Virus record (IMG/VR): IMGVR_UViG_3300030202_003256
Span: 1,388 to 65,387 of that record
DNA: 64,000 bases
Direction: 5' to 3' (one strand)
Origin: a virus
Taxonomy: Duplodnaviria > Caudoviricetes
The notes under the pieces were generated by a model. The model was given only the letters and a program-made list of their open reading frames with translations, ran no database searches and had not been told where the DNA came from. Made by a program: the position numbers and the translations under genes. Numbering within the stretch: the first letter of the stretch is position 1; the number at the start of each line of letters is the position of its first letter. Shown here piece after piece: positions 1 through 64,000 of the stretch.

Positions 1-1142
1 CTACTACAGGAGCAGGTAAATTAACAGGTCCTGATGGAAATGAACAAGATAGTGAAGAATTCTTAGCTTCATTAAGATTAACACCAGATGAGAATGTTAC
101 TTGTTGTGATACTGACCCATCTACTTCAGCTGATGATTCAACTAAAGGTAGTACTTACGCTAGTGGAGCAAACATGTTATTCCGTGTTGTTACACAAAAA
201 TATGGTTATGGTATTGTAGATAGAAATGATACTTGTGATTCAGCAGGTAACATCTATTTAGAGATTGATTTATCATGTCCAGCTTGTATTACTTGTAATT
301 CAGTTGATGGTTACGTAGGTTCTACGGCACAAACAGCTTATAACATTACAGCTCACTACAGAGAATATAACACACTTGAATTTGAAGATGAAATCGGTGA
401 GGTTTCATTCGACCTTCAAGCAGTTACAGTTTCTGTTACTGAAAGAAAGTTAAGAGCTCAATGGTCACCAGAACTTGCACAAGATGTTTCTGCATTCCAC
501 AATATTGATGCTGAAGCTGAATTGACAGCTTTATTATCTGAGGAAGTTGCAGCTGAAATTGATAGAGAAATCTTGAGAGACCTTAGAAAAGGTGCAGCAT
601 GGAACTTAAGATGGGACTACAACGGTTGGAAGAGATTCTCAGCTGGTCAAGCTCCATATACTCAAAAAGATTGGAATCAAACATTGATTACAACTATAAA
701 CCAAATTTCTGCTCAAATTCACAAGTCTACTTTAAGAGGTGGGGCTAACTGGATTGTATGTTCTTCTGAGGTTTCTGCTATCTTTGATGACTTGGAGTAC
801 TTCCACGTATCAAACGCAGCACCAGAGCAAGACCAATACAATATGGGTATTGAGAAAATTGGAACATTATCAGGAAGATTTACTGTATATAGAGACCCTT
901 ACTTCCCAGCTAACCAAGTGTTAATTGGACATAAAGGAACATCTTTATTGGATACTGGGTACGTTTACGCACCGTATGTACCATTACAGTTAACTCCAAC
1001 AATGTATAACCCATTCAACTTTACACCAATCAAAGGTATCATGACTAGATACGCTAAGAAAATGGTGAACAACAGATTCTACGGAAGAATCACTGTTGAT
1101 GGAGTTAGAACATTTAATGTAAGAGAATTGAAAAGATTCTAA
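1..1142 (+). CDS. gp23: Major capsid protein, T4 gp23-like (5' truncated; frame open from base 3)
   Basis: RKLRAQWSPELAQD..DAEAELTALLSEEVAAEIDREI and YAPYVPL..FTPIKGIMTRYA are gp23-family signatures; no stop in frame upstream of the ATG at 174. Confidence 0.95.
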   Translation, partial: TTGAGKLTGPDGNEQDSEEFLASLRLTPDENVTCCDTDPSTSADDSTKGSTYASGANMLFRVVTQKYGYGIVDRNDTCDSAGNIYLEIDLSCPACITCNSVDGYVGSTAQTAYNITAHYREYNTLEFEDEIGEVSFDLQAVTVSVTERKLRAQWSPELAQDVSAFHNIDAEAELTALLSEEVAAEIDREILRDLRKGAAWNLRWDYNGWKRFSAGQAPYTQKDWNQTLITTINQISAQIHKSTLRGGANWIVCSSEVSAIFDDLEYFHVSNAAPEQDQYNMGIEKIGTLSGRFTVYRDPYFPANQVLIGHKGTSLLDTGYVYAPYVPLQLTPTMYNPFNFTPIKGIMTRYAKKMVNNRFYGRITVDGVRTFNVRELKRF

Positions 1143-1163
1143 TAACTGAATAAGTTATATATT

Positions 1164-1195
1164 AAAAGAAGCCCTCTTTATGAGGGCTTTTTTTT
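1164..1195 (+). terminator. Intrinsic terminator after capsid gene
   Basis: aagccctc-tttat-gagggctt stem-loop followed by a T run. Confidence 0.85.
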
Positions 1196-1204
1196 ATGCA
1201 CTGA

Positions 1205-1212
1205 TATTTATA
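1205..1212 (+). promoter_or_regulatory. Putative late promoter TATTTATA
   Basis: Recurrent motif, 13 nt before ATG 1226. Confidence 0.6.
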
Positions 1213-1225
1213 ATAAAAAACTATT

Positions 1226-1513
1226 ATGGAATTCTTTAAAAACATGTTAAGTAGTGAAGGTAAAGTATCTAGTAAAAGATTTGTTACTTTCGTATGTCTT
1301 CTATTTATGTTAATTGGTTATACAGCAAATCTTTTTTGGGATTTCACAATTGACGATAATTTATTCGAGTCTTTACAATGGATTGTAATGGCAGGACTTG
1401 GTTTTACAGCTGCAGAAAATTTTTCACCGAAAGATGAGATTGTTGTAGAGGAACCAGAACCTAGTAGAACTGTTGTAACTCACGAATATGATTATGATGA
1501 GGAAGATATCTAA
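1226..1513 (+). CDS. Two-TM membrane protein, holin-like
   Basis: GKVSSKR followed by two hydrophobic segments and an acidic tail. Confidence 0.55.
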   Translation: MEFFKNMLSSEGKVSSKRFVTFVCLLFMLIGYTANLFWDFTIDDNLFESLQWIVMAGLGFTAAENFSPKDEIVVEEPEPSRTVVTHEYDYDEEDI

Positions 1514-1518
1514 AAAAC

Positions 1519-1546
1519 AAAAACCACTCGAAAGAGTGGTTTTTTT
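1519..1546. terminator. Bidirectional intrinsic terminator
   Basis: aaaaaccactc-gaaa-gagtggttttt between convergent genes. Confidence 0.9.
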
Positions 1547-1572
1547 ATATCCTTATTTTAACTAACTATTAT

Positions 1573-1638
1573 TTAACAGTCACAACAAGTACAGTCACAT
1601 TTTGTGCCACACTCACATACTTTACAATCACATTTCAT
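1573..1638 (-). CDS. 21-aa Cys-rich metallothionein-like peptide MKCDCKVCECGTKCDCTCCDC (not in ORF track)
   Basis: Hand translation; 9 Cys in CxC/CC spacing; A-rich leader; sits just before the terminator. Confidence 0.75.
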   Translation of the reverse strand: MKCDCKVCECGTKCDCTCCDC

Positions 1639-1664
1639 AGTTTTTAATTTTTAAGTTTTGTTTA

Positions 1665-2162
1665 TTATCCTTTAGCTGCGTGAAAAGCATCTAGTATTTC
1701 CTCACAATGTTTTTTACTATCACATTTTCTCCACACTCCACCTTTTTTATTGTTAAGAACAACCCATCCAGAACCTCTTTTTTTAATACAACCTGAACCA
1801 CCTTCAGATTCTGCACATCCTTTACCTTCTTGTTCTAATAAATTTTTCTTAATTCTAGAGATTAATCGTGATTCTTTTACACTTTCCATAGCATCTTCTT
1901 GATTTAAACCATCTTGAGTTTCATCATCTACATTAAGATTTAATGTTTCTTCACTAACTTCATTTTCATTATCATCCACATCATCCTCTTCGATATCTTC
2001 TTTTTCTAAAAGGTCTTTATATTTTGCTGTTGGTGTTCCCATTAAACCAAAGTTTTGTCCATTACCATTACCTATGGCTGAAGAAGCAAAACCTATATTT
2101 TCTTTAACTAGTTTTTCTATTAATTCTACTAGTTCATTTTCTTTAATTTTTATTTTTTTCAT
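1665..2162 (-). CDS. Acidic hypothetical protein with small Cys-containing C-terminal domain; possible internal head protein
   Basis: N-terminal KIKIKENELVELIEKLVKE tag, acidic linker. Confidence 0.6.
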   Translation of the reverse strand: MKKIKIKENELVELIEKLVKENIGFASSAIGNGNGQNFGLMGTPTAKYKDLLEKEDIEEDDVDDNENEVSEETLNLNVDDETQDGLNQEDAMESVKESRLISRIKKNLLEQEGKGCAESEGGSGCIKKRGSGWVVLNNKKGGVWRKCDSKKHCEEILDAFHAAKG

Positions 2163-3664
2163 AATTGATTAATTATTTGGAATTTTATTGCTTTTCTATA
2201 AGTATCTACTTGTTGATTAGAAGTCGCTTTAATGTCTAGGTAATATTCGTTAGGAATCATCCACCCAGTGTCTATAAGTAAATAATTATGTTCGTTACCC
2301 ATGTTTACTTGTGACCATGGAATTACCTCTACTTGTGTTGTTCCTTGTGTAACATAAACCCTGTATTGTAAATTATCCACTAATACTTGTTGGTCTGTTG
2401 TGTAAGGTACTCTTGTAGAAATAAAGACTTTCCTTGTTTCACCACTACTTATTTTTTCATCTTCTTTAATACCAGAAACAGAATACCCATATACTTTAGG
2501 TTGAGCCGCGGTTGGTCCTATAGAAAAAGCGTTATCATAGATTATAAACTCATTTTCAACATTAGGTTGTGTTACACCACCAATATCAATACCTGACCAC
2601 ACATCTTCATATAGAACTGGTGTTGATTGGCCTGGTGGCAGTGATGATAGTGTTAGTTCCACATAATAAACACCACAAGTTAGTTTCTTAACTGTTAAAT
2701 TAGCAACTAGATTACCATTACAGTCAAGTATTTGACATTTAGGAAGTTTATCTAAACATATTGGTTGACCATTGTGGTCTGAAACGTAAAGAAAAAGCCT
2801 ATTTAACTTAAAAAGACTAAAATTATTTCTATTATCGACAATATGGTCATCCCAAGAGGTCTCTAAGAAAGGTTCAAAAAAAGTTTGGGTGTACCTAGTA
2901 AAAAATCCAACAGAATAAGATTCTGTTATACCAGTTATATTTTCATAAGCACCACTAAAAGCAATACCGTAAGTAGTACCAGAAGTTAGATTGGTACTTG
3001 CGGTTAATAAAAAATTAATTTCATCATCTAAAGCTTGAGAAGAAAAATTAATATTTTCATTACCATTATCAAAATGTTGTATGTCCAAAATATCATAACT
3101 AGTATTTAAAGTATTAAGGTAAGTACCTGGGTAAGTCCATTGAGATAGTGTAGTACAAGAAAACCAATGACTTGGTCTTGTAGAGTAAGTAATATCAAAC
3201 TCTGGTTCAAATATACCGTCAGGTACTAAATAATCATAACCAACACCTTCATCCCAACTATGACCACTTACAGCTTTAAATAAAATTAAATCAAATGATG
3301 TTGCCCTTCTAGTGTCATTAACTAAAACTTTGTCATTTAATAATTTATCGTCAAAATTAGAAGTATTGGTCATTTTTAACGTGTGGGTAGTCCCAGTAGC
3401 ACTAAGTGTAATACAACAATCATTAACCTTCTCTCTTAAATCTTCCAGGTCTAAATCAAAAATAAACCTACTAAACCCTTCAGTAACAGAACTGGTAAAA
3501 CCTGATTGGTTATTACAACTGTCCCCAGAAAGTCCAGTAAATATACATGTGGGGTATGGACTTTTACCATAAAATAATTGCGTAACAGGGTTTTTAGCTG
3601 TATTTACGTAACTATTAGCAATTATTGTATTATTTTTACTAAAATAGGACCTATGTATTGACAT
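2159..3664 (-). CDS. Putative virion structural protein (beta-rich)
   Basis: 501-aa ORF, late-type motif upstream, S/T/G-rich segments. Confidence 0.6.
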   Translation of the reverse strand: MSIHRSYFSKNNTIIANSYVNTAKNPVTQLFYGKSPYPTCIFTGLSGDSCNNQSGFTSSVTEGFSRFIFDLDLEDLREKVNDCCITLSATGTTHTLKMTNTSNFDDKLLNDKVLVNDTRRATSFDLILFKAVSGHSWDEGVGYDYLVPDGIFEPEFDITYSTRPSHWFSCTTLSQWTYPGTYLNTLNTSYDILDIQHFDNGNENINFSSQALDDEINFLLTASTNLTSGTTYGIAFSGAYENITGITESYSVGFFTRYTQTFFEPFLETSWDDHIVDNRNNFSLFKLNRLFLYVSDHNGQPICLDKLPKCQILDCNGNLVANLTVKKLTCGVYYVELTLSSLPPGQSTPVLYEDVWSGIDIGGVTQPNVENEFIIYDNAFSIGPTAAQPKVYGYSVSGIKEDEKISSGETRKVFISTRVPYTTDQQVLVDNLQYRVYVTQGTTQVEVIPWSQVNMGNEHNYLLIDTGWMIPNEYYLDIKATSNQQVDTYRKAIKFQIINQL

Positions 3665-3679
3665 TGAGTATCTTTATAT

Positions 3680-3687
3680 AATAAATA
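3680..3687 (-). promoter_or_regulatory. Putative late promoter TATTTATT
   Basis: 15 nt before ATG 3664. Confidence 0.55.
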
Positions 3688-3688
3688 T

Positions 3689-5401
3689 CTAGTTAATCCT
3701 AATATTTTGGTTTAATATAGTATTAGGTGCATCCTGTAATAATTTTGTTAAATCTTCTACTCTGGTACCATCGTGACCTTGTGGTACTGGAGCTAGTCCA
3801 GGAAATGCGTGGGTATGACTAGAAACAAAATTAACCATTTTAGTTAACAACTCCATTAATTTTTCTCCTCTAACTAGTGAATTTGTTTTGTTTTCCACAT
3901 CTACTATAAATTTTTCTTGGTCTATCCCATAATTAGTGTCTAATTGTATTCTACCATTAATTTCAGCTGCATTATATGAAAATAAATATATTTTTTCAGA
4001 ACCAGCAGCAATAATACCTTGTTGTAAATCCTGACTATTAATTTTAGTTTGGGTTTCTTTAACTTTTTCTTCTTTTACATTTCTTTCACCCACATCATTA
4101 GTAAAAGCAAGACCAAATCCATTAGTTAGGACACCATCTAGAGTTATTAATTCTTTTAATTCATTAGCTTGTGTTTGCATGGAAGGCCAGACTAGTGGTG
4201 CACCCACAGGAATTTCCTTATCTATATACCTTAGTGTAACACTGTCAGGTTTGAAGTATAGAGGATGAGTTTTACCCATAAATGAACCAACATTATTTTG
4301 ATTATTCAGGTCTACTTGTGGGTGATATGTTTTTGTTGCCCATGAAGGTGGTGGTTTTATAAATTTACTCCACTCACCACCATCGTATTGTGAAATATAA
4401 TCAGTCAATAACCCACCTAACTCTTCTGTAGTAGGAGCATTTGTAAATGAAATTCTACAAGCTTCAATAACAGATGATGGGAATTGTGTTTCTTTTGTTA
4501 CATCACCAGACATATAAATTTTAGAGTTACTATCAAAAGGTATCTTTAAAATCCTCATAAACCCAGTTAAAATACCTAATTGTAGAGAAGCGTCATCTAA
4601 ATGGTACTCTATAGCGGTAGCTAAAGGAACATCTTGAACAACAGTCTTTTCAACCTCAACTTCTTCAGGTGTCAAAGTTGTTGGGAAGGTGTTTAATTGT
4701 ATAAAGGTTTGTTTTGGGTTAAATCTGGGTCTTGAACTAAACTTATCATTTTTAATTAATTGTCCGGACCTAATTAATATCTGTGGGTACCAGTCTTTTA
4801 GTTTCTCTTCAGTTTCATCCACTATAGATTTTTCTCTCATACCTAAAACAATGTCACAATTTTCTCTACCTACTAATGCAACGTCATCGGGATTTGGAAA
4901 ACACCCTTTACCTTCTGGTAGAGGTATGCCATTAGGTGCAAAATCTGGTAATTTTTTGTTTTGAACACCATAACTAGTATTTTGTTGACCACTAGAATAA
5001 TTATCGGTACGTATTTCACCTGGTTGTGAAATCATAGGTCCAATATATTCATCGTTAAAATTACCTTCCCTCTCACCAAAACCAACAATTTTAACAGCTT
5101 CACCAGGTAGAGGTTGTATATTTAAGTGTAGGGGTAAAAATGGTGCAAAAGTATAAGGGTCATCAATTCCCCAGGGAACATAAGTTTTTTCTTTTAAAGC
5201 CTTATTATCTTCACCTATGATAAATTTTAGTGGGTCAGCTATTTTACTTTGGGTTAGTCCTTCACCTTTAGTGCCAACAGCTCTAATACGGCCAGCTCTT
5301 TGAGGGTCTTTGTTATCCACACATACAGCAAACTTAATTATTTGATTTATTTGTATGCCGATACCGGCATTTCTTTGATGGTCAAAAGGTTGTGTTCCCA
5401 T
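3689..5401 (-). CDS. Baseplate central spike-like protein (gp5/gpV OB-fold N-terminus)
   Basis: AVCVDNKDPQRAGRIRA N-terminal motif; C-terminal SHTH resembles the HxH iron-binding apex of spikes. Confidence 0.7.
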   Translation of the reverse strand: MGTQPFDHQRNAGIGIQINQIIKFAVCVDNKDPQRAGRIRAVGTKGEGLTQSKIADPLKFIIGEDNKALKEKTYVPWGIDDPYTFAPFLPLHLNIQPLPGEAVKIVGFGEREGNFNDEYIGPMISQPGEIRTDNYSSGQQNTSYGVQNKKLPDFAPNGIPLPEGKGCFPNPDDVALVGRENCDIVLGMREKSIVDETEEKLKDWYPQILIRSGQLIKNDKFSSRPRFNPKQTFIQLNTFPTTLTPEEVEVEKTVVQDVPLATAIEYHLDDASLQLGILTGFMRILKIPFDSNSKIYMSGDVTKETQFPSSVIEACRISFTNAPTTEELGGLLTDYISQYDGGEWSKFIKPPPSWATKTYHPQVDLNNQNNVGSFMGKTHPLYFKPDSVTLRYIDKEIPVGAPLVWPSMQTQANELKELITLDGVLTNGFGLAFTNDVGERNVKEEKVKETQTKINSQDLQQGIIAAGSEKIYLFSYNAAEINGRIQLDTNYGIDQEKFIVDVENKTNSLVRGEKLMELLTKMVNFVSSHTHAFPGLAPVPQGHDGTRVEDLTKLLQDAPNTILNQNIRIN

Positions 5402-5589
5402 TAGCTACTTTTTTTACGATTATCTAATTCCTTATTTAACGTATTAAATTTTTTTTCAATATCTTCTATATGTAACGATAGATTAATCAATATAGATTTT
5501 GTCTTATCAAATTCTTCCTTTAATACTTTCATCACATCTAATAATTCCTTATTAGGTTTATTTTTATATTCTTTAAAAAATTCTTCCAT
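5401..5589 (-). CDS. Small coiled-coil hypothetical protein
   Basis: 62-aa ORF coupled to neighbours. Confidence 0.6.
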   Translation of the reverse strand: MEEFFKEYKNKPNKELLDVMKVLKEEFDKTKSILINLSLHIEDIEKKFNTLNKELDNRKKSS

Positions 5590-5592
5590 ACT

Positions 5593-7668
5593 TTAAAAAC
5601 AACCACCGTCACCAGTAGTCCCTGGTTTTATTAATCCGGGTCCAACAGGTGTTAGAACCTGACCCATCATTATTGATATTTTAACTTTTTCATTATCTAT
5701 CCTTTCTTCATCTCTAGCTTCACCATTTAGAAAAAATGCTTTAGCCATCTGATTTGGACTACCGTCGGGTAGGTCTCCTATTGGAAGACCGGCAGACTCC
5801 ATTTTACCTATAAACTTTTCAAAAGCCCCTAAATTACTATAACCAGGTTTTAGTCTGGATGCGGCAAGTAGAAAAGGAGGTACACCAAAAGGAATATCAG
5901 GTAAATTAGCTGATAGTACACCCAATAGTATGTCAAATATTTCTTTACAACTTTTAGCTTCCTGTAAAGCTATAATTAAAGGGAGTAGTAAATCCAATAA
6001 TCGTCTAATTAATCGAATTTTCTTTTTATTCATAGCATCCAACTTCCTTTTTATTAAATCCCTAATTAAACGTAGTAATATATTTTTTACTAAAATTAGT
6101 ATGTGTCTAGCTACCCTAGCTAAAAATTCTTTCACAACTCTTATAATTACTCTTTTAAATAATTTACCAAAAAGCTCAATATTTGTAGAAAGAGCACCGT
6201 TTTGGTTTAGTAGTTTACTAGTTATTACAACAGGTAGTATGGCTTTAGAACTTAAAATACAGTAAGTTAGTATTTGTGGCATTTTCTTAATTAAATTCTC
6301 TTTAAAATCAATCTCTACTGGAAGACTGATTGACCCTAGACTAATGTCGTAACCAGCTTTTGAAGCCGAAGAGGACGCGGCCCTTTGTAAAACCAGGTCA
6401 AAAGCTTTCAATTGTTCATCTATTACTGGAGAAGCTAATATTTCATCACAACCATCATCTATAACACCATTATCTACCGGTATATCTACTTGCCCACAAC
6501 TAACCAAAGACAAAACATTCTTAGACTTTCTTTCCACCTCTAAAATTATATTTCTTTCCTCCTCAACATTGAACTCAAAAAAACTATCATCATCGTATAA
6601 TTCTGAAAGATAATTAACCGATTCAGTATTCGGACCAACTAAATCTGCTCCATCACATGACTCTAACATATTTTCCACCGCAGACATAAATTTTTGTAAC
6701 CCTAATGAATCTTCTATAGAAAAAGATTGGTTTCTTACACTCATAAAACCACTTAGAATCTCCATTAATGCACCTAACATATTTTGAAGTTCTATAATTC
6801 TAACATTGTCAAAGTAATCTTTTAAAAACTCGACAAAAGTAAATTTAGTAGCGAGAGGATTAGCAGCTAATGGTGCATTTTGGAAATTTACTGTATTTGC
6901 TGGGTCATCTTTATAATAAGGTAATATTGTAAATATCCCCGCAGAAGCTGTAATATCAAACAAAGCTCTTCCACTCGCACCATAAACAGTTTGTGTAACA
7001 CCAGGTGTAGTATATATTAAGTCCCTCAGAAATCGATTCATAGAAAATGGGGTGTTACCAGGTGGGTATCCAACATTCCAGTTAGTCTGTTCATACATGT
7101 ATTTACCGACCGCACTAGCAGGGTCATTAAATAACTGTTTTAATAAATCTACTTCAGCAACTTCAATTTGTAGTGGTGCACTTAATCCGTCTCCAACCAC
7201 AGGTACTAACATAGACATGTCACAATTGAATGCTTTTAGCAATTCTTCAAAAAGAATGTCGTCTACTCTAGGTAATACTTCTAACATAGAGGTTCTAATT
7301 ATTTGGTCTAATTGTCGTAACCATGGGTCATTGGTGGTAGATAAACCAAATCTAGTACTAAAAGCTTTTTTAGTTTTTTTAACTATACCATCACCTTTAA
7401 CCCCACCTCTAGTTTTTTGTTTTTCAGCAGCCATGGTATAACCCTTAGCTTTAAATTTTGTTCTATTTTGTTTGTGGGATTTAAGACTTTTTAATAAATC
7501 TAGTAAAAAAGGTAGAGGGTTATTTGTAATATCTCTTAAAGCCGCAAAAGTTTGTTTCCACTGTTCAAGATTTTCTCGACTACGTTGTTCGTCAGTAGCG
7601 TCCAAAAAGGCCATAAGACCTTGAACTTTACTAAATATGTCTTTTTGTTGTTGTATTGGGTCCGCCAT
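5593..7668 (-). CDS. Large hypothetical protein, probably virion-associated
   Basis: 691-aa ORF in the operon with the spike gene. Confidence 0.6.
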   Translation of the reverse strand: MADPIQQQKDIFSKVQGLMAFLDATDEQRSRENLEQWKQTFAALRDITNNPLPFLLDLLKSLKSHKQNRTKFKAKGYTMAAEKQKTRGGVKGDGIVKKTKKAFSTRFGLSTTNDPWLRQLDQIIRTSMLEVLPRVDDILFEELLKAFNCDMSMLVPVVGDGLSAPLQIEVAEVDLLKQLFNDPASAVGKYMYEQTNWNVGYPPGNTPFSMNRFLRDLIYTTPGVTQTVYGASGRALFDITASAGIFTILPYYKDDPANTVNFQNAPLAANPLATKFTFVEFLKDYFDNVRIIELQNMLGALMEILSGFMSVRNQSFSIEDSLGLQKFMSAVENMLESCDGADLVGPNTESVNYLSELYDDDSFFEFNVEEERNIILEVERKSKNVLSLVSCGQVDIPVDNGVIDDGCDEILASPVIDEQLKAFDLVLQRAASSSASKAGYDISLGSISLPVEIDFKENLIKKMPQILTYCILSSKAILPVVITSKLLNQNGALSTNIELFGKLFKRVIIRVVKEFLARVARHILILVKNILLRLIRDLIKRKLDAMNKKKIRLIRRLLDLLLPLIIALQEAKSCKEIFDILLGVLSANLPDIPFGVPPFLLAASRLKPGYSNLGAFEKFIGKMESAGLPIGDLPDGSPNQMAKAFFLNGEARDEERIDNEKVKISIMMGQVLTPVGPGLIKPGTTGDGGCF

Positions 7669-7670
7669 AA

Positions 7671-8048
7671 TTAAATTTTATAATTTAAATTATCACCCTC
7701 GTCTTGAGTCTCTTGTGTTTTTGTTACTAGTTCATTAATAGCCTCTCTAATATCACCATCAATAGATAAACCAGAACTAGAAACTTCCATATTTTTAGAC
7801 GCTATAGTTGCTAATAATTTAGAAAGTTGTAACTTTTTATCTATGGCAGAGTCAATAATTTTTTGTTGTTCTTTTAAAACAGGACCAATTAAAGACATGT
7901 CCGCCGCTTCTTTCATAAACCCAATCATTTTATTTTGTATTCTAATGGCTGTAGTTCTTTGTTCTACACACTCATTATAAATTTCCTGCATAAGTGCTAC
8001 TGCACTATCATGGGTTAATTTTATTTCTTTTCTTTTTGGTCTAGGCAT
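7671..8048 (-). CDS. Hypothetical helical protein
   Basis: 125-aa ORF with late motif immediately upstream. Confidence 0.65.
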   Translation of the reverse strand: MPRPKRKEIKLTHDSAVALMQEIYNECVEQRTTAIRIQNKMIGFMKEAADMSLIGPVLKEQQKIIDSAIDKKLQLSKLLATIASKNMEVSSSGLSIDGDIREAINELVTKTQETQDEGDNLNYKI

Positions 8049-8051
8049 ACC

Positions 8052-8059
8052 TATAAATA
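8052..8059 (-). promoter_or_regulatory. Putative late promoter TATTTATA
   Basis: 3 nt before ATG 8048. Confidence 0.5.
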
Positions 8060-8064
8060 TCTAT

Positions 8065-8769
8065 TTACTGGTTTAGTATAGCCACTAGTATGTCTTTGTA
8101 TATATTTTTGTATGGTTTTAAAGCGGACCTAATTTCTTTAGTGGTCAAACCACTCATTTCACGCAATTGGTATAGTATTATATTTTTATTAAATTTATTA
8201 CCTTTACCAGCGATAAAAATGGTTTGGTAGTTTTCAAAAACATCTATTAAGCAATATCCTATTTTTTCTTCGTTAATACTTAAACGATTATTAGCTACAA
8301 AATCTTTAATTTCTAAAATTAATTTTTTAATAATATTTTCTATGGGTAGTTGGTCATCGTTAAACATTGTATAGGAATACTTTTCATTTTGTTCCATACT
8401 ACCAGATATATCCTCATATGAAATTTTTCTATTCCTATCTCTATTATCTTTCATTATCTGACCCATTAAATAATTTTTACATATGGTACCGAAATAAGAA
8501 TAAGCTTTTTTTCCTTTAGCTGGTTTAAATTTTTCCATTTTTGTAACTAAAAATGACAAAGTATCTGTATGAATATCCGTAAACTCCATACCTGGCCTAT
8601 ATAACCTATAACGTCTTATGATACTTTCTATCATTTTTATTAGTGGGTCACGAAGAGAATCGTTATAAACTTTATTTTTTTCATCCCAGGTAGTTGCCGT
8701 AAGAAAAACTCTCACAGCAAATTCCTGTTCCGGTCCAAAATACTGTTTAGTAAGTGGTTTTCTTCCCAT
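8065..8769 (-). CDS. gp55: Late-transcription sigma factor, T4 gp55-like
   Basis: YF near N-terminus; KFKPAKGKKAYSYFGTICKNYL resembles sigma region 2 of gp55-like proteins. Confidence 0.65.
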   Translation of the reverse strand: MGRKPLTKQYFGPEQEFAVRVFLTATTWDEKNKVYNDSLRDPLIKMIESIIRRYRLYRPGMEFTDIHTDTLSFLVTKMEKFKPAKGKKAYSYFGTICKNYLMGQIMKDNRDRNRKISYEDISGSMEQNEKYSYTMFNDDQLPIENIIKKLILEIKDFVANNRLSINEEKIGYCLIDVFENYQTIFIAGKGNKFNKNIILYQLREMSGLTTKEIRSALKPYKNIYKDILVAILNQ

Positions 8770-9566
8770 TATCCCTCAAATTCAACCTGTCTGTCTTTAG
8801 TGAAAAAATATTCTTTTTTTGCGGTATCCACCCAAAACTTAGCTTCGTCTGGTCCAATTTTTAAACTATCGTCAAATTTATATTTCCAGAATAGAGATTT
8901 ATCCCTTTGATTTACGTGTTTATAACCCACTTTTGGTATAGTCATAATTACAGTGTCATTGTAGGTCGCACGTAATAAAAACTCGTAATTGAATGTAAGT
9001 TTCATAGAAGATTTAAAACCACCGATACTTTCGAATTTATCTTTTTTCATTACCATACCACTAACTTGGAAATTTTGGTATTTTAGTAGTGTATTGTTAT
9101 CTAGATAACCCATATCTTCTGAGAATCCCATGGCCCATAAAGCTTCATTTGTAAAACCTAGGAATTGACCTACCTGGTCAGTATCAACAACTAAAGGTAG
9201 AAATACGTCAACATCTTTGTAATGCGGAGCGTATAAATCAAATTGTTTAAACCATATGTTGGAATACTCATCATCATATTCTAATATAGAAAATAATTCT
9301 GTCTCACATTTAGATACCCCCAAATTTATTTGCCCACAATAAGTTGTATCTTTATCGTTATAAATAATTTTTGTTTCTACACCTGTAGTGTTTTCAAGGT
9401 TATCCATATATTCTTTTATTTCTTTATCCTCAGCACAAACTATTAATAGTTTACCTGGTTTTACTTGTGACTGTTCCAAACTCTTAAGTGATTTAGGGAA
9501 CCAGTTGTTAAAATCATCCGATACATCATGTACGGGAAGTATAATTGTGATGTCTTTGCTATTCAT
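8769..9566 (-). CDS. Glycosyltransferase, GT2-like (GT-A)
   Basis: ITIILPVH start, INLG, EYDD acidic motif. Confidence 0.75.
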   Translation of the reverse strand: MNSKDITIILPVHDVSDDFNNWFPKSLKSLEQSQVKPGKLLIVCAEDKEIKEYMDNLENTTGVETKIIYNDKDTTYCGQINLGVSKCETELFSILEYDDEYSNIWFKQFDLYAPHYKDVDVFLPLVVDTDQVGQFLGFTNEALWAMGFSEDMGYLDNNTLLKYQNFQVSGMVMKKDKFESIGGFKSSMKLTFNYEFLLRATYNDTVIMTIPKVGYKHVNQRDKSLFWKYKFDDSLKIGPDEAKFWVDTAKKEYFFTKDRQVEFEG

Positions 9567-9577
9567 TTTTGTATTTT

Positions 9578-10639
9578 TTAAGAATTTTCACCTACCGGTG
9601 TAAGTTTATTTATTGAAGATTCAAATTCAGTAATTTTCTCATTAAATAATGACTGAAAATAATCTAGTACTTCTTTACGTTCACTACCCTCTAAAAAATC
9701 AGAAGAAGTTTCTTTCATTTTACTGTATAATGTTTCAGGTACAGAATCCTCCAACCAATTCTTTAGAAAACCAGAAGTTATCTCTACTATTTTTGATTCA
9801 TCAAATACCCAAATACCATTACCTTCAGTTAACCAATCAGGTTTCATCACAGGTAACGTACCAATACAAGGAGTACCACATCTCATAGACTCCAATGGAA
9901 AAGTACCGAAACTTGAAATCCTATCAACCCAAATAGATGCACATGATTCACTTAATGTTTTAGCGAATTCTTTTCTAGATAAACCTCTCATATCTCTAAA
10001 TGTAATCCATTTGAATTGTGGGTTTTGTAAATAAAATGATTTAATTATTTTCATAGTGTCTCTTTGTTCTCTAGTATGTACTGCAATCGTAGGTTTTTTT
10101 GGTTTTTCACCACTTTTAAAGTATTCCGGTATAGATGGTTTGATTACTGTGGATTCTATCGTCGGAAATAATTTTTTGATGTATTCTTTTTGAGCCTCAG
10201 AAGTAGTGATACATTTTGTAACACCATAATTAGACCAACCAAATCCAGGATTTAAAGTTTCTAAAATATAATCATAGGCTTGACTAAAAACTATCTTAGT
10301 ACATGGCATATTTACTATTTGCTCTAATACGTGACCATATAATTCTGGTACCACAACTATATCAGCCGGACCAACCTTTAGTTGACCTTCCTCTATGTTT
10401 GCGTGTGGTAATTCACTATATTCTGTGTCTAACCATTCAGACACACCTTTATAATCTTTCTTCTCATATAAGATTTCTGCTTGATATCCTGCTTCTCTTA
10501 AATATTTTACATACTGATATGTGGTCGCGACAGATGCAGAGGCCGCACCACCAGTATCTTGTGTTAGAAAGTAAATTTTAGATTCTTTATTCTTAATTCT
10601 TTCTAGACCGTTTTGTAATTGAGTCAATTGTTGTTCCAT
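9578..10639 (-). CDS. Glycosyltransferase, GT-B (GT4-like)
   Basis: DIVVVPE and SSFGTFPLESMRCGTPCIG motifs. Confidence 0.75.
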   Translation of the reverse strand: MEQQLTQLQNGLERIKNKESKIYFLTQDTGGAASASVATTYQYVKYLREAGYQAEILYEKKDYKGVSEWLDTEYSELPHANIEEGQLKVGPADIVVVPELYGHVLEQIVNMPCTKIVFSQAYDYILETLNPGFGWSNYGVTKCITTSEAQKEYIKKLFPTIESTVIKPSIPEYFKSGEKPKKPTIAVHTREQRDTMKIIKSFYLQNPQFKWITFRDMRGLSRKEFAKTLSESCASIWVDRISSFGTFPLESMRCGTPCIGTLPVMKPDWLTEGNGIWVFDESKIVEITSGFLKNWLEDSVPETLYSKMKETSSDFLEGSERKEVLDYFQSLFNEKITEFESSINKLTPVGENS

Positions 10640-10645
10640 AGTTAT

Positions 10646-10948
10646 TTATAATTTTTTTATTATGTTATATTTTATTAGGGTGTTTATAGCTATCTTGGAG
10701 GAGACAGGTAATTTATTTAGTGATATGACACCTAAAGTATCATCTATATCATCTACTGTATTACAAACAGTATCTAACATTAATTTAAAAAACTCAAACT
10801 TAGGTAAATTAAGTTCTAATTTTTCTTTACCATCTTCAGTTAGTGTAAGCATATCCACATTATTTAATAATTCGTCTATATCTAAATATAGATTTTCATT
10901 ACCTATATTAAGTTTTAAATTAGTTATTGTATTTCTTTTATTTGCCAT
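10646..10948 (-). CDS. Hypothetical protein
   Basis: 100-aa ORF in operon. Confidence 0.6.
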   Translation of the reverse strand: MANKRNTITNLKLNIGNENLYLDIDELLNNVDMLTLTEDGKEKLELNLPKFEFFKLMLDTVCNTVDDIDDTLGVISLNKLPVSSKIAINTLIKYNIIKKL

Positions 10949-11502
10949 ATATTTTCGACATTTAATGAGTCTAACTCTTTTAGATTATTTATTCTTAAAT
11001 CACAATCATATGAAGTATTATAGTTTTGGTCAATAATTATTAACTTTTTATTTGACGGCTTAGATTCTATAACATCAATATCACTAGTTATAAATAAATC
11101 TGTACCCTTCCACATATCCCCCAAACTTTCCGTATCATAAAATATAATTTCATCACAAACTAAACCATACTTAGCCAAAAACCATAAAGTTGCTGATTTA
11201 CCCCTACCTAGGTCGTCACTAACAATCCTCAACTTATAATCAACAGGAAGTTGTTTGTACAATTCCACCAAATGAGAAATAACCCCATTTTCAATTTCCT
11301 TAGATTGGCCGAATATTTCCATGGGTGCTTCTTCATATAAAAAATTGTATAATTCATCCTCATTTTTAAAATGTGTGTATTCCATAAGATTTGGTGTCAC
11401 TACTTCAGATTTAACTTCTCTATCCTCGTATTTTTCATAAACCTCCTCAAACTTTAAAAGGACATTCCTTAACACACCATTTATATTTATACTAATTTTC
11501 AT
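10924..11502 (-). CDS. HAD-fold 5'(3')-deoxyribonucleotidase-like protein with degenerate motif I
   Basis: KISININGVLRN matches IxIDxDGVLxD but with Asn for both Asp. Confidence 0.55.
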   Translation of the reverse strand: MKISININGVLRNVLLKFEEVYEKYEDREVKSEVVTPNLMEYTHFKNEDELYNFLYEEAPMEIFGQSKEIENGVISHLVELYKQLPVDYKLRIVSDDLGRGKSATLWFLAKYGLVCDEIIFYDTESLGDMWKGTDLFITSDIDVIESKPSNKKLIIIDQNYNTSYDCDLRINNLKELDSLNVENIWQIKEIQ

Positions 11503-11514
11503 ATTTAAACCTAA

Positions 11515-12261
11515 TTACTTTCCATTCTTTTGTAAAGAATCAAATACTCTTTCTATTTTTGCTATTAATGGATTTCTAACCACATCTGATTTATTAAATT
11601 GTATACAACCAATTTCATCTATGTGTTGAAAATGGTCCATTAAAAAGGTTAATCCATTACCCCCTTTGGAGTCTTGTTGTCTTTCGTCACCTAAAAATAT
11701 CATTTTAGAGTCTTTACCTAAACGGGTCATAATAGTTCTTATATTTTCTTGAGAAATATTTTGTGCTTCATCTATAATAATAATCGACCTATCTAGGTTG
11801 ATTCCTCTCATATAAGCAATAGGTAACTCTTCTATAGTTTTTAACTCCCTAAGTCTAGAGGTAATAGTTTGTCCCACCAACTTCTCAAAGTTATGTACAA
11901 ATGAAAACATAAAAGGTTCCATTTTTTCTCTTAAACCACCTTTTAAAAATCCAATCTCTTCATTTTTAAGGGTAGTCACAGATTTTACAATTACAATTTT
12001 TTTGTACTTAGCATAACGTTTGATTAGTTTTAGTGCTTCAGCACACGCTAAATAAGTTTTACCAGTACCAGCAGGTCCTGAACAAATAACCACTTCTTTT
12101 TCTTTTATAGCATTTACTAAAGCTTTTTGGTTTTCTGTTTTACATTTAACACTTATCGTCATAGTGTCCGAAAGTCTTTTTTCTTCGGTATTATTCTGAT
12201 AAATCCATTCTTCTACCTCCATTTGTTCCTCTTTACTTAATCTTTTACTTCTTCTTCCCAT
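11515..12261 (-). CDS. phoH: PhoH-family ATPase
   Basis: GPAGTGKT, IGFLKG, YMRG, IIIDEAQN, TRLG, GDxxQ, RNPLI. Confidence 0.95.
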   Translation of the reverse strand: MGRRSKRLSKEEQMEVEEWIYQNNTEEKRLSDTMTISVKCKTENQKALVNAIKEKEVVICSGPAGTGKTYLACAEALKLIKRYAKYKKIVIVKSVTTLKNEEIGFLKGGLREKMEPFMFSFVHNFEKLVGQTITSRLRELKTIEELPIAYMRGINLDRSIIIIDEAQNISQENIRTIMTRLGKDSKMIFLGDERQQDSKGGNGLTFLMDHFQHIDEIGCIQFNKSDVVRNPLIAKIERVFDSLQKNGK

Positions 12262-12279
12262 TATTAATATTTAAAATTT

Positions 12280-13230
12280 TTATTTTCTAGATGATTCATA
12301 ATTATTTATAAACCAGTTAATTGTTTTCTCTAAACCCTTTTCTATGCTAGTAAATTTAAAATCAGGTAAGTAAGATAATAACTTACTGTTATCACTAGGT
12401 TTTCTAAATTGTCCATCAGGTTTGTCATCTTGCCACACCACATTACCTCTAAAGTCCATATATTTTACAATTAACTCTACTACTGTTTTAATTGATACTT
12501 CTTCAGAGGTTGATAATATGATAGGTTCCTCCTCATTGTAATTTTCTAAAATCCATTCTGTTAATCTACCTATATCTTCAGAGTATATAAACTCTCTAAG
12601 AGGTTTACCAGAACCCCAAACTTTAAAATCACCACCAGTCTTTTTGGCCAAATAACATTTATGTATTAAAGACGGGATGACATGACCATTTTCTAAGTTA
12701 AAGTTATCTTTAGGCCCATATATATTTGTAGGTATTACTGATACGTAATTTAAACCATATTGTTCTCTATAAGCTTTTAATTGTATATCGGCCATTCTTT
12801 TAGCATAAGCATAGGGGTAGTTTGATGTGTGAGGTTCACCTAGATGAATCTTTTTTTCAGTTAGTGGGTATGTAACGTCTGCGGGGAAAACACAAGTAGA
12901 TAAGAACGAAACTAATTTCTTAACACCATACTTTCTACAAGATTCTATAACATTAGTGTTAATCATTATGTTATCATAAAAAAATTCTCCTTTAAAATTC
13001 ATATTACCACCTAAACCACCAACTTTTCCAGCACAATGAATTACGTTTAGTGGTTTAGTGTTAAAGAATAAATCGTCACAAACTTTAGGGTCCCGCAAAT
13101 CAAATTCACTACCAATTCTTAAGTCACAATCTATTGTAGAACCAACCAAACCGTTACCACCAGTAACTAGTAATTTAGGTCTAGATACATGTACCTCACC
13201 AACATCTAATATTTCTAAACTATTTTTCAT
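12280..13230 (-). CDS. fcl: GDP-L-fucose synthase / ColC-type epimerase-reductase
   Basis: TGGNGLVG, HCAGKVGG, STCVFP, YAYAK, PTNIYGP, HVIPSL, WGSGKPLREF; start placed at ATG 13230 overlapping the gmd stop. Confidence 0.9.
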   Translation of the reverse strand: MKNSLEILDVGEVHVSRPKLLVTGGNGLVGSTIDCDLRIGSEFDLRDPKVCDDLFFNTKPLNVIHCAGKVGGLGGNMNFKGEFFYDNIMINTNVIESCRKYGVKKLVSFLSTCVFPADVTYPLTEKKIHLGEPHTSNYPYAYAKRMADIQLKAYREQYGLNYVSVIPTNIYGPKDNFNLENGHVIPSLIHKCYLAKKTGGDFKVWGSGKPLREFIYSEDIGRLTEWILENYNEEEPIILSTSEEVSIKTVVELIVKYMDFRGNVVWQDDKPDGQFRKPSDNSKLLSYLPDFKFTSIEKGLEKTINWFINNYESSRK

Positions 13231-14194
13231 AGTACTCCAACCAATATTCAATCATTTCATCCATCATATCTTCGAAACTATATTTAGGTTTCCAGGACAA
13301 AACTTTTTTTATTTTTGAACAATCACCTTTCAGGTGTTTTAACTCTTCTGGTCTTAAATATTTATCATCAATAACAACATATTTTTCCCAATCTAATTCT
13401 AAAGATGAAAAAACATACCCAACTAAATCTTTAACTGTGTGTGATATTCCAGTAGAACAAACAAAATCTTCTGGTTTATCGTGTTGTAACATTAACCACA
13501 TACCTTCTACATAATCTTTTGCGTGTCCCCAATCTCTACTAGCTTCTAAATTACCTAATTTTAGTTCGTTAGACAACCCTAATTTTATTTTTACAGCTTC
13601 TTTAGCAACTTTATTAGTTACAAAGTTAATACCTCTTCTTGGTGATTCGTGATTAAACAATATTCCATTAGAAATAAACATTTTATAAGAATTTCTGTAA
13701 TTTCTACAAATATTATAAGAAAATACTTTTGCACAACCATAAGGTGATACTGGATTCATAGGTGTCGTCTCTCTTTGAAACCCATCTTCATCTATATTAT
13801 TACCAAACATTTCAGATGAACTTGCCTGATATATTTTAATTTCTTTGTTTGTTAGTCTCACAGCCTCCAACACATTTAAAGTACCTAGTCCGGTTACTTG
13901 TGAAGTGTATATTGGTTGGTCAAAACTAATTCTTACATGTGATTGAGCAGCTAAATTGTAAATTTCGTCAGGTTTACATTTTTGTATAACACTAATTATA
14001 GAAGACAAGTCCGTAAGGTCACCATAGACCAAATTTAGTTTTTTAAATATGTTATCAGGTATCCTAGCTGTTTGATTTTCAGCTACAGAATTTCTTTTTA
14101 GGACACCCCAAACCTCATATCCTTTTTCTAATAATAATTCTGATAGGTAAGAACCGTCTTGGCCATTTATTCCGGTTATTAGTGCTGTTTTCAT
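13220..14194 (-). CDS. gmd: GDP-mannose 4,6-dehydratase
   Basis: GINGQDGSYL, LAAQSHV, QASSSE, SPYGCAK, FNHESPRRG, RDWGHA. Confidence 0.97.
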   Translation of the reverse strand: MKTALITGINGQDGSYLSELLLEKGYEVWGVLKRNSVAENQTARIPDNIFKKLNLVYGDLTDLSSIISVIQKCKPDEIYNLAAQSHVRISFDQPIYTSQVTGLGTLNVLEAVRLTNKEIKIYQASSSEMFGNNIDEDGFQRETTPMNPVSPYGCAKVFSYNICRNYRNSYKMFISNGILFNHESPRRGINFVTNKVAKEAVKIKLGLSNELKLGNLEASRDWGHAKDYVEGMWLMLQHDKPEDFVCSTGISHTVKDLVGYVFSSLELDWEKYVVIDDKYLRPEELKHLKGDCSKIKKVLSWKPKYSFEDMMDEMIEYWLEYYEK

Positions 14195-14631
14195 TTATTT
14201 ATTTTTTTAAAAATATCTTTTATTACTAAATGAGAATCTTCAGGAGCTTCCATAAACCATCCCCATTTTTTGTGTTCGTTATTTAACGATAATTTACCAT
14301 TTTTTATTTTTAAAGTAAAACATACATTAATAGTATGGACGGGAATTCCACTAGGTCCCGTCTTAAAATCTGTTTGTGTGATATCTACCATTTCTATAAC
14401 TTCACATGTTAGACCTGTTTCTTCTTTTACTTTTCTAACTATACCCTCTTCTAGTTTTTCACCTTTTAAAAGTCTTCCACCAGGAAACCACCATTTATTT
14501 TTTTCCGGTTCGTTATCCCTTAATAATAATAAAATACCATTTTCTGTTTGTATAATTCCATCAACACAAATTATAGGCATTAAATCTATAATATTATCGT
14601 ATAGGTCTTGTGGAATAAATTCTGTGTTCAT
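14191..14631 (-). CDS. gmm: Nudix hydrolase, GDP-mannose mannosyl hydrolase-like
   Basis: PIICVD, WWFPGGR..GE..EETG Nudix box; next to gmd. Confidence 0.75.
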   Translation of the reverse strand: MNTEFIPQDLYDNIIDLMPIICVDGIIQTENGILLLLRDNEPEKNKWWFPGGRLLKGEKLEEGIVRKVKEETGLTCEVIEMVDITQTDFKTGPSGIPVHTINVCFTLKIKNGKLSLNNEHKKWGWFMEAPEDSHLVIKDIFKKINK

Positions 14632-15785
14632 TACACGGTTGAGTTTAAAACTTCACAAATCTTTTTTATCTCATCTACGGTCATCTCATGATTATTTGGT
14701 AGGTATAACCCATACTCATCTATATCGTCCACATTGGGAAGTGTTGTCACATCAAACTTATTAAACCAATATGGTTGTTTACCTAGAGAACCAGCTAATA
14801 AAGGTCTATTTTCTATATTATTTTCATTTAAAACTTTCACTATTGTATTTCTGTTTTTATGTATTATAGGGAAAGCAAAATTAGAAATATAATCAGAGAC
14901 CCTAAGTTCTGGTTTCCAAAAAGAATCATCAAGAAGTTCATAGTATAATTTGAAGTTTTCGTTTCTATTTTTTACCACCATAGGTAATTTTTCTAATTGG
15001 CCAATACCAAGAAAAGCTTGTAGGTCGGTTGACCTTAGATTAAATCCTGTATGATAAAAAGTGTATTGAGAATTAAATTCGTCCACGTTATATTTTTTAC
15101 GTAACTCATCTTGTGTTTCTACATCCATATCCCTATCCCAACCATGACTCCTAAGAGACTTTAATAGATTAGCGAACTTATCATCATTTGTACACACCAT
15201 ACCACCTTCAATAGTTGATATATGATGACCAAAGTAGGTTGAGAATGTGGACATCAAACCAAAAGAACCTAATTTTTTACCATTAAATTTTGACCCTAAA
15301 GATTCACAAGCATCCTCTATTAAAATAATATTATATTTTTCACACATATCCATTATCTTATCCATTTGTGGAACCAACCCTAGTATTGGTACAATCATCA
15401 TACATTTTGGTTTTCTTTCCTTAATTAAATTTTCTAGGTGGGTTAAATCAACAGATAAGTCTTCTTTATTACAATCACATAAAATAGGGTTAAGACCAAA
15501 TTGTATAGCTGGAGCCAAACTTGTAGACCAAGATAGTGAGGGTATTATAATATCATCACCTATCTTTAAAATACCAGCTTCGATTAAAGAATAAACCATA
15601 ATTAAATTAGCGGAAGAACCCGAATTAACAAATATAGAGTGTTTTACACCCATAAATTTAGACCACAGACGTTCAAACTCTATTGTTAAATTACCTTTAG
15701 TTAATCTAGGGTATGTTTTTAACCACTCTATTAACCTATCTATATCTTCTTTATTTATTGTATTTTTAACTAACGGTATATTCAT
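14631..15785 (-). CDS. colD: PLP-dependent GDP-4-keto-6-deoxymannose 3-dehydratase (ColD-like)
   Basis: VNSGSSANL, EDACES, STYFGHHISTIEGG (His where aminotransferases have the Schiff-base Lys), RSHGW. Confidence 0.8.
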   Translation of the reverse strand: MNIPLVKNTINKEDIDRLIEWLKTYPRLTKGNLTIEFERLWSKFMGVKHSIFVNSGSSANLIMVYSLIEAGILKIGDDIIIPSLSWSTSLAPAIQFGLNPILCDCNKEDLSVDLTHLENLIKERKPKCMMIVPILGLVPQMDKIMDMCEKYNIILIEDACESLGSKFNGKKLGSFGLMSTFSTYFGHHISTIEGGMVCTNDDKFANLLKSLRSHGWDRDMDVETQDELRKKYNVDEFNSQYTFYHTGFNLRSTDLQAFLGIGQLEKLPMVVKNRNENFKLYYELLDDSFWKPELRVSDYISNFAFPIIHKNRNTIVKVLNENNIENRPLLAGSLGKQPYWFNKFDVTTLPNVDDIDEYGLYLPNNHEMTVDEIKKICEVLNSTV

Positions 15786-16881
15786 TATTTTTAAAAAAAT
15801 TTTTAATAGTTTTTATAATATAATCTTGTTCATCAATACTTAAGTTATAACTAGAAGGTAATGATAAACCCTTTTTATACATTTCTTCACTCACAACAAA
15901 AGGGCCACTAATATCTATGACACCTTTATAACAAGGTTGTAAGTTTAAAGGGTAAAAGAAAAATCTAGTTTGTATCCCTTTCTCTAAAAGATAGTCAGAG
16001 AGTTCTGTTTTGTAACTAGTTAATACAGACGTAAACCAATGAACCGGTCTAATAGACTCATTAAAATCAAAAAAGTGTAAGTCCCCAACCCCAGTAAGTT
16101 CATTTTTATATTTTTCATGACAAATATTTTTCTTTTCTACAATCCTATCTAATTTTTCCATTTGTGATATACCTACAGCTGCTTGCATTTCTGTAAAAGA
16201 AAAATTGTAACCTATATGTTCGTGTTCGAATATGCCTTTTCTGTCTCTACCATGGTTTTTTAATCTATAACATTTTTTTGCTATTTCATCATTGTCTGTT
16301 AAAACAATACCACCTTCACCACAAGTAATTGTTTTATTACCATAATATGATAATATACCACAATCCCCAAAAGTCCCAACATGCTTGTCGTTAAGAAAAA
16401 CACCAACACCTTGTGCAGCATCTTCTAAAACCTTTAAGTTATGTTCCTTCGCTATCTTCATGATTTTATTCATATCAGCACTTTGTCCATATAAGTGAAC
16501 AGGCATTATAACTTTAGTTTTTTCTGTGATACATTTTTTTAACTCTTCGGGGTCTAAACATAAAGTATCTTTAGATACCTCACACAGTACAGGTGTGCCA
16601 TTTGCCATTAAAACGGCGTTAGAACTAGCTATAAAAGTTAAATTAGGTACTATAACTTCGTCTCCTGGTTTAAGACCTAATGATAGTAAACAAGAATAAA
16701 GAGCCATTGTACCATTTGTCATAGCAATAGCATGTTTAGAACCGGTATGATTTTTTACGATGTTTTCGAACTCTTTAGTTAGTTCGTGTTCTACCACGTA
16801 AGTAGAATCTATAACTCTTTTTAAATGTTTTAGTTCATTATCATCTATCCAAGGTTCAATTTGCGGAATAAAGTCCCTCAT
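15766..16881 (-). CDS. per: DegT/DnrJ sugar aminotransferase, GDP-perosamine synthase-like
   Basis: NGTMAL, PVHLYG, EDAAQ, SYYGNKTITCGEGG, LSLPS. Confidence 0.75.
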   Translation of the reverse strand: MRDFIPQIEPWIDDNELKHLKRVIDSTYVVEHELTKEFENIVKNHTGSKHAIAMTNGTMALYSCLLSLGLKPGDEVIVPNLTFIASSNAVLMANGTPVLCEVSKDTLCLDPEELKKCITEKTKVIMPVHLYGQSADMNKIMKIAKEHNLKVLEDAAQGVGVFLNDKHVGTFGDCGILSYYGNKTITCGEGGIVLTDNDEIAKKCYRLKNHGRDRKGIFEHEHIGYNFSFTEMQAAVGISQMEKLDRIVEKKNICHEKYKNELTGVGDLHFFDFNESIRPVHWFTSVLTSYKTELSDYLLEKGIQTRFFFYPLNLQPCYKGVIDISGPFVVSEEMYKKGLSLPSSYNLSIDEQDYIIKTIKNFFKNNEYTVS

Positions 16882-17242
16882 ATGATTTTTGTTCTTTAAT
16901 ATTAGACATACACACGTTATTTATTTCATTTTTAACTAAAAATCTTTCATCATTTAATTTAGCATCTAATCTAGCACATTTTATAAACTCCTCATCAAAC
17001 AAATCTCTATTTTCTCTATCTCTTATAACGTCTTCTGCGTCCCATAATTTTAAATTAACATCTTTAAGTTTTTGTACTAATTTTTCTGGTACCGCAACTT
17101 CAGAGGTTCTTAGTGTAGATTCAAGAATCATTAATTCTTTTTCTACATGCTCCAACTTTAACTTGTCAGATATTTTTTCTTTTTTAATTTGTAAGATAGT
17201 AATCTTATCAACCACTTCACCTATCGAAACTTCTATTTTCAT
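16856..17242 (-). CDS. DUF6165-like protein associated with glycan loci
   Basis: EVSIGEVVDKITILQIK..LWDAED..NDERF..EQKSY. Confidence 0.7.
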   Translation of the reverse strand: MKIEVSIGEVVDKITILQIKKEKISDKLKLEHVEKELMILESTLRTSEVAVPEKLVQKLKDVNLKLWDAEDVIRDRENRDLFDEEFIKCARLDAKLNDERFLVKNEINNVCMSNIKEQKSYEGLYSAN

Positions 17243-18147
17243 AATATTCCTTTTTCTTTTAGTTTTTTATCAGTTAATTGTTGTAAAGCATAAAACTTGG
17301 ACCCAACTTCAATAGGTAAATGTTTTTTACTAGAGTTATGCCAATGCCAAGCGAAAGACTCTAAAAATAGGTACTTATCCCCAACACCATTATTTAAAAA
17401 CCAACCACTCTCAACATCCTCACTTAATTTAACATCTTTTTTACTTATTAACCATTCCGTATTAAAAAATGGTGATGGAAAAATTGTAAAATTAGGCCAT
17501 TTTTTCCATAGAGTCGCAAATAAATCTTTACCCCATATAGTAGTGGCCGGTATAATTCTAGACTCAACAATACCTTCTAGTAATTTAAACATAAATTCAC
17601 TTTCTTTGAATCCTGATAATACAGTAGCACAAGCTCCTTGTGAAGCAAAGTCAGTATCTCCGCCCCATTGATACATGTACTCTTGGTTAAGGATTGGTTT
17701 AAAATCTCTTAAAAATATAATATCCATATCAACCCAAACACCACCATACTTATAAAGAACCAAGATTCTTAAAAGGTCACTTTGTAAATAATGTTTATCA
17801 TCCATAGCATCTAGATGTGGTATGCCTTCTAAAATAGTACCTTTTGCTTCTTCTTTAGCATCCCAAAGTCTTAAATCCAAGTATTTTTTATACGGTTGAA
17901 TTAGTGGATTATCATTTATATCATAATCTGACCATATTATTAACTTACATTTATCTAGGTTTTGTGTGGCTAAAAAAGACTTTAAGCACTCCACTTCCTT
18001 ATCGGTTCTAAATTCAGTGTAAATATGGAATAAAGTTACATTATCAGGATAAGAATAATCTTCATCCTTTATATTACCTAACATATTTTGACAAGCTTCA
18101 AAGTCTCTGTAAAGGACTGGGTTTTTATCGAAAGATATATCTATCAT
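17239..18147 (-). CDS. Glycosyltransferase, GT32 DXD family
   Basis: SDLLRILVLYKYGGVWVDMD. Confidence 0.85.
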   Translation of the reverse strand: MIDISFDKNPVLYRDFEACQNMLGNIKDEDYSYPDNVTLFHIYTEFRTDKEVECLKSFLATQNLDKCKLIIWSDYDINDNPLIQPYKKYLDLRLWDAKEEAKGTILEGIPHLDAMDDKHYLQSDLLRILVLYKYGGVWVDMDIIFLRDFKPILNQEYMYQWGGDTDFASQGACATVLSGFKESEFMFKLLEGIVESRIIPATTIWGKDLFATLWKKWPNFTIFPSPFFNTEWLISKKDVKLSEDVESGWFLNNGVGDKYLFLESFAWHWHNSSKKHLPIEVGSKFYALQQLTDKKLKEKGIL

Positions 18148-18154
18148 ATTATTA

Positions 18155-18991
18155 TTATTTTATATTTTTAATTTTATTAAAATGATAGTCCATAGTCAAG
18201 AAATCTCTACTATATAAAAAATCAAAAGAATAATTAAATATTTTACTATTAATATCCAAAATATCAATTACCGGTAAATTTTTATTTTTAAAAGATTTTA
18301 GTATCGGACCATCTTCCATTATAGGTACTGACCCCACTAAAATGGATTCGTAGTGACGATGACAATCCCAACCAGCACCACGAAGAGATAAAACGTATTT
18401 GTATTCACTCATTTTACTCAAATAATCATTAAAAGATAATCTATTTGGTTCCACCACCACAAAATCTTCTTTCGACAGGTTAGATATTATTGTATTTCTA
18501 TCTTTAAACGTATTCGAGTGATAAGGTATATATATTTTATTTTCCTTATCACCCCAAGGAATTTGGTTATTGTAAAAATTATTCAATATTTCTACATCAC
18601 CCCCCTCTCTTTCAGGTTCCTCAAACCCTATAGGTAACCAAAGTATTTTTTCATTATAGTCACTAGGTGGGTTAGTACAAAACCATTTAATTAGATTTGT
18701 ATTATCTAATATACTTAGATATGAGCTATCCCCCTCGTCAACAGAAAAAGAAGATACTCCAGTAATTAAAATAAATTTGGTTTTTATTAACGGTAATACT
18801 TGTTTTTGAAATAAACCACTATGAATATAATCGGTTTTCACAAATATTATATCACCATCTTTTAAATTATTTATATCAAAACCATTTTTGTTACCCCTAC
18901 TTACACCACATGACCTGTAAAATTCATCTGACTCATCTATACAATGGATAGCGGGTTTAGTCATGAAATTATAATTTATTAAATTAACCAT
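18155..18991 (-). CDS. Exostosin/GT47-like glycosyltransferase
   Basis: YKYVLSLRGAGWDCHRHYESILVGSVPI. Confidence 0.7.
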   Translation of the reverse strand: MVNLINYNFMTKPAIHCIDESDEFYRSCGVSRGNKNGFDINNLKDGDIIFVKTDYIHSGLFQKQVLPLIKTKFILITGVSSFSVDEGDSSYLSILDNTNLIKWFCTNPPSDYNEKILWLPIGFEEPEREGGDVEILNNFYNNQIPWGDKENKIYIPYHSNTFKDRNTIISNLSKEDFVVVEPNRLSFNDYLSKMSEYKYVLSLRGAGWDCHRHYESILVGSVPIMEDGPILKSFKNKNLPVIDILDINSKIFNYSFDFLYSRDFLTMDYHFNKIKNIK

Positions 18992-19703
18992 ATTTAATTA
19001 CGTTCCATTTTTTATTTGTCAATTTACCAATAGGTTGATTTCTAAAATCATGGTAAAATATCTTATCTGTTTTAGCGTATAAATCTATTAATGATTTCAT
19101 AGAACTCTCCATACAATGTATTTCTTCTGCTTCCTCTATTAATTTTATAAAATGAAAAATATTTTCACTAACATCATTCTCTAATACCAATAAATCTCTA
19201 TCTAAAAAATGACTACGATTAACCTCAAAACCCCTAGACTTATCGTCATGTACAAAAATAAATTTTTCTTTTTTTGGGTTTAGTTTATCCATTAACTGAT
19301 TTTCACCTACTTCATCACGTTCGACATGGAACATACTTGTTCTAACATAATATGGTACATTTACTTGTTCATAAAAAAATTCCCAACAATTTTTATCATA
19401 TAATTCTTCTTGGCCAAAAGGATAGTTCTCGAACCCAATCCTTAAAAATTTATCACATGTACTATTTTTATAATATTCCTCCGCTTGCATAACCTCTTGG
19501 GGTCCACCGGGAATTTCTACCACCAAAATATTTTCTTCATCTCTATACATGTAATCAATCATTTTAAAATAGTTAGACTTAGAAAAAATATGTATTTTAT
19601 CATATTCTTTTAAATAATTTCTTACCATCCCATTCATATCAAAATGGTCACCTAAACCTAAATGGTGATGTATACACAATTCACTTTTCATACTGTTATT
19701 CAT
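18984..19703 (-). CDS. Putative GT-B glycosyltransferase
   Basis: HHHLGLGDH N-terminal motif, FIFVHDD, AEEIHCMESS. Confidence 0.55.
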   Translation of the reverse strand: MNNSMKSELCIHHHLGLGDHFDMNGMVRNYLKEYDKIHIFSKSNYFKMIDYMYRDEENILVVEIPGGPQEVMQAEEYYKNSTCDKFLRIGFENYPFGQEELYDKNCWEFFYEQVNVPYYVRTSMFHVERDEVGENQLMDKLNPKKEKFIFVHDDKSRGFEVNRSHFLDRDLLVLENDVSENIFHFIKLIEEAEEIHCMESSMKSLIDLYAKTDKIFYHDFRNQPIGKLTNKKWNVIKYG

Positions 19704-20289
19704 TTTTATATTTTATTATTTTTTCTTCCCAACCCATATTAGTATTCCAACCATGTATCCATTTTGTTGGGTGACCAATAGGTAGGTTATGTTCTAAATC
19801 GTAAGTGTTCTCAAATAAAGATAATTTTTCTTTGGATAAAGTTAAAGGGGTTGGGTGTTTTATGGGGTTAAACACAAATAACTTATCTACAATACCTTTA
19901 TTCTCTAATATAGATTTTACTGCTTCATGTACTTGTACATGATGATAATGACCATATTCACCAGATTCACCGTGAGTTAAAATCATAGACCATTCTTTAC
20001 TATTTATCTTCTCTTGTATCGGTGTAAATATATCACCGTTAATAGGATTGGCCTGGTCATTAGACCTCCAACCCGTATCTATAAAATCTAACATTGTTGT
20101 GTTGCATTCTAGATAATCACTAACATTTTCTAAAAACATTGGTATTCTAAATTTACTTTGGTGGTCTGGTGTTACTACACAAAGTATATCCCATTGACCT
20201 TTTTCTTTTAATAGTTTTTCACCAGCCCAAATCAATTCATCATCTGCATGAGCCACAACCATTAATTTATTTGTATTTTTATATCTCAT
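19696..20289 (-). CDS. PIG-L/LmbE-family N-deacetylase
   Basis: VVAHADDE and THGESGEYGHYHH metal-binding motifs. Confidence 0.85.
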   Translation of the reverse strand: MRYKNTNKLMVVAHADDELIWAGEKLLKEKGQWDILCVVTPDHQSKFRIPMFLENVSDYLECNTTMLDFIDTGWRSNDQANPINGDIFTPIQEKINSKEWSMILTHGESGEYGHYHHVQVHEAVKSILENKGIVDKLFVFNPIKHPTPLTLSKEKLSLFENTYDLEHNLPIGHPTKWIHGWNTNMGWEEKIIKYKNE

Positions 20290-20837
20290 TTCTTTTTTAA
20301 AAATCTAATGTCCCATACTGTACCCCATCTAGGACATTCCACAACTTCGTGAGAATTAAACCCCATAACGGGAACCAATTCAAAATTAGGAAATACAAAC
20401 TCATCCACATTAATTTTATATTCCAAATCCTCTTCAACCCTATCCCCATGTAAAATATACAAACCACCGGGTTTTAACAATTTAAGTATAGTGTCGATAT
20501 ATTTTTTTTGTTCTTCTTGAGAGAATCTAATCCCATTCCAACCCAATACCCCAAAATCTAATATACAATCAAATTTATTTTCATTACCAGGATATTTTTC
20601 CAAACATTCTTGTAAAGTACAATGGAAAAATCCATCATTATTTGTACAAATTCTATTAGGTTCTAATTGCCAATATTCAACAGAGTCATTTTTGATGAAC
20701 TTATTACAATCAAAATTATAATCCTCAACACCTAAATCTAGGATGGTTCCTTGATTGATGTATGACCCTATGTTATCGTATATTTTTTTAATAAAAATTT
20801 TATCTGTCGCCGTGGACCAGTGTGAATGTGAACTCAT
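20286..20837 (-). CDS. Class I SAM-dependent methyltransferase
   Basis: ILDLGV, FDCILD, LLKPGGLYI. Confidence 0.8.
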   Translation of the reverse strand: MSSHSHWSTATDKIFIKKIYDNIGSYINQGTILDLGVEDYNFDCNKFIKNDSVEYWQLEPNRICTNNDGFFHCTLQECLEKYPGNENKFDCILDFGVLGWNGIRFSQEEQKKYIDTILKLLKPGGLYILHGDRVEEDLEYKINVDEFVFPNFELVPVMGFNSHEVVECPRWGTVWDIRFLKKK

Positions 20838-20839
20838 AG

Positions 20840-21595
20840 TTATTGGTAATTGCTCATTACAGGGTAGGTTAAATCCTGGTCTATATTTTTATGGTATTTT
20901 AAAGTTAATGGGTGGTATACATGTCCGTGTAGTACTGCCCAAGGTATTGGGTATTTAGATTTTTCTCCCGTATTTGGGTTTATGTGGTTATGGGAATCTC
21001 TAGGCCATTGAAATGGATATTTTTTTAATTCTTCTAAATACCCATCCATCTTTTCATTTAACGCATTCCACCAATCACGAGTAAAAGGAGTGTCTTTTTT
21101 ACAAATCATTAAACCACACCCGATTAATTTAGTCCAGTTATCTCTTAAATGTTGTGATGTCCAAGAACTACCATCTTTACTAAGTGTGTATTCTCTACAC
21201 TTTATTGATTTTTTTGGGTCTAACCTACAGTCTTCTAGACAAGCTGCATGATTTGGTTCTCTTTCAGCATAACCTATAGCATACAGATTTTCGTCTTTAT
21301 TTAATCTGTCAAAGTATTCAGTCCAAGGTTTGGATGTTTGTTTAATATCACTATACCCACCACCATAGTGATGCATAAAATAACATTTTAAATAATCCCC
21401 TTTTTGTATTGGTGAAAGATATTGGTATCCTTCATGTAATGGATAATCTGTTAAGATATAATTTTTTAAATTATTCTTATCTATAAACACGATATTACCT
21501 CCAGGGGCTATTTTCATTGATTCTAAGGACCTTTTTCTATTTTCTGATAGTTCGTTATCACCAGTCCACCAACAGTACGTAGTGTAGTTTTTCAT
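20840..21595 (-). CDS. GT32-like glycosyltransferase
   Basis: YCWWTG, GDYLKCYFMHHYGGGYSDIK. Confidence 0.75.
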   Translation of the reverse strand: MKNYTTYCWWTGDNELSENRKRSLESMKIAPGGNIVFIDKNNLKNYILTDYPLHEGYQYLSPIQKGDYLKCYFMHHYGGGYSDIKQTSKPWTEYFDRLNKDENLYAIGYAEREPNHAACLEDCRLDPKKSIKCREYTLSKDGSSWTSQHLRDNWTKLIGCGLMICKKDTPFTRDWWNALNEKMDGYLEELKKYPFQWPRDSHNHINPNTGEKSKYPIPWAVLHGHVYHPLTLKYHKNIDQDLTYPVMSNYQ

Positions 21596-21596
21596 C

Positions 21597-22247
21597 TTAT
21601 AAATTATAATTCATTAATATTTCGTCGTAGTAAAATACATTATATTCTTTTTTCATTAATTCACCAGCAAATTTACAATCAGCAGCTCTTCTATCATACT
21701 GATATTTTACATTTTCTGAAATATATTTTTTTATTGTTATAGGTCCATGTGCTATATTACATTCTTCGTTTGCACGAAGCTGTCCACCACCCAAACCATT
21801 ATCTGGATTCCACCAACACTTAAAAACCTTATTAGTCTCAAAACTTAAATCATTAAATTTTTTACTATCTGTTTGGTAACTATGTACTAGGGCATCACAA
21901 TCGTAATCGTTAAAAATTTCTTTAGTAATTTCTATTCTCTGTGGGTGTGGTATATCGTCCACGTCAAAGAATTGAACTACTTCCATGTTTGATTTTTCTG
22001 CCCCCTCATTTCTAGCTTGTCCTTCAGAATGCCTTTCTGTAGAATTAACCGAAATTACTGGGACCTCCTTACCAGAAATTAATACAGTGTCAATATCCAA
22101 TAGTGTTTCTTCTTCCATACCACTAGAAGATATTATTAATTCATCAGGAGCTACAGTTTGTTTTTTAACTTCATTTAACAAACTATCTAATAAATGATAA
22201 TCACCATCATAACATGTTATACATAAAGATAGTGTCCTATTTTTCAT
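21597..22247 (-). CDS. Glycosyltransferase, GT2
   Basis: QTVAPDELII, ARNEG, FFDVDD. Confidence 0.85.
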   Translation of the reverse strand: MKNRTLSLCITCYDGDYHLLDSLLNEVKKQTVAPDELIISSSGMEEETLLDIDTVLISGKEVPVISVNSTERHSEGQARNEGAEKSNMEVVQFFDVDDIPHPQRIEITKEIFNDYDCDALVHSYQTDSKKFNDLSFETNKVFKCWWNPDNGLGGGQLRANEECNIAHGPITIKKYISENVKYQYDRRAADCKFAGELMKKEYNVFYYDEILMNYNL

Positions 22248-23154
22248 TTTTTAAAGTTTTTTTAATCCATTTATTTAAATCCCCTTCAGGTGACCAATCC
22301 AAATCTAAAACTATTTTTGCATTTTCAGCCACAGAATCCTTAGGTTCAATTCTAGTCTCACCATATTTTTTATCACCACCAAACATATCAGCTATCTGAT
22401 TAACAGTAAAAGCTTTACCTGTACCTACGTTGAATATTTCACCGTTTAGATTTTTTGTTGACTCCGCACACAAAATATTTGCTTTAATAATATCGGTTAC
22501 ATGTACAAAATCTCTTTTTTGTTCACCATCGTTCACAATATTAAGTGGTTGATTTTTTTCACTTTGTTCTATAAAAACAGATATTACACTTCGATAAGCC
22601 CCCTTACTAGACATTCTATTACCATACGCATTAAAATACCTTAAACACACAGTATCTAAATTGTATAGATTTGAGTATAACTTACAGTATTGTTCACCAA
22701 CCAATTTATGTAGAGCATAAGGACTTAATGGGTTTATTGGGTGGTTTTCATCTATAGGTGTATAAGTAGGATTACCATAAACAGCGGAACTACTACTAAA
22801 TACAAATCTTTTTGCCCCTATAATTCTACTTAAATCTAAAGTATTAATTAAAGAATCTACATTATTATTGTCTGTGGGATTTTCTATTGAATATTGTACT
22901 TGTGGTGTAGCGGCCAAATGAAATACCGTATCCACATTCTTAAAAAACTTCATAGGGTATAACTCCCAATGAAACTTATTGATATTCATAGTACTCAAGT
23001 CAATATTTACGTGTACCGCTTTTGGGTTCAGGTTTTCTTTTTTCCCAGAAGATAGGTTATCAATCACAATAACTGACACACCTTTAGATATTAATTCATC
23101 TACTAAATGTGAACCTATAAATCCAGCTCCTCCCGTAACAACTACTTTTTGCAT
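22237..23154 (-). CDS. NAD-dependent nucleotide-sugar epimerase/dehydratase
   Basis: TGGAGFIGSH, SSSAVYG, YALHK, LRYFN, RDFVHV. Confidence 0.9.
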   Translation of the reverse strand: MQKVVVTGGAGFIGSHLVDELISKGVSVIVIDNLSSGKKENLNPKAVHVNIDLSTMNINKFHWELYPMKFFKNVDTVFHLAATPQVQYSIENPTDNNNVDSLINTLDLSRIIGAKRFVFSSSSAVYGNPTYTPIDENHPINPLSPYALHKLVGEQYCKLYSNLYNLDTVCLRYFNAYGNRMSSKGAYRSVISVFIEQSEKNQPLNIVNDGEQKRDFVHVTDIIKANILCAESTKNLNGEIFNVGTGKAFTVNQIADMFGGDKKYGETRIEPKDSVAENAKIVLDLDWSPEGDLNKWIKKTLKNEK

Positions 23155-23155
23155 G

Positions 23156-23791
23156 TCAAATTATTTTTTTACATAGACACTGATAAGCTCTCTCATCAGT
23201 ATTAATAGTTATATTATTTTTATTACTTAAATCATAACACAAAAAATTATATCGGTTAATCAATAAGTCTTTTATCTTATCCCAGTCATCATCAAAATGA
23301 CACTCTATAATTATATTTTTAATCCTACTATGTATTTTAGATAGACCCTCTAAAACTTTTATCTCAGCACCCTCAACATCAATTTTTATTAAATCTATAG
23401 TAGTTTCATTTATTAGTAATGTATCTAATCTAATACTAGACACAGAACCAATTTTAAAATTATCTATTGGTTCACCATTGCTATTTTTACCAATTATGTT
23501 AGTTGTGTGCGTATGTGACATCGTGCCGTCGTGATACACAGGTTCAACACCATCAATGTTAGAAGCAGCTTTATTAAGTAAAACTACATTATCTGATAAG
23601 TTGTATTTTTTATACAATCTATTAAAGTTGACCGGATGTACTTCTAAAACGTATACCTTACCAGAATCATCTAATGTTTCTAAAAAAAAATTACAGTAAG
23701 TACCTATATGTGCTCCGACATCTACAACAACACTATTGTTCTTTATAACTTTAGCAATTTCCTTGAAGTTTAGTTCGTCATGATGGTCCAT
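23156..23791 (-). CDS. FkbM-family methyltransferase
   Basis: VVDVGAHIG, IDLIKIDVEGAE. Confidence 0.9.
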   Translation of the reverse strand: MDHHDELNFKEIAKVIKNNSVVVDVGAHIGTYCNFFLETLDDSGKVYVLEVHPVNFNRLYKKYNLSDNVVLLNKAASNIDGVEPVYHDGTMSHTHTTNIIGKNSNGEPIDNFKIGSVSSIRLDTLLINETTIDLIKIDVEGAEIKVLEGLSKIHSRIKNIIIECHFDDDWDKIKDLLINRYNFLCYDLSNKNNITINTDERAYQCLCKKII

Positions 23792-23794
23792 ACT

Positions 23795-23825
23795 AAAATA
23801 TATATATTATTTTTATATTCGTAAA
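23795..23825 (-). promoter_or_regulatory. Host-type (early/middle) promoter
   Basis: TTTA-N19-TATATTTT, 3 nt before ATG 23791. Confidence 0.45.
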
Positions 23826-23829
23826 TATT

Positions 23830-24657
23830 TTAATCTAAAAATTGAGAACCAAACGTGATAAGGTCCTTATTATAATTTTCTTTTATAAACTTTAAATAAC
23901 CTTTGTGTTCACACATTTTATCATACACAGTGTAATCAAATTTAATACCCCCTAATATTTTTTCAGGTGTTTTAATTGACATAAAATCTAAATTGTTAAC
24001 TACAGGGTCATATCTTTGGTTTATAAATGTAACTGGGTGGTTGTATTTAACATATTCATAATGTTTGTACCATAATTGTTTTAAAGCATAAAACCTAGTA
24101 TTAATTGATTGTAGATGAATTACACCATAATCTTTAGTGTATTTTTTTCGTAGACTTACCTGTGGTGTCCTCGGAGTATGATACTTCCATAAAGCTAAAT
24201 TAAATTTACCAGTGTACTTAAGTGGTAAGATAAAACTACGGTGATTACTTACATAAGACGGGTCATTCCTAGTCTCCCCTAAAGTATTGTTAACAACATT
24301 GTACCAATATAGGTAAGTATCCTCCGTTTCATAACTGTTAATAACATCGGTAAAGTTATTGACTAGGTTATCCGATAATAATTCATCACAATCCATAGCA
24401 ATAACATGTGTAGCACCATTTTCTCTACTATACTCTAACATTCTAGACCTATTATGAGACTCATTAAATTCTTCTAACCCATCATTAATAATGACAGCTC
24501 TATCACCTAAATGATTTTTTATAGTATTAACCGTATCGTCGGTTGAATTATCATTATAGAACACGAATTTTTCTATAGGATAATTAACCCATATAGGTAA
24601 TAATTCAGTTAACAATAACTCCTCATTTTTTGTCATTACATTAGCGTGTACTCTCAT
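23830..24657 (-). CDS. Glycosyltransferase, GT2-like
   Basis: MTKNEE, NDNSTDDT, MDCDE. Confidence 0.8.
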   Translation of the reverse strand: MRVHANVMTKNEELLLTELLPIWVNYPIEKFVFYNDNSTDDTVNTIKNHLGDRAVIINDGLEEFNESHNRSRMLEYSRENGATHVIAMDCDELLSDNLVNNFTDVINSYETEDTYLYWYNVVNNTLGETRNDPSYVSNHRSFILPLKYTGKFNLALWKYHTPRTPQVSLRKKYTKDYGVIHLQSINTRFYALKQLWYKHYEYVKYNHPVTFINQRYDPVVNNLDFMSIKTPEKILGGIKFDYTVYDKMCEHKGYLKFIKENYNKDLITFGSQFLD

Positions 24658-24661
24658 AGTT

Positions 24662-25354
24662 CTATATTATATTGTATAGATTAATGTATACATAATCAGT
24701 AAAATATGCATCATCATCTAATATTTTATCATCCCCATCATAAGCTTGACCTATAAAATGTTTTGGGTCTCTTTTAAATTTATAAGGTTTAGATGGACCA
24801 AAAACATGACTAAAAAATTCGTCATGAGTAAATGAGTTTTGACTAACTAAAGGCCAAATTTTTTCTCTTAGAAAGTTTTGGTCTACTTGCCAAAAATCAC
24901 CTTTTACATAATCGGATATTAACTCATTCATATTAGTTAAAACGTTTGCTTTGACACCCCACATACCACCTAAAATTTCTGTAGAATGATAAGGGTGGTC
25001 TCTCATAATATGAAAGTCAAAATCGCTATCTAACCACTCCTCTACAGCATACTTTTCTCTTAAAGTTAACCTACTATCAGTATCTCTAGATAACATAACA
25101 CTAACACTCTTGTCTGCAGCGGCACTAAAACGCCAAAACATCCCAGTCCAATCACCTTCAACACCCATATCTATAATTTCTACATTATCAAACAACCTCA
25201 ACTTATCAACTATATCTTTAGGTGTACTAGTACCAACGTAAAACCTACAAATCCAATCAGGGTATATTAGTTTGGCCAATTCAACATTTCTAATAGCTCC
25301 TTTAGTATACCTTGGGTCTTCACCCCATAAACTAAAACAAATTACTTTTTTCAT
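24662..25354 (-). CDS. Putative glycosyltransferase
   Basis: KKVICFSLWG, MFWRF, SRDTDSR, HIMRDH, GGMWG, DQNFL. Confidence 0.6.
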   Translation of the reverse strand: MKKVICFSLWGEDPRYTKGAIRNVELAKLIYPDWICRFYVGTSTPKDIVDKLRLFDNVEIIDMGVEGDWTGMFWRFSAAADKSVSVMLSRDTDSRLTLREKYAVEEWLDSDFDFHIMRDHPYHSTEILGGMWGVKANVLTNMNELISDYVKGDFWQVDQNFLREKIWPLVSQNSFTHDEFFSHVFGPSKPYKFKRDPKHFIGQAYDGDDKILDDDAYFTDYVYINLYNII

Positions 25355-26055
25355 CTATATAGTTTTCTTATTTCGGTATCTTGACTAACATGTTCTTGTA
25401 ATGTAGAACGGTCAGAACTGACACCTTTAGGATTGTCGTAGTAAGTACCCACATAATCATTTAATTTTAAAAACTTACAACCTTTTTTAGATAATCTTAA
25501 CCACATTTCGTAATCACCAGAAATAGTATATTTTGGGTTAAATAGTCCATTTTTAACTATTGTGGATTTTTTTAATATAGGGAAGGGACCAAATATACAA
25601 TTAGCTAAAAGTGTCTGGTGAGTATAGTTAGGCCAATTTTGTATGCCTTTTATAATTGTGTGTTTTTCATCACCACAAACCAGACTATTAGCATAAGTGA
25701 TGTCCACTTCAGGGTTTTGTACCATTGTTTGGTATAAAGTTAGTAATCCACCAGGAAATAACCTGTCATCGGTATTAAAATTTATTACAAAATCAGTGTC
25801 ACTAGACTCTATAGCCATATTCCAAGCTTCGTAAATAGTAACTCTAGTTTTATTTTCTATAACTTTTTTAGTTATCCCGTCTCTAAACTTATAATTTTTA
25901 ATTGTTTTTAGGGAGTGGTCTGTAGAATTAGCGTCTACAAATATTATTGTAAAATTTTCTAGTAATTGGTTATTTACCGACTCCAGATAACCGTCAATCC
26001 ACCTATCTGAATTATAGTTTGAACATAGTACTGTTAGATTATCCATATTATACAA
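25351..26055 (-). CDS. Glycosyltransferase, GT2
   Basis: VDANSTD, AWN, NTDD, GDYEMWLR. Confidence 0.9.
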   Translation of the reverse strand: MYNMDNLTVLCSNYNSDRWIDGYLESVNNQLLENFTIIFVDANSTDHSLKTIKNYKFRDGITKKVIENKTRVTIYEAWNMAIESSDTDFVINFNTDDRLFPGGLLTLYQTMVQNPEVDITYANSLVCGDEKHTIIKGIQNWPNYTHQTLLANCIFGPFPILKKSTIVKNGLFNPKYTISGDYEMWLRLSKKGCKFLKLNDYVGTYYDNPKGVSSDRSTLQEHVSQDTEIRKLYR

Positions 26056-27484
26056 ATGAGTTAAATGTGTTATTATCTAGTGGCATATAAATGGATTTTT
26101 TAGTTGGGTCTTCTATTAATCTATTTTTTAGTAATATTTTTTTATGGAGTGATTGTGTGTCTTTATTTGCTATGGTGGAAACAGTACCTTCACTTTCGTG
26201 ATGGAAATAAACAAATAGTGGTTTAGGTATCCTTTTCCCAACGTAACCCTTCTGCATCATTCTTAACCACATATCATAATCCTCCCATCCTTTTAATTCC
26301 TCATCATAACCATTTATAGAATCAAAAGCTTCTCTACTAAACATTGAACAATTAACAATAAAAGGACCATTAACTAATCTTTCTTTAGACCATTCCGGTC
26401 TCTTCTCCACCCCTTTCATTTGACCCTCATGTATAGTATCACAATATATAGGACTATAATTTTTATTTTGTTTTATGACTTTTAAACATTCCTCAACATA
26501 ATTGGGATGCATTAAGTCATCTGAATCTAGAGGTAATATATATTCTCCCTTAGAGGATTTAATACCCACATTACGTGCTTTTGAGGGACCTCCGTTTTCT
26601 TGGAAGATTACCTTTGTATTAGGTATCTCTAGGTTTTTAAGTTTTATCTTTGTAAATTCGTCAGTAGAACCATCATCAACTATGACTATCTCTATATTTT
26701 TGTGTGTTTGATTAAATACCGACATAAGAGCTCTATCTAAAGTTCTTCCGTAATTATAGACTGGAATTATAATAGAAACTAATGGGTCATTTTTTTTAGG
26801 TTTAAATTCTGGCATTACTAAACTAACCATAAGTGGTAAGTTTTCAGTATATTTTTCACTAAAAATAATTCTATTTTTTTCCCATTCTTGATTAGTCTGA
26901 CCTATAGAAAGATGAGTAATATCTATATTAGAAATAACACCAACCCTAACTCCTCTTAAAAAATTTTGTACACAAAAATTTAAATCATAAAAATGAAAAC
27001 CAGTAACTGACTCATCGAAAAACGTATCTAATTTATTTTTATTAACACCAAAAAATAAACCATCGACCAAAACTGAAGGTAGAATAGACGTTCCAAATCT
27101 TGGATTATATGTAGATAACCATCTTTTACCATCGTGTTCATGATAGACCTGGCCCATCATTTCTGAAGGTATCTCCCACCATTTTCCTGATTTTGGTAGG
27201 AATCTACATCCCGCAACACCTAATATTCCGTAATCAGATTTGTGAAAATGTTTAATTAGTTTTCTCCCCCAGTTTTTTGTGTCAAATTTTATGTCGTCAT
27301 GACAAAATAAAACAATATCATTTGTGGAATCTTTTAATCCCATGTTGTAGACTTCAGTTAATGAATATTTACCAGGATTTTCGTAAGGTAAAATTTCTAT
27401 TTTATGAACTCCTGATGTTGATTTTATTAGTTTTATAAAATCTTCATTTATTTTTTTTGTACTAAATACTACTGATAATGACAT
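26048..27484 (-). CDS. Two-domain glycosyltransferase (GT-A + GT2)
   Basis: N-domain FCHDD, VDGLF, FHFYD; C-domain VSIIIPVYN, VDDGSTD, ARN, LDSDD, EDYDMW. Confidence 0.9.
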   Translation of the reverse strand: MSLSVVFSTKKINEDFIKLIKSTSGVHKIEILPYENPGKYSLTEVYNMGLKDSTNDIVLFCHDDIKFDTKNWGRKLIKHFHKSDYGILGVAGCRFLPKSGKWWEIPSEMMGQVYHEHDGKRWLSTYNPRFGTSILPSVLVDGLFFGVNKNKLDTFFDESVTGFHFYDLNFCVQNFLRGVRVGVISNIDITHLSIGQTNQEWEKNRIIFSEKYTENLPLMVSLVMPEFKPKKNDPLVSIIIPVYNYGRTLDRALMSVFNQTHKNIEIVIVDDGSTDEFTKIKLKNLEIPNTKVIFQENGGPSKARNVGIKSSKGEYILPLDSDDLMHPNYVEECLKVIKQNKNYSPIYCDTIHEGQMKGVEKRPEWSKERLVNGPFIVNCSMFSREAFDSINGYDEELKGWEDYDMWLRMMQKGYVGKRIPKPLFVYFHHESEGTVSTIANKDTQSLHKKILLKNRLIEDPTKKSIYMPLDNNTFNSFV

Positions 27485-27487
27485 TTT

Positions 27488-28093
27488 TTAATTTATTCCT
27501 GTTGAACCGAACCCACCATCACTTCTGTTGGTTTCATTTAATTTATTTTTTTTATTTAATCTACACCATCTACCAGAAATTACTGGAGATACTACAGCTT
27601 GAGCAATTCTATCACCATGACTAATTTTGAAGTCTTCTTTACCTAGGTTTACTAAAATGACTTTAATTTCTCCTGTATAACCACGGTCTACCGTACCAGG
27701 TGTATTTAAAACAGTTATACCATTTTTTGCAGCCAAACCACTTCTTGGTCTAACCTGAATTTCCATACTTTCAGGTAATTCAAAATGTAAACCAGTTGGT
27801 ATTAATTTTATTTCACTAGATTTTAAAATAATATCACCCTCTAAGTTAGCTCTTAAATCCATACCACTATCATCTAGGTATTTATGTTTTGGGTCTTCGT
27901 TAGTAGACTTGTTTACAAAATTAACTTGTATTTTTAATTTTTCTTTAGCTCCTTCCACACTATCTTCTTCCATTTTTTTAATAGTTTCCTCATCTAGACC
28001 CACACTTCTAAGAATTGCTGAGTCATCCATTTTTTTTGGGTTATCCTTAGCTAAAGACATTATTTCTTTCCAGGTGTTACTATTTTTATCCAT
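27488..28093 (-). CDS. dut: Trimeric dUTPase
   Basis: SGMDL, RPRSG, GTVDRGYTGE, RIAQ, RSDGGFGSTG. Confidence 0.95.
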   Translation of the reverse strand: MDKNSNTWKEIMSLAKDNPKKMDDSAILRSVGLDEETIKKMEEDSVEGAKEKLKIQVNFVNKSTNEDPKHKYLDDSGMDLRANLEGDIILKSSEIKLIPTGLHFELPESMEIQVRPRSGLAAKNGITVLNTPGTVDRGYTGEIKVILVNLGKEDFKISHGDRIAQAVVSPVISGRWCRLNKKNKLNETNRSDGGFGSTGIN

Positions 28094-28316
28094 AGTATTT
28101 TGGTGTTAGTTGAGGGTGTAGAATATCCTCGAAGGGAGCTTTCACAATAGATACTATTTCTGAATCCCTAGTGTCTTCCGCTAAATAAGAAGCTAATCTT
28201 TTATTTACCTCAAAAAGAGATTCCGCTTCAACGATATATTTAAATTTTTTAACTTTCGCATTCCCTTCGTTATCTATAACTCCAGTTTCAAATGCTATAA
28301 TTGCTTGGTAATACAT
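28086..28316 (-). CDS. DUF4494-like protein
   Basis: GNAKVKKFKYIVEAESLFEV resembles the Bacteroidota DUF4494 pattern. Confidence 0.5.
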   Translation of the reverse strand: MYYQAIIAFETGVIDNEGNAKVKKFKYIVEAESLFEVNKRLASYLAEDTRDSEIVSIVKAPFEDILHPQLTPKYYG

Positions 28317-28322
28317 ATTTTT

Positions 28323-28502
28323 TTATCCTTTAAATTTTTCTGATTTATGTGTTCCATCACACATTGGTTGACTCTTGCTTTTACCACATCTACACAACGC
28401 ATAATTTTCACTAACTGTCACTTTTTTACCACCTTTAGTTACTGTGGTTTCTCCTTTGACCAATATAGGTCCATTTTCCATAATATTAATTTCTACTGCC
28501 AT
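28323..28502 (-). CDS. CDGSH iron-sulfur domain protein, 59 aa (not in ORF track)
   Basis: Hand translation MAVEINIMENGPILVKG..ALCRCGKSKSQPMCDGTHK; CxC-x9-CDG[ST]H. Confidence 0.9.
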   Translation of the reverse strand: MAVEINIMENGPILVKGETTVTKGGKKVTVSENYALCRCGKSKSQPMCDGTHKSEKFKG

Positions 28503-28512
28503 TTTTCTTTTT

Positions 28513-28764
28513 TTAATCTAATAAGACCATATAAGCCTCTTTATTATTTATTCTAAACCATTCTAAGGCTTTATGTAAATCAGCGACCATCTTAGGTGTG
28601 GTCATACCCATTTGTACAATCATTTGAGTGCCCATTATAAAGTCATACATTGACAATTCTTCACCGGTAAGTTTATATTCTTCTCCGGAAAAAGGATTTC
28701 GTACCTTATCCCCCTCTTCGTATACTTCACCGTCAAACCATTCTGGTAATTTATTTTTTTCCAT
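28513..28764 (-). CDS. Hypothetical protein
   Basis: ORF in track; likely start MEKNKLPEWF at 28764. Confidence 0.65.
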   Translation of the reverse strand: MEKNKLPEWFDGEVYEEGDKVRNPFSGEEYKLTGEELSMYDFIMGTQMIVQMGMTTPKMVADLHKALEWFRINNKEAYMVLLD

Positions 28765-28900
28765 TTTTATTTTTTTTGTCCCATTCATTTAAATCCTTCA
28801 TAAATTTTTTATGATTTTCTACTCTTTGACCTTCAGCTATAGCATACCTACCTAAATAATATATTCCCACTATAACTGTTAATAATATTAATGTCTCCAT
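28751..28900 (-). CDS. 49-aa single-TM protein (not in ORF track)
   Basis: METLILLTVIVGIYYLGRYAIAEG..; fills the operon gap exactly. Confidence 0.6.
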   Translation of the reverse strand: METLILLTVIVGIYYLGRYAIAEGQRVENHKKFMKDLNEWDKKNKNGKK

Positions 28901-28901
28901 T

Positions 28902-29333
28902 TTACATATATTCGTTAACCGCTTCGTAAATTAATTCTTGTTCTTCTTCATTAAAATTTTCTTCACCTTCTACAAATGTCGCGTCACCACCATGTTCATC
29001 ACTATATTCCTCTACTATAAACTTATGTTCACCATAAGAACCATAAGCTTCAAACTTAAATGCAAACCAAGTTTCATAATTGTTTTCGATATATACCTTA
29101 TCGTCACCGGCCTCATCAAGTGTGTCGACGTAAGTCATATCATCTAATTGTTCAAAAATAAAATCCTTATCTTCATCAGTGAAATTTTCTTCACCTTCCA
29201 TGTAAACAAGTTCTCTTTCGTCATTCATATCTTGCATACTAACTTTAAAATCTTTTCCTTTATACTTTCCAATGTAAGTGTGTTTGCCCTCTTCGTGGGT
29301 CTTTACTTTGTCATTAATTATTACTTCTGCCAT
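28902..29333 (-). CDS. Highly acidic protein with two tandem repeat domains
   Basis: EGEENF..IFE / EGEENF..IYE duplicated. Confidence 0.7.
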   Translation of the reverse strand: MAEVIINDKVKTHEEGKHTYIGKYKGKDFKVSMQDMNDERELVYMEGEENFTDEDKDFIFEQLDDMTYVDTLDEAGDDKVYIENNYETWFAFKFEAYGSYGEHKFIVEEYSDEHGGDATFVEGEENFNEEEQELIYEAVNEYM

Positions 29334-29344
29334 TTTTTTAATTT

Positions 29345-30580
29345 TTATGATTTTCTTATTAATTCTTTATACCAGTCAGCTCTTTTTTCTGTGACGGTTT
29401 TTAGATTATAGTGTGGTACCATACTTTCGTGAAGTTTTTCACCAAGGTCTTCAACCAAAGACGGATTATCTATTAATCTTTTAACGTGTTGGAACCACTG
29501 TTTGTGGTTTTTATGTGTATCAACCAATAAAGAGTTACCTTTTGGGTCGATAGTTCCCCCTCTTTGTACAGCATTTACACAATCAACTGTATAAGGACCA
29601 AAATCCTGAGCTATTAAAGCTTTTTTATGGAACGCAGCTTCAATTACTTTTAACTGTGATTTTACCTTGTTAAATATATGTTCTTTTAGGGGAGCTATAC
29701 TAACATCAAAATAGTTATAGTTTGACGCGTAAGTAGTTATTGGTTTTGTCCAAACCCTTCTGTAGACAGAATCCAAATCACCACTAATACCTTTCTTCTG
29801 AAAACTTAATAGTTCATCCTTATATTCCCCATCAATTATCCTGTAATCATCTGTAAATAACTTTTCATACTTATACCACACAGATTCTTTAGGTGTTATT
29901 GGTCTTTGAGTTTGTTTACCAGTTCTTTCATCAAAAACAGTCATACTACCTCTTAAGTCATAACCACATAAAACAAATTGGAATTTGTCTTTTTTAGCTG
30001 ATTGTACTCTACCAGCTAAACCATGTAAAATATTTAAATCCTCTATGTGAGAAGAACCACCTAACCAACCAATCCTAACTTTATCTGATTTAGTTGGTTG
30101 TGGGATGTATTGTTTTTCTTCCATATCTACAGCATTAGGAAATACCTCTACATTTTTATTTTGTCTAGATATTTCTGAAGCAAAAACTTTAGTAGTTGTG
30201 GTAACATATCCAGCAAGTCTTATATTTTCTTGTATCTTTACATCGATACCATTCTTTTTGACTATGTGGTGTGCTGGATGGTCAGGAGTAGGTAACCAAT
30301 AGTCATCAATGTCCATAACATGGGGTATTCCCCATCCAGTTAATCTTTTTGCTACTGCTTTGGAGGCATCGTAGTCCGGACCAATACTTCTATGGTAATG
30401 TACTAAATCATACTGTTTCCACCACATATCATCATGATATGGTGGGTCATAAACAATATCCACCCAAAAATCTTCTGGATACATATTTTGTAAGTAAGTA
30501 TGTGGGTCTACAGACCTAAACTTTGACACCCCTGTTCTGTCACTTGGTAAAACGAGAATTTTATATTTTGATTTTTTCAT
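29345..30580 (-). CDS. Glycosyltransferase, GT-B (GT4-like)
   Basis: DIDDYW, IGWLGGSSH, IAPL..FNKVKSQLKVIEA. Confidence 0.8.
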   Translation of the reverse strand: MKKSKYKILVLPSDRTGVSKFRSVDPHTYLQNMYPEDFWVDIVYDPPYHDDMWWKQYDLVHYHRSIGPDYDASKAVAKRLTGWGIPHVMDIDDYWLPTPDHPAHHIVKKNGIDVKIQENIRLAGYVTTTTKVFASEISRQNKNVEVFPNAVDMEEKQYIPQPTKSDKVRIGWLGGSSHIEDLNILHGLAGRVQSAKKDKFQFVLCGYDLRGSMTVFDERTGKQTQRPITPKESVWYKYEKLFTDDYRIIDGEYKDELLSFQKKGISGDLDSVYRRVWTKPITTYASNYNYFDVSIAPLKEHIFNKVKSQLKVIEAAFHKKALIAQDFGPYTVDCVNAVQRGGTIDPKGNSLLVDTHKNHKQWFQHVKRLIDNPSLVEDLGEKLHESMVPHYNLKTVTEKRADWYKELIRKS

Positions 30581-30584
30581 ACTT

Positions 30585-30616
30585 CAATAATAAAGTATTA
30601 TATTGAATATGTCAAA
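30585..30616 (-). promoter_or_regulatory. Host-type promoter driving the glycan/accessory operon
   Basis: TTTG-N20-TATTATTG, also readable as TTGACA-N17-TATTAT; 4-6 nt before ATG 30580. Confidence 0.7.
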
Positions 30617-30631
30617 GGGGTTTAAGGGTAT

Positions 30632-31237
30632 TTATTTAACAGTTTTACTAGAAGTTATTTTCCCATAAAAAATCTTATCACCAACTCTGAATTGGAAATT
30701 TTCATCAGCATCTTTCTTAAGACCTATAGTCTCATTAAGTAATTCTTTTACTGATTCTTTAATTATAGATTTTAAATTTTTAGAAGTTATTTTTTTAGTA
30801 GATTTTGTTGTGGTTGGTTGTGGTACTTGTTGAGTTACCTGTTGTTCTGAAGAAGTTAATCCCTGTTTAGACATTTGTTCTTGTACACCAGATAAAAATT
30901 CTTCAGTTAATCCAACACCACCACCATTAAAAGGGATATCCGGTATAGGATTATCAATCATAGCTTTTTTAATCGCGTCAGGTAATCTAGAGCTGTTTAT
31001 CCTATCTTCGGTTAAATTTTTTTTTGGTGATAGGTCTTGCCTCCCAGAAGCCATATCAACACTAGGTAATGACTGAGGTATTTGTTGTTGTGGTGGTTGT
31101 GACATCAACCCACTAGAGTCAGTAAGATTAGCTTGTGATAAACTAACGTTTCCTTTTGAGAAGTTTCCAGCGTCTACCTTACCCATCACTTTTTTAGCGT
31201 TTATTAAAGATTGTTGTAATGTTGTCATATTTGCCAT
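30632..31237 (-). CDS. Hypothetical protein
   Basis: 201-aa ORF, Q-rich linker. Confidence 0.7.
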   Translation of the reverse strand: MANMTTLQQSLINAKKVMGKVDAGNFSKGNVSLSQANLTDSSGLMSQPPQQQIPQSLPSVDMASGRQDLSPKKNLTEDRINSSRLPDAIKKAMIDNPIPDIPFNGGGVGLTEEFLSGVQEQMSKQGLTSSEQQVTQQVPQPTTTKSTKKITSKNLKSIIKESVKELLNETIGLKKDADENFQFRVGDKIFYGKITSSKTVK

Positions 31238-31241
31238 AGTT

Positions 31242-31643
31242 TTAAAATTTTGAGTTGTACATCATTCTATCCATAGAATTATCTCCTGAAGGATTATATA
31301 GTGGAGGTTCACCAAAAGTCAAGAATAAACTATCATCACCTTTCTGAGGCTTCATACTTTTTATCCTATCAACCCTAAATAATCTCCAGTCTGGTAAAGG
31401 TATACCTTTTTCATTAACTTTTAAAGAGGGTCCAGAGGTTTGGTATGCTCGTACTACTGGGTTATTTTTTTTGGAATACCCATAAGCTACTGGTTGTATA
31501 ACTCTAACTTGACTTCCTTGTGGTAATTTTTCATCGTCCATATAACGTAATTCACAAGTGTGTTTATTAGTAATAGCATCTTTTATAACACTATTAGAAA
31601 CTTGTTCACTTAGTAAGTCTATTAAAGAGTTAAGTAAATTCAT
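31242..31643 (-). CDS. WYL-like domain protein
   Basis: AI..ELRY..RVIQPVAYG..RAYQ..WRLFRVDRI; start at ATG 31643. Confidence 0.7.
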   Translation of the reverse strand: MNLLNSLIDLLSEQVSNSVIKDAITNKHTCELRYMDDEKLPQGSQVRVIQPVAYGYSKKNNPVVRAYQTSGPSLKVNEKGIPLPDWRLFRVDRIKSMKPQKGDDSLFLTFGEPPLYNPSGDNSMDRMMYNSKF

Positions 31644-31644
31644 T

Positions 31645-32001
31645 TTAAGCTGGTGGTGTATTAGTAGAAGCAACAAATCCAGGACCTGAATCTAAATTTC
31701 CAGCACTGTACTCATTCTTTTTACTAAAAGCGTTAGTTTTTAAATTATTATTTCTTCCTGTGTTAGCTTCACCATTACCAAAAATATCTGTACGAGTACC
31801 TATATCCTCACCAAAAACGTCTAAGTAGTTGGCGTTACCCCTACCTTTATCGTCTCCGTTTGCTAAAGCATTTGGATGGTTAGCACTGTAACCATCACTA
31901 TCGGATACTGGATAAACATTCTTAACTAAGTTTTGATTTCTGTATTTTGCAGCTAATTCTGTTAATTTTTCACCTGGTTTGTTTTGTGTGTAATCTGGCA
32001 T
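31645..32001 (-). CDS. Hypothetical protein
   Basis: 118-aa ORF. Confidence 0.65.
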   Translation of the reverse strand: MPDYTQNKPGEKLTELAAKYRNQNLVKNVYPVSDSDGYSANHPNALANGDDKGRGNANYLDVFGEDIGTRTDIFGNGEANTGRNNNLKTNAFSKKNEYSAGNLDSGPGFVASTNTPPA

Positions 32002-32007
32002 AATTTT

Positions 32008-32463
32008 TTATTTTAAAAGTTGTTTTATTCTATCTATCTCTTCATAAATAGCTCTATTATTGTTTATATCATCACTTTTTGTAGCAATTTTTATTTTTCT
32101 GATTTTAGTTGGGTTTTTAGATTGGTCTTTAGTGTGTGATTTTTTAAAAACATTTTCCTCACCAGCATTTTGTCTAATTTTTTTTGATTTATAGACACCA
32201 TTTCTTCTATCGTTTAAAGAACTGTTTATAAAATTTAACATATCTTCACCACCTACAGTTTCATACTCTATACCTTCTAAATCATTCTCTAGTTCGTGTT
32301 TTAATTTTTTAGCTTGTGGATATGTAATGTACCCATCATTTACTATTGTATTACATCTATTATAACCCTTTTCATTTTTACCTAAAGACGATAAATTGTT
32401 CTTTAGTAATTCTAATAAAGGTTCCGGGATAGAATACTTATCATTTTTCAAATCCTTATTCAT
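32008..32463 (-). CDS. Hypothetical protein
   Basis: 151-aa ORF ending IYEEIDRIKQLLK. Confidence 0.65.
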   Translation of the reverse strand: MNKDLKNDKYSIPEPLLELLKNNLSSLGKNEKGYNRCNTIVNDGYITYPQAKKLKHELENDLEGIEYETVGGEDMLNFINSSLNDRRNGVYKSKKIRQNAGEENVFKKSHTKDQSKNPTKIRKIKIATKSDDINNNRAIYEEIDRIKQLLK

Positions 32464-33304
32464 CCCAGTACTCTTTTATTTTTTTACACATAGAATCAAC
32501 ATCATTAATTCCTTCAGCTTTTAATAATTTAACTAATTTTTTAATTAAATTAATAATTATTGTAGAAGATATTGTTGGTAATTGTTCCCTTATTTCACCA
32601 TCATTTGTTTTATTACTTAAAATAACCTCTAACATTTTTTTGACTTTATCTTCAGATATTTTTTTTAAACGTTCTTTTTCTGTCAGTCTTTGGTAGTTCT
32701 CACCCTTTTTATCTAAGTTTTCTGTTTTGCCCATACTTTCAGCTCTTTCTTTAGCCTCCTCAGTATCCATATCATGTTCTTTTTCAAAAAACTCTATAGT
32801 TTCTTCAGCGTCCATATCTTGAGTTTCATCAAAACCTAAAGTCTTACTTAAATCATTTTCCTCTATAGATTCACCGTAGTACCTTTTAAAGTAATGACCA
32901 CCACCACTCCAAGTACCAGCTTGTCTAGTTCCTTTCACAACATCATCTGTAGTTTTTTTAGAACTTAGTGATTTTACGTTTTCTGTACCAGGTGGTATTT
33001 TACTACTTTGCATTGAGCCATCAAAATCAATTAATTCATTAACTTCTTCTTCACTATCATTATCCTCGTCACCTGTTTCTAATATATCATCAACCAACTC
33101 CAAATGTTTTTCTTTGTCAGTAGTTTTAGATGCCTCGTCTAAACAAGTTGCTGTAAACCTATCAGATTTAGGTTCTATTTTAAATTTAAAAATCTCAGAC
33201 AACGCTAAAAAATCTAAAGAAGAAACATCTTTACCAGTAGATAAATCTTCCTTTATTACGCGAAGTTTCCCCAATACTTTTTCTATAGCTATAGCTCTTT
33301 TCAT
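32456..33304 (-). CDS. Acidic hypothetical protein
   Basis: 282-aa ORF with late motif upstream. Confidence 0.65.
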   Translation of the reverse strand: MKRAIAIEKVLGKLRVIKEDLSTGKDVSSLDFLALSEIFKFKIEPKSDRFTATCLDEASKTTDKEKHLELVDDILETGDEDNDSEEEVNELIDFDGSMQSSKIPPGTENVKSLSSKKTTDDVVKGTRQAGTWSGGGHYFKRYYGESIEENDLSKTLGFDETQDMDAEETIEFFEKEHDMDTEEAKERAESMGKTENLDKKGENYQRLTEKERLKKISEDKVKKMLEVILSNKTNDGEIREQLPTISSTIIINLIKKLVKLLKAEGINDVDSMCKKIKEYWDE

Positions 33305-33318
33305 TTTTTACGTTTATA

Positions 33319-33326
33319 TATAAATA
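33319..33326 (-). promoter_or_regulatory. Putative late promoter TATTTATA (leftward)
   Basis: 14 nt before ATG 33304. Confidence 0.6.
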
Positions 33327-33344
33327 TCTAAACCAATCAAATAG

Positions 33345-33352
33345 TATTTATT
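33345..33352 (+). promoter_or_regulatory. Putative late promoter TATTTATT (rightward)
   Basis: 5 nt before ATG 33358; back-to-back with the leftward copy. Confidence 0.55.
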
Positions 33353-33357
33353 ATTAT

Positions 33358-35571
33358 ATGGGAACACAAAATTTAAACAACTTTTATTTTAATAGGTTAG
33401 ATGGTAAACTAGATTATAGTTCTTACTATGATATATTTTTAGCTTCAGACGAAAAAGATTTTAACAGTGATGTTATCTGGTCTCCAAAGATAATTGATTA
33501 TGATAATGGAGAAAAGTTACCTGTATGGATAGACTTAAATACTACAGCCTCCACCCAACCAATAACAGATTGTAGTTACCAATACCCAACAGGTTTAACA
33601 CCTAGTTATTATACTGATAGTGGTTTTACACCTTTTGTTATTATAAGTAATAATAGTTGGCCTCACGCAAAATCTATGTGTGATTGTCCTTACACAGGTT
33701 TGGGATATACTATAAGCGATATTCTTTGGACTGGTTTAGATAACGGACTACTTAATCCCAAGGAAGTTTCAACAGGAAATTACTATATAGATTTATTTGA
33801 CGAGTTACCACCATCATTAATATATGATAAACAATCATATGACAAAAGGTTTAAAATGCACCAAGTAAAAGCCTATGGTTTTCCGTGGTGGGCTAATACA
33901 TTTTATACAGATACAACAATATTAAACAAGACAGATTATTCTGGGTACTACCAAGAACTAAAAGGTGGTTTCTATCAAGGATTTTATAAATTATATGGTT
34001 ATCCTTATGAGGTATTACCAACAAGACCTAAATGTGGGTGGTCATTTGAAACCTACCTTAAATTAAATACTATTTGTACTGATATTAATGGACCAGATTC
34101 ACCCTTAATTGAGGATGGCTTATCAACATACGGTGTTTACGGTAATTGTTACAATACTAGTGGTTGGTATAAGAATACTATGGGAGCTACTGGTGTAATA
34201 ACACCATTATGTAGTGCCAACCCAACAGCTTATACATATAGTTCAATTGGTCCAGAATACACTTTTAATTACAGTGCGTGGAACGGGTCCGGGATGACCA
34301 TAGGTAGGACAGATAAGTATGGTTTCTTTTTTTATAAAGGAATTAGAGCTGAAGATAAGTGGTTTCATGAAGATATGTCTTATTCTGCTTTTTCTGAGTG
34401 TGAAACTTTAACTGGTGAAACTAGTTGTTGTTATGAATGTGTGGAGACTGGGGTAGTTACTGATATATGTGATGGTCAAACAGGATTCACCACTAGTTTA
34501 GAAGACCCAGTTAAGCTGACAGGAGAAAATAAATCACCAACAGCCCAATATGATGTATACAGTAATGCAATTGGATTTAGAATTACTGATGATATGAGGA
34601 TTGGTTATAGAACTATTAGGTATACGGGTGGGTGTCAAACAACTGGAAGAACTATGTCTACTGAAATTGAAATGCAAGGGTACACTATTGATGGTCCGGA
34701 GGTGATTTCTGATTGTTATACTGGTAGTAGTTTTGATTGTGGGTATACGATAGAAGAAAGTTATTCTGAACCTATATGTGCTTTTATGACACGTAGTGGG
34801 GACTGTGCATCAAATTGGATACAGGTTGATGTGGTATTCAAAAGAAACATGTGTATGGAAGATTGTGAAATATACAACAATGGGGGAGTAAACGACCTGG
34901 TCAAGGTTAGAACAGACAGATTCCAAAGATACGGAAGACACGTAGAGACTGGTGGTGGACCTTTTGGTTGTCACCCTGAAACACCCTCAGAACCAAAACC
35001 AACCTGTAAAGATGAATATCCTTCTTTTATAGATGAGGCTTACTTTGATTTTACATGCCATGGAGCAAACGTACAACGGTGGTTCGACGAACACGAATAT
35101 AGAATGGGTACATTAACTTTTTATGTTAATGGTAGAAGGGTTCACGAAGTAAAAGATTATGAAGAAATAATACCTAGACAGTTAAATACAAATAAGCAAA
35201 CTCAGGTTGGTGTTGCTTACAACATGTCTTGGGGTGGTGGTGCTATGGGACTAAGAGAAAGTCTTATTACAGATATGGATGGGTGTACTAGTGGTTGTTG
35301 TTCAGCTTTAACATCTAATACTAGTAGTCTAATACAATGGTCCGGGGAAACAGACCAAAGACTAATTATGGAAAATTTTGCAGGTTCTTTTATCGGTGGT
35401 ATTTCACAAATGATGTACTACATAAAACCTTTAACCCCTGATGAGATTTATCATAATTTTTTAATAAATAAACAAAGATATAAACTTATAGATTGTGAGG
35501 AGTGTAAAAATTGTTACGATGGATGTGTAGACTGCAATTTAGAAAATAATCCACCACCATCAGCTTGTTAA
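33358..35571 (+). CDS. Cys-rich virion protein, probable LamG/concanavalin-like fold
   Basis: WSFETYL, LTFYVNG, FIGGISQMMYYIKPLTPDEI; many Cys. Confidence 0.6.
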   Translation: MGTQNLNNFYFNRLDGKLDYSSYYDIFLASDEKDFNSDVIWSPKIIDYDNGEKLPVWIDLNTTASTQPITDCSYQYPTGLTPSYYTDSGFTPFVIISNNSWPHAKSMCDCPYTGLGYTISDILWTGLDNGLLNPKEVSTGNYYIDLFDELPPSLIYDKQSYDKRFKMHQVKAYGFPWWANTFYTDTTILNKTDYSGYYQELKGGFYQGFYKLYGYPYEVLPTRPKCGWSFETYLKLNTICTDINGPDSPLIEDGLSTYGVYGNCYNTSGWYKNTMGATGVITPLCSANPTAYTYSSIGPEYTFNYSAWNGSGMTIGRTDKYGFFFYKGIRAEDKWFHEDMSYSAFSECETLTGETSCCYECVETGVVTDICDGQTGFTTSLEDPVKLTGENKSPTAQYDVYSNAIGFRITDDMRIGYRTIRYTGGCQTTGRTMSTEIEMQGYTIDGPEVISDCYTGSSFDCGYTIEESYSEPICAFMTRSGDCASNWIQVDVVFKRNMCMEDCEIYNNGGVNDLVKVRTDRFQRYGRHVETGGGPFGCHPETPSEPKPTCKDEYPSFIDEAYFDFTCHGANVQRWFDEHEYRMGTLTFYVNGRRVHEVKDYEEIIPRQLNTNKQTQVGVAYNMSWGGGAMGLRESLITDMDGCTSGCCSALTSNTSSLIQWSGETDQRLIMENFAGSFIGGISQMMYYIKPLTPDEIYHNFLINKQRYKLIDCEECKNCYDGCVDCNLENNPPPSAC

Positions 35572-35582
35572 ACTATTAATTA

Positions 35583-35590
35583 TATTTATA
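35583..35590 (+). promoter_or_regulatory. Putative late promoter TATTTATA
   Basis: 10 nt before ATG 35601. Confidence 0.6.
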
Positions 35591-35600
35591 TAATAAACAA

Positions 35601-35981
35601 ATGGAATTTTTTATACGAAAAGACTCAATAGAACCAATACTTAAAATGCAGCTTGTACAGGACGGAAGAAACGACTTTCAACACTTCCACGACAAGTTAA
35701 GCAATTCTAGCATATACTTTTCAATGAAAGATGAAAAAACAGGAATACCTAAGGTTTTAAATAGAACAGCTGGTATAGTAGCTAAAGAACCTACATCAGT
35801 AAATTCACCAACAGAATACTATATCTATTATCAGTGGACAAAAAAAGATGTAAAAAAAGTAGGTAGGTTTGAGGGACAATTTGTAATATACTTTCATGAT
35901 GACAACACAGAATTAATAGCACCTATAAGAGAAAATCTTTACATAAATATTAGTGATTCATTTGTTAAATCCCCTTGTTAA
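35601..35981 (+). CDS. BppU-N-like baseplate/fibre adaptor
   Basis: FFIRKDS.EP.L, YQW..DV..VG.FEGQF.I.F pattern. Confidence 0.55.
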   Translation: MEFFIRKDSIEPILKMQLVQDGRNDFQHFHDKLSNSSIYFSMKDEKTGIPKVLNRTAGIVAKEPTSVNSPTEYYIYYQWTKKDVKKVGRFEGQFVIYFHDDNTELIAPIRENLYINISDSFVKSPC

Positions 35982-35986
35982 TTTTT

Positions 35987-36018
35987 ATTGATTACTTTAC
36001 TTTTTTTATCTATCTTTG
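35987..36018 (+). promoter_or_regulatory. Bacteroidota-type housekeeping promoter for DNA polymerase
   Basis: aTTG-N20-TATCTTTG. Confidence 0.7.
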
Positions 36019-36029
36019 TGTGTAATCAC

Positions 36030-38774
36030 ATGCAAAAATTAGATAAAAAAAATATGATAGAAAAAGCTACCCCAGAAGAAATACAAGCGTTTTTGCTTGG
36101 TAATGACCCAGAAAAATATATTGTATCATTAGAGTATGGGTGGAGAAGTAGTAAAATATATAAAATAAAGGAAGACCCAAAAAAAGGTAAGATAATTGAA
36201 ACAGATACTTTTATTCCTTTTTGTTGGGTTGGTGATTTAAGTAAGAAAAATTTTTACAATGGTAGTAAAGAAGCTCAAAAACAGGCTATATCTAAACATG
36301 GTATTTTAATAGAAAAATTACACGCTGGTGACGATGAAAGATTAAATAATGGTCTAACCTATTTAATTAAAACAACAAAAACATATCGGGACCTAGTAAG
36401 TTTTTTTAGACAGGGAGGAATTAACCCTTGGGACAGTGACAATAGAGATGCTATTATGATTCTACCACCTATAGAACAGTATTTAGTACAAAAAGAAAAA
36501 AGATTATTTAAGGGTTTTGAAGAATACGATGATATACATAGATTCGTTTTTGACTTAGAAACAACAGCTTTAAACCCGGAAGATGGTAGAATTTTCATGA
36601 TTGGTATGAAAGATAATAGGGGGTTTGAAAAAGTTATAGAGATAGGTGAAAGTGAAATAGAAGAATCGGAAGCAATATATGAATTTTTTGATACTATAGA
36701 CATGTTAAGACCTACAATTATAGGTGGATACAACTCATCCAACTTCGACTGGAACTGGCTATTTAAAAGAGCTGAAATACTCCAAATGGATACCACTAGG
36801 TTTAAAACAATGAACCCTAATGAAGGTTATAAGATTAATGATGGTGTTTTAAAATTAGGGGCTGAAATAGAAGATTATAAACAAATAAAAATTTGGGGTT
36901 ACAATTCATTAGATATAGCACATTCTGTTAGGCGTGCACAAACAATTAATTCTGAAATAAAGAGTTGGGGGTTAAAGTACATAACACAATTTTCTAATTC
37001 TGAAAAACCTAACCGGGTTTATGTTGATGGTGATAAAATTGCGTCAACATACAGAGAAAATAAAGAATTTTATTTAAATGTTGAAAACGGTAAATATAAA
37101 CCAGTAGGTGGTGAGGGGTTATTTGACATAGACAAAAAATACCCAAAGGTTTATAAAAAGGTTGGGGGTGCTGAAATTGTTGAGAGGTACCTAATGGATG
37201 ATTTATGGGAAACCATGGAAGTAGACGGTCAGTTTAACCAAGCATCCTTCTTACTAGCTAGTATGGTACCAACTTCATATGAAAGAGTGTCTACGATGGG
37301 TACCGCAACTTTATGGAAAATGTTAATGTTAGCTTGGTCCTACCATAAAGGATTAGCTGTCCCAGCTAAAGATTCTAAAAGACCTTTTGTTGGAGGACTC
37401 TCAAGACTTGTAAAAACAGGATATTCCACCAACGTACTGAAATTAGATTTTAGTTCACTATACCCATCAATACAATTAGTACATAATGTTTTTCCTGAAT
37501 GTGATATCACAGATGCTATGAAAGGGATGTTAAAATACTTCAGAGATACTAGGATTATGTATAAAAATTTGGCTTCAGAATACTACACTAAAGACAAAAA
37601 GAAATCTGAGTCTTACGGTAGAAAACAGCTACCGATTAAGATTTTTATTAATTCAATGTTTGGTTCTTTATCTGCCCCACAAGTTTTTCCTTGGGGTGAT
37701 ATGAATATGGGTGAAAAAGTAACCTGTACAGCTAGACAATACTTAAGACAAATGGTTAGGTTTTTTATGGCTAAAGGTTACGACCCATTAGTTATGGATA
37801 CGGATGGTGTTAACTTTTCTTGTCCCCTAGATGTGGAAGAGAGGTCTTATGTTGGTTTGGGTAATAATGAATTAGTTAAAGAAGGTAAGGAGTATAAAGG
37901 TAGTGAGGCAGATGTTGCAGAATATAACGACTTATTTATGAGGGGAGAAATGGGATTAGATACAGACGGACAATGGCCTTCTTGTATTAATGTAGCTAGA
38001 AAAAATTACGCTTTACTAATGTCAAGTGGAAAAGTTAAATTAACAGGTAATTCAATTAAATCTAAAAAAATACAAGGTTATTTAGAAACTTTTATTGATA
38101 AGGGTTTAAGAATGTTATTAGAAGGTAGGGGTGGTGATTTTGTAGAGTATTACTATGAGTATTTACAAAAAATATACGATAGAGATATATTACTTGCAAA
38201 GATAGCTAATAAATCTAGAGTAAAACAAACTATAGAATCCTACAAAAAAAGGTGTACCCAAAGAACAAAGGCTGGAAATCTAATGGCTAGACAAGCACAT
38301 ATGGAATTGGTTATAGCTAATAATGTTTCGGTATCTTTAGGTGATACAATTTATTATGTAAACAATGGTACAGCTATGTCACATGGTGATGTCCAAAGAA
38401 AAAAGAAAAAAGATGGGACAGAAGAAATTGTTTTAAATTCTTATTTAATTTCTGAAAATGATTTAGAGAATGGGATGAAGGGTGAGTACAATGTACCAAG
38501 ATATATATCTACATTTAATAAAAGGGTAGAACCACTGTTGGTGTGTTTTAAACCAGAAGTCCGAGACTCACTATTAAAGAAAAAACCAGAGGATAGAGAG
38601 TATTACACCAACACACAGTGTGAATTAATTAATGGGGTACCACGAAAAGCTGGAGACCAAGACTCTTTAGAAGAAATTTTAACTTTATCCCGGGAAGAAA
38701 AAGATTATTGGGTGAATACGGAAACTAGTGAAAATTATTTTATGGAGGAATTAGGAATTCTTGAGTCCGTCTGA
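36030..38774 (+). CDS. polB: DNA polymerase family B with 3'-5' exonuclease
   Basis: DLETT, GYNSSNFD, YLMDD, LDFSSLYPS, KIFINSMFG, MDTDG, KNYA; start ATG 36030 (or 36054). Confidence 0.95.
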   Translation: MQKLDKKNMIEKATPEEIQAFLLGNDPEKYIVSLEYGWRSSKIYKIKEDPKKGKIIETDTFIPFCWVGDLSKKNFYNGSKEAQKQAISKHGILIEKLHAGDDERLNNGLTYLIKTTKTYRDLVSFFRQGGINPWDSDNRDAIMILPPIEQYLVQKEKRLFKGFEEYDDIHRFVFDLETTALNPEDGRIFMIGMKDNRGFEKVIEIGESEIEESEAIYEFFDTIDMLRPTIIGGYNSSNFDWNWLFKRAEILQMDTTRFKTMNPNEGYKINDGVLKLGAEIEDYKQIKIWGYNSLDIAHSVRRAQTINSEIKSWGLKYITQFSNSEKPNRVYVDGDKIASTYRENKEFYLNVENGKYKPVGGEGLFDIDKKYPKVYKKVGGAEIVERYLMDDLWETMEVDGQFNQASFLLASMVPTSYERVSTMGTATLWKMLMLAWSYHKGLAVPAKDSKRPFVGGLSRLVKTGYSTNVLKLDFSSLYPSIQLVHNVFPECDITDAMKGMLKYFRDTRIMYKNLASEYYTKDKKKSESYGRKQLPIKIFINSMFGSLSAPQVFPWGDMNMGEKVTCTARQYLRQMVRFFMAKGYDPLVMDTDGVNFSCPLDVEERSYVGLGNNELVKEGKEYKGSEADVAEYNDLFMRGEMGLDTDGQWPSCINVARKNYALLMSSGKVKLTGNSIKSKKIQGYLETFIDKGLRMLLEGRGGDFVEYYYEYLQKIYDRDILLAKIANKSRVKQTIESYKKRCTQRTKAGNLMARQAHMELVIANNVSVSLGDTIYYVNNGTAMSHGDVQRKKKKDGTEEIVLNSYLISENDLENGMKGEYNVPRYISTFNKRVEPLLVCFKPEVRDSLLKKKPEDREYYTNTQCELINGVPRKAGDQDSLEEILTLSREEKDYWVNTETSENYFMEELGILESV

Positions 38775-39782
38775 ACTGGTAATAACCCAACAAGATAATT
38801 CTTTAACAAAAACCAACTCAACACAACTATCACCATCCAGGTCTATTGTGTCCCATTTATCGTCAATTTTACCTATATCGGATTTTATTATTACGTTAGC
38901 TAATGATTTAACTTTTACTTTGGTGTCTTTACTAGAGTTAAGTGTTAATACACACTCCCCATTAACCACTATTAAATGTTCACCATTAGTTGTATAATCT
39001 TCAGTTATTACTTTAGTTACAGTATCAACCTCTCTTCTTTCATCATAAACACCTACACCATTTTTGTGTAAGTTTTGTATTAAACTCAATAGAGACACAG
39101 ACAAAAGTTTATATTGTATATTATCTGGTCTTCCTTGACCATCATATATTACAAGTTCTTTATAACCTAATTCGTGTAAGTCTTCAGCCATTAAACCAAA
39201 ACTATCTACACCATTTTGTACGTACCTAAAAAAGTAACTATTTAAATCTAATAGTTTATTATAATGTTCGTCTGGTATTTTTCTTAATTCTTGTTTATAC
39301 CTCATAGATGATGAGGCACCTTTTACCACATTACCATCTTCATCTAATTGTAAATCAACAACACCACTCATTAGATTGGCATCTACTAAACCTAATTTAT
39401 TTATCTGTAAGGTACTAGCACTAATACCAGGATTACTAGTTGCCCCACTCAATATCTCCATTGGTGGTTGGTTAAGAGCTATGACGGATGACATACCTGT
39501 TACAGCAGAAAATGCGGTAACTGTGACATTACATGAAGCTGAGGTTGAGGAGTATGCTCCCACAACAAAAGTATATCCAGTTGTACACGCACTACAACCA
39601 CAAGCTGCTCCACCCTCTTCATACCAAGAAGCCGGTTTATAAACAGAAAACGAACCATCACCAGTAATACCAGAATACACATTTAAATTTTGTTCCATCA
39701 ATGTAGAACCAGAAAATCTAGCCGTAGTTTCTGACGGTTGTTTTAGTTGTCTTGAATAATCTACTTTAGTATAAAAAGCCAT
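38751..39782 (-). CDS. Tail fibre/appendage protein with peptidase S74-like chaperone domain
   Basis: SSMRYKQE..FGLMAEDL..ELVIYD..IQY..LL..IQNL. Confidence 0.7.
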   Translation of the reverse strand: MAFYTKVDYSRQLKQPSETTARFSGSTLMEQNLNVYSGITGDGSFSVYKPASWYEEGGAACGCSACTTGYTFVVGAYSSTSASCNVTVTAFSAVTGMSSVIALNQPPMEILSGATSNPGISASTLQINKLGLVDANLMSGVVDLQLDEDGNVVKGASSSMRYKQELRKIPDEHYNKLLDLNSYFFRYVQNGVDSFGLMAEDLHELGYKELVIYDGQGRPDNIQYKLLSVSLLSLIQNLHKNGVGVYDERREVDTVTKVITEDYTTNGEHLIVVNGECVLTLNSSKDTKVKVKSLANVIIKSDIGKIDDKWDTIDLDGDSCVELVFVKELSCWVITSSDGLKNS

Positions 39783-39783
39783 A

Positions 39784-40920
39784 TTATATAACGAATATAG
39801 AACCAGGGTTAACAGGTCGATACCCTAACGATTTATTTAAATTTTCAGCTTCTAGAGCTTTTCTTTCTAACATTTTATCATTTCTTAAACGCTCAAGTCG
39901 AGTCATTAACTCTTCTATTAACTTAGCTACCTCATCTTTAGACTCCGATAATAAATCGGAATATTCCATAGTTAACTCAGAATCTGGGGTTTTTAGATTA
40001 CCTTGGAACTTACCTCTAACCCTACCTAACATTTCTTTAGCTTTGGCAAAAAAGTACCTTCTAACCCAGGCTTGTGCCGGTGGATTCAATCTAGTATAGG
40101 TCATTTCTTCTAAATCTACATCACTAGGTAATAAAACTATATCTTTATTAGCGTCTAAACAATCATCTCTATTCTCTGGACCTGAATCGTAATACCAGTA
40201 CCAAACACGTTCCTGGTTGTACATAATATCACCAAAATCAAATCTACCACCTGGAACATTATAAAGGTGTAAATATTTTGGTCCATGTACACCACCAGCT
40301 CCAGCAGTTATCCTATAACTTAAATCACCACCGATTAGTCTATTTTTAAGGTTTCTATCTTGCATTCGTAAAAGAATATCAAAAGCTGGCATTAAAAAGT
40401 ACGACCCTTGTATACCCATTTGAGCAAAACCACCAGGACCACCCATACCCATACCACCACCCATACCACCAAAAGCACCTAGAAATGGGTCAATAAAAGA
40501 TTCATTTAATTCAGCTCTACTATACCACATAATTTCATTTATTTCTCTTCCAGCAGGTATTTCATAAATTTGTGTACCAGCTGATAATGTGATATAGTCT
40601 TGTTTTAATTGGTAAGGTCCTCCAGCCTGTAGACCAACTATCTTTGAGTATGCGTAAGTAAATGAAGTTTCAAAATCTAAGTCTCTAGTTAAAAAAGCGT
40701 TAGTTAAAGATATAACGGATAAGTCTTGTCCGTATACAGAAGACCATTGATTTTCTATTAACCAGTCCTGTACATATTGTCCATAGTCTAAAATTGAAAT
40801 TTCTAAAGCTGTATCCAACATTTCGTCTTCCAACTCCACACCCCTTAAAGGAGCACCCAACATGTGTCTTATTTGGGTAAATAATTTATCTCTTTTTGCT
40901 GGGTCTATTGTTGCTGGCAT
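39784..40920 (-). CDS. gp13: Neck protein, T4 gp13-like
   Basis: LGAPLRGVEL, WVRRYFFAKAKEMLGRVRGKF. Confidence 0.8.
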   Translation of the reverse strand: MPATIDPAKRDKLFTQIRHMLGAPLRGVELEDEMLDTALEISILDYGQYVQDWLIENQWSSVYGQDLSVISLTNAFLTRDLDFETSFTYAYSKIVGLQAGGPYQLKQDYITLSAGTQIYEIPAGREINEIMWYSRAELNESFIDPFLGAFGGMGGGMGMGGPGGFAQMGIQGSYFLMPAFDILLRMQDRNLKNRLIGGDLSYRITAGAGGVHGPKYLHLYNVPGGRFDFGDIMYNQERVWYWYYDSGPENRDDCLDANKDIVLLPSDVDLEEMTYTRLNPPAQAWVRRYFFAKAKEMLGRVRGKFQGNLKTPDSELTMEYSDLLSESKDEVAKLIEELMTRLERLRNDKMLERKALEAENLNKSLGYRPVNPGSIFVI

Positions 40921-40935
40921 AATTAATCCTTTTTA

Positions 40936-40943
40936 TATAAATA
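40936..40943 (-). promoter_or_regulatory. Putative late promoter TATTTATA
   Basis: 15 nt before ATG 40920. Confidence 0.6.
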
Positions 40944-40957
40944 CTTGGAAGTTGGCA

Positions 40958-40985
40958 TTAAAAAAGGCCCAAGTTAGGACCTTTA
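40958..40985 (-). terminator. Intrinsic terminator
   Basis: Minus strand aaaggtcc-taactt-gggccttt plus T run. Confidence 0.7.
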
Positions 40986-41006
40986 ATAAAATATATGTAT
41001 AAATGT

Positions 41007-41423
41007 TTATTTTTGTTCTTTAATTACTCTTTCTACAATTTTTTTAAGTGTACCTTCACTAATTTTAACAACTTTACCTTCTTTAATACCCGTTAACGCG
41101 TTATACATTTTTCCATGACCTTCAGATTGTTCATTTTTCTTCACAACTTCTTTTTCTTTTTCAGTTTCTTTTTCACTCATTTCAGTATCTACCATATCTT
41201 CATAAATGTCTTCTATATTACGTGCTGCGGCTTTAATCTTTTTTAAGTCAGTAAAGCTTAAAGTAGCGTCACCAGCTTTATGACCAACTAATAGTGATTT
41301 TAGTGATTTTAAAGCTTTATAAGCTTTTTTTAATTCTGATTTGATGTCCGGGTCAACTCTCTCTTCTGTTAACACAGTTAACTGTTTTTTAAGTTGTTTT
41401 TTAGTAAATTCTTTTTTGTTCAT
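41007..41423 (-). CDS. Charged hypothetical protein; possible internal head protein
   Basis: Ends VVKISEGTLKKIVERVIKEQK. Confidence 0.65.
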   Translation of the reverse strand: MNKKEFTKKQLKKQLTVLTEERVDPDIKSELKKAYKALKSLKSLLVGHKAGDATLSFTDLKKIKAAARNIEDIYEDMVDTEMSEKETEKEKEVVKKNEQSEGHGKMYNALTGIKEGKVVKISEGTLKKIVERVIKEQK

Positions 41424-41437
41424 AACAATTGTTTCTA

Positions 41438-41445
41438 TATAAATA
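41438..41445 (-). promoter_or_regulatory. Putative late promoter TATTTATA
   Basis: 14 nt before ATG 41423. Confidence 0.6.
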
Positions 41446-41462
41446 TAAGGAAGTATACGTTT

Positions 41463-43196
41463 TTACAAACCTAGTAAAATTTCACCCAAAATATCTTCTT
41501 CATTAATATTATCACCCATAACAGTATCTATTACAGACTTCTTCTTATTTACCAGTTCATATATAGTTCTTTCTATCGTGTTGTCATAAATAGGATACAT
41601 ACAAGAAACTTTTTTGTCCTGACCAATTCTAAATGCTCTATCTTCACATTGGGACATGTCGGATGGGACAAAAGACAAATCATTAAATATCACAACTTCT
41701 GCTGCGGTCAAAGTAATTCCTACACCAGCAGCCTTAACATTACCAATAAAAACTTTGACTTTATCGTCGTTTTGAAATCTATCTACACTTTCTTGTCGGT
41801 CCTCTTTTTTCATTGTGCCATTCAGAATCACTGACTCCTTTTTATATTTTTCGTGTAGAGACATTAAAGGTTCTGTGAAATTAGTAAACACAATAACTTT
41901 TTTATCTTGTTGTAAACATTGTTCTATTAGTTGTATAGTTTCTTTAACTTTTTCTATTGCAATTATTTGTCTTACCTTCATGAGCTTGGATAGTTGGATG
42001 GAAAGACCTCTATTTCTATTTTGTCTACGCCAGTCCAAGTATTCACCCATTTCATCCTCATATGTCTTGGATTTTAATTCCATATGAATTGGTGTTATTA
42101 TTTTATCTGGTAAATCTAAAACATCTTCTTTTAATCTTCTTAAAACTTTGTCGTTGGTTTTATCACGTAATTCTTCTAGATTAGTAGCACCAAAAGTTAG
42201 CCAAACTTTTCTATACCCCCTAAAAATTTGTTTACCGTCACAATACCTTCTCACATAGTTAATCCAATTATTAGCCACTCTTGAACCCACTAACTTAAGT
42301 AGATTGTAGTAATTCATAGGACGAGAAGTCATTGGGGTACCTGACAACAACCACAATCTATCTATCCTAGTGGTCAAATTATTAACTAATTTAGTTCTTT
42401 GAGCTTTACCATTAGAAACATAATGTGCTTCGTCTATAATAACCAAATCAAATTTAGATTCCATAATTTGTTTTTTCTTATCTTTGTCTTTGGGTAGTGA
42501 GTGAAAGTTTTTAAGTATATCGTAGTTTATAATAATGTATTTACCATCTACCCATTTTTTACCTTCTACTATTCCGATTGTTTCATTAGTATAATTCTCT
42601 ATTTCTCTTTTCCAATTAACTTTTAAGGATGCTGGACAAATAATTAATACTTTTTTTGCCTTACAACTTATACTAGCCATAATAGCAGAACTAGTTTTAC
42701 CTAAACCCATATCATCCGCTAAGATATATTTTTTATTAGATACTAGTTTGGTTATAGCTATTTTTTGGTGGTCAAACGGTGGACGATGAGAAAACTCCCT
42801 AAAATCAACTTTAATATCAGGATTAGCTCTGGGGATAATTTGATTTTTAGGTACCCAAAAAGAGTTTAGGGAATCAGATTCTATTACTTTACCCCAAACA
42901 TGATAAGCCTTCTCAGTTTCACTAAGTAATTTTTCAATCCAAATAGTCTTAGGTGGGGATTGTAAAAATTTTGTCGACATATATTCTTTTGCTAGATAGT
43001 CGTCTATTTCCATCCACAACCTTACAACTTTAGGTTTTTCATCATAATTTTTATTAATATAGTCTACTTGTGAACGTGTAAGTGTAAATGTTTTACTATT
43101 AAGCATATTGTTTTTAAGGCCTATAATGTAGTTATTGGCCCCACTATAATCAGCTAATAAATTCTTAGCTTTAATTTCTGGTGGGAAATTTTCCAT
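41463..43196 (-). CDS. SNF2/HARP-like SF2 helicase
   Basis: LADDMGLGKT, ICPASL, DEAH, LSGTP, GVGITLT, QCEDRAFRIGQ. Confidence 0.93.
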   Translation of the reverse strand: MENFPPEIKAKNLLADYSGANNYIIGLKNNMLNSKTFTLTRSQVDYINKNYDEKPKVVRLWMEIDDYLAKEYMSTKFLQSPPKTIWIEKLLSETEKAYHVWGKVIESDSLNSFWVPKNQIIPRANPDIKVDFREFSHRPPFDHQKIAITKLVSNKKYILADDMGLGKTSSAIMASISCKAKKVLIICPASLKVNWKREIENYTNETIGIVEGKKWVDGKYIIINYDILKNFHSLPKDKDKKKQIMESKFDLVIIDEAHYVSNGKAQRTKLVNNLTTRIDRLWLLSGTPMTSRPMNYYNLLKLVGSRVANNWINYVRRYCDGKQIFRGYRKVWLTFGATNLEELRDKTNDKVLRRLKEDVLDLPDKIITPIHMELKSKTYEDEMGEYLDWRRQNRNRGLSIQLSKLMKVRQIIAIEKVKETIQLIEQCLQQDKKVIVFTNFTEPLMSLHEKYKKESVILNGTMKKEDRQESVDRFQNDDKVKVFIGNVKAAGVGITLTAAEVVIFNDLSFVPSDMSQCEDRAFRIGQDKKVSCMYPIYDNTIERTIYELVNKKKSVIDTVMGDNINEEDILGEILLGL

Positions 43197-43200
43197 ATTA

Positions 43201-43232
43201 AAAATATAATAAAAAGAGAAAAGAAAGACAAA
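43201..43232 (-). promoter_or_regulatory. Host-type promoter for helicase
   Basis: TTTG-N20-TATATTTT, 4 nt before ATG 43196. Confidence 0.55.
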
Positions 43233-43235
43233 TTG

Positions 43236-43243
43236 TATTTATA
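43236..43243 (+). promoter_or_regulatory. Putative late promoter TATTTATA
   Basis: 18 nt before ATG 43262. Confidence 0.6.
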
Positions 43244-43261
43244 ATAAAAGGATACATTAAT

Positions 43262-43777
43262 ATGGCAAATAAAAAAATACCAATTACAAGGATATCAAAA
43301 TTCTTTGGTTCTGAAGATTTTGACCTCGAGCAAAACATGGGAATGGAGTGGTTACATGGTGACATGCATTTTACTTTGGTATTATTTAGGGTGGATTCAA
43401 AGTTGTCAGACGTAGATGATGTTTATGGAGAATCGGGACCTGAAGAAATTAGATACAAACCACCAGTAGAGTTTAATGCTTATGTTAAAATAGATGAACC
43501 ACGATTGGATAGTTACGCTAATGGTTTGGTTAAAGATTTGGAACCGGGTAATATGACACTAGGTGTTTACTTAAAACATTTAGTTGAGTTAGATATCGAC
43601 ATTAATTATGGTGATTATATAGGTTACCCAGAAAAAGAAGATAAAATGAGGTATTATAGTGTAACTAATGATGGAAGAGTAACTTCAGATAATAAACACA
43701 CAATAGGTGGGTATAAGGCTTTTTATAGAACAATAACATGTTCTTATGTAAGTCCAAACGAATTTAAAGGAGTATAA
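43262..43777 (+). CDS. Head closure/neck protein, gp14-like
   Basis: DDVYGES..Y.PPVE and GDYI motifs; upstream of the gp15-like gene. Confidence 0.65.
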   Translation: MANKKIPITRISKFFGSEDFDLEQNMGMEWLHGDMHFTLVLFRVDSKLSDVDDVYGESGPEEIRYKPPVEFNAYVKIDEPRLDSYANGLVKDLEPGNMTLGVYLKHLVELDIDINYGDYIGYPEKEDKMRYYSVTNDGRVTSDNKHTIGGYKAFYRTITCSYVSPNEFKGV

Positions 43778-44850
43778 TGTCATTACCTAAAAAAATAAAA
43801 AAGAATTTAAATATTGCACCTGGACCAATACAAGCACATTACCCACAAGGGTATAATGGTGTTGAGGTACCTAATAGAAGAAAAGAATTATTCGATTTAA
43901 TTAGTGATGACGGTACGTTTTTACCAAAATCTCTATTGCACGCTGATTTGGATAGGGGTATGTTAGATTTTGTACAAAATGAATTACAGACTGTAACTAA
44001 CGGTAAAAAAATAAATGTTATAGATAGAATATTAACATTACAAAGATGGGCAGAATTTTCACAGACTTGGCAATTTAGTACTTCAGATAAAAATGTAGAT
44101 TTACCTTTTGTGGTTGTAGTTAGAAATCCAGATGTACAATACGGTACTAACCCTGCTTTACAATATACAATACCTGATAGAAAACAATTTCATTATGCAA
44201 AAGTACCTACTTGGGATGGTAATAGAAAAGGATATGACGTATACACAATACCCCAACCAGTACCTGTAGATATTATATATGATGTAAAAATAATATGTAA
44301 TAGGATGAGGGAGTTAAATACGTTCAATAAAATAACACTACAAAAGTTTACATCTAGACAAGCTTATACTTTTGTAAAAGGACACTACATCCCAATAGTT
44401 ATGCAATCAATAGGTGATGAAAGTAAAATAGATACGGAAGATAGAAGATACTACCAACAAAGTTACCAATTTCAATTACAAGGATTTTTACTAGATGAAG
44501 AGGAGTTTGAAGTTAAACCCGCTATTAATAGAAGTTTAGTTTTATATGGTTTCGATGAACAAAATAGAAAAAGAGAAAAGAAAAATTTAGGTGAAGAAAA
44601 TCCAGATAAGGTTAGGACTGTTATTGATTTTGATGATGTAACCACAGTAAAGACGATACAATATGTTTATAAAAATGATATTACTGTTATGAGAACTAGT
44701 AATATTGATGGTATCACATTTAGTATTAATGGGGTTATTTTGGATACTCCAATTCAAGTAAAAGGTGGTAACACATTAACAATAACAATAACTAAAACAA
44801 ATCCAGGGGCACCATCAAAATTAATTATACAAGAAAGGTTGGTCAGGTAG
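43777..44850 (+). CDS. Tail terminator/sheath stabiliser, gp15-like
   Basis: LPFVVVVR, PQPVPVDIIYDV; position before sheath. Confidence 0.65.
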   Translation: MSLPKKIKKNLNIAPGPIQAHYPQGYNGVEVPNRRKELFDLISDDGTFLPKSLLHADLDRGMLDFVQNELQTVTNGKKINVIDRILTLQRWAEFSQTWQFSTSDKNVDLPFVVVVRNPDVQYGTNPALQYTIPDRKQFHYAKVPTWDGNRKGYDVYTIPQPVPVDIIYDVKIICNRMRELNTFNKITLQKFTSRQAYTFVKGHYIPIVMQSIGDESKIDTEDRRYYQQSYQFQLQGFLLDEEEFEVKPAINRSLVLYGFDEQNRKREKKNLGEENPDKVRTVIDFDDVTTVKTIQYVYKNDITVMRTSNIDGITFSINGVILDTPIQVKGGNTLTITITKTNPGAPSKLIIQERLVR

Positions 44851-45018
44851 TTATTCCATGTAGATTCCCTTCTTAGGTTTACACTTCTCAATTATTAATC
44901 GTTCAACAAAAGCAAACATCTTTAGTCCATTATTTTTACAGTATTCTTTTAGTAATTTATGTGACTCTAAACTAATCTTAAGATTTTTAATTTTTTGTTT
45001 TTTACTTTGTGAAGACAT
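44851..45018 (-). CDS. Small ribbon-helix-helix-like DNA-binding protein
   Basis: KNLKISLESHKLLKEYC..GLKMFAFVERLI; start MSSQ at 45018. Confidence 0.6.
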   Translation of the reverse strand: MSSQSKKQKIKNLKISLESHKLLKEYCKNNGLKMFAFVERLIIEKCKPKKGIYME

Positions 45019-45035
45019 AGGGTAAGGGTTTTTAC

Positions 45036-45043
45036 AATAAATA
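45036..45043 (-). promoter_or_regulatory. Putative late promoter TATTTATT
   Basis: 17 nt before ATG 45018. Confidence 0.5.
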
Positions 45044-45048
45044 AGGTA

Positions 45049-45081
45049 TTGTATGAAAAAAGTATGAATAATTTCATACAA
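45049..45081. repeat. Inverted repeat / putative operator
   Basis: ttgtatgaaa-N13-tttcatacaa with an extra gtatgaa in the spacer. Confidence 0.6.
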
Positions 45082-45129
45082 CAATCAAATTATCCCCTTT
45101 TACTACGTAACTTTTGTGATTACCTGATG

Positions 45130-45137
45130 TATTTATA
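45130..45137 (+). promoter_or_regulatory. Putative late promoter TATTTATA
   Basis: 39 nt before sheath ATG. Confidence 0.6.
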
Positions 45138-45176
45138 GTAAACGAAAATAAATAATTTTTTAAAAAATAATATAAA

Positions 45177-48100
45177 ATGGCAGACGGTAATAAGGTATTT
45201 GTTTCTCCTGGTGTATATACATCAGAGAAAGATTTAACATTTGTAGCACAAAGTGTTGGTGTTACAACATTAGGTTTGGTTGGTGAAACTTTAAAAGGAC
45301 CAGCCTTTGAACCAATATATATTTCATCTTATGATGACTTTGTAACTAGATTTGGTGGAACATCACCAGAATTATATGTGGATTCTCAAATCCCTAAATA
45401 TGAGTTGGGGTATATTGCAAAATCATATTTAAGTCAATCCAATCAATTGTTCGTAACAAGAGTATTGGGTCTTAGTGGTTATGATGCAGGACCTTCTTGG
45501 TCGGTACAAACAATAGGACAATTAGAACCGTCAGGTCTTGAGCATTCTTATTCTGCTTTAACTTCTTCTTCAGGAACTACAGTACCATTTTTTATACCAC
45601 TTACTGGTGATAGTTATTATTCTGGTACCACAGTTGGTGCCGATGCTTTTACAAGTGCTGCTCTTAGTACACCATTCTGGACAAGTATACCTTCAGAGTT
45701 AACAGGTATTGATTTTGGTTCTTGGTCAGAAACAGGACAAACTATTACATTAAATGACGGTACAACACTTTCTTCATTTAATCAATCATTTTTAAATTGG
45801 GCACAGGCCGCTATAATACTTAGTAGTGATACTCAATTTAACGACGCTTTATCTTCTGGTGATACTGGTGGGTGTACATATGGGGTGGACCCATGTATAC
45901 CAGTAGCCTTAGATGGAACCATATATCAGTATGGTTGTATACCAGAATATTTAACTAATACAGCAACCGGTCTAACAACAGACTCACTATCAGCTTTTAC
46001 ATTTGCAAACTCAACAACAGGAACTAGTTCTAGTGTGAGTAACATACTCTCAACTAATTGTAGTGACTTAACTTCTTATGAAAACGACCCTTGGTATTAT
46101 GGACTATTTGAATATACGGGAAGTACTTCATGTTGTACTGGTACAACATACAGTGGATTGTCATACCAATTATACGCAAGTGGTTATACTTCAGGACTTG
46201 GACAACCTATGGAACAAGCAACTGGTACAACTTTGGATAGTACTGGTGGTACAATTGTTGTTTTATCTGGATACGCTGTTTTCGACATTATAAATTACCA
46301 AGGAGTAACCGCTAATACTGAGTGGGATGGTATGGACATTCTAACATTTAGGTCTAGAGGTTTAAGTTCTCTAGGTAGTGGTGGTCCAGTTTACGCAATA
46401 AGTGCTGATACAGTAGGTAATTTAGAATTTGATTGTAGTGGAGCCTATGAAGCGGTACTTGAAGACCCATTTGCTACATTTGGAATTAGTGCAAGAACTG
46501 ACGAAGGTAATGTTTATACTTTTGAAACTTCTATGTCTAATACAGCTCAGAATTTTGCACCTAGAGTATTCGGTAGAAGTCCTTTTGATAAAAAACAAGT
46601 TGACGTACCTGTTTTTGTTGAGGAGGCTTACCCAACAATACTTAATATTGGTAGAAAATTAGGTAAAGTTAGAGGGTTACAGTGTTGTTTACAATATTTA
46701 CCAGCAGCAAGAGAAACGGTTAACACAAATACTATAGCTTGGTACATGAATCAATGGGAAACACCTGAAACACCTTACATAGTATCTGAATTACAAGGTA
46801 GTGATGTGTTTAGATTATTTAAATTTGTTTCTATATCTGATGGTACAGCAGCAAATAGAGAATATAAAGTTTCTATAGTTAATCTTTCGTTTGAAAGAGC
46901 TGAATTTGATATAATCGTAAGAGATTTCTACGATACTGACGCAAATCCAGTTGTGTTAGAGAAATTTACTAGATGTAGTCTAGACCCAACTAAGGTATCT
47001 TTCGTTGGTAGAAAAATAGGTACTTCTACTGGTGAATTCGAGTTAAGGTCCAAATATACTATGTTATACCCAACAGAAGCTTTACTAGATGGTACATATA
47101 CCGGTTCTTTACCAGCTGGTTTTGAGGGTTACAGATTTAGAAGATACGGTAATTGTGGTGTAAACCCAAAAATTATATATAAAACAAAATACTTAAACCC
47201 AGGTGAAGTAGTATTTGACCCACCTTATGGCTCAACTACTGGTAATAATGTAATAAGAAGTGGTGGTGATAAAGTTAGTAAAGTCTATTTAGGTGTGTCT
47301 AATAGTACAGGAGCCGGATATGATGCTGACTTCTTTGACTTCAAAGGATATCTACCACCAACAAACATTTGTACAGGAACTGCTGGTTCACAATGGGATG
47401 TAATAACTAAAGGATTCCACATGGATTCTGGAGCCACAGTAGTACTAGGTGGTGTAGGAACTTATTTAAACTGGTCAGCTACAACATTAAATGATAAACC
47501 TATTTTTGATGTAGGGGCTGGACAATTTAATACAGAACCTACTTTAAGTACTGAACCTTATAAATCATTGAGGTCACGTAAATTTACAATAGCACCTCAT
47601 GGTGGTTTTGACGGATTTGACATTTATAGAAAAACTAGGTCTAATACTGACGACTACAGAATGGGACTTACAGGTTTCTTAAACGGAGCTTGTACTAGTG
47701 CGGATTTCCCTACAGCAACTGGAGATGGTTCATTTAAAAAACTTAATACAACGGAAGCTAATACAGATTATTTCGCTTACCTAAGAGGTATAAATGAATT
47801 TAGTAATCCAGAATCTGTAGATATTAATGTATTTGCAACACCGGGAATTGACTACGTGGATAATTTAGGTTTGGTAAATGAGTCTATAGATATGGTAGAA
47901 ACTGATAGAGCTGATTCATTATATATAACAACAACACCAGATTATAACATGTTTGTAACAACAAATTCTGACCCAGCAAATCAGGTAACACCTGATGAAG
48001 CGGTAGATAATATAGAAGATTCTTTAATAGACTCTAACTATACAGCAACTTATTATCCTTGGGTTCAGATTAGAGACGCAGCAAATAACAAACAACTCTA

Positions 48101-48653
48101 CATACCACCAACGGCTGAGGTTATGAGAAATATAGCTTTAACAGATAATATTTCTTTCCCATGGTTCGCATCGGCAGGTTATACAAGAGGTTTAGTTAAC
48201 GCGGTTAAAGCAAGAAAGAAATTAACTTTAGATGAAAGAGACACTTTATATGTTGGTAGACTTAACCCAATCGCTACATTTAGTGATACGGGACCAATTA
48301 TTTGGGGTAATAAAACACTACAAATTAGAGAGTCTGCTTTGGATAGAATTAATGTACGAAGATTGTTATTACAAACTAGAAAATTAATTTCAGCGGTAGC
48401 AGTAAGATTAATATTTGAACAAAATGATGACGTGGTTAGACAACAGTTCTTAGACTTAGTAAACCCAATCTTAGACTCGATTAGAAGAGATAGAGGTTTA
48501 ACAGACTTTAGAGTTGTACTTTCAAATGACCCAGAAGAAATAGATAGAAATGAAATGAATGGTAAGATATACATTAAGCCAACAAGAGCTTTAGAGTATA
48601 TATTCGTTGAGTTCTTGATAACACCTACGGGGGCTTCTTTTGAGGATATATAG
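45177..48653 (+). CDS. gp18: Contractile tail sheath protein with large insertion
   Basis: VSPGVYTSEKD, TYYPWV, PWFASAG..RG, WGNKTLQ, DRINVRRLL, IKPTRALEYI. Confidence 0.95.
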   Translation: MADGNKVFVSPGVYTSEKDLTFVAQSVGVTTLGLVGETLKGPAFEPIYISSYDDFVTRFGGTSPELYVDSQIPKYELGYIAKSYLSQSNQLFVTRVLGLSGYDAGPSWSVQTIGQLEPSGLEHSYSALTSSSGTTVPFFIPLTGDSYYSGTTVGADAFTSAALSTPFWTSIPSELTGIDFGSWSETGQTITLNDGTTLSSFNQSFLNWAQAAIILSSDTQFNDALSSGDTGGCTYGVDPCIPVALDGTIYQYGCIPEYLTNTATGLTTDSLSAFTFANSTTGTSSSVSNILSTNCSDLTSYENDPWYYGLFEYTGSTSCCTGTTYSGLSYQLYASGYTSGLGQPMEQATGTTLDSTGGTIVVLSGYAVFDIINYQGVTANTEWDGMDILTFRSRGLSSLGSGGPVYAISADTVGNLEFDCSGAYEAVLEDPFATFGISARTDEGNVYTFETSMSNTAQNFAPRVFGRSPFDKKQVDVPVFVEEAYPTILNIGRKLGKVRGLQCCLQYLPAARETVNTNTIAWYMNQWETPETPYIVSELQGSDVFRLFKFVSISDGTAANREYKVSIVNLSFERAEFDIIVRDFYDTDANPVVLEKFTRCSLDPTKVSFVGRKIGTSTGEFELRSKYTMLYPTEALLDGTYTGSLPAGFEGYRFRRYGNCGVNPKIIYKTKYLNPGEVVFDPPYGSTTGNNVIRSGGDKVSKVYLGVSNSTGAGYDADFFDFKGYLPPTNICTGTAGSQWDVITKGFHMDSGATVVLGGVGTYLNWSATTLNDKPIFDVGAGQFNTEPTLSTEPYKSLRSRKFTIAPHGGFDGFDIYRKTRSNTDDYRMGLTGFLNGACTSADFPTATGDGSFKKLNTTEANTDYFAYLRGINEFSNPESVDINVFATPGIDYVDNLGLVNESIDMVETDRADSLYITTTPDYNMFVTTNSDPANQVTPDEAVDNIEDSLIDSNYTATYYPWVQIRDAANNKQLYIPPTAEVMRNIALTDNISFPWFASAGYTRGLVNAVKARKKLTLDERDTLYVGRLNPIATFSDTGPIIWGNKTLQIRESALDRINVRRLLLQTRKLISAVAVRLIFEQNDDVVRQQFLDLVNPILDSIRRDRGLTDFRVVLSNDPEEIDRNEMNGKIYIKPTRALEYIFVEFLITPTGASFEDI

Positions 48654-48661
48654 TATTTATA
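48654..48661 (+). promoter_or_regulatory. Putative late promoter TATTTATA
   Basis: 13 nt before ATG 48675. Confidence 0.6.
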
Positions 48662-48674
48662 ATAAAATAGTGAT

Positions 48675-49196
48675 ATGAAATTTACAAAAAAAATATTGGT
48701 TGAGTCTTTAAAAAAGCAGTCTACTGGTGAAAAAACATTTACTGATGGGAAAAAACAAAATGTAATTATTAGTGAAGACCAGTTAGATAGAGTTTTAAAG
48801 GTTATTGAAGAACAATGGCAAGAAATAAAGTTAGATGAAACTGAAATGGAAGAAGGAGCAAAACCTGATTTTTTAGACCTTGATGGTGATGGGGATAAGA
48901 AAGAATCTATGAAAAAAGCATCTAAAGAAGCTAAAGCTAAAGAAGTTAAAGAAGATTCTGGTCATGCTGAAGCTATGAATTATGGTAGGGATGAAGGTCG
49001 TGACGATAAAGAACTTTATGATTTAAAACATGATGGTGGTAGTGAAGACCATATTGAAGATTTAGAAGACGATATGCATTTCGACCACATACATGATTCA
49101 AAAAACATAGAAGAGTCAGAAAAAGAAAAAGAAAAACTAATCCAAGAGGATATTGAAAAGATGAAACAAATCATCAAACCAATATCAAGGATATAG
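48675..49196 (+). CDS. Acidic protein with DxDxDG loop; possible internal head protein
   Basis: KPDFLDLDGDGDKKESMKKA. Confidence 0.65.
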   Translation: MKFTKKILVESLKKQSTGEKTFTDGKKQNVIISEDQLDRVLKVIEEQWQEIKLDETEMEEGAKPDFLDLDGDGDKKESMKKASKEAKAKEVKEDSGHAEAMNYGRDEGRDDKELYDLKHDGGSEDHIEDLEDDMHFDHIHDSKNIEESEKEKEKLIQEDIEKMKQIIKPISRI

Positions 49197-49200
49197 TAAC

Positions 49201-49773
49201 TTATTGTTTTTTAAACTTTAATTTAGAATAATATCTGTGGTTATAACCATGGATATTTTCATATGATTCCTGTATGGTAACCATAATAATTTCATCATTA
49301 TAATCTAAAATTTCATATAAAACCGGTCTACCCGAACCACCAAGTAATAAATAAGAACCAACCAAAGGTTCTGTGATTGTCATATTATTTGCTGTGGTAG
49401 ATAAACCATATGGTTGTAGAGTGTCGTTATTTAAAACAAAATCACCCATCCCTGGAATATTTAACGGTAAATGAAAACACCAGTTAGTGTAATTTTTAAT
49501 TAGTTCTTCGAACTCATACATACTACTTTCATACCTTAGACTACTACTATCACTATCACTAAAGTGGTTTATAACATTTAATTCGGTAGTTTCTAGGTTT
49601 TCTAAGTACATTTCACCATCCACCAATAACCAACACCCATCGATAAAATTATCTTCTACGTAATTACTTGGGTTTTGTGTAGTTGGGTATGTATTATCAC
49701 ACGGTATTACAAAGGTTTCTTTTTCACAAGAAACAAAAAATATAACTACCAGTAACTTTAATAAATTATTCAT
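49201..49773 (-). CDS. Lipoprotein, lipocalin-like
   Basis: MNNLLKLLVVIFFVS-C-EKE signal peptide II; IDGCWLL GxW motif. Confidence 0.75.
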   Translation of the reverse strand: MNNLLKLLVVIFFVSCEKETFVIPCDNTYPTTQNPSNYVEDNFIDGCWLLVDGEMYLENLETTELNVINHFSDSDSSSLRYESSMYEFEELIKNYTNWCFHLPLNIPGMGDFVLNNDTLQPYGLSTTANNMTITEPLVGSYLLLGGSGRPVLYEILDYNDEIIMVTIQESYENIHGYNHRYYSKLKFKKQ

Positions 49774-49777
49774 AGTA

Positions 49778-49808
49778 CAAAGATAATTAAAATAAGTGAA
49801 TAAACAAA
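49778..49808 (-). promoter_or_regulatory. Consensus Bacteroidota housekeeping promoter
   Basis: TTTG-N19-TATCTTTG, 4 nt before ATG 49773. Confidence 0.75.
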
Positions 49809-49817
49809 ATTAATTTG

Positions 49818-49825
49818 TATTTATT
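49818..49825 (+). promoter_or_regulatory. Putative late promoter TATTTATT
   Basis: 4 nt before ATG 49830. Confidence 0.5.
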
Positions 49826-49829
49826 ATAT

Positions 49830-50693
49830 ATGAGTAGAGATATTATAATAACCAACAAACAGTTAGAAGTTTTTAAATCTTTAATAAAAGAAGATGAGTT
49901 ACCACAAAAAAATGTGAGAGCTTATTCTTTTGATTGGGATGACAATATTATGAATATGCCAACCAAGATTAAATTGTTAGAGAGAACACCTGATGGGTGG
50001 AAAAATATTGAGGTTAGTACTGAAGAGTTTGCAAAAATAAGAAACAACACAAATTTTAAATTAACTGATGATTCATTTAATGGTTTTATAGACGATGATA
50101 CATTTATGGTGGATTTAAAAACTGCTTTGGATACGAAGTCTTTCGCTCCGTCATTTGAAAAATTTAAAGAAGCTTTATTATACGCTAACCCAATATCAAT
50201 AATTACAGCTAGAGGACATAAACCAGAGACTCTTAGAAAAGGAATGGATTTGGTAATTTCCTACATTTTAAATGAAGACGAATTAAACACTATGATAGAT
50301 AATATCCAACAAGAATATCCAGAATTAGATGGTGAAAACATTGAGACTACTTTGAGTACTTATTTAGATTCACAAGACTATCACCCAGTAACGTCAAACA
50401 TATTCGCTGAAAAGTTTGGATTGGATAACGAAAGTGCTTTGAATCCAGAAGAAAATAAAAAAATAGCATTAAGAGATTACGTAACTAAAATAGTACAGAA
50501 AACTAAAGAAATGGTTGGTACAGAATATAATAAATTATCTATTGGGTTTAGTGATGATGATTTAGGTAACATAAATGCTATTACAGATTTTATAAAAGAA
50601 GTATTACAACTAGAATTTCCACAAGTAGATTTTGTAGTTTATGATACGTCGGAAGGTGAGATTAATAAAATAATAGTAAAACAACTAAATTAA
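49830..50693 (+). CDS. HAD-superfamily phosphatase-like protein
   Basis: FDWDDNI (motif I), ITARGH (II), K (III), GFSDDD (IV). Confidence 0.7.
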   Translation: MSRDIIITNKQLEVFKSLIKEDELPQKNVRAYSFDWDDNIMNMPTKIKLLERTPDGWKNIEVSTEEFAKIRNNTNFKLTDDSFNGFIDDDTFMVDLKTALDTKSFAPSFEKFKEALLYANPISIITARGHKPETLRKGMDLVISYILNEDELNTMIDNIQQEYPELDGENIETTLSTYLDSQDYHPVTSNIFAEKFGLDNESALNPEENKKIALRDYVTKIVQKTKEMVGTEYNKLSIGFSDDDLGNINAITDFIKEVLQLEFPQVDFVVYDTSEGEINKIIVKQLN

Positions 50694-50715
50694 AACATTT
50701 TTTTCATTACCCGTA

Positions 50716-50723
50716 TATTTATA
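50716..50723 (+). promoter_or_regulatory. Putative late promoter TATTTATA
   Basis: 37 nt before tube ATG. Confidence 0.6.
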
Positions 50724-50760
50724 GATATAATAAAAAACTAAAATTAAAAATTAAAAAGAT

Positions 50761-51249
50761 ATGGCTGACTTATTAATGAAAATGCCTATACCTTATGAAC
50801 CAAAGAAAAAGAATAGGTTTATCTTAAGATTCGATTCATCTTTGGGAATTAATGAATGGTATGTAGAAAGTACATCTAGACCACAAGTAACAATTAATTC
50901 TGTGGAAGTGCCGTTCCTTAATACATCTACTTATGTAGCTGGTAGATTTACATGGAACACAATAAATGTTACATTTAGAGACCCAATTGGACCATCTGCT
51001 GCACAAGCATTAATGGAGTGGGTTAGACTACATGCAGAGTCGGTTACAGGAAGAATGGGTTACGCTGCGGGGTACAAGAAAAACATAGACTTAGAATTAC
51101 TAGACCCAACAGGTGTAGTAGTAGAGAAATGGATAATGCAAGGAACGTTCCTTACTGATGTTAATTTCGATAGTTTAGGTTATAGTGATGATGGTTTAGC
51201 TACAATATCAGCTACACTAAGACCGGACAGATGTATCTTAGTTTACTAA
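50761..51249 (+). CDS. gp19: Tail tube protein, T4 gp19-like
   Basis: EPKKKNRF, YVAGRFTWNTI, YKKNI.L.LLDPTG.VVEKW. Confidence 0.9.
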   Translation: MADLLMKMPIPYEPKKKNRFILRFDSSLGINEWYVESTSRPQVTINSVEVPFLNTSTYVAGRFTWNTINVTFRDPIGPSAAQALMEWVRLHAESVTGRMGYAAGYKKNIDLELLDPTGVVVEKWIMQGTFLTDVNFDSLGYSDDGLATISATLRPDRCILVY

Positions 51250-51268
51250 CAATAATTTAAATAAAATT

Positions 51269-51297
51269 AAAAAAGTCCTTTTTAGGGCTTTTTTTTT
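51269..51297 (+). terminator. Intrinsic terminator after tail tube
   Basis: aaagtcct-tttt-agggcttt plus T run. Confidence 0.8.
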
Positions 51298-51414
51298 GCT
51301 TAAAGACTTGACTTTATTATTTAAATTATTGAAGCTTTATATATATAATAATATAGCAGCAATATTTACTAATAAAATAAAAGCTATATAATTAAGCAAT
51401 ATAAAATATAATTT

Positions 51415-52176
51415 ATGCTAGAAGATAATTTAAGACCAGACACAGAAACTATGTTACCTTATGACATGGTTCCCCTACCTTCGGAAGGGATGTTCTACAA
51501 AAATAAGAAAAAAGCTGTAAAAGTAACCTACCTTAATGCTTCAGACGAAAATCTATTAGCGTCACAATCACTTCAGGGTACCGGTGAACTAGTTAACCAA
51601 CTAATAGCCAAGAAAATCTTAGATAAAGATATCCAAATTGCTGATATGCCAGAATGTGATAAACAAGCTATTTTAGTTTTTTTACGTAATACTGCTTTTG
51701 GTACAGATTATACTGTCCAATTAACTGACCCTAAAACAGGTGAAAAATTTGAGACAACCTTCGACCTATCAATTTTAAAAACCAAAGACGTTAAGGTTAA
51801 ACTAGACGACAAAAACGAATTCGAGTTCTATTTAGAAAAATCTAAGAAAAAAGTAAAACTAAAGTTTATAACCCCAACAGACCAAGAAGAGCTTAGAAAA
51901 ATTGACGAGACACATAAAAATGACCCAATCAATCCATTTATGACAAAACAACTAGAAAAAATGTTAGTAGAAATAGATGGAATGAGAGACAGAATGACTA
52001 TAGCACAGTTTATTCAAACTATGCCAATCAAAGATAGCCAAGATATTAGAAAAATAGTCAAAGATAATACCCCAGCATTGGATTTAAATGTTACCACAAC
52101 TACACCATCAGGAGAAGAAATGAAAGTATCAGTTTCATTGGGTGTTGAGTTTTTTCGTCCTTTCTACGGGCTATAG
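51415..52176 (+). CDS. Tail assembly chaperone / gp26-like baseplate hub assembly protein
   Basis: VPLPSEG.FY, DE..L, D..AILVFLR..FG, C-terminal FFRP; lies between tube and tape measure. Confidence 0.75.
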   Translation: MLEDNLRPDTETMLPYDMVPLPSEGMFYKNKKKAVKVTYLNASDENLLASQSLQGTGELVNQLIAKKILDKDIQIADMPECDKQAILVFLRNTAFGTDYTVQLTDPKTGEKFETTFDLSILKTKDVKVKLDDKNEFEFYLEKSKKKVKLKFITPTDQEELRKIDETHKNDPINPFMTKQLEKMLVEIDGMRDRMTIAQFIQTMPIKDSQDIRKIVKDNTPALDLNVTTTTPSGEEMKVSVSLGVEFFRPFYGL

Positions 52177-52351
52177 GAATGCCCTTTTGTCAGAGTTTTA
52201 CTTCTTAATGCGAAACCTACATATTCCCTACACTGACCTACTACAAATGCCTACATTCGAAAGAAGGTTCTACATTAATAAATTAATTGAAGAATTTGAA
52301 AAGAAAAATGAGGCTATTGAACAAGCAAAAAACAAAAGTAAAAACAGATAA
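52142..52351 (+). CDS. Overlapping +1-frame extension of the chaperone (or small gene from ATG 52208)
   Basis: Y.DLLQMP.FERRFYI; frame open from 52124 and overlaps the upstream gene. Confidence 0.65.
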   Translation: MLSFFVLSTGYRNALLSEFYFLMRNLHIPYTDLLQMPTFERRFYINKLIEEFEKKNEAIEQAKNKSKNR

Positions 52352-52356
52352 TTAAC

Positions 52357-52364
52357 TATTTATA
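52357..52364 (+). promoter_or_regulatory. Putative late promoter TATTTATA
   Basis: 18 nt before ATG 52383. Confidence 0.6.
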
Positions 52365-52382
52365 TAGAAATAGTTTAATATT

Positions 52383-54287
52383 ATGCCAAACGTAGGTGAT
52401 GAAAGAGTAAGTGGTGGAGTAAACCAAATATATACCAATGATGGTGTGTGGAAAAATGTGGGGTACTCACCCCCCAACAACACTGGACCTTCAGCGACAG
52501 GTTTTGGTAAAATACCAGAAGAACTGGCACAAAGCAGAACACCAAAAGACGCACTTAGTTTTTCAGACCTAGAAAAATTCCAAACAGCAATTACATCCAT
52601 AGGGTCAAGTACCACCGCTATACAAGATAACATGGGTGTTATATTGGATATGTTAGCTTTAGAAGATACTTTAAGGGTAGACATCTCTAAAAGTATTGGA
52701 ATGTCTAACGAACAGTTATTTGACACCATTAATGAGTTAAATGAAGCTGGTGAATCCGCTTCAAGATTTGCATTAACAGTAAATGATTTATTTAATGTAT
52801 TTAAAGAAATAACTTTAGAAGTTGGTAGGAAATTACGAATATCACCAGAAGTAACAGAAAGAGCAGCTTTACTAACCAAAACACTAGAAGGCTTTGACGC
52901 TTCAGATTTCGCTAAAGGATTTGATGATATAGGATTTAGTCTGGACACTGCAATGGGTAGTGTAGACGACACTAATAACGCCATGAGTGAAATTATCCAA
53001 ACAGGACAACAATTTGGTGTTGTTATGGAAAAATTCTTAGGAAATGTAACGGGTCAACTTAAGTTAGTTAATACCTATGGGTTTGAACGTGGTGTTGAAG
53101 GTTTAGCTAGAATGGTAGCTAGAGGTCAGGCACTAGGATTAGAAATGAGTACAGTTACTTCATTAGCTGATAATTTCTTTGACCCAGAAGGGGCAATTGA
53201 TTTCGCAGCAAAAATGCAAGTAATTGGTGGAGCTGTAGGTGATTTACAAGACCCATTTAAATTAATGTATATGGCTACTAATGACCTAGAAGGTTTACAA
53301 GAAGCTATAATAGACACTGCCGCCGCCGCGGTAACTTTTGATGAAGACAAAGGTAAATTTGTAATATCACCCGAACAAAGACGACAGTTAAAAGATATGG
53401 CGGAAGCTATGGGAATGTCATACCAAGACTTAGCTGATACCGCTGTTAAGTCAGCAAGAAGAGCAGAGGCATTTTCTGAAATGAAATTTTTAGATAATGT
53501 AACAGAAGAAGATAAAGAACTTATAGCTGGTATGGCTCAGATGGGTGATGGTGGTGAAATGCAAGTTAAAATACCTAGTTTAGACAAAATGGTGGATATA
53601 GACTCATTAACTGCTGAACAAATAGAAGAATTAAAAGTAGAGGGTATGTCAGATAGTGATATCTACGCACAACAACTTACAGTCGCAGAAAAAGCAAATC
53701 AATATCTAGCTACTATTGATACAGGTATAAGAAAAATGGTTAGAGCGGGTGGTGGTGATACCGAAGGAATGGTGATGGCTAGTTTATCACAACAAATTGG
53801 TGATAGTATGGAATTACTAACTACAGAACAATTAAATTTAATAGGGAAGGGTGATATGAAAGGATTCCTACAAAACTTTAAAGATAAACCACCTACAGGT
53901 ATATCAGCTGACAATAGTAAAGCTATATTAGATGGTTTACAAAATATGGGATTAATTACACCAGAACAAAACCCAGAAGTAGTTGAAGATTTTATCCTAA
54001 GACCAGGGCAGACCCCAGTAAAATTTAATGAAGGTGACCTTATATTAGGTGGTACAAATTTAGATGGTGGACAAGGAGACATAACTAACAGAATTAATAA
54101 TGTTAATAATAATGTTAGTACTAACACTGTAGGACAAAGACAAACAGGACCAATAGAACTTACTGGTACCCTAACGGTTAAAGGGGAAGGTGAAAATGCA
54201 ACAGTAAACGTTAAAAGATTATTAGCACAGCTAAGCTCGGGAGATTTACAAAATCTAAGTATGATGTTATCCAACGCGACAGCATAA
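52383..54287 (+). CDS. Tape-measure-like protein
   Basis: Helical A/G/M/Q-rich protein after the chaperone; C-terminal DFILRPG..GGT.L. Confidence 0.7.
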   Translation: MPNVGDERVSGGVNQIYTNDGVWKNVGYSPPNNTGPSATGFGKIPEELAQSRTPKDALSFSDLEKFQTAITSIGSSTTAIQDNMGVILDMLALEDTLRVDISKSIGMSNEQLFDTINELNEAGESASRFALTVNDLFNVFKEITLEVGRKLRISPEVTERAALLTKTLEGFDASDFAKGFDDIGFSLDTAMGSVDDTNNAMSEIIQTGQQFGVVMEKFLGNVTGQLKLVNTYGFERGVEGLARMVARGQALGLEMSTVTSLADNFFDPEGAIDFAAKMQVIGGAVGDLQDPFKLMYMATNDLEGLQEAIIDTAAAAVTFDEDKGKFVISPEQRRQLKDMAEAMGMSYQDLADTAVKSARRAEAFSEMKFLDNVTEEDKELIAGMAQMGDGGEMQVKIPSLDKMVDIDSLTAEQIEELKVEGMSDSDIYAQQLTVAEKANQYLATIDTGIRKMVRAGGGDTEGMVMASLSQQIGDSMELLTTEQLNLIGKGDMKGFLQNFKDKPPTGISADNSKAILDGLQNMGLITPEQNPEVVEDFILRPGQTPVKFNEGDLILGGTNLDGGQGDITNRINNVNNNVSTNTVGQRQTGPIELTGTLTVKGEGENATVNVKRLLAQLSSGDLQNLSMMLSNATA

Positions 54288-54302
54288 AAAGAATTAGGAT
54301 TC

Positions 54303-54310
54303 TATTTATT
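54303..54310 (+). promoter_or_regulatory. Putative late promoter TATTTATT
   Basis: 11 nt before ATG 54322. Confidence 0.55.
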
Positions 54311-54321
54311 AAAAAAGAAAA

Positions 54322-57195
54322 ATGGCAACACCAAACAACTCCAGTTCACAAAATCCTTACGGATTAGGCGATTATAAAATATCTATCGCTAGTACAGAAA
54401 TTTTAAGAAAGTTTTTGTTGGGGAAAAATTTGCAAAGTTCTTATTTAGCTGACTCTAATCCTATTACCGCATCTTTTGGTATACAAGAACCAGGAAGTAC
54501 TAATTACAACTCACTTTCAGATAATTTTATTAAGGACCAAGAAACGGTACAAGAAAAAGGTGTTACACTACAAACAAATTTATTTTTAGATAATAAATAT
54601 GGTCCTATGGGTGGGTATAAAGATGTTAGATTAATTGATGTTGACAAAGTATTACCCCGTACAGGACAAGGATATGTAGCACCCAACACGGTAACACCAC
54701 AATCATTTGTGTCCTCAAGTTACACACCCAAAGAAATATTAGAAACAGTTAATATAACTAATGGATTAACTAATACATTAAACAATAAAATACTTAACGA
54801 TAGTAAATTAACAGAGGTTTCAGCTGGATACTTAAGAGAAAATTTAGGTTACATACAATCACAGTATGATTTTGATATTAGTGTTGATGGAGCGGCATCA
54901 TCTAATATTAGTAGAACACCAGGAGATAAGATACTAGAAGGTACAGATTTTATATCTAGAATAACTAATCTATATTATGGATACTCTACTATACCAGGAA
55001 ACTATTTCCAAAACACCTTTATACCAGACATTAATGAACTAAAATTAAATCAAATTAATTATGTTGGTGGGTTAGCTCCTAATATAACAGCAACAGCTAA
55101 CGCACTACAAAATTCTATTTTTTCTAGTGGACTAGGAATACCAACTAGTCCAGCAACAATGCCTATACCTAGTGACACATTCATCCAATATATGGGTGAA
55201 GAACAACAATCAGCACTATTCCAATCACTAAAATATAATATTTACCGTCCTGATTATAGTAAAGTTCCGGTTTCAAGTGGTGTGGATAAAGCTGTACCAT
55301 TTTACTATGTTGGTTCTAAAGAATCAGAACCGGGTAAAATACAAAGTCCTTTAGATGCTGTACCACAAGACGAGTTTGGTAGAAGTACGGGTGCTATTGT
55401 ATACGGACCGTCAACTTTAGCGAAAGAACTTGAAACAGTAAATGGTAGAGCATTATGGTTATTCCAAACGTTTGGTTTATTAGGTAAAACTTATATGGAT
55501 GGTGGAGGACTTTCTGCTGGGTGGACATGGTTTGGTAACAAATCTTTTGCTTCACTAAATGCACCACCACAAATGTTAACAACTAAATCATCAGAAAAAC
55601 CTAAAAGAAAAGGTGGTTTATTAGATGAGACACAAAAACTTATAGACTCAGCACCACTTATGGGTGGAGCTCGTAGACAACACGCTGGTCATGCTATAGA
55701 CCAAACATCTAAAATTTTTAATGATGGTTATAAACAAATTTCTAAAGGTTCAGGTGCAAGATTTGTAGATGAAGGTGTGTTTGGTTCACTACAAACCAGA
55801 GAATTTTGTCGTACTTGGACTAAAGATAATCCATATTATAAATTTAATAATATGGTTAGATTTGACGGTAACCAACTAGGAAAAGAAAATTCAATACTAG
55901 ATAATACATTTAATTTAAACATAGCACCTAATATGGGTGTTAATGTAGATAGTGAAGCTAAAGAAAAGAATGTAAAAAAATATATGTTTTCTCTTGAAAA
56001 TTTAGCTTGGAGGGGTAGTGAAGAATTACTAAGTTTACCCAAAGCCGAAAAAGGTCCAAATGGGGGTAGGATTATGTGGTTCCCACCTTACGATTTACAA
56101 ATAGGTGACACCAACTCAGCTCAATGGAATTCTATAAATTTCTTAGGTAGACCTGAACCAGTTTATGCTTATAATTACACAGAAAGAATTGGTACCTTAT
56201 CGTTTAAGGTTGTGGTTGACCACCCATCTATATTAAATGTGATAGCACAAAAAGAGTTAGTAAAAACACCAGATAGTATAGCTGACGCTGCTTTAGAATC
56301 TTTCTTTGCTGGTTGTAAAAAATATGATGTTTATGAACTAGCTGAACGATACGAATTCTTAACACCAGATGAAATAAATGAAGTTATAAATAGTAATGAG
56401 AGTAACCCACCACCAGCAAACACAGACCCTGGTCCCGACACAGCAGTAGAATCCAACGAAGACAACTCAAGTGACCCACAAACATTCTGGGGTACTTGGA
56501 CAGAAACTGTAGCAGAAGCAGGTGGAGGCATATCAGAAGAATTTAAAAATACACTTAACAATAACACGGTTAACCAAGAAGAAAATCAAGCTAAATTAAA
56601 AACTAAAATTTTAAGTAAGTTATTAGGTGAACAAAACTACTTTAAACACCTAGAAACTACTGACGAATTTTTATATAGTTCTTTAAAAAGAAAATTACAA
56701 TATTTTCACCCATCATTTCATTCCACAACACCAGAAGGGTTAAACAGTAGATTATCTTTTCTTTTACAATGTACAAGACCAGGTAAAACGATACCAACAC
56801 AAACAGAAGAAGGTGTAGCTGACTTAGATGCTGAAAATACAGCTTTTGGTCCACCACCAATATGTGTACTACGAATTGGAGATTTTTATCATACAAAAAT
56901 AGCTATTGACTCAGTAAGTTTTAGTTATGACCCTTTAATATATGATTTAAACCCTGAAGGTATTGGTGTACAACCTATGATAGCAAACGTGTCAATAAAC
57001 TTCAAGTATATAGGTGGTCAAGGATTAAAAGGTCCAGTATCACAATTACAAAATGCATTATCGAATAATTATTTTGCAAACACTGAAATGTATAACCCTA
57101 ACAGTTTAGTTAATAGTGGTGAAGAAGAAGAATTTAATAGTTTTGATTGGATTACTGATAAAGCAACTGATAAAATAAATGATTGGTTTTCTTAA
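54322..57195 (+). CDS. Baseplate/tail-tube-initiator-like structural protein
   Basis: W....FLGRPEPVY.Y..TER and PP.CVLRIGD..V.FSY tube-fold motifs. Confidence 0.6.
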   Translation: MATPNNSSSQNPYGLGDYKISIASTEILRKFLLGKNLQSSYLADSNPITASFGIQEPGSTNYNSLSDNFIKDQETVQEKGVTLQTNLFLDNKYGPMGGYKDVRLIDVDKVLPRTGQGYVAPNTVTPQSFVSSSYTPKEILETVNITNGLTNTLNNKILNDSKLTEVSAGYLRENLGYIQSQYDFDISVDGAASSNISRTPGDKILEGTDFISRITNLYYGYSTIPGNYFQNTFIPDINELKLNQINYVGGLAPNITATANALQNSIFSSGLGIPTSPATMPIPSDTFIQYMGEEQQSALFQSLKYNIYRPDYSKVPVSSGVDKAVPFYYVGSKESEPGKIQSPLDAVPQDEFGRSTGAIVYGPSTLAKELETVNGRALWLFQTFGLLGKTYMDGGGLSAGWTWFGNKSFASLNAPPQMLTTKSSEKPKRKGGLLDETQKLIDSAPLMGGARRQHAGHAIDQTSKIFNDGYKQISKGSGARFVDEGVFGSLQTREFCRTWTKDNPYYKFNNMVRFDGNQLGKENSILDNTFNLNIAPNMGVNVDSEAKEKNVKKYMFSLENLAWRGSEELLSLPKAEKGPNGGRIMWFPPYDLQIGDTNSAQWNSINFLGRPEPVYAYNYTERIGTLSFKVVVDHPSILNVIAQKELVKTPDSIADAALESFFAGCKKYDVYELAERYEFLTPDEINEVINSNESNPPPANTDPGPDTAVESNEDNSSDPQTFWGTWTETVAEAGGGISEEFKNTLNNNTVNQEENQAKLKTKILSKLLGEQNYFKHLETTDEFLYSSLKRKLQYFHPSFHSTTPEGLNSRLSFLLQCTRPGKTIPTQTEEGVADLDAENTAFGPPPICVLRIGDFYHTKIAIDSVSFSYDPLIYDLNPEGIGVQPMIANVSINFKYIGGQGLKGPVSQLQNALSNNYFANTEMYNPNSLVNSGEEEEFNSFDWITDKATDKINDWFS

Positions 57196-57205
57196 AAAAT
57201 AATTT

Positions 57206-58321
57206 ATGACTGGAACAACTAATTATAAAAATATTATAAATAACTTTGTTGGAAACAGCAAAGCTTATAGTCTAGATGTTAAGAATAGATTAACAAACCT
57301 TTTTTTATTTAACAATATGGGTGTTGTGGAAGAACTTATGCATTCTAGAACTTTTAATTTAGGAGAACTAGGTGGTAACGAAAGTATTGGGGGTTTAATA
57401 ACTAATCTAGTGGGTGTACCAAATGACCTCTTCCAAAGAGTTAATAATTATTACACAACACTTAAAACAGCAATCAGTGCTGAAACAACAAGTATACAAG
57501 TAAGTTTTAATACACTAAACCCAACAGATAACGAAAAGCTGTATATTAAAGAAACACTAAACAAAACACTAGAACATCAATTTGAGTATATGACTAATAA
57601 TCTACTTCTAGTCGTAAATAGTTTAAGAAAATCACAATTTGATTTAACCAAAGTTGTGGACAAATTAAATTTTATAACAGTAAATGCTTATGACGGGTAT
57701 TACCAAAATACTTTTGGTGGGTTAGTCACAACACAACAACTAACATCATCAACAACAACACTGATACAAGCTTATACAGGTGATAGTTTAAGTTTAAGTA
57801 ATTTTATTACTGAATATGTTAACCCTATTTTTACAAGAAATTATCCAGCAGCAACATTGATAAGAGGTATAGAATATTTATTCTTTTCTAATCAGGTATA
57901 CACAAATAAGAGTTTATCGTTTAGTTTTGATGGCAGCTATGAAGAAGAATTGAAAAAATTAATAAGATTTAGAGAAGACCAACTATACAATAATCTACTA
58001 AAAGTGGATGAAAATGGTTTTAAAGGTATAAAAGTAAGAACTAAAAGAGGTTTTGAACCACTTTTAAACGACATGATTAAAACTTGGATTAATTATGATT
58101 TAAAATTTTTTAGACCTAGAATTACAAATGGTATAGAAACCGGTTATGAGATTTTAGACGGTCAACTAACTTCATACACTAGTGATTTTAATATTGAGTT
58201 TGGTACCACAACAGGTGCAACGGCACAAAATTTATTGAGAAATAATTTACGTGAAAGAACTGGAGGTGTACAAGATAATAAATTTAATTTTAAATTAGAA
58301 AGACAACTAATTATTAGTTAA
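57206..58321 (+). CDS. Hypothetical structural protein
   Basis: 371-aa ORF in baseplate operon. Confidence 0.6.
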   Translation: MTGTTNYKNIINNFVGNSKAYSLDVKNRLTNLFLFNNMGVVEELMHSRTFNLGELGGNESIGGLITNLVGVPNDLFQRVNNYYTTLKTAISAETTSIQVSFNTLNPTDNEKLYIKETLNKTLEHQFEYMTNNLLLVVNSLRKSQFDLTKVVDKLNFITVNAYDGYYQNTFGGLVTTQQLTSSTTTLIQAYTGDSLSLSNFITEYVNPIFTRNYPAATLIRGIEYLFFSNQVYTNKSLSFSFDGSYEEELKKLIRFREDQLYNNLLKVDENGFKGIKVRTKRGFEPLLNDMIKTWINYDLKFFRPRITNGIETGYEILDGQLTSYTSDFNIEFGTTTGATAQNLLRNNLRERTGGVQDNKFNFKLERQLIIS

Positions 58322-58326
58322 AAATT

Positions 58327-58644
58327 ATGAGTTACTATAATAGATATAATGAGTTTGTGGTTAATGGTGATTATATAATGGTGCCAGGTATTGAAATAAC
58401 TAAAAAATCTGGTGACAGGCAAGTGGTTTACAAAGTTGGAAAAAGTAGGTTAGATAAATTTTCTCAACAATATTATGGTTCACCTTATTATGGCTGGTTA
58501 ATTATGCAAGCAAACCCATCATTTGGGGGGCAAGAATGGAATATACCAGATGGAACAATAATAAGGATACCATACCCATTAATGCAATCACTAGAGGACT
58601 ATAAATCAAAACTAGACCAATATTTCCTCTATTATGGCAGATAA
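58327..58644 (+). CDS. LysM/gp53-like baseplate wedge protein
   Basis: RLDKFSQQYYGSP.YGWLIMQANP..I..G..IRIP. Confidence 0.8.
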   Translation: MSYYNRYNEFVVNGDYIMVPGIEITKKSGDRQVVYKVGKSRLDKFSQQYYGSPYYGWLIMQANPSFGGQEWNIPDGTIIRIPYPLMQSLEDYKSKLDQYFLYYGR

Positions 58645-61600
58645 ATTAAACTCAGGTGACATCCTAACCAACCCAGTTGGTAATAACCTTGTTGTAGTAG
58701 ACCCTAATAAAGTAGTGGGGTCAAATGGGCAAGCTGTAGATAGATTAGTCGACGCTGAAGATTTAGTTATGTACGCTAATTTATCAGCTAGAATTTACCC
58801 TAGAAGTAAAATTATTGCGGGAGCTGCCGCTGGTGATGAGATAAAAGTAGAATTGTTTGATGGTGAATTAAATTTTTTAAAACCTGGTGGTAAGAAATTT
58901 ATGGATTCAGATTGGACTGAAGGATTTACTGACCCAGATTTTGCTAAAAATAAAAAAAGAGGTAGTAGTGGTGTCGAACCATCTAAATTTTTTGATAATA
59001 GTAAAGATTTTGGGGGTTTCGGAATAACCTCTATAAGTGTTAAGGTTAATTCTTCATATATACCACAAGTAAGTATAAATTTTACAGACGTTAGAGGAAA
59101 AACACTTTTTGAACAAGCAAAAACAAATACACCATACACAGCTTTTTTTCACTTACCATACCCGACATTCTTTTTAACATTAAAGGGTTACTATGGTAAA
59201 GCCGTACAATACCAACTAACACTAGAAAAGTTTGTGTCAAGATTCGACCCAAGTAGTGGTGACTACTTAGTTACTTGTGACTTTAAAGGTAACCACATAG
59301 CATTATTAAGGGATATAAACATGCACCAATGTGTTACAGCCCCATACATGTATCCAACCAGAGTAGAGGGAGAAAATATTACAGCTACTAAAGGTAGACA
59401 GGTAATGCATAATGTTTACGACATATACAAAAGAGGTAAACTCATACCCCAAGACTTTCCAGAATATACTATAGTAGAATTAATAGATAAGATTAAATCT
59501 TTAGATAGAGATTTAGGTAAACTATATGGACAAAAAAATTTAACAGTAACCACAGATAAACTAAAATATGAAGAAACTTTAGATAAACTAAAAGAACAAT
59601 TTAAAACTGATTGGTTAATGGAATACCTTGCAACTGATTTAGGTGAACAAGTAGAAATAATAATTAGTGAGGTTGATGGTCAAGGAAATGCTGTAAGTAA
59701 AAAAGTTTGGGTCACAGCCTACCCACTTAAAGGTATTGGTTTTATTAACGAAGAAGTTAAAAAGGGCAATGGTAATAGAAGTGAATTATTGACAAACGCT
59801 GAGGTAGATGCAAATGAGGGATTAATAAAAACCATCCACCCAGCTTTAACTAAATTAGACCAAAATAACACATTTGGTTTTTTTGGTGACTATAAGGTTA
59901 ATCAATATCTTGAAGAGGATATAATACAGATGTATGAAAGTATGAAAGTTAATGGTCCAGAAGGTATTCAAGTAGAAAATACTGAAAATCTAAAACCAAC
60001 AACTGATAATGATGGTAATACAACACCAGACTTAGAACCTTGGTTTATTACTAATATATCAGAACAATCATTTTACGGTAAATGGAATTTACAAAAAAAA
60101 GATTTTGATAAAAAGGCAAAAGAAATGTCAGAAGTTGTTTCTGCTGAGTTGAATGAAAGACTACAAAACTATTTAGGATTTGTACCAACAATAAGAAATG
60201 TTTTTGCTGTTATTTTAGCGGGAGCTGACACATTTCTAAGACTCTTAGACGATGCCCACACAAAAGCTATGAAAGTTAGAAGTAACCCGAATAGATTAAA
60301 TGTGGCAAATAGTTCCAATGACACACCAAAAAATACTGCAGCGGCAAATGAAATATGTTATCCTTGGCCACAATACTATGTTGTAGAAGAAGAGGGTGAG
60401 TGTGGGATTACTTCAGCTGTTTTAAAATATCCCGGAGCAAAAGATGTTATAGATGTGACACAAGGTAGTAATAAAGTGTATTGGCCTGAGGTAGAATTTG
60501 TTGAGGAATACGTTAAAAGTACAACCTATCGTAATAGTGATTATAAATTTGCTACAGTTAATAGTGGAATCGTTAAACAATTCACACCTATTAATGTAAG
60601 AGATTGGCCATCCGATACAGTACCGTACCAAACTAAAGATAACGTACAATTTCTATTTGAAATATTAGATAGAGCACAAGCAGTGGTAACATTTGGGAGT
60701 GTTATGACAAGGTACCAACAACTATCTTCACAATCCATAATTGGTGAAACTTTAAATGAGTTAGCCGGGTACGAAGCACAAAATATAAATAAACAAATAG
60801 AAGAAAATCCAAAACTACAAGAGTTTATTGGTAGTTTAAATAGTTTTGAGGATATAGAACTAAAGTTAAAATCTACCTCACCATATAATTTTACTATATA
60901 TGAAAATTTTGGGGTAGTAACACCATTTAACCAACAAACATTCAGAATTGAATATAGGCCAAATAACCCATTTGAAATCATATCTAAAAACTTCCCTTTA
61001 AATTTGGAAGCTTTAAACGTTTCTAAAACCACAGGATTTTTTGATGTAGCACCAATTATTTATAACAGTTCTGCTAGTTGGGTGGTAAATAATTTTGCTG
61101 GTGGTAAACTAATATCTGGTCCTGGAAATTTTTATGGTATTGGTGAAGGTTTGTATTATGATGTAAATCGTACAGGAGTTTTAAAAGACAAGGAAAATAT
61201 TAGTTATCTTACAGATTACGCCATATGTAGTAGTCCGTTTGAACCTAGTGCTTGGAGAACATCCACCCCTGTAGGTCCGATTAGTGATAAAAATATAGTC
61301 AATGAATATTACCAACTTAAACTAGAGTATATTAATACTTTAACATATACTGAGGGTGACATACAAAACTCTCTAACACCAGTAAATTTAGTAAACCCAC
61401 CCACAATATTTAATCAAGACATAGACCAAACAGTTAAAAGACTTACTTCTATGTTAAACACCCCTTATTTTATAAATGCATTATTAGATGGGGTTACTAA
61501 TGAAAAAGCTGGTACAGCCAATCCTTATACTTTAGGGGCGTACTTATTTTTAAATTCACTACCTTTAATAAACTTTAGAGATAGAGTTAGTTTTAAGGGT

Positions 61601-64000
61601 AGTTATAAATTTTCTACTGGTTCTGAATTATCAGATTACGTGGCTGTTATGTTCAATCAAATGCCTGCTCTACATAAGGTGCCGGTTTCTTTATTATTAA
61701 AAATAGGTTCTATATGGTGGAGATATAAAAAATTCGTAGAGACCGACACAGACCCAATAACATCAATTTGGAATAATGTGGGTATTAACCCAGCTACTGT
61801 ATATGACCCAGTCAATAATTCATTAAATACCCAATTTACTTTTACTGGTGCTACTGACGGGGTTTCATACCAATACACCACAGAAGATACTGTTAATAGT
61901 AGTGTAAGTGTTGGTGTGTATCCTGGATTAATAGAAGCAATTCAATATATAACAACTGATAATGTTTCTAGTTATACACCACCAGTACCAGGTGCACCAC
62001 TAAATCTTATATTTAATCCACTAGTATTCCCTAACGTAGATTTAAATTTAACCATTGAAAATGAGACCGACTTATCGTTTAACACAACAGATGGCACAAA
62101 AGTAAATTACTACAATGTTTACCTAGATTCAAAAAATATTAACGATGAAAGTTTGGGTGTAAAATTTGGTAATAATAGAAAACCGGAAAGATACTTTATA
62201 TTATACCCTTCTTGTGGTGGGATAAAATGGACTGAAGCTCCAGCTTTTGAAGATGAAGGTTCACTAAACCCAAGTGTTGCTGGTAACAACGTAAATTCCT
62301 TACATAACGGAGCCTCAAGGTTATTATGGCATTCATCTCCAAAAGGATACTTTCAACACAAATCAACCTATAAACCCCCTACTAATAGATACTTTAAAGA
62401 AACAAACCCAAATACTAAAAAACAATCAACACCCTGGTCTCTAATCGAAAACCCTAACTACTCCACAATTGAAGAATTAAGAGGTGTATTTAACAAGTAC
62501 CAACTTGACGAGTTTGAAAAAATGTTTTTAGATTATGCGACTGAAAACTTTAACCCAACCTCACACGGTGGTACGTTTAAAAATTTCATAAAAGAAATTA
62601 CTATAATAGAAGATTTTAACTTAAGTGAATTAGCGTTATCTGTGGATGTTATAAATGCTAGAGAATTATTAATAGGCCAAGCTATAAAGTTTGAGGAGTC
62701 GGTAAAGAATTTTTTATTCACCTATGTTGATTACGCTCACAACTCAACAACAAATTTAGATATGGTAGTTAACGGGTCTACCGTACTACAAAATTTAATG
62801 GCTCTATACACTAAAAATACAGATTATAATTTTGGTACCTATACAGAATCAACCACACTCATCCCAACAACACCAGGGGTTTCTTTCCCATCTTTAACAC
62901 AAGAACATATAGATATGCAAATTAATGTGGGTGAACATTATATAGGAGGCACACCTTTTGATTTACTTGTACCCACAAATACTAGTAACCCATTCTATAA
63001 CTTTTTTGTGACAGCTAGACCAGATGGTAACGGTATTACATTTAACACAAGTAACATAGAGGCTTTTGCACCAATCATTAGAATGTATGGTACATATTGT
63101 GCTACACAAGGTAATATACCAGCTCACGAATATTTTACATTATTAGTTAATGAATTAGAAGTGTTAAATAATAAAGAAGAAAATTATGTTAACACTATTT
63201 TAAAAGAAACGAAGAAAAAAATAAAAAAAGAACAGAATCTTAGTAAATTAAAAGAACCAAACGATAGACCAAATGTTGAGGCAGACGACCTAAAACTAGA
63301 ACTTTATACTGGATTTAAGACACTAAACGATAGATGGGTTTCTGGTATTAACTTAACAGCTACAGGGGGAACATTATTTGAAAGATTCCTATTTTTAGAT
63401 AGAGCTAATAGAGATATAGGTAGTGAAGCTATAGTTAATATATGGGATATTTTAAAACTAGATTCACCTTTTGATGATGCAAGTTCTAAAACACTAACTC
63501 AAAGTATAGCTAGTTATTTAAGTATTATTTTAGCTAATAACTACTTTAATTTTATCCCACTACCATCATATATAAATTTCTTTAATGTGGAAGGGGATAA
63601 TTCACAACTACAAGGAAATGCAATGTTCGGTACTTTTACAACAGTTGATTACCTAGATTCTAAACCAGCTTTTCTATGTCAATACGTCGGTAAAACATCA
63701 AGTCAACTAGACGTTAAAACATCAAATAATGGATATAGTACAGATACCTTTAATGTAAATAACACAGCTAATAATCCCTTACTCGCCGAAGAATGTGGTG
63801 ATAGAAATCTCTCTAATAAAGTAATGGGGTTCAACGTGGATTTCGGAATACCAAACCAAAACATATTTGAATCAGTAACTTTGGACCAATCACAGTATCA
63901 AAATACCGCTGAGAGTTATAAAATTTTACAAGAGATGGCAAATTCAGGTGGTGGAGGAGCTACAACAATGGCATCACTTTCTCTATTTAATGTTTACGCT
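58634..64000 (+). CDS. Very large structural protein (>1789 aa, 3' truncated), probable baseplate hub; not in ORF track
   Basis: ATG 58634 (MADKLNSG..); same frame reads open at the window end (..SLSLFNVYA) and no complete ORF is tracked here; FGITSI.V..P.V.I.FTDVRG..FF.LPYP.F.L.LKGYYG. Confidence 0.85.
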   Translation, partial: MADKLNSGDILTNPVGNNLVVVDPNKVVGSNGQAVDRLVDAEDLVMYANLSARIYPRSKIIAGAAAGDEIKVELFDGELNFLKPGGKKFMDSDWTEGFTDPDFAKNKKRGSSGVEPSKFFDNSKDFGGFGITSISVKVNSSYIPQVSINFTDVRGKTLFEQAKTNTPYTAFFHLPYPTFFLTLKGYYGKAVQYQLTLEKFVSRFDPSSGDYLVTCDFKGNHIALLRDINMHQCVTAPYMYPTRVEGENITATKGRQVMHNVYDIYKRGKLIPQDFPEYTIVELIDKIKSLDRDLGKLYGQKNLTVTTDKLKYEETLDKLKEQFKTDWLMEYLATDLGEQVEIIISEVDGQGNAVSKKVWVTAYPLKGIGFINEEVKKGNGNRSELLTNAEVDANEGLIKTIHPALTKLDQNNTFGFFGDYKVNQYLEEDIIQMYESMKVNGPEGIQVENTENLKPTTDNDGNTTPDLEPWFITNISEQSFYGKWNLQKKDFDKKAKEMSEVVSAELNERLQNYLGFVPTIRNVFAVILAGADTFLRLLDDAHTKAMKVRSNPNRLNVANSSNDTPKNTAAANEICYPWPQYYVVEEEGECGITSAVLKYPGAKDVIDVTQGSNKVYWPEVEFVEEYVKSTTYRNSDYKFATVNSGIVKQFTPINVRDWPSDTVPYQTKDNVQFLFEILDRAQAVVTFGSVMTRYQQLSSQSIIGETLNELAGYEAQNINKQIEENPKLQEFIGSLNSFEDIELKLKSTSPYNFTIYENFGVVTPFNQQTFRIEYRPNNPFEIISKNFPLNLEALNVSKTTGFFDVAPIIYNSSASWVVNNFAGGKLISGPGNFYGIGEGLYYDVNRTGVLKDKENISYLTDYAICSSPFEPSAWRTSTPVGPISDKNIVNEYYQLKLEYINTLTYTEGDIQNSLTPVNLVNPPTIFNQDIDQTVKRLTSMLNTPYFINALLDGVTNEKAGTANPYTLGAYLFLNSLPLINFRDRVSFKGSYKFSTGSELSDYVAVMFNQMPALHKVPVSLLLKIGSIWWRYKKFVETDTDPITSIWNNVGINPATVYDPVNNSLNTQFTFTGATDGVSYQYTTEDTVNSSVSVGVYPGLIEAIQYITTDNVSSYTPPVPGAPLNLIFNPLVFPNVDLNLTIENETDLSFNTTDGTKVNYYNVYLDSKNINDESLGVKFGNNRKPERYFILYPSCGGIKWTEAPAFEDEGSLNPSVAGNNVNSLHNGASRLLWHSSPKGYFQHKSTYKPPTNRYFKETNPNTKKQSTPWSLIENPNYSTIEELRGVFNKYQLDEFEKMFLDYATENFNPTSHGGTFKNFIKEITIIEDFNLSELALSVDVINARELLIGQAIKFEESVKNFLFTYVDYAHNSTTNLDMVVNGSTVLQNLMALYTKNTDYNFGTYTESTTLIPTTPGVSFPSLTQEHIDMQINVGEHYIGGTPFDLLVPTNTSNPFYNFFVTARPDGNGITFNTSNIEAFAPIIRMYGTYCATQGNIPAHEYFTLLVNELEVLNNKEENYVNTILKETKKKIKKEQNLSKLKEPNDRPNVEADDLKLELYTGFKTLNDRWVSGINLTATGGTLFERFLFLDRANRDIGSEAIVNIWDILKLDSPFDDASSKTLTQSIASYLSIILANNYFNFIPLPSYINFFNVEGDNSQLQGNAMFGTFTTVDYLDSKPAFLCQYVGKTSSQLDVKTSNNGYSTDTFNVNNTANNPLLAEECGDRNLSNKVMGFNVDFGIPNQNIFESVTLDQSQYQNTAESYKILQEMANSGGGGATTMASLSLFNVYA

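What the first reader, a model, noticed from the sequence alone, without database searches (positions are those of the whole stretch)
1573..1638. Phage-encoded 21-residue, 9-cysteine metallothionein-like gene
Seen: minus-strand ORF MKCDCKVCECGTKCDCTCCDC-stop with 9 of 21 residues Cys, all TGT, arranged as CxC and CC, with no aromatic residues. It has an A-rich leader (aaacttaaaaattaaaaaact-ATG) like other genes here and is the last ORF before the terminator at 1519-1546. Known: CxC/CC spacing with K/D/T/G spacers defines metallothioneins, and the vertebrate beta domain uses 9 Cys per metal cluster. Inference: a minimal Cu/Zn/Cd-binding peptide made late in infection, possibly buffering metals for a Cys-rich virion. 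It is below normal gene-calling cut-offs, so it would usually be missed.
Basis: partly seen in the sequence, partly recalled or inferred. Interest (0 to 1): 0.85.

Follow-up and report, generated by a model that had tools for sequence, protein, structure and literature searches.

The report
Tiny nine-cysteine phage peptide gene
A 21-codon gene that gene finders miss is real and conserved in many marine phages and in their likely Bacteroidota hosts; its nine fixed cysteines suggest a miniature metallothionein-like metal-binding peptide, but metal binding has not been tested.

Summary
Observation confirmed. The minus-strand ORF 1573-1638 encodes MKCDCKVCECGTKCDCTCCDC. Nine Cys in 21 codons was reached by none of 300 dinucleotide shuffles, whose maximum was 7.

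It is a real gene.
- Six related phage contigs keep it at the same site. All nine Cys are fixed, the spacers vary, and pN/pS is 0.12.
- The same scan found 36 contigs of marine low-GC Bacteroidota, most of them chromosomal.
- A test that does not depend on the pattern, anchored on a host neighbour gene, found the ORF in 15 of 22 loci, with pN/pS 0.23 and synonymous TGT/TGC changes.

No library knows the peptide: Pfam, NCBIfam and PHROGs gave no hit, and 0 of 10 peptides are in a 15-billion-protein collection.

Best reading (about 0.6): a cytoplasmic metallothionein-like thiolate peptide. Metal binding, the metal, the timing of expression and any link to the virion are all untested. Neighbouring genes give only weak metal hints: a cupin-fold partner, Zn-ribbon neighbours and one cupin-peptide fusion.

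The scan has flagged other metallothionein-like micro-ORFs on other DNA, but none with this sequence.

The parts
1573..1638 (-). Mini-gene: 21 codons plus TAA, encoding MKCDCKVCECGTKCDCTCCDC (Cys at 3, 5, 8, 10, 14, 16, 18, 19, 21)
   Evidence: Conserved at the same site in 6 related contigs with pN/pS 0.12. The family alignment A2 has only the 9 Cys invariant.
1639..1669 (-). A-rich leader without a Shine-Dalgarno motif (aataaacaaaacttaaaaattaaaaact). It is conserved with the gene as part of a roughly 100-nt cassette.
   Evidence: Alignment A1. The same type of leader precedes the second-site copy L246. The relative L004/L084 lacks the leader, ORF and trailer cleanly.
1509..1544 (-). Intrinsic-terminator-like hairpin (11 pairs) with a T-run. 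It lies between the convergent minus-strand operon and the plus-strand 95-aa gene.
   Evidence: Conserved in relatives. Predicted hairpin in the fold.
1665..2162 (-). Upstream 165-aa gene. Its stop lies 26 nt before the mini-gene ATG. Its C-terminal module with 4 Cys (C-x8-C-x22-C-x5-C) recurs at the ends of proteins in other phages.
   Evidence: No significant Pfam, PHROGs or NCBIfam hit.
2159..3664 (-). 501-aa gene overlapping the 165-aa gene start by 4 nt. It is probably the first gene of the operon 501-aa, 165-aa, mini-gene, terminator. It is a widely conserved phage protein of unknown family.
   Evidence: 590 relatives in IMG/VR. No Pfam hit.
3674..3688 (-). Promoter-like AT-rich motif (atatttattatataa), 10-25 nt upstream of the 501-aa gene. 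It belongs to a type seen by eye upstream of about a dozen genes in the window.
   Evidence: The exact form TATTTATAWA is not enriched by count: 6 found against 4.24 expected. This is a weak inference only.

Best explanation
The ORF is a real, translated micro-gene. It is the last cistron of a minus-strand operon (501-aa gene, 165-aa gene, mini-gene, terminator).

Its product is a 21-residue cytoplasmic peptide whose only constrained feature is nine cysteine thiols in the spacing CxC-x2-CxC-x3-CxC-x-CC-x-C. The most likely mechanism is that of a metallothionein. The unstructured peptide wraps around several soft metal ions and forms a metal-thiolate cluster. By analogy with Cys9 domains this would be about three Zn(II)/Cd(II) or several Cu(I) ions. 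It would thereby buffer, store or hand over metal in the infected cell.

The family is shared between streamlined marine Bacteroidota (chromosomal copies) and their phages, where it is an accessory, movable cassette.

Shown: the gene is real, it is under purifying selection on the Cys frame, and it has the stated distribution and composition.

Inferred: translation in the phage, metal binding, the identity of the metal, and the benefit to the phage.
For: (1) Coding selection at the same site. The window plus 5 distinct relatives (the L008 copy has the same peptide as L007) keep frame, start and stop. The only length change is a 3-nt indel. There are synonymous changes at Gly, Thr, Lys, Asp and Cys codons, and pN/pS is 0.12.

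(2) Test independent of the pattern. Loci were anchored on a 119-aa host neighbour gene in one genus (34 genomes, 22 loci). Of these, 15 of 22 carry a 21-aa ORF 13-25 nt downstream, with 9 Cys in identical positions. TGT/TGC varies at 8 of 9 Cys positions, no Cys is replaced, and pN/pS is 0.23.

(3) Breadth. There were 36 Bacteroidota-labelled contigs among 40 hits in 185,579 species genomes. Of 37 examined, 21 lie in a housekeeping context (GlnA-like, Na/Ca exchanger, pirin, MsrA) on contigs of up to 1.1 Mb.

(4) Metallothionein-type composition. Cys makes up 42.5%. The spacers are N, K, S, T, D, G and E. One of 122 distinct peptides has an aromatic residue and one of 122 has His. Only the 9 Cys are invariant in alignment A2. 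There is no signal peptide or leader.

(5) The only sequence matches, all sub-threshold, are to metallothioneins: wheat Ec-1 (2kak, E 6.8) and Pfam Metallothio_2 in 14 of 97 members (best E 0.33).

(6) Weak metal hints from context.
- In 12 of 80 phage loci the start overlaps the stop of a roughly 90-aa protein with invariant His, Glu and Asp. Its AF2 model (pLDDT 88.9) matches cupins, with 43 PDB chains at E<=0.001.
- In L234 this protein is fused in frame to the peptide.
- In 16-17 of 80 loci a protein with a CxxC...CxxC motif follows 9-11 nt downstream.
- The window's own upstream protein ends in a 4-Cys module.
Against: - No experiment of any kind bears on the function.
- No metal transporter, metal sensor or other known metal-homeostasis gene lies beside the gene. 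I checked 26 phage and 23 host neighbour representatives.
- Contexts are heterogeneous. The host neighbours (MsrA, pirin, glyoxalase, FMN reductase) point as much to redox or oxidative stress as to metals.
- There is no significant homology to any metallothionein family, so the resemblance is one of composition and spacing.
- The absence of aromatics at 4 of the 10 spacer positions was imposed by my search pattern.
- RNA-library contigs of 4 runs cover neighbouring genes but not 1536-1871, so transcription is not shown.
- The gene is dispensable. 3 of 9 close relatives lack it at this site, and 5 of 5 more distant relatives lack it altogether, three of them at least 91% complete.
- The cupin homologues of the isolates immuto and Melnitz are not followed by it.
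Confidence: 0.6

Rival explanations
1. A thiol or redox peptide rather than a metal store. The nine thiols would act as a sacrificial or recyclable scavenger of oxidants or electrophiles, or as the substrate of a disulfide oxidoreductase, with metal binding incidental.
For: Host copies lie near MsrA, pirin, glyoxalase-fold and FMN-reductase genes. In 17-20 of 80 phage loci a roughly 430-aa FAD/NAD(P) Rossmann protein follows 100-126 nt downstream, while the upstream genes differ. That protein has a Pyr_redox_2 N-terminus, matches phrog_12409 'dehydrogenase' and is like COG2509/FAD-depend_C.
Against: The FAD proteins are 67-100% identical to each other, so the linkage may be lineage synteny. 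The window itself has no such neighbour. The strictly fixed CxC/CC spacing is what cluster geometry demands; simple scavenging would need only the number of thiols. Metallothioneins themselves also scavenge oxidants, so this rival overlaps the main reading.
Confidence: 0.14
2. An iron-sulfur or sulfur-trafficking helper. The peptide would transiently carry Fe-S clusters, persulfide or iron for cluster assembly.
For: An archaeal 33-aa peptide that fits the same Cys spacing lies between a class-V aminotransferase (cysteine-desulfurase type) and DUF1858 plus NifU_N genes.
Against: This is one locus in another domain, with a different N-terminus, found by pattern only. No isc, suf or nif genes lie beside the 80 phage or 36 Bacteroidota copies examined by representatives. 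From what I recall, CxC/CC spacing is not typical of Fe-S ligation.
Confidence: 0.07
3. Precursor or substrate of a peptide-modifying enzyme (RiPP-like), for example by thioether cross-linking or processing of the C-terminal Cys.
For: It is small and Cys-rich and always ends in Cys. An earlier scan note (e1-1484599, unchecked) describes CxC-repeat precursors beside a radical-SAM enzyme in another organism.
Against: There is no leader: Cys1 is at residue 2-5. No maturase family appears among 26 phage and 23 host neighbour representatives. Only 7 of 448 neighbouring ORFs of at least 150 aa carry CxxxCxxC. None of those is radical-SAM-like: one is the L234 fusion and the other six carry an N-terminal MCxCGCNxC tag. 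Genomic contexts differ widely.
Confidence: 0.07
4. Not a functional peptide: a Cys-codon-rich regulatory mini-ORF (attenuator type) or an RNA or DNA element whose reading frame is incidental.
For: Leader, ORF and terminator are all strongly conserved at the nucleotide level among the closest relatives.
Against: pN/pS is 0.12 and 0.23 with third-position changes, and Cys positions are invariant while TGT/TGC varies. The gene lies at the end of an operon facing a convergent gene, so there is nothing downstream to attenuate. The exact Cys spacing is kept across 122 distinct peptides in unrelated contexts. No Rfam match reaches a gathering score; the best is 32.8 bits against 54, on the terminator. 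The fold z-score is -1.89 and is due to the terminator.
Confidence: 0.03

Closest known systems
Beta-domain of vertebrate metallothionein (Zn3Cys9 cluster; abstract start of PMC10243857 as listed; Cys spacing recalled from memory)
   Same: Nine cysteines arranged mostly as CxC pairs. Polar spacers (K, S, T, D, N, G). No aromatic residues. Only the Cys are conserved.
   Different: 21 residues against about 30. It stands alone rather than being one of two domains. It has a CC doublet and a C-terminal Cys followed directly by the stop codon. It is from phages and bacteria. There is no detectable sequence homology: no Pfam Metallothio hit.
Fungal Cu(I)-thioneins such as the Neurospora crassa metallothionein (about 25 aa, 7 Cys; recalled, not fetched)
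   Same: A single-domain, minimal peptide with CxC motifs that is little more than the metal cluster's ligand set.
   Different: Nine rather than seven Cys, and even shorter. Prokaryotic or viral origin. No copper-responsive regulator or other copper gene lies nearby.
Bacterial metallothioneins SmtA/BmtA and MymT (PMC7558416, section 4.3 read)
   Same: Small cytoplasmic Cys-rich bacterial proteins. MymT was likewise a non-annotated small ORF.
   Different: According to the review, SmtA has a zinc-finger fold and MymT is a 4.9-kDa protein. The present peptide is about 2.2 kDa, shows no Pfam or NCBIfam match and occurs in Bacteroidota and phages, which the review does not list as metallothionein carriers.
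Wheat Ec-1 metallothionein (PDB 2kak) and plant Pfam family Metallothio_2 (PF01439)
   Same: These are the only library matches of the family profile or its members. The aligned stretch is C-x-C-G-x-x-C-x-C-x-x-C.
   Different: The matches are far below significance: E 6.8, and best E 0.33 in 14 of 97 members. This is shared composition, not shown homology.

Membership tests
Metallothionein (operational superfamily: small, Cys-rich, metal-thiolate cluster proteins; definition from PMC7558416 section 4.3 and recalled criteria) | Low molecular weight | tested here: met
   21 residues in the window. Family lengths are 20-23 aa in 122 distinct peptides.
Metallothionein (operational superfamily) | Very high Cys content with conserved CxC / CC motifs | tested here: met
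   Cys is 42.5-42.9% of residues. All nine Cys columns are invariant in alignment A2. The same holds in the sets that do not depend on the pattern.
Metallothionein (operational superfamily) | Few or no aromatic residues or His | tested here: met
   1 of 122 distinct peptides has Tyr and 1 of 122 has His. Caveat: my pattern excluded T-initial codons at 4 of the 10 spacer positions.
Metallothionein (operational superfamily) | Binds several metal ions in thiolate clusters | not testable with these tools
   Needs peptide chemistry (ESI-MS, UV/CD, ICP-MS). The complex predictor asks for chains of 30 residues or more, so I did not use it.
Metallothionein (operational superfamily) | Genomic or regulatory link to metal homeostasis | tested here: inconclusive
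   No transporter or metal sensor appears among 26 phage and 23 host neighbour representatives. There are only indirect hints: a cupin-fold partner overlapping the start in 12 of 80 loci, one in-frame fusion, and Zn-ribbon-like neighbours.
Sequence-defined metallothionein families (Pfam Metallothio families including PF00131, PF01439, PF02069; NCBIfam) | Significant match to the family profile | tested here: not met
   The window peptide gave 0 families at E<=1 in Pfam and in NCBIfam. For the 97 members, only PF01439 matched, in 14, with best E 0.33.
RiPP precursor peptides (for example radical-SAM-modified Cys-rich precursors) | Leader or recognition sequence plus an adjacent maturase gene | tested here: not met
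   Only 0-3 residues lie between Met and Cys1. No maturase family is present among the neighbour representatives. The crude CxxxCxxC scan hit 7 of 448 ORFs, none radical-SAM-like.
Attenuator leader peptides | Lies upstream of the regulated genes, with alternative terminator and antiterminator structures | tested here: not met
   It is the last ORF before a terminator facing a convergent gene. The Cys spacing, not merely the Cys count, is conserved.

The most novel reading that the evidence does not exclude
This is the shortest natural metallothionein family found so far (20-23 residues, one Cys9 cluster). It would be the first encoded by viruses, and the first metallothionein family of Bacteroidota as far as the review I read lists carriers. 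Marine phages would carry it as a movable roughly 100-nt cassette to take over the metal economy of the infected cell. They could capture Zn or Cu freed during host breakdown and hand it to phage metalloproteins, such as the small cupin whose gene overlaps it or is fused to it.
Probability: 0.45. Interest if true: 0.85.

Novelty: new variant of a known kind. Interest (0 to 1): 0.75.

Why it matters
Bacterial metallothioneins are described as rare, known mainly from SmtA/BmtA and MymT (PMC7558416, section 4.3). In six full-text searches I found no phage-encoded one (listings only).

This gene family is abundant in marine viral contigs and in uncultured, streamlined marine Bacteroidota, yet it is absent from every protein library I queried, because it lies below gene-calling length limits.

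If it binds metal, it adds trace-metal buffering to the list of host functions that ocean phages carry. It would also give chemists a natural 21-residue Cys9 cluster peptide that can be made by synthesis and tested within days. Finally, it is a concrete case of how much conserved biology sits in ORFs shorter than 30 codons.

Tried and rejected
- tblastn of the peptide (residues 2-21) against 50,697 phage records found no match, probably because of the low-complexity filter. blastn with the window cassette and with another member's gene found only A-rich or terminator noise. So no cultured phage carrier was found with these queries.
- The isolates Flavobacterium phage immuto and Methylophilales phage Melnitz have the cupin homologue but no match to the Cys pattern anywhere in their records.
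- The search for homologous proteins refuses queries under 40 aa. The representative, Atlas and structure tools need at least 30 aa, so the peptide could not be searched or folded there.
- RNA libraries: contigs of 4 runs cover 1245-1503, 1880-2228, 2360-2911 and 3086-3311, but nothing covers 1536-1871. This is no evidence either way.
- Sampling at order and family level (301 genomes each) for the host anchor protein found only 1 and 2 genomes. Only the genus-level search was informative.
- The loose Cys pattern mostly returned poly-Cys (TGY-repeat) junk, including giant-virus MAGs. Ten true members were picked out by eye.
- The three high-GC actinobacterial hits in the genome scan are long or poly-Cys frames, so I dropped them as chance.
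- The profile of the cupin-like partner gave nothing against PDB sequences or Pfam. Only the fold search identified it.
- The Rfam hits are sub-threshold matches to the terminator.
- A T4-type late promoter reading of the leader (AATAAATA) was considered and dropped. The recurrent upstream motif in this window is of the TATTTATA type, it is absent before the mini-gene, and it is not enriched by count.
- Complex prediction was not used. The peptide is below the recommended 30 residues, and a metal cannot be the scored partner.

Full report
THE OBSERVATION

On the minus strand, an ATG at 1638-1636 opens a 21-codon frame that ends in TAA at 1575-1573. It reads MKCDCKVCECGTKCDCTCCDC. Nine of the 21 residues are Cys, all TGT, spaced CxC-x2-CxC-x3-CxC-x-CC-x-C.

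The ORF follows the stop of a 165-aa gene (1665-2162) by 26 nt. That gene overlaps the end of a 501-aa gene (2159-3664). After the ORF comes an 11-pair hairpin with a T-run at 1544-1519. Beyond the hairpin, a 95-aa gene and the Gp23-type major capsid gene (Pfam E 1e-63) run the opposite way.

The window is nearly all of a 65,387-base IMG/VR virus record rated about 20% complete. Its GC content is 31.8%. The nearest isolate is Flavobacterium phage vB_FspM_immuto, which matches only in the capsid gene at 75.9% nucleotide identity.

The Cys density is not a chance product of composition. The maximum over 300 dinucleotide-preserving shuffles was 7 Cys per stop-free 21-codon frame, reached in 3 of 300. 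None reached 8, against 9 observed.

IT IS A GENE: CLOSE RELATIVES

I fetched relatives through the 501-aa neighbour: 590 confirmed stretches, of which the best 80 were kept. I also fetched relatives through the 165-aa neighbour (17 loci). I then scanned all of them for Cys-dense frames.

Six contigs (L002/L082, L003, L006, L007, L008, L014) carry the ORF at the same site. Their 501-aa protein is 59-93% identical to the window's.

In these copies all nine Cys are kept, while the spacers change (K/Q/E, V/I, E/K, K/T, D/E, T/S). The only length difference is one codon after the ATG. There are synonymous changes in Gly, Thr, Lys, Asp and Cys codons. The Nei-Gojobori pN/pS over the six distinct copies is 0.12.

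Three other close relatives (L004/L084, L005 and the L009/L083 contig; 67-70% identity) lack it. In L084, leader, ORF and trailer (about 100 nt) are cleanly missing between the conserved AATAAATAAAAC and the terminator. The same contig has a copy elsewhere (L246), behind a paralogue of the 165-aa protein.

Five more distant relatives have no copy anywhere in their records. Three of them are 272-380 kb and 91-100% complete. The mini-gene is therefore an accessory, movable cassette.

A LARGE FAMILY

A DNA pattern that fixes only the nine TGY codons returned mostly poly-Cys repeats, but also ten unrelated contigs with peptides of the same design.

I then used a stricter pattern: non-T first bases at four spacer codons, and a stop directly after the last Cys.

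Among these there are 91 distinct peptides. Their lengths are 21 aa (55), 22 aa (22), 20 aa (11) and 23 aa (3), with the ATG 0-3 codons before Cys1 and A-rich leaders. Two longer forms also exist, of 36 and 30 aa.

The same pattern over one genome for each of 185,579 prokaryote species gave 40 stretches:
- 36 lie on contigs labelled as marine Bacteroidota (Flavobacteriaceae, Cryomorphaceae, Cytophagales/Marinoscillum, single-cell genomes).
- 3 are high-GC actinobacterial frames, which I dropped as chance.
- 1 is archaeal.

One Bacteroidota hit (L362) looks like a phage copy, and one (L343) has no ATG nearby.

Of the 37 low-GC loci, 21 share a housekeeping neighbourhood on contigs of up to 1.1 Mb: a GlnA-like gene, a Na/Ca exchanger, a 119-aa unknown protein, the mini-gene, a lipoprotein, pirin, MsrA and DUF6174. 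These are chromosomal genes of small genomes (0.6-1.4 Mb).

The other hosts show at least three further contexts: FMN reductase with an M20 peptidase, a glyoxalase-fold protein, and dienelactone hydrolase.

Host loci have a median GC of 29% and phage loci 31%.

Phage and host peptides form recognisable subtypes. Phage peptides mostly start MK and have Gly at spacer 9 (73 of 91). Host peptides mostly start MD and have no such Gly. No peptide is shared between the two sets.

A TEST THAT DOES NOT ASSUME THE PATTERN

The pattern scans fix the Cys by construction. I therefore anchored on the 119-aa host neighbour instead.
- A sample of 301 genomes from the order gave 1 genome with a match, and a sample of 301 from the family gave 2.
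- The genus (34 genomes) gave 22 loci in 21 genomes.
- Reading whatever lies downstream of the anchor, 15 of 22 loci have a 21-aa ORF starting 13-25 nt after the stop. These are the loci with anchor identity of 62% or more. All have nine Cys in the same positions.
- The 7 loci with 52-58% anchor identity have no such ORF.

Among the 15 copies, TGT and TGC alternate at 8 of the 9 Cys positions, no Cys is ever replaced, the spacers are highly variable, and pN/pS is 0.23.

This all-or-none pattern with synonymous turnover is what a translated, selected peptide gives. It is not what an RNA element or a codon-counting leader ORF would give. Rfam has nothing above threshold here. The modest fold z-score of -1.89 is due to the terminator.

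UNKNOWN TO THE LIBRARIES

The peptide matches nothing in Pfam, PHROGs or NCBIfam. None of 10 family peptides, looked up exactly, is among about 15 billion predicted proteins.

The family profile (A2: 97 distinct sequences, only the 9 Cys invariant) finds one PDB chain, the wheat Ec-1 metallothionein, at E 6.8. When members are scanned singly, they touch only Pfam Metallothio_2, in 14 of 97 with best E 0.33. These are matches of composition, not evidence of homology.

Six literature searches, of which I saw the listings only, turned up no phage or Bacteroidota metallothionein. I read section 4.3 of the review PMC7558416. It calls bacterial metallothioneins rare and names SmtA and its homologues, and MymT.

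Earlier notes of this scan describe other CxC-rich micro-ORFs in other organisms (unchecked, different lengths). None is a sequence look-alike of this one.

WHAT IT MOST LIKELY DOES

The peptide has no signal sequence and no leader. It is 42.5% Cys. It has polar spacers (N, K, S, T, D, G, E). One of 122 distinct peptides contains an aromatic residue and one contains His. One caveat applies: four of the ten spacer positions could not hold T-initial codons, by the design of my pattern.

Selection acts on the thiols and their spacing and on almost nothing else. That is the signature of a metallothionein, whose fold is dictated by the metal-thiolate cluster.

The Cys9 count equals that of the Zn3Cys9 beta-domain of mammalian metallothionein (abstract start of PMC10243857, listed). 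I therefore read it as a minimal single-cluster metallothionein-like peptide. The metal is open: Zn/Cd or Cu(I).

THE GENOMIC SURROUNDINGS

The genomic surroundings neither prove nor exclude this reading. No metal pump or sensor was seen among 26 phage and 23 host neighbour representatives. There are, however, indirect hints.
- In 12 of 80 phage loci the mini-gene start overlaps the stop of a roughly 90-aa protein, by an ATGA or an 11-nt overlap.
- That protein has invariant His, Glu and Asp residues. Its AF2 model (pLDDT 88.9) matches cupins, a typically metal-binding fold, with 43 PDB chains at E<=0.001.
- In L234 this protein and the peptide are fused in one 154-aa frame. This is a single case and could be an assembly error.
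- In 16-17 of 80 loci a 163-aa protein with a CxxC...CxxC motif starts 9-11 nt downstream.
- The window's own upstream protein ends in a 4-Cys module that recurs in other phages.

Against over-reading these hints: the cupin homologues of the isolates immuto and Melnitz are not followed by the peptide.

RIVAL READINGS

A redox or thiol-scavenger role fits the host neighbours (MsrA, pirin) and the FAD/NAD(P) protein that follows in 17-20 of 80 phage loci. Those FAD proteins are 67-100% identical to one another, so the linkage may simply be inherited.

An Fe-S or sulfur-trafficking role is suggested only by the archaeal variant, which lies between a cysteine-desulfurase-type gene and NifU.

A RiPP precursor is unlikely. 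There is no leader and no maturase, and 7 of 448 neighbouring ORFs carry CxxxCxxC with none radical-SAM-like.

A non-coding or attenuator role is contradicted by the substitution pattern and by the gene's position at the end of the operon.

EXPRESSION

Expression is not shown. The mini-gene has no promoter-like motif of its own. The 501-aa gene has an AT-rich motif of a type seen by eye before about a dozen genes, but this motif is not enriched by count: 6 against 4.24 expected. Co-transcription with structural-looking genes, and hence late expression, is therefore an inference.

RNA-library contigs from four runs cover neighbouring genes but not the mini-gene, which says nothing either way.

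VERDICT

This is a real, widespread and unannotated micro-gene family shared by marine Bacteroidota and their phages.

The metallothionein-like reading is the best supported (about 0.6), but it rests on composition, spacing and weak context.

It is a new sequence family of a known kind. If metal binding is shown, it would be the smallest member of that kind and the first found in a virus.

Noticed in passing
L225:3066-3350(-), L248:3066-3326(-) and 9 more (alignment A3): A roughly 90-aa phage protein family with no Pfam or PDB sequence match (WHRDxEDR ... HRxIKGTGxLKxKI). Its stop overlaps the mini-gene start in 12 of 80 loci. The AF2 model (pLDDT 88.9) has a cupin fold. Homologues exist in Flavobacterium phage immuto and Methylophilales phage Melnitz, but there without the peptide.
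   Followed up: yes
L234:533-997(-): An in-frame fusion of the cupin-like protein with the nine-Cys peptide (154 aa). In its relatives L231 and L239 the two genes overlap in different frames. It may be a real fusion or an assembly frameshift.
   Followed up: partly
L357:3004-3105(-) and neighbours: In an archaeal MAG, a 33-aa Lys-rich peptide with the same Cys spacing lies between a class-V aminotransferase (cysteine-desulfurase type) and DUF1858 plus NifU_N genes. This may be an Fe-S-assembly-linked Cys peptide.
   Followed up: partly
L230:3175-4470(+) and 16-19 similar loci: A roughly 430-aa FAD/NAD(P) Rossmann protein (Pyr_redox_2 N-terminus, phrog_12409 'dehydrogenase', COG2509/FAD-depend_C-like) follows the mini-gene by 100-126 nt in one phage lineage, although the upstream genes differ. 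Its function is unknown.
   Followed up: partly
L239:2448-3722(-), L266:625-1821(+), L243:1558-2184(+), L260:1185-1808(+), L234:852-1970(-): Proteins of 207-424 aa with no Pfam match, all starting with the tag MCxCGCNxC(D/E)T...LNES. They lie close to the mini-gene, and upstream of the cupin gene in L239.
   Followed up: partly
L340-L378, about 40-50 nt after the host mini-gene stop: In about 20 host loci a conserved near-palindrome AAAGTTATTAACAATTT sits just before a TAnnTTTG-like box and a 141-aa lipoprotein gene. It looks like an operator in the promoter of that downstream gene. The regulator is unknown.
   Followed up: no
window 1665-1830(-); L085-L087, L092: The C-terminal module of about 55 aa in the 165-aa protein (four Cys, ...GWVxLNNKKGGVWRKCDSKKHCEEILDAFHA) recurs at 62-75% identity at the ends of otherwise different proteins in other phage contigs. 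Its N-terminal part is also multi-copy (L093-L098).
   Followed up: partly
L084:3390-3450 against window 1545-1670: A clean presence/absence polymorphism of the roughly 100-nt leader-ORF-trailer cassette between conserved flanks. A second-site copy exists in the same relative (L246).
   Followed up: partly
L238:3001-3111(-): A 36-aa family member with an extra N-terminal CxCxxCxC half-repeat (13 Cys), showing that the motif can duplicate internally.
   Followed up: no
window 33358-35571(+): A 737-aa protein with about 31 Cys. Homologues occur beside the 501-aa gene homologues in L010-L012. This is the only hint of a Cys-rich structural protein in the window.
   Followed up: no
window, upstream of 1226, 3664, 8048, 33304, 33358, 35601, 40920, 41423, 43262, 48675, 49830, 52383: A recurrent AT-rich motif of the type (A/G)TATTTAT(A/T)A lies 15-25 nt before start codons and may be a phage promoter. 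The exact form is not enriched by count (6 against 4.24 expected).
   Followed up: partly

What the first reader, a model, noticed from the sequence alone, without database searches (positions are those of the whole stretch)
45534..46512. Dense [S/T]-[G/A]-x-T motif in virion proteins: candidate glycosylation sequon
Seen: the sheath insertion (about aa 120-445) has about 15 copies by hand count (SALT, SGTT x2, TGQT, SGDT, TGLT, SAFT, TGST, TGTT x2, SGYT, TGGT, TANT, SADT, SART). The motif recurs in 33358-35571 (TAST, TGLT, SGFT, TAYT, SGMT, TGET, TGFT, TGRT, SALT, SGET), 38751-39782 (SGST, SGIT, SACT, TGYT, SAVT, SGAT, SAST within about 105 aa), 2159-3664 (SGFT, TGTT, TAST, SGTT, TGIT, SGET), 57206-58321 (TGTT, SAET, TGAT), the capsid insert (TAQT) and gp13 (SAGT). 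I found no strict copy in the DNA polymerase or the helicase. Inference: a fixed-spacing motif with a free third position, shared by unrelated exposed proteins, behaves like a modification sequon. It differs from the Bacteroidota D-[S/T]-[AILVMT] O-glycosylation sequon, which suggests a phage-specific system.
Basis: partly seen in the sequence, partly recalled or inferred. Interest (0 to 1): 0.8.

Follow-up and report, generated by a model that had tools for sequence, protein, structure and literature searches.

The report
Sequon-like motif on phage tail proteins
A four-residue pattern (Ser/Thr, Gly/Ala, any, Thr) is packed far beyond chance into the tail sheath and a few other particle proteins of an uncultured marine phage that also makes its own sugar-adding enzymes, so it may mark sugar attachment sites, but no chemistry shows this yet.

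Summary
The sheath insert (aa 120-445 of ORF 45177-48653) carries 15 [ST][GA]xT copies against 2.5 expected (0 of 2000 shuffles reach 15). Shifted or reversed spacings sit at background, and the gapless form is only mildly raised. SG.T, TG.T and SA.T are the three most over-represented gapped tripeptides of the four rich proteins. The signal is at protein level and is not a shared domain.

It is clade-wide. It is absent from the nearest cultured relative and from an unrelated contig. Copy number is kept while positions turn over: six orthologues of the 737-aa protein each hold 8-10 copies, but 26 of 38 motif columns are private to one of them. In the sheath model the sites share no single secondary-structure context.

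All glycosyltransferases in the window are soluble. Two or three are conserved across the clade, and the sugar island between them is swapped between relatives.

Against the sequon reading: no chemistry, no avoidance of the motif in other proteins, co-occurrence confounded by ancestry, and exposure not measured.

Verdict: a real motif under selection. Phage O-glycosylation sequon is the best reading (about 0.45); a structural role is the main rival. This scan noted the same motif earlier on related DNA.

The parts
45534..46512 (+). Sheath insert (aa 120-445) with 15 [ST][GA]xT copies
   Evidence: In the AF2 model, 10-residue-block pLDDT is 39-91 here, and the sites fall in coil, strand and helix.
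45177..48653 (+). Tail sheath gene, 1158 aa, 17 copies in all
   Evidence: Pfam and PHROG sheath hits. Only the C-terminal roughly 290-345 aa match solved sheaths such as T4 gp18. Homologues carry 7-22 copies against 3-5 expected.
33358..35571 (+). 737-aa Cys-rich protein of unknown family, 10 copies
   Evidence: Six orthologues keep 8-10 copies each at mostly different columns. There is a weak Laminin_G_3 / ConA-like lead only.
39411..39713 (-). N-terminal part (aa 24-124) of the 343-aa fibre-like protein 38751-39782, 7 copies
   Evidence: Weak Peptidase_S74 and PHROG 1330 tail-protein hits lie downstream. Pooled homologues: 82 against 10 expected. Sites shift between neighbouring columns.
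2159..3664 (-). 501-aa protein of unknown family, 6 copies
   Evidence: In six orthologues, 3 motif columns are shared by 4-5 of them and the rest are lineage-specific.
57206..58321 (+). 371-aa protein between baseplate genes, 3 copies (weak)
   Evidence: p=0.03 and 0.09. Pooled homologues: 17 against 5.0.
26048..27484 (-). Two-domain soluble glycosyltransferase: N-terminal Glyco_tranf_2_5 (PF13712) plus C-terminal GT2. Candidate priming enzyme.
   Evidence: The N-domain is kept at 48-84% identity in G004, G005, G001, G002 and G012, while the partner domain differs: GT4 in G001 and G002; in G005 and G012 only a shorter protein is seen (no second Pfam domain in G005; G012 not scanned). PF13712 is also present in G006 and G008.
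8769..9566 (-). Conserved 265-aa GT-A-like protein (weak Glyco_tranf_2_2 hit)
   Evidence: 42-88% identity in all five relatives whose contig spans this region. Found only in contigs of this clade.
9578..10639 (-). Conserved 353-aa protein, GT-B-like (language-model lead only)
8065..8769 (-). Conserved 234-aa protein of unknown family next to the GT pair
   Evidence: It holds 2 motif copies against 0.1 expected.
12280..14194 (-). GDP-L-fucose synthase (Fcl) and GDP-mannose 4,6-dehydratase (Gmd)
   Evidence: NCBIfam: Gmd at 405 bits, just under its 415-bit cutoff; Fcl at 226 bits against a 500-bit cutoff. Pfam GDP_Man_Dehyd at E=2.6e-120.
14191..26055 (-). Variable sugar island: NUDIX, two DegT aminotransferases, epimerase, methyltransferases, PIG-L, about seven GT-like genes
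   Evidence: Shared only with the closest relative G004. Other glycan genes take its place in G005, G001 and G002. No predicted membrane segment.

Best explanation
[ST]-[GA]-x-T is a short recognition motif kept under selection for copy number on a subset of outward-facing particle proteins of this marine T4-like phage clade. These are the sheath's inserted domains and three to four fibre-like or unassigned proteins. The most likely reader is a soluble phage glycosyltransferase that O-glycosylates the Thr (or the first Ser/Thr) in the host cytoplasm, before or during assembly.

Proposed steps (all inferred):
1. A conserved enzyme primes the site. The candidates are the PF13712 domain of gene 26048-27484, possibly with the conserved pair 8769-9566 and 9578-10639.
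2. The fused second GT domain and the swappable island (14191-26055) extend and decorate the glycan. The island includes GDP-fucose and amino-sugar synthesis and methyltransferases.
3. Related phages would therefore wear different glycans on the same anchor motif.

Shown: the motif excess, its specificity, its clade-wide distribution and positional turnover, the soluble GT set, and the conserved-core-plus-variable-island layout.

Inferred: that the motif is modified, which enzyme reads it, and that the island's product ends up on the virion.
For: 1. The excess is specific.
- Sheath insert: 15 against 2.5; 0 of 2000 shuffles reach it, and block shuffles give the same result. Four other orderings or spacings and the Ser-ending form sit at background; the gapless [ST][GA]T is only mildly raised.
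- SG.T (14 against 1.9), TG.T (13 against 2.2) and SA.T (9 against 1.1) are the top three of all gapped tripeptides.

2. The signal is at protein level. Codons follow background usage and include both Ser codon families.

3. It is not a shared domain or repeat. There are no significant BLAST hits between the rich proteins and no internal repeats.

4. It is clade-wide. Observed against expected totals:
- G000 52/21.6, G004 56/29.5, G005 55/28.3, G001 179/87.2, G002 139/56.8, G003 123/45.6.
- G012 137/64.3.
- Forty-five close sheath homologues carry 7-17 copies against 3.0-4.3 expected.

5. It is not inherent to the fold or to T4-like virions.
- Microcystis phage Mel-JY01: sheath 1 against 1.5; 16 structural-region proteins summed give 12 against about 12.
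- Sheath homologue P0066: 1 against 1.5.
- Unrelated contig G011: 60 against 49.8.

6. Number is kept while places turn over.
- Six orthologues of the 737-aa protein hold 10, 9, 10, 8, 9 and 10 copies (1-2 expected).
- Of 38 motif columns, 26 are private to one sequence and only 3 are shared by 4 of 6.
- All 9 copies in G001 and 9 of 10 in G012 are private.
- Gains and losses are visible in well-aligned context.
- Ten diverse sheaths: of 67 motif columns, 31 are private, 20 are shared by two and 6 are shared by five or more.
- In the 343-aa family the sites hop between neighbouring columns.

7. At conserved sites the class is kept, not the residue: S/T and G/A swap, x is free and T is fixed.

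8. There is no single secondary-structure context. For the 17 sheath sites, position 1 is 9 coil, 5 strand and 3 helix. Position 4 is 10, 5 and 2. All S/T in aa 102-810 give 96, 41 and 19.

9. Pro is nearly excluded at x (3 of 384), and K, R, D and E are depleted from -3 to +5.

10. Enzymes.
- About ten GT-like genes plus Gmd and Fcl.
- None has a membrane segment.
- Pfam finds no flippase, polymerase, lipid-carrier primer or oligosaccharyltransferase.
- The PF13712 domain, the 265-aa GT and the 353-aa protein are present in 5 of 5 relatives whose contig spans that region.
- They are absent from 50,697 deposited phage records.
- PF13712 is absent from the complete Mel-JY01 genome.
Against: - No chemical evidence exists for any modification.
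- The tetrapeptide is not avoided elsewhere. The other 58 ORFs of this contig hold 12 against 15 expected, and relatives give ratios of 0.8-1.16, like the control motifs. Four residues alone therefore cannot define the target.
- Co-occurrence with the conserved GTs is one clade-level event and cannot be separated from shared ancestry. No independent lineage carrying these GTs was found. G011 has a distant PF13712 homologue (33% identity) and no motif excess.
- PF13712 has no known protein-glycosylating member that I could find. The one literature search returned four listed papers, two on Acinetobacter lipooligosaccharide loci, seen as a search listing only.
- Other tail or baseplate-region proteins are not enriched: 957 aa, 0 against 1.4; 634 aa, 1 against 1.1; 1789 aa, 2 against 2.4.
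- In the sheath, 8 columns are conserved in at least 60% of 45 sequences and three lie in invariant blocks. The count at variable columns is 6.9 per sequence, against 2.8-6.2 for control motifs.
- Exposure of the sites was not measured.
- The island could serve DNA or host-surface glycans instead.
Confidence: 0.45

Rival explanations
1. It is a purely structural preference. [ST]-[GA]-x-T is a favoured way to start, end or cap beta strands in the outer domains of this clade's proteins. No enzyme reads it, and the GT genes serve another target.
For: - Eight sheath columns are conserved. Three lie inside invariant blocks (CC[ST]G.TYSG, MDSGATVV, WSGTTLNG).
- Sites 409, 438 and 751 persist in distant homologues: 14, 9 and 9 of 18.
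- Position -1 is often hydrophobic and Pro is excluded at x.
- Eleven of 17 motif Thr lie within 2 residues of a strand/coil boundary, against 38 of 83 for all Thr.
- The motif is not avoided in other proteins.
Against: - The secondary-structure contexts are mixed and match the background for all S/T.
- Homologous sheaths and T4-like virions outside the clade do without the motif.
- Positions turn over while copy number stays at 8-10 in the 737-aa family.
- Ser at position 4 shows no excess.
- A generic turn preference should also appear in the clade's other beta-rich proteins, but tube, hub and large baseplate-region homologues are at or below expectation.
Confidence: 0.3
2. It is a recognition motif for something other than sugar. 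Examples are another post-translational modification (phosphorylation, acylation, a cross-link involving the neighbouring Cys) or a docking motif for a chaperone or decoration protein.
For: - The density selection and class-level conservation would fit any reader.
- Cys is enriched next to the motif: 2.6x at -1, 2.4x at -2, 2.0x at x and 2.2x at +6.
- Strings such as TGSTSCCTGTT occur.
- One relative's island holds a B12-binding radical SAM enzyme.
Against: - Pfam found no kinase, lanthipeptide-type enzyme or acyltransferase among the window's genes.
- Only about 8% of sites have Cys at any one neighbouring position.
- The abundant conserved enzymes at hand are glycosyltransferases.
Confidence: 0.12
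3. The motif is real, but the phage GT genes are unrelated to it. They glycosylate phage DNA or remodel host surface glycans, and the motif's reader, if any, is a host enzyme.
For: - The variable island is not tied to the motif.
- It sits beside a dUTPase / dCTP-deaminase-like gene.
- A paper on another aquatic jumbo-phage lineage lists DNA glucosylation and serotype conversion as known roles of phage GTs (passages of PMC12619734).
Against: - Host-surface glycan assembly would normally need lipid-carrier, flippase or ligase steps, and none is encoded here.
- Pfam found no hydroxymethylase among the genes scanned.
- The conserved GT core tracks the motif-bearing clade.
Confidence: 0.1
4. It is an artefact of composition or of shared ancestry.
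For: - The rich segments are S/T/G-rich.
- Pooled homologue counts are not independent.
Against: - Block shuffles and five of the six control motifs with the same composition sit at background; only the gapless [ST][GA]T is mildly raised.
- The conditional tests hold.
- Independent private gains occur in diverged orthologues.
- The codons are varied.
Confidence: 0.03

Closest known systems
Mycobacteriophage virion glycosylation (Freeman et al. 2023, Cell Host Microbe). The paper is not held. I know it only through a passage in PMC12619734.
   Same: Phage-encoded glycosyltransferases put glycans on particle proteins inside the host cell.
   Different: There the glycans sit at the C-termini of capsid and tail-tube subunits. 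Here the capsid has 1 copy, the tube has 0, and the motif is dispersed through sheath inserts and fibre-like proteins. No sequon of this form is reported in what I could read. The host and the phage type also differ.
Chlorovirus PBCV-1 capsid glycosylation (passages of PMC5408694)
   Same: The virus encodes soluble GTs without membrane domains. Glycosylation takes place in the cytoplasm. Attachment sites lie outside the usual sequon. It has multi-domain GTs and glycans with fucose and methylated sugars.
   Different: The linkage is N-linked to Asn, on the major capsid protein, in a eukaryotic virus. No tetrapeptide Ser/Thr motif is involved.
SgtA / BclA3 of Clostridioides difficile (passages of PMC7157674)
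   Same: A soluble GT-A enzyme adds O-GlcNAc to Thr within a Gly-x-Thr context. G.T is the strongest pair here (47 against 22).
   Different: SgtA is GT-A plus TPR repeats, and its acceptors are collagen-like GPT repeats. Pfam finds no TPR in the window's GTs. Pro at x is nearly excluded (3 of 384). The sites are dispersed rather than repeated.
Bacteroidota general O-glycosylation, sequon D-[ST]-[AILVMT]
   Same: A short Ser/Thr-centred sequon shared by many unrelated surface proteins.
   Different: That sequon is at background here (3 against 2.1 in the insert). That system builds the glycan on a lipid carrier and transfers it in the periplasm, and no such genes are present here.

Membership tests
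Mycobacteriophage-type virion glycosylation | Phage-encoded glycosyltransferases | tested here: met
   Pfam GT hits in about ten genes.
Mycobacteriophage-type virion glycosylation | Glycans on C-terminal tails of capsid and tail-tube subunits | tested here: not met
   The motif occurs once in the capsid (TAQT, aa 324) and not at all in the tube. Pooled tube homologues: 0 against 11.3. This tests the motif's location, not glycans.
Mycobacteriophage-type virion glycosylation | Glycan demonstrated chemically on virion proteins | not testable with these tools
   The phage is uncultured and no proteomic data are at hand.
SgtA/BclA3-type Thr O-GlcNAcylation | GT-A catalytic domain fused to TPR repeats | tested here: not met
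   No TPR family at E<=0.001 in the 35 genes of the minus-strand block. Only generic GT2 similarity; the GmaR chain scores E=0.0014.
SgtA/BclA3-type Thr O-GlcNAcylation | Acceptor Thr in collagen-like G-P-T repeats | tested here: not met
   No internal repeats. Pro at x in 3 of 384 sites. G-x-T itself is enriched.
Bacteroidota general O-glycosylation | D-[ST]-[AILVMT] sequon enriched on targets | tested here: not met
   3 against 2.1, 7 against 5.6, 1 against 2.7, 2 against 1.6 and 0 against 2.3.
Lipid-linked en-bloc protein glycosylation (PglL/PglB type) | Initiating phosphoglycosyltransferase, flippase and oligosaccharyltransferase; membrane proteins | tested here: not met
   No such Pfam family. 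No hydrophobic 19-residue segment in the locus. Host enzymes could substitute.
N-glycosylation | N-x-[ST] or [DE]-x-N-x-[ST] enriched | tested here: not met
   at background in all five segments.
Chlorovirus-type autonomous cytoplasmic glycosylation | Virus-encoded soluble GTs plus nucleotide-sugar synthesis genes | tested here: met
Chlorovirus-type autonomous cytoplasmic glycosylation | Glycans N-linked to Asn of the major capsid protein | not testable with these tools
   The motif points to Ser/Thr on sheath and fibre-like proteins. The linkage is unknown.

The most novel reading that the evidence does not exclude
A phage-encoded, cytoplasmic protein O-glycosylation system with a defined tetrapeptide sequon ([ST]-[GA]-x-T). 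A conserved priming glycosyltransferase (a PF13712 domain fused to a swappable second GT) anchors glycans on sheath and fibre proteins. A hypervariable sugar island, exchanged between related phages much like a bacterial O-antigen locus, sets the glycan. An abundant marine jumbo-phage clade would then exist in different 'virion serotypes'.
Probability: 0.35. Interest if true: 0.85.

Novelty: new variant of a known kind. Interest (0 to 1): 0.6.

Why it matters
Glycosylated phage particles are so far documented, as far as I could read, only for mycobacteriophages among phages. No acceptor sequon for a phage system turned up in two literature searches (the listings, and passages of five papers).

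If this motif is such a sequon, glycan-coated tails and fibres would be a common trait of an abundant uncultured marine phage lineage. The swapped sugar islands would then be a new axis of phage diversity, with possible effects on adsorption, stability, grazing or recognition.

A short soluble-enzyme sequon would also be a useful tool for cytoplasmic glyco-engineering. The claim is directly testable by co-expression and mass spectrometry.

Tried and rejected
- DNA-level cause: rejected. Motif codons follow background usage, including both Ser codon families.
- Shared domain or internal repeat: rejected. All-against-all BLAST gives no hit better than E=0.026 and no self-repeats.
- AF2 model of the 343-aa protein: mean pLDDT 50, and residues 24-157 are below 50. 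It is unusable for mapping.
- Sheath AF2 model: mean pLDDT 63.5. The core is poor and the insert moderate. Only secondary structure could be used, because no coordinates are given out, so solvent exposure was not computed.
- Foldseek of that model against the PDB found only sheath cores and nothing for the insert.
- A profile of 63 sheaths against PDB sequences matched only the C-terminal core.
- PHROGs on 17 large motif-rich proteins of relatives: 0 of 17 have a family, so their virion role rests on size and position only.
- tblastn of the PF13712 domain and of the 265-aa GT against 50,697 phage records: no match. No independent cultured lineage was therefore available for a co-occurrence test.
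- Scans of viral contigs returned clade members only, apart from four distant GT hits at 28-35% identity. One of these (G011) was examined and is not motif-rich.
- Motif avoidance in non-virion proteins was looked for and not found.
- Freeman et al. 2023 is not held. The Jabs preprint held only an abstract without glycan terms. PMC8402811 and PMC10877033 proved irrelevant.
- No notes existed for this genome in the scan's records.
Full report
**What the window is.** It is a 64-kb piece of a 65.4-kb viral contig with about 31-34% G+C. It encodes T4-like particle genes:
- a gp23-type capsid protein;
- a 1158-aa sheath;
- a gp19-type tube;
- a baseplate hub, a gp25-like wedge protein and a gp13-like neck protein.

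It also encodes a family-B DNA polymerase and an SNF2 helicase. On the minus strand it has a long block of sugar genes. The nearest deposited phage is Microcystis phage Mel-JY01, with a sheath 31% identical. Relatives abound in metagenomes, several of whose records carry Tara labels. Some lie on contigs of 210-424 kb, so this is a fragment of a jumbo-phage lineage.

**The observation.**
- The sheath insert (aa 120-445, nt 45534-46511) has 15 [ST][GA]xT copies against 2.5 expected. None of 2000 whole-sequence shuffles or 2000 shuffles within 20-aa blocks reaches 15.
[ST][GA]xxT gives 2 against 2.4. The reversed and permuted forms give 1-3 against 2.4-2.5.
- Ser in the last place shows no excess (3 against 2.4).
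- The gapless form is only mildly raised (6 against 2.5).
- The 737-aa, 343-aa and 501-aa proteins behave the same way: 10 against 1.3, 7 against 0.5 and 6 against 0.9.
- The 371-aa protein is marginal.
- An unbiased tally of all gapped tripeptides in the four proteins puts SG.T, TG.T and SA.T first, second and third.
- Conditional tests show that all three fixed positions contribute.
- Codons in the motif follow background usage and include both Ser codon families, so the signal is at protein level.
- The four proteins share no detectable homology and have no internal repeats.

**Distribution.**
- Within the window, the other 58 ORFs hold 12 copies against 15 expected. That is neither excess nor avoidance.
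- Across 120 metagenomic sheath homologues nearly all are enriched. The 45 close ones carry 7-17 copies against 3.0-4.3 expected. A longer subgroup carries 16-22 against 3.8-5.3. One homologue, P0066, has 1 against 1.5.
- I fetched seven large contigs in full.
- All six contigs of the clade are enriched overall, and each has several large enriched proteins. An example is a 2948-aa protein with 36 against 10.6.
- G011 comes from another lineage and is not enriched (60 against 49.8).
- The structural region of Mel-JY01 is not enriched either: sheath 1 against 1.5, and 16 proteins summed give 12 against about 12.
- Pooled over related loci, sheath homologues give 749 against 222 and 343-aa homologues give 82 against 10.
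- Tube, hub and two large baseplate-region proteins are at or below expectation. Polymerase and helicase are at expectation. These pooled counts are not independent.

**Fixed places or kept number?** Both occur.
- In 45 aligned sheaths, 8 columns carry the motif in at least 60% of sequences, against 1-4 columns for each control motif.
- The count at the remaining columns is 6.9 per sequence, against 2.8-6.2 for the controls.
- Three conserved sites lie in invariant blocks. Five keep only the motif class, with S/T and G/A swaps and a free x, in variable surroundings.
- Among ten diverse sheaths, 31 of 67 motif columns are private to one sequence and only 6 are shared by five or more.
- The clearest case is the 737-aa family. 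Six orthologues hold 10, 9, 10, 8, 9 and 10 copies.
- In that family 26 of 38 motif columns are private. All 9 copies of the G001 orthologue and 9 of 10 of the G012 orthologue are private.
- Gains and losses can be read in well-aligned context.
- In the 343-aa family, sites hop between neighbouring columns.
- This is the behaviour of a motif selected for number. It is not what a residue pattern needed at particular structural positions would show.

**Structure.**
- The sheath model has mean pLDDT 63.5. The sheath core is poor, and the inserted region gives blocks of 39-91.
- The 17 sites have no common context. Position 1 is coil 9, strand 5 and helix 3. Position 4 is 10, 5 and 2. This matches all S/T of residues 102-810, which give 96, 41 and 19.
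- Eleven of 17 motif Thr lie within two residues of a strand/coil boundary, against 38 of 83 for all Thr. That is a mild, untested excess.
- Coordinates are not released, so exposure could not be computed.
- From memory of T4 gp18, the region inserted after about residue 100 forms the protruding domains. Only the C-terminal core matches solved sheaths.
- The model of the 343-aa protein was too poor to use.
- Around the motif, position -1 is often hydrophobic or Cys. Charged residues are depleted from -3 to +5. Pro at x occurs in 3 of 384 sites. Orthologous sites in this tally are not independent.

**The enzymes.** Genes 8769-27484 include:
- about ten GT-like proteins;
- Gmd and Fcl, which make GDP-L-fucose;
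- two DegT-type aminotransferases, epimerases, methyltransferases, a NUDIX protein and a PIG-L-type deacetylase.

None of them has a hydrophobic membrane-type segment. Pfam finds no flippase, polymerase, lipid-carrier primer or oligosaccharyltransferase.

Orthologue mapping shows that the island 14191-26046 is shared only with the closest relative, G004. G005, G001 and G002 carry different glycan genes at the same site, between the PhoH and dUTPase-like genes. Those genes include GT10 and GT11 fucosyltransferase-like proteins, GT17, GT25, GT4, a radical SAM enzyme and a CMP-sugar synthetase-like protein.

Four things are conserved in all five relatives whose contig spans the region:
- the PF13712 N-domain of 26048-27484, whose fused partner domain changes;
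- the 265-aa GT-A-like protein;
- a 353-aa protein with a GT-B-like lead;
- a 234-aa protein of unknown family.

PF13712 is also found in two more distant clade contigs. It is absent from three short fragments and from the complete Mel-JY01 genome. Neither conserved GT has a match in 50,697 deposited phage records.

**Reading.** The motif is real and is under selection as a class. It behaves like a recognition site. A soluble, conserved GT core with a swappable decorating island is the obvious candidate reader. The layout recalls the autonomous cytoplasmic glycosylation of chloroviruses and, for Gly-x-Thr, SgtA/BclA3.

Several points weigh against over-reading:
- There is no chemistry.
- The motif is not avoided elsewhere, so extra context must define targets.
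- Co-occurrence is confounded by ancestry.
- PF13712 has no known protein-modifying member in the few papers found (listing only).
- Several neighbouring tail proteins are unenriched.
- Part of the sheath excess sits in invariant blocks.

I put the O-glycosylation sequon at about 0.45, a purely structural preference at 0.30, another modification or docking role at 0.12, GTs serving another target at 0.10, and artefact at 0.03.

**Earlier notes of this scan** describe the same or a very similar motif on related genomes. I used them as leads only:
- The hydrophobic -1 position was re-measured.
- The statement that the motif is not tied to the sugar operon was re-tested.
- The conserved GT pair was re-tested.
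- The SgtA lead was examined, and its architecture is not met here.

**Literature.** The two general searches for phage virion glycosylation and sequons, and the four narrower searches, returned no description of this sequon in phages. That covers only what I saw: listings, and passages of PMC7157674, PMC12619734, PMC5408694, PMC10877033 and PMC8402811.

Noticed in passing
window 11515-28093 (-), compared with G004, G005, G001, G002 (L081-L082, L088-L089, L107-L108): There is a hypervariable glycan-gene island between conserved PhoH and dUTPase-like genes. Its first gene keeps a PF13712 domain, but the fused second domain changes: GT2 here and in G004, GT4 in G001 and G002, and in G005 a shorter 365-aa protein with no second Pfam domain.
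   Followed up: partly
window 33358-35571 (+): The 737-aa protein has 31 Cys, including a C-terminal cluster (aa 713-737, CxxCxxCxxxCxxC-like) and CC pairs beside motif copies. Cys is 2-2.6x enriched at -1, -2, x and +6 of the motif across the clade.
   Followed up: partly
window 8065-8769 (-): A 234-aa protein of unknown family is conserved at 39-95% identity across five relatives, directly beside the conserved GT pair. It carries 2 motif copies against 0.1 expected.
   Followed up: no
window 45177-48653 (+): The gapless form [ST][GA]T is also raised in the whole sheath (10 against 3.6) and has 4 conserved columns in 45 homologues.
   Followed up: partly
window 50761-51249 (+) and homologues in L001-L074: The tail tube has no motif copy. 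Fifty-two homologues pooled give 0 against 11.3 expected, but they are about 93% identical and so not independent.
   Followed up: partly
L107:14729-16396 and L108:670-2215 (G005 island): This relative's island holds a B12-binding radical SAM enzyme, a transketolase-like protein and a shikimate-dehydrogenase-like fragment among the GT genes. That hints at an unusual sugar.
   Followed up: no
window 45177-48653 (+), model m196a57a5bfbd: AlphaFold models the inserted domains better (pLDDT 70-90) than the universally conserved sheath core (residues 1-101 and 871-1060 are below 50). A likely reason is that the core folds only in the polymer.
   Followed up: no
window 10662-11036 (+): This 124-aa ORF overlaps minus-strand genes, has one hydrophobic segment and has no homologue in any of the five relatives. 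It is probably not a gene.
   Followed up: no
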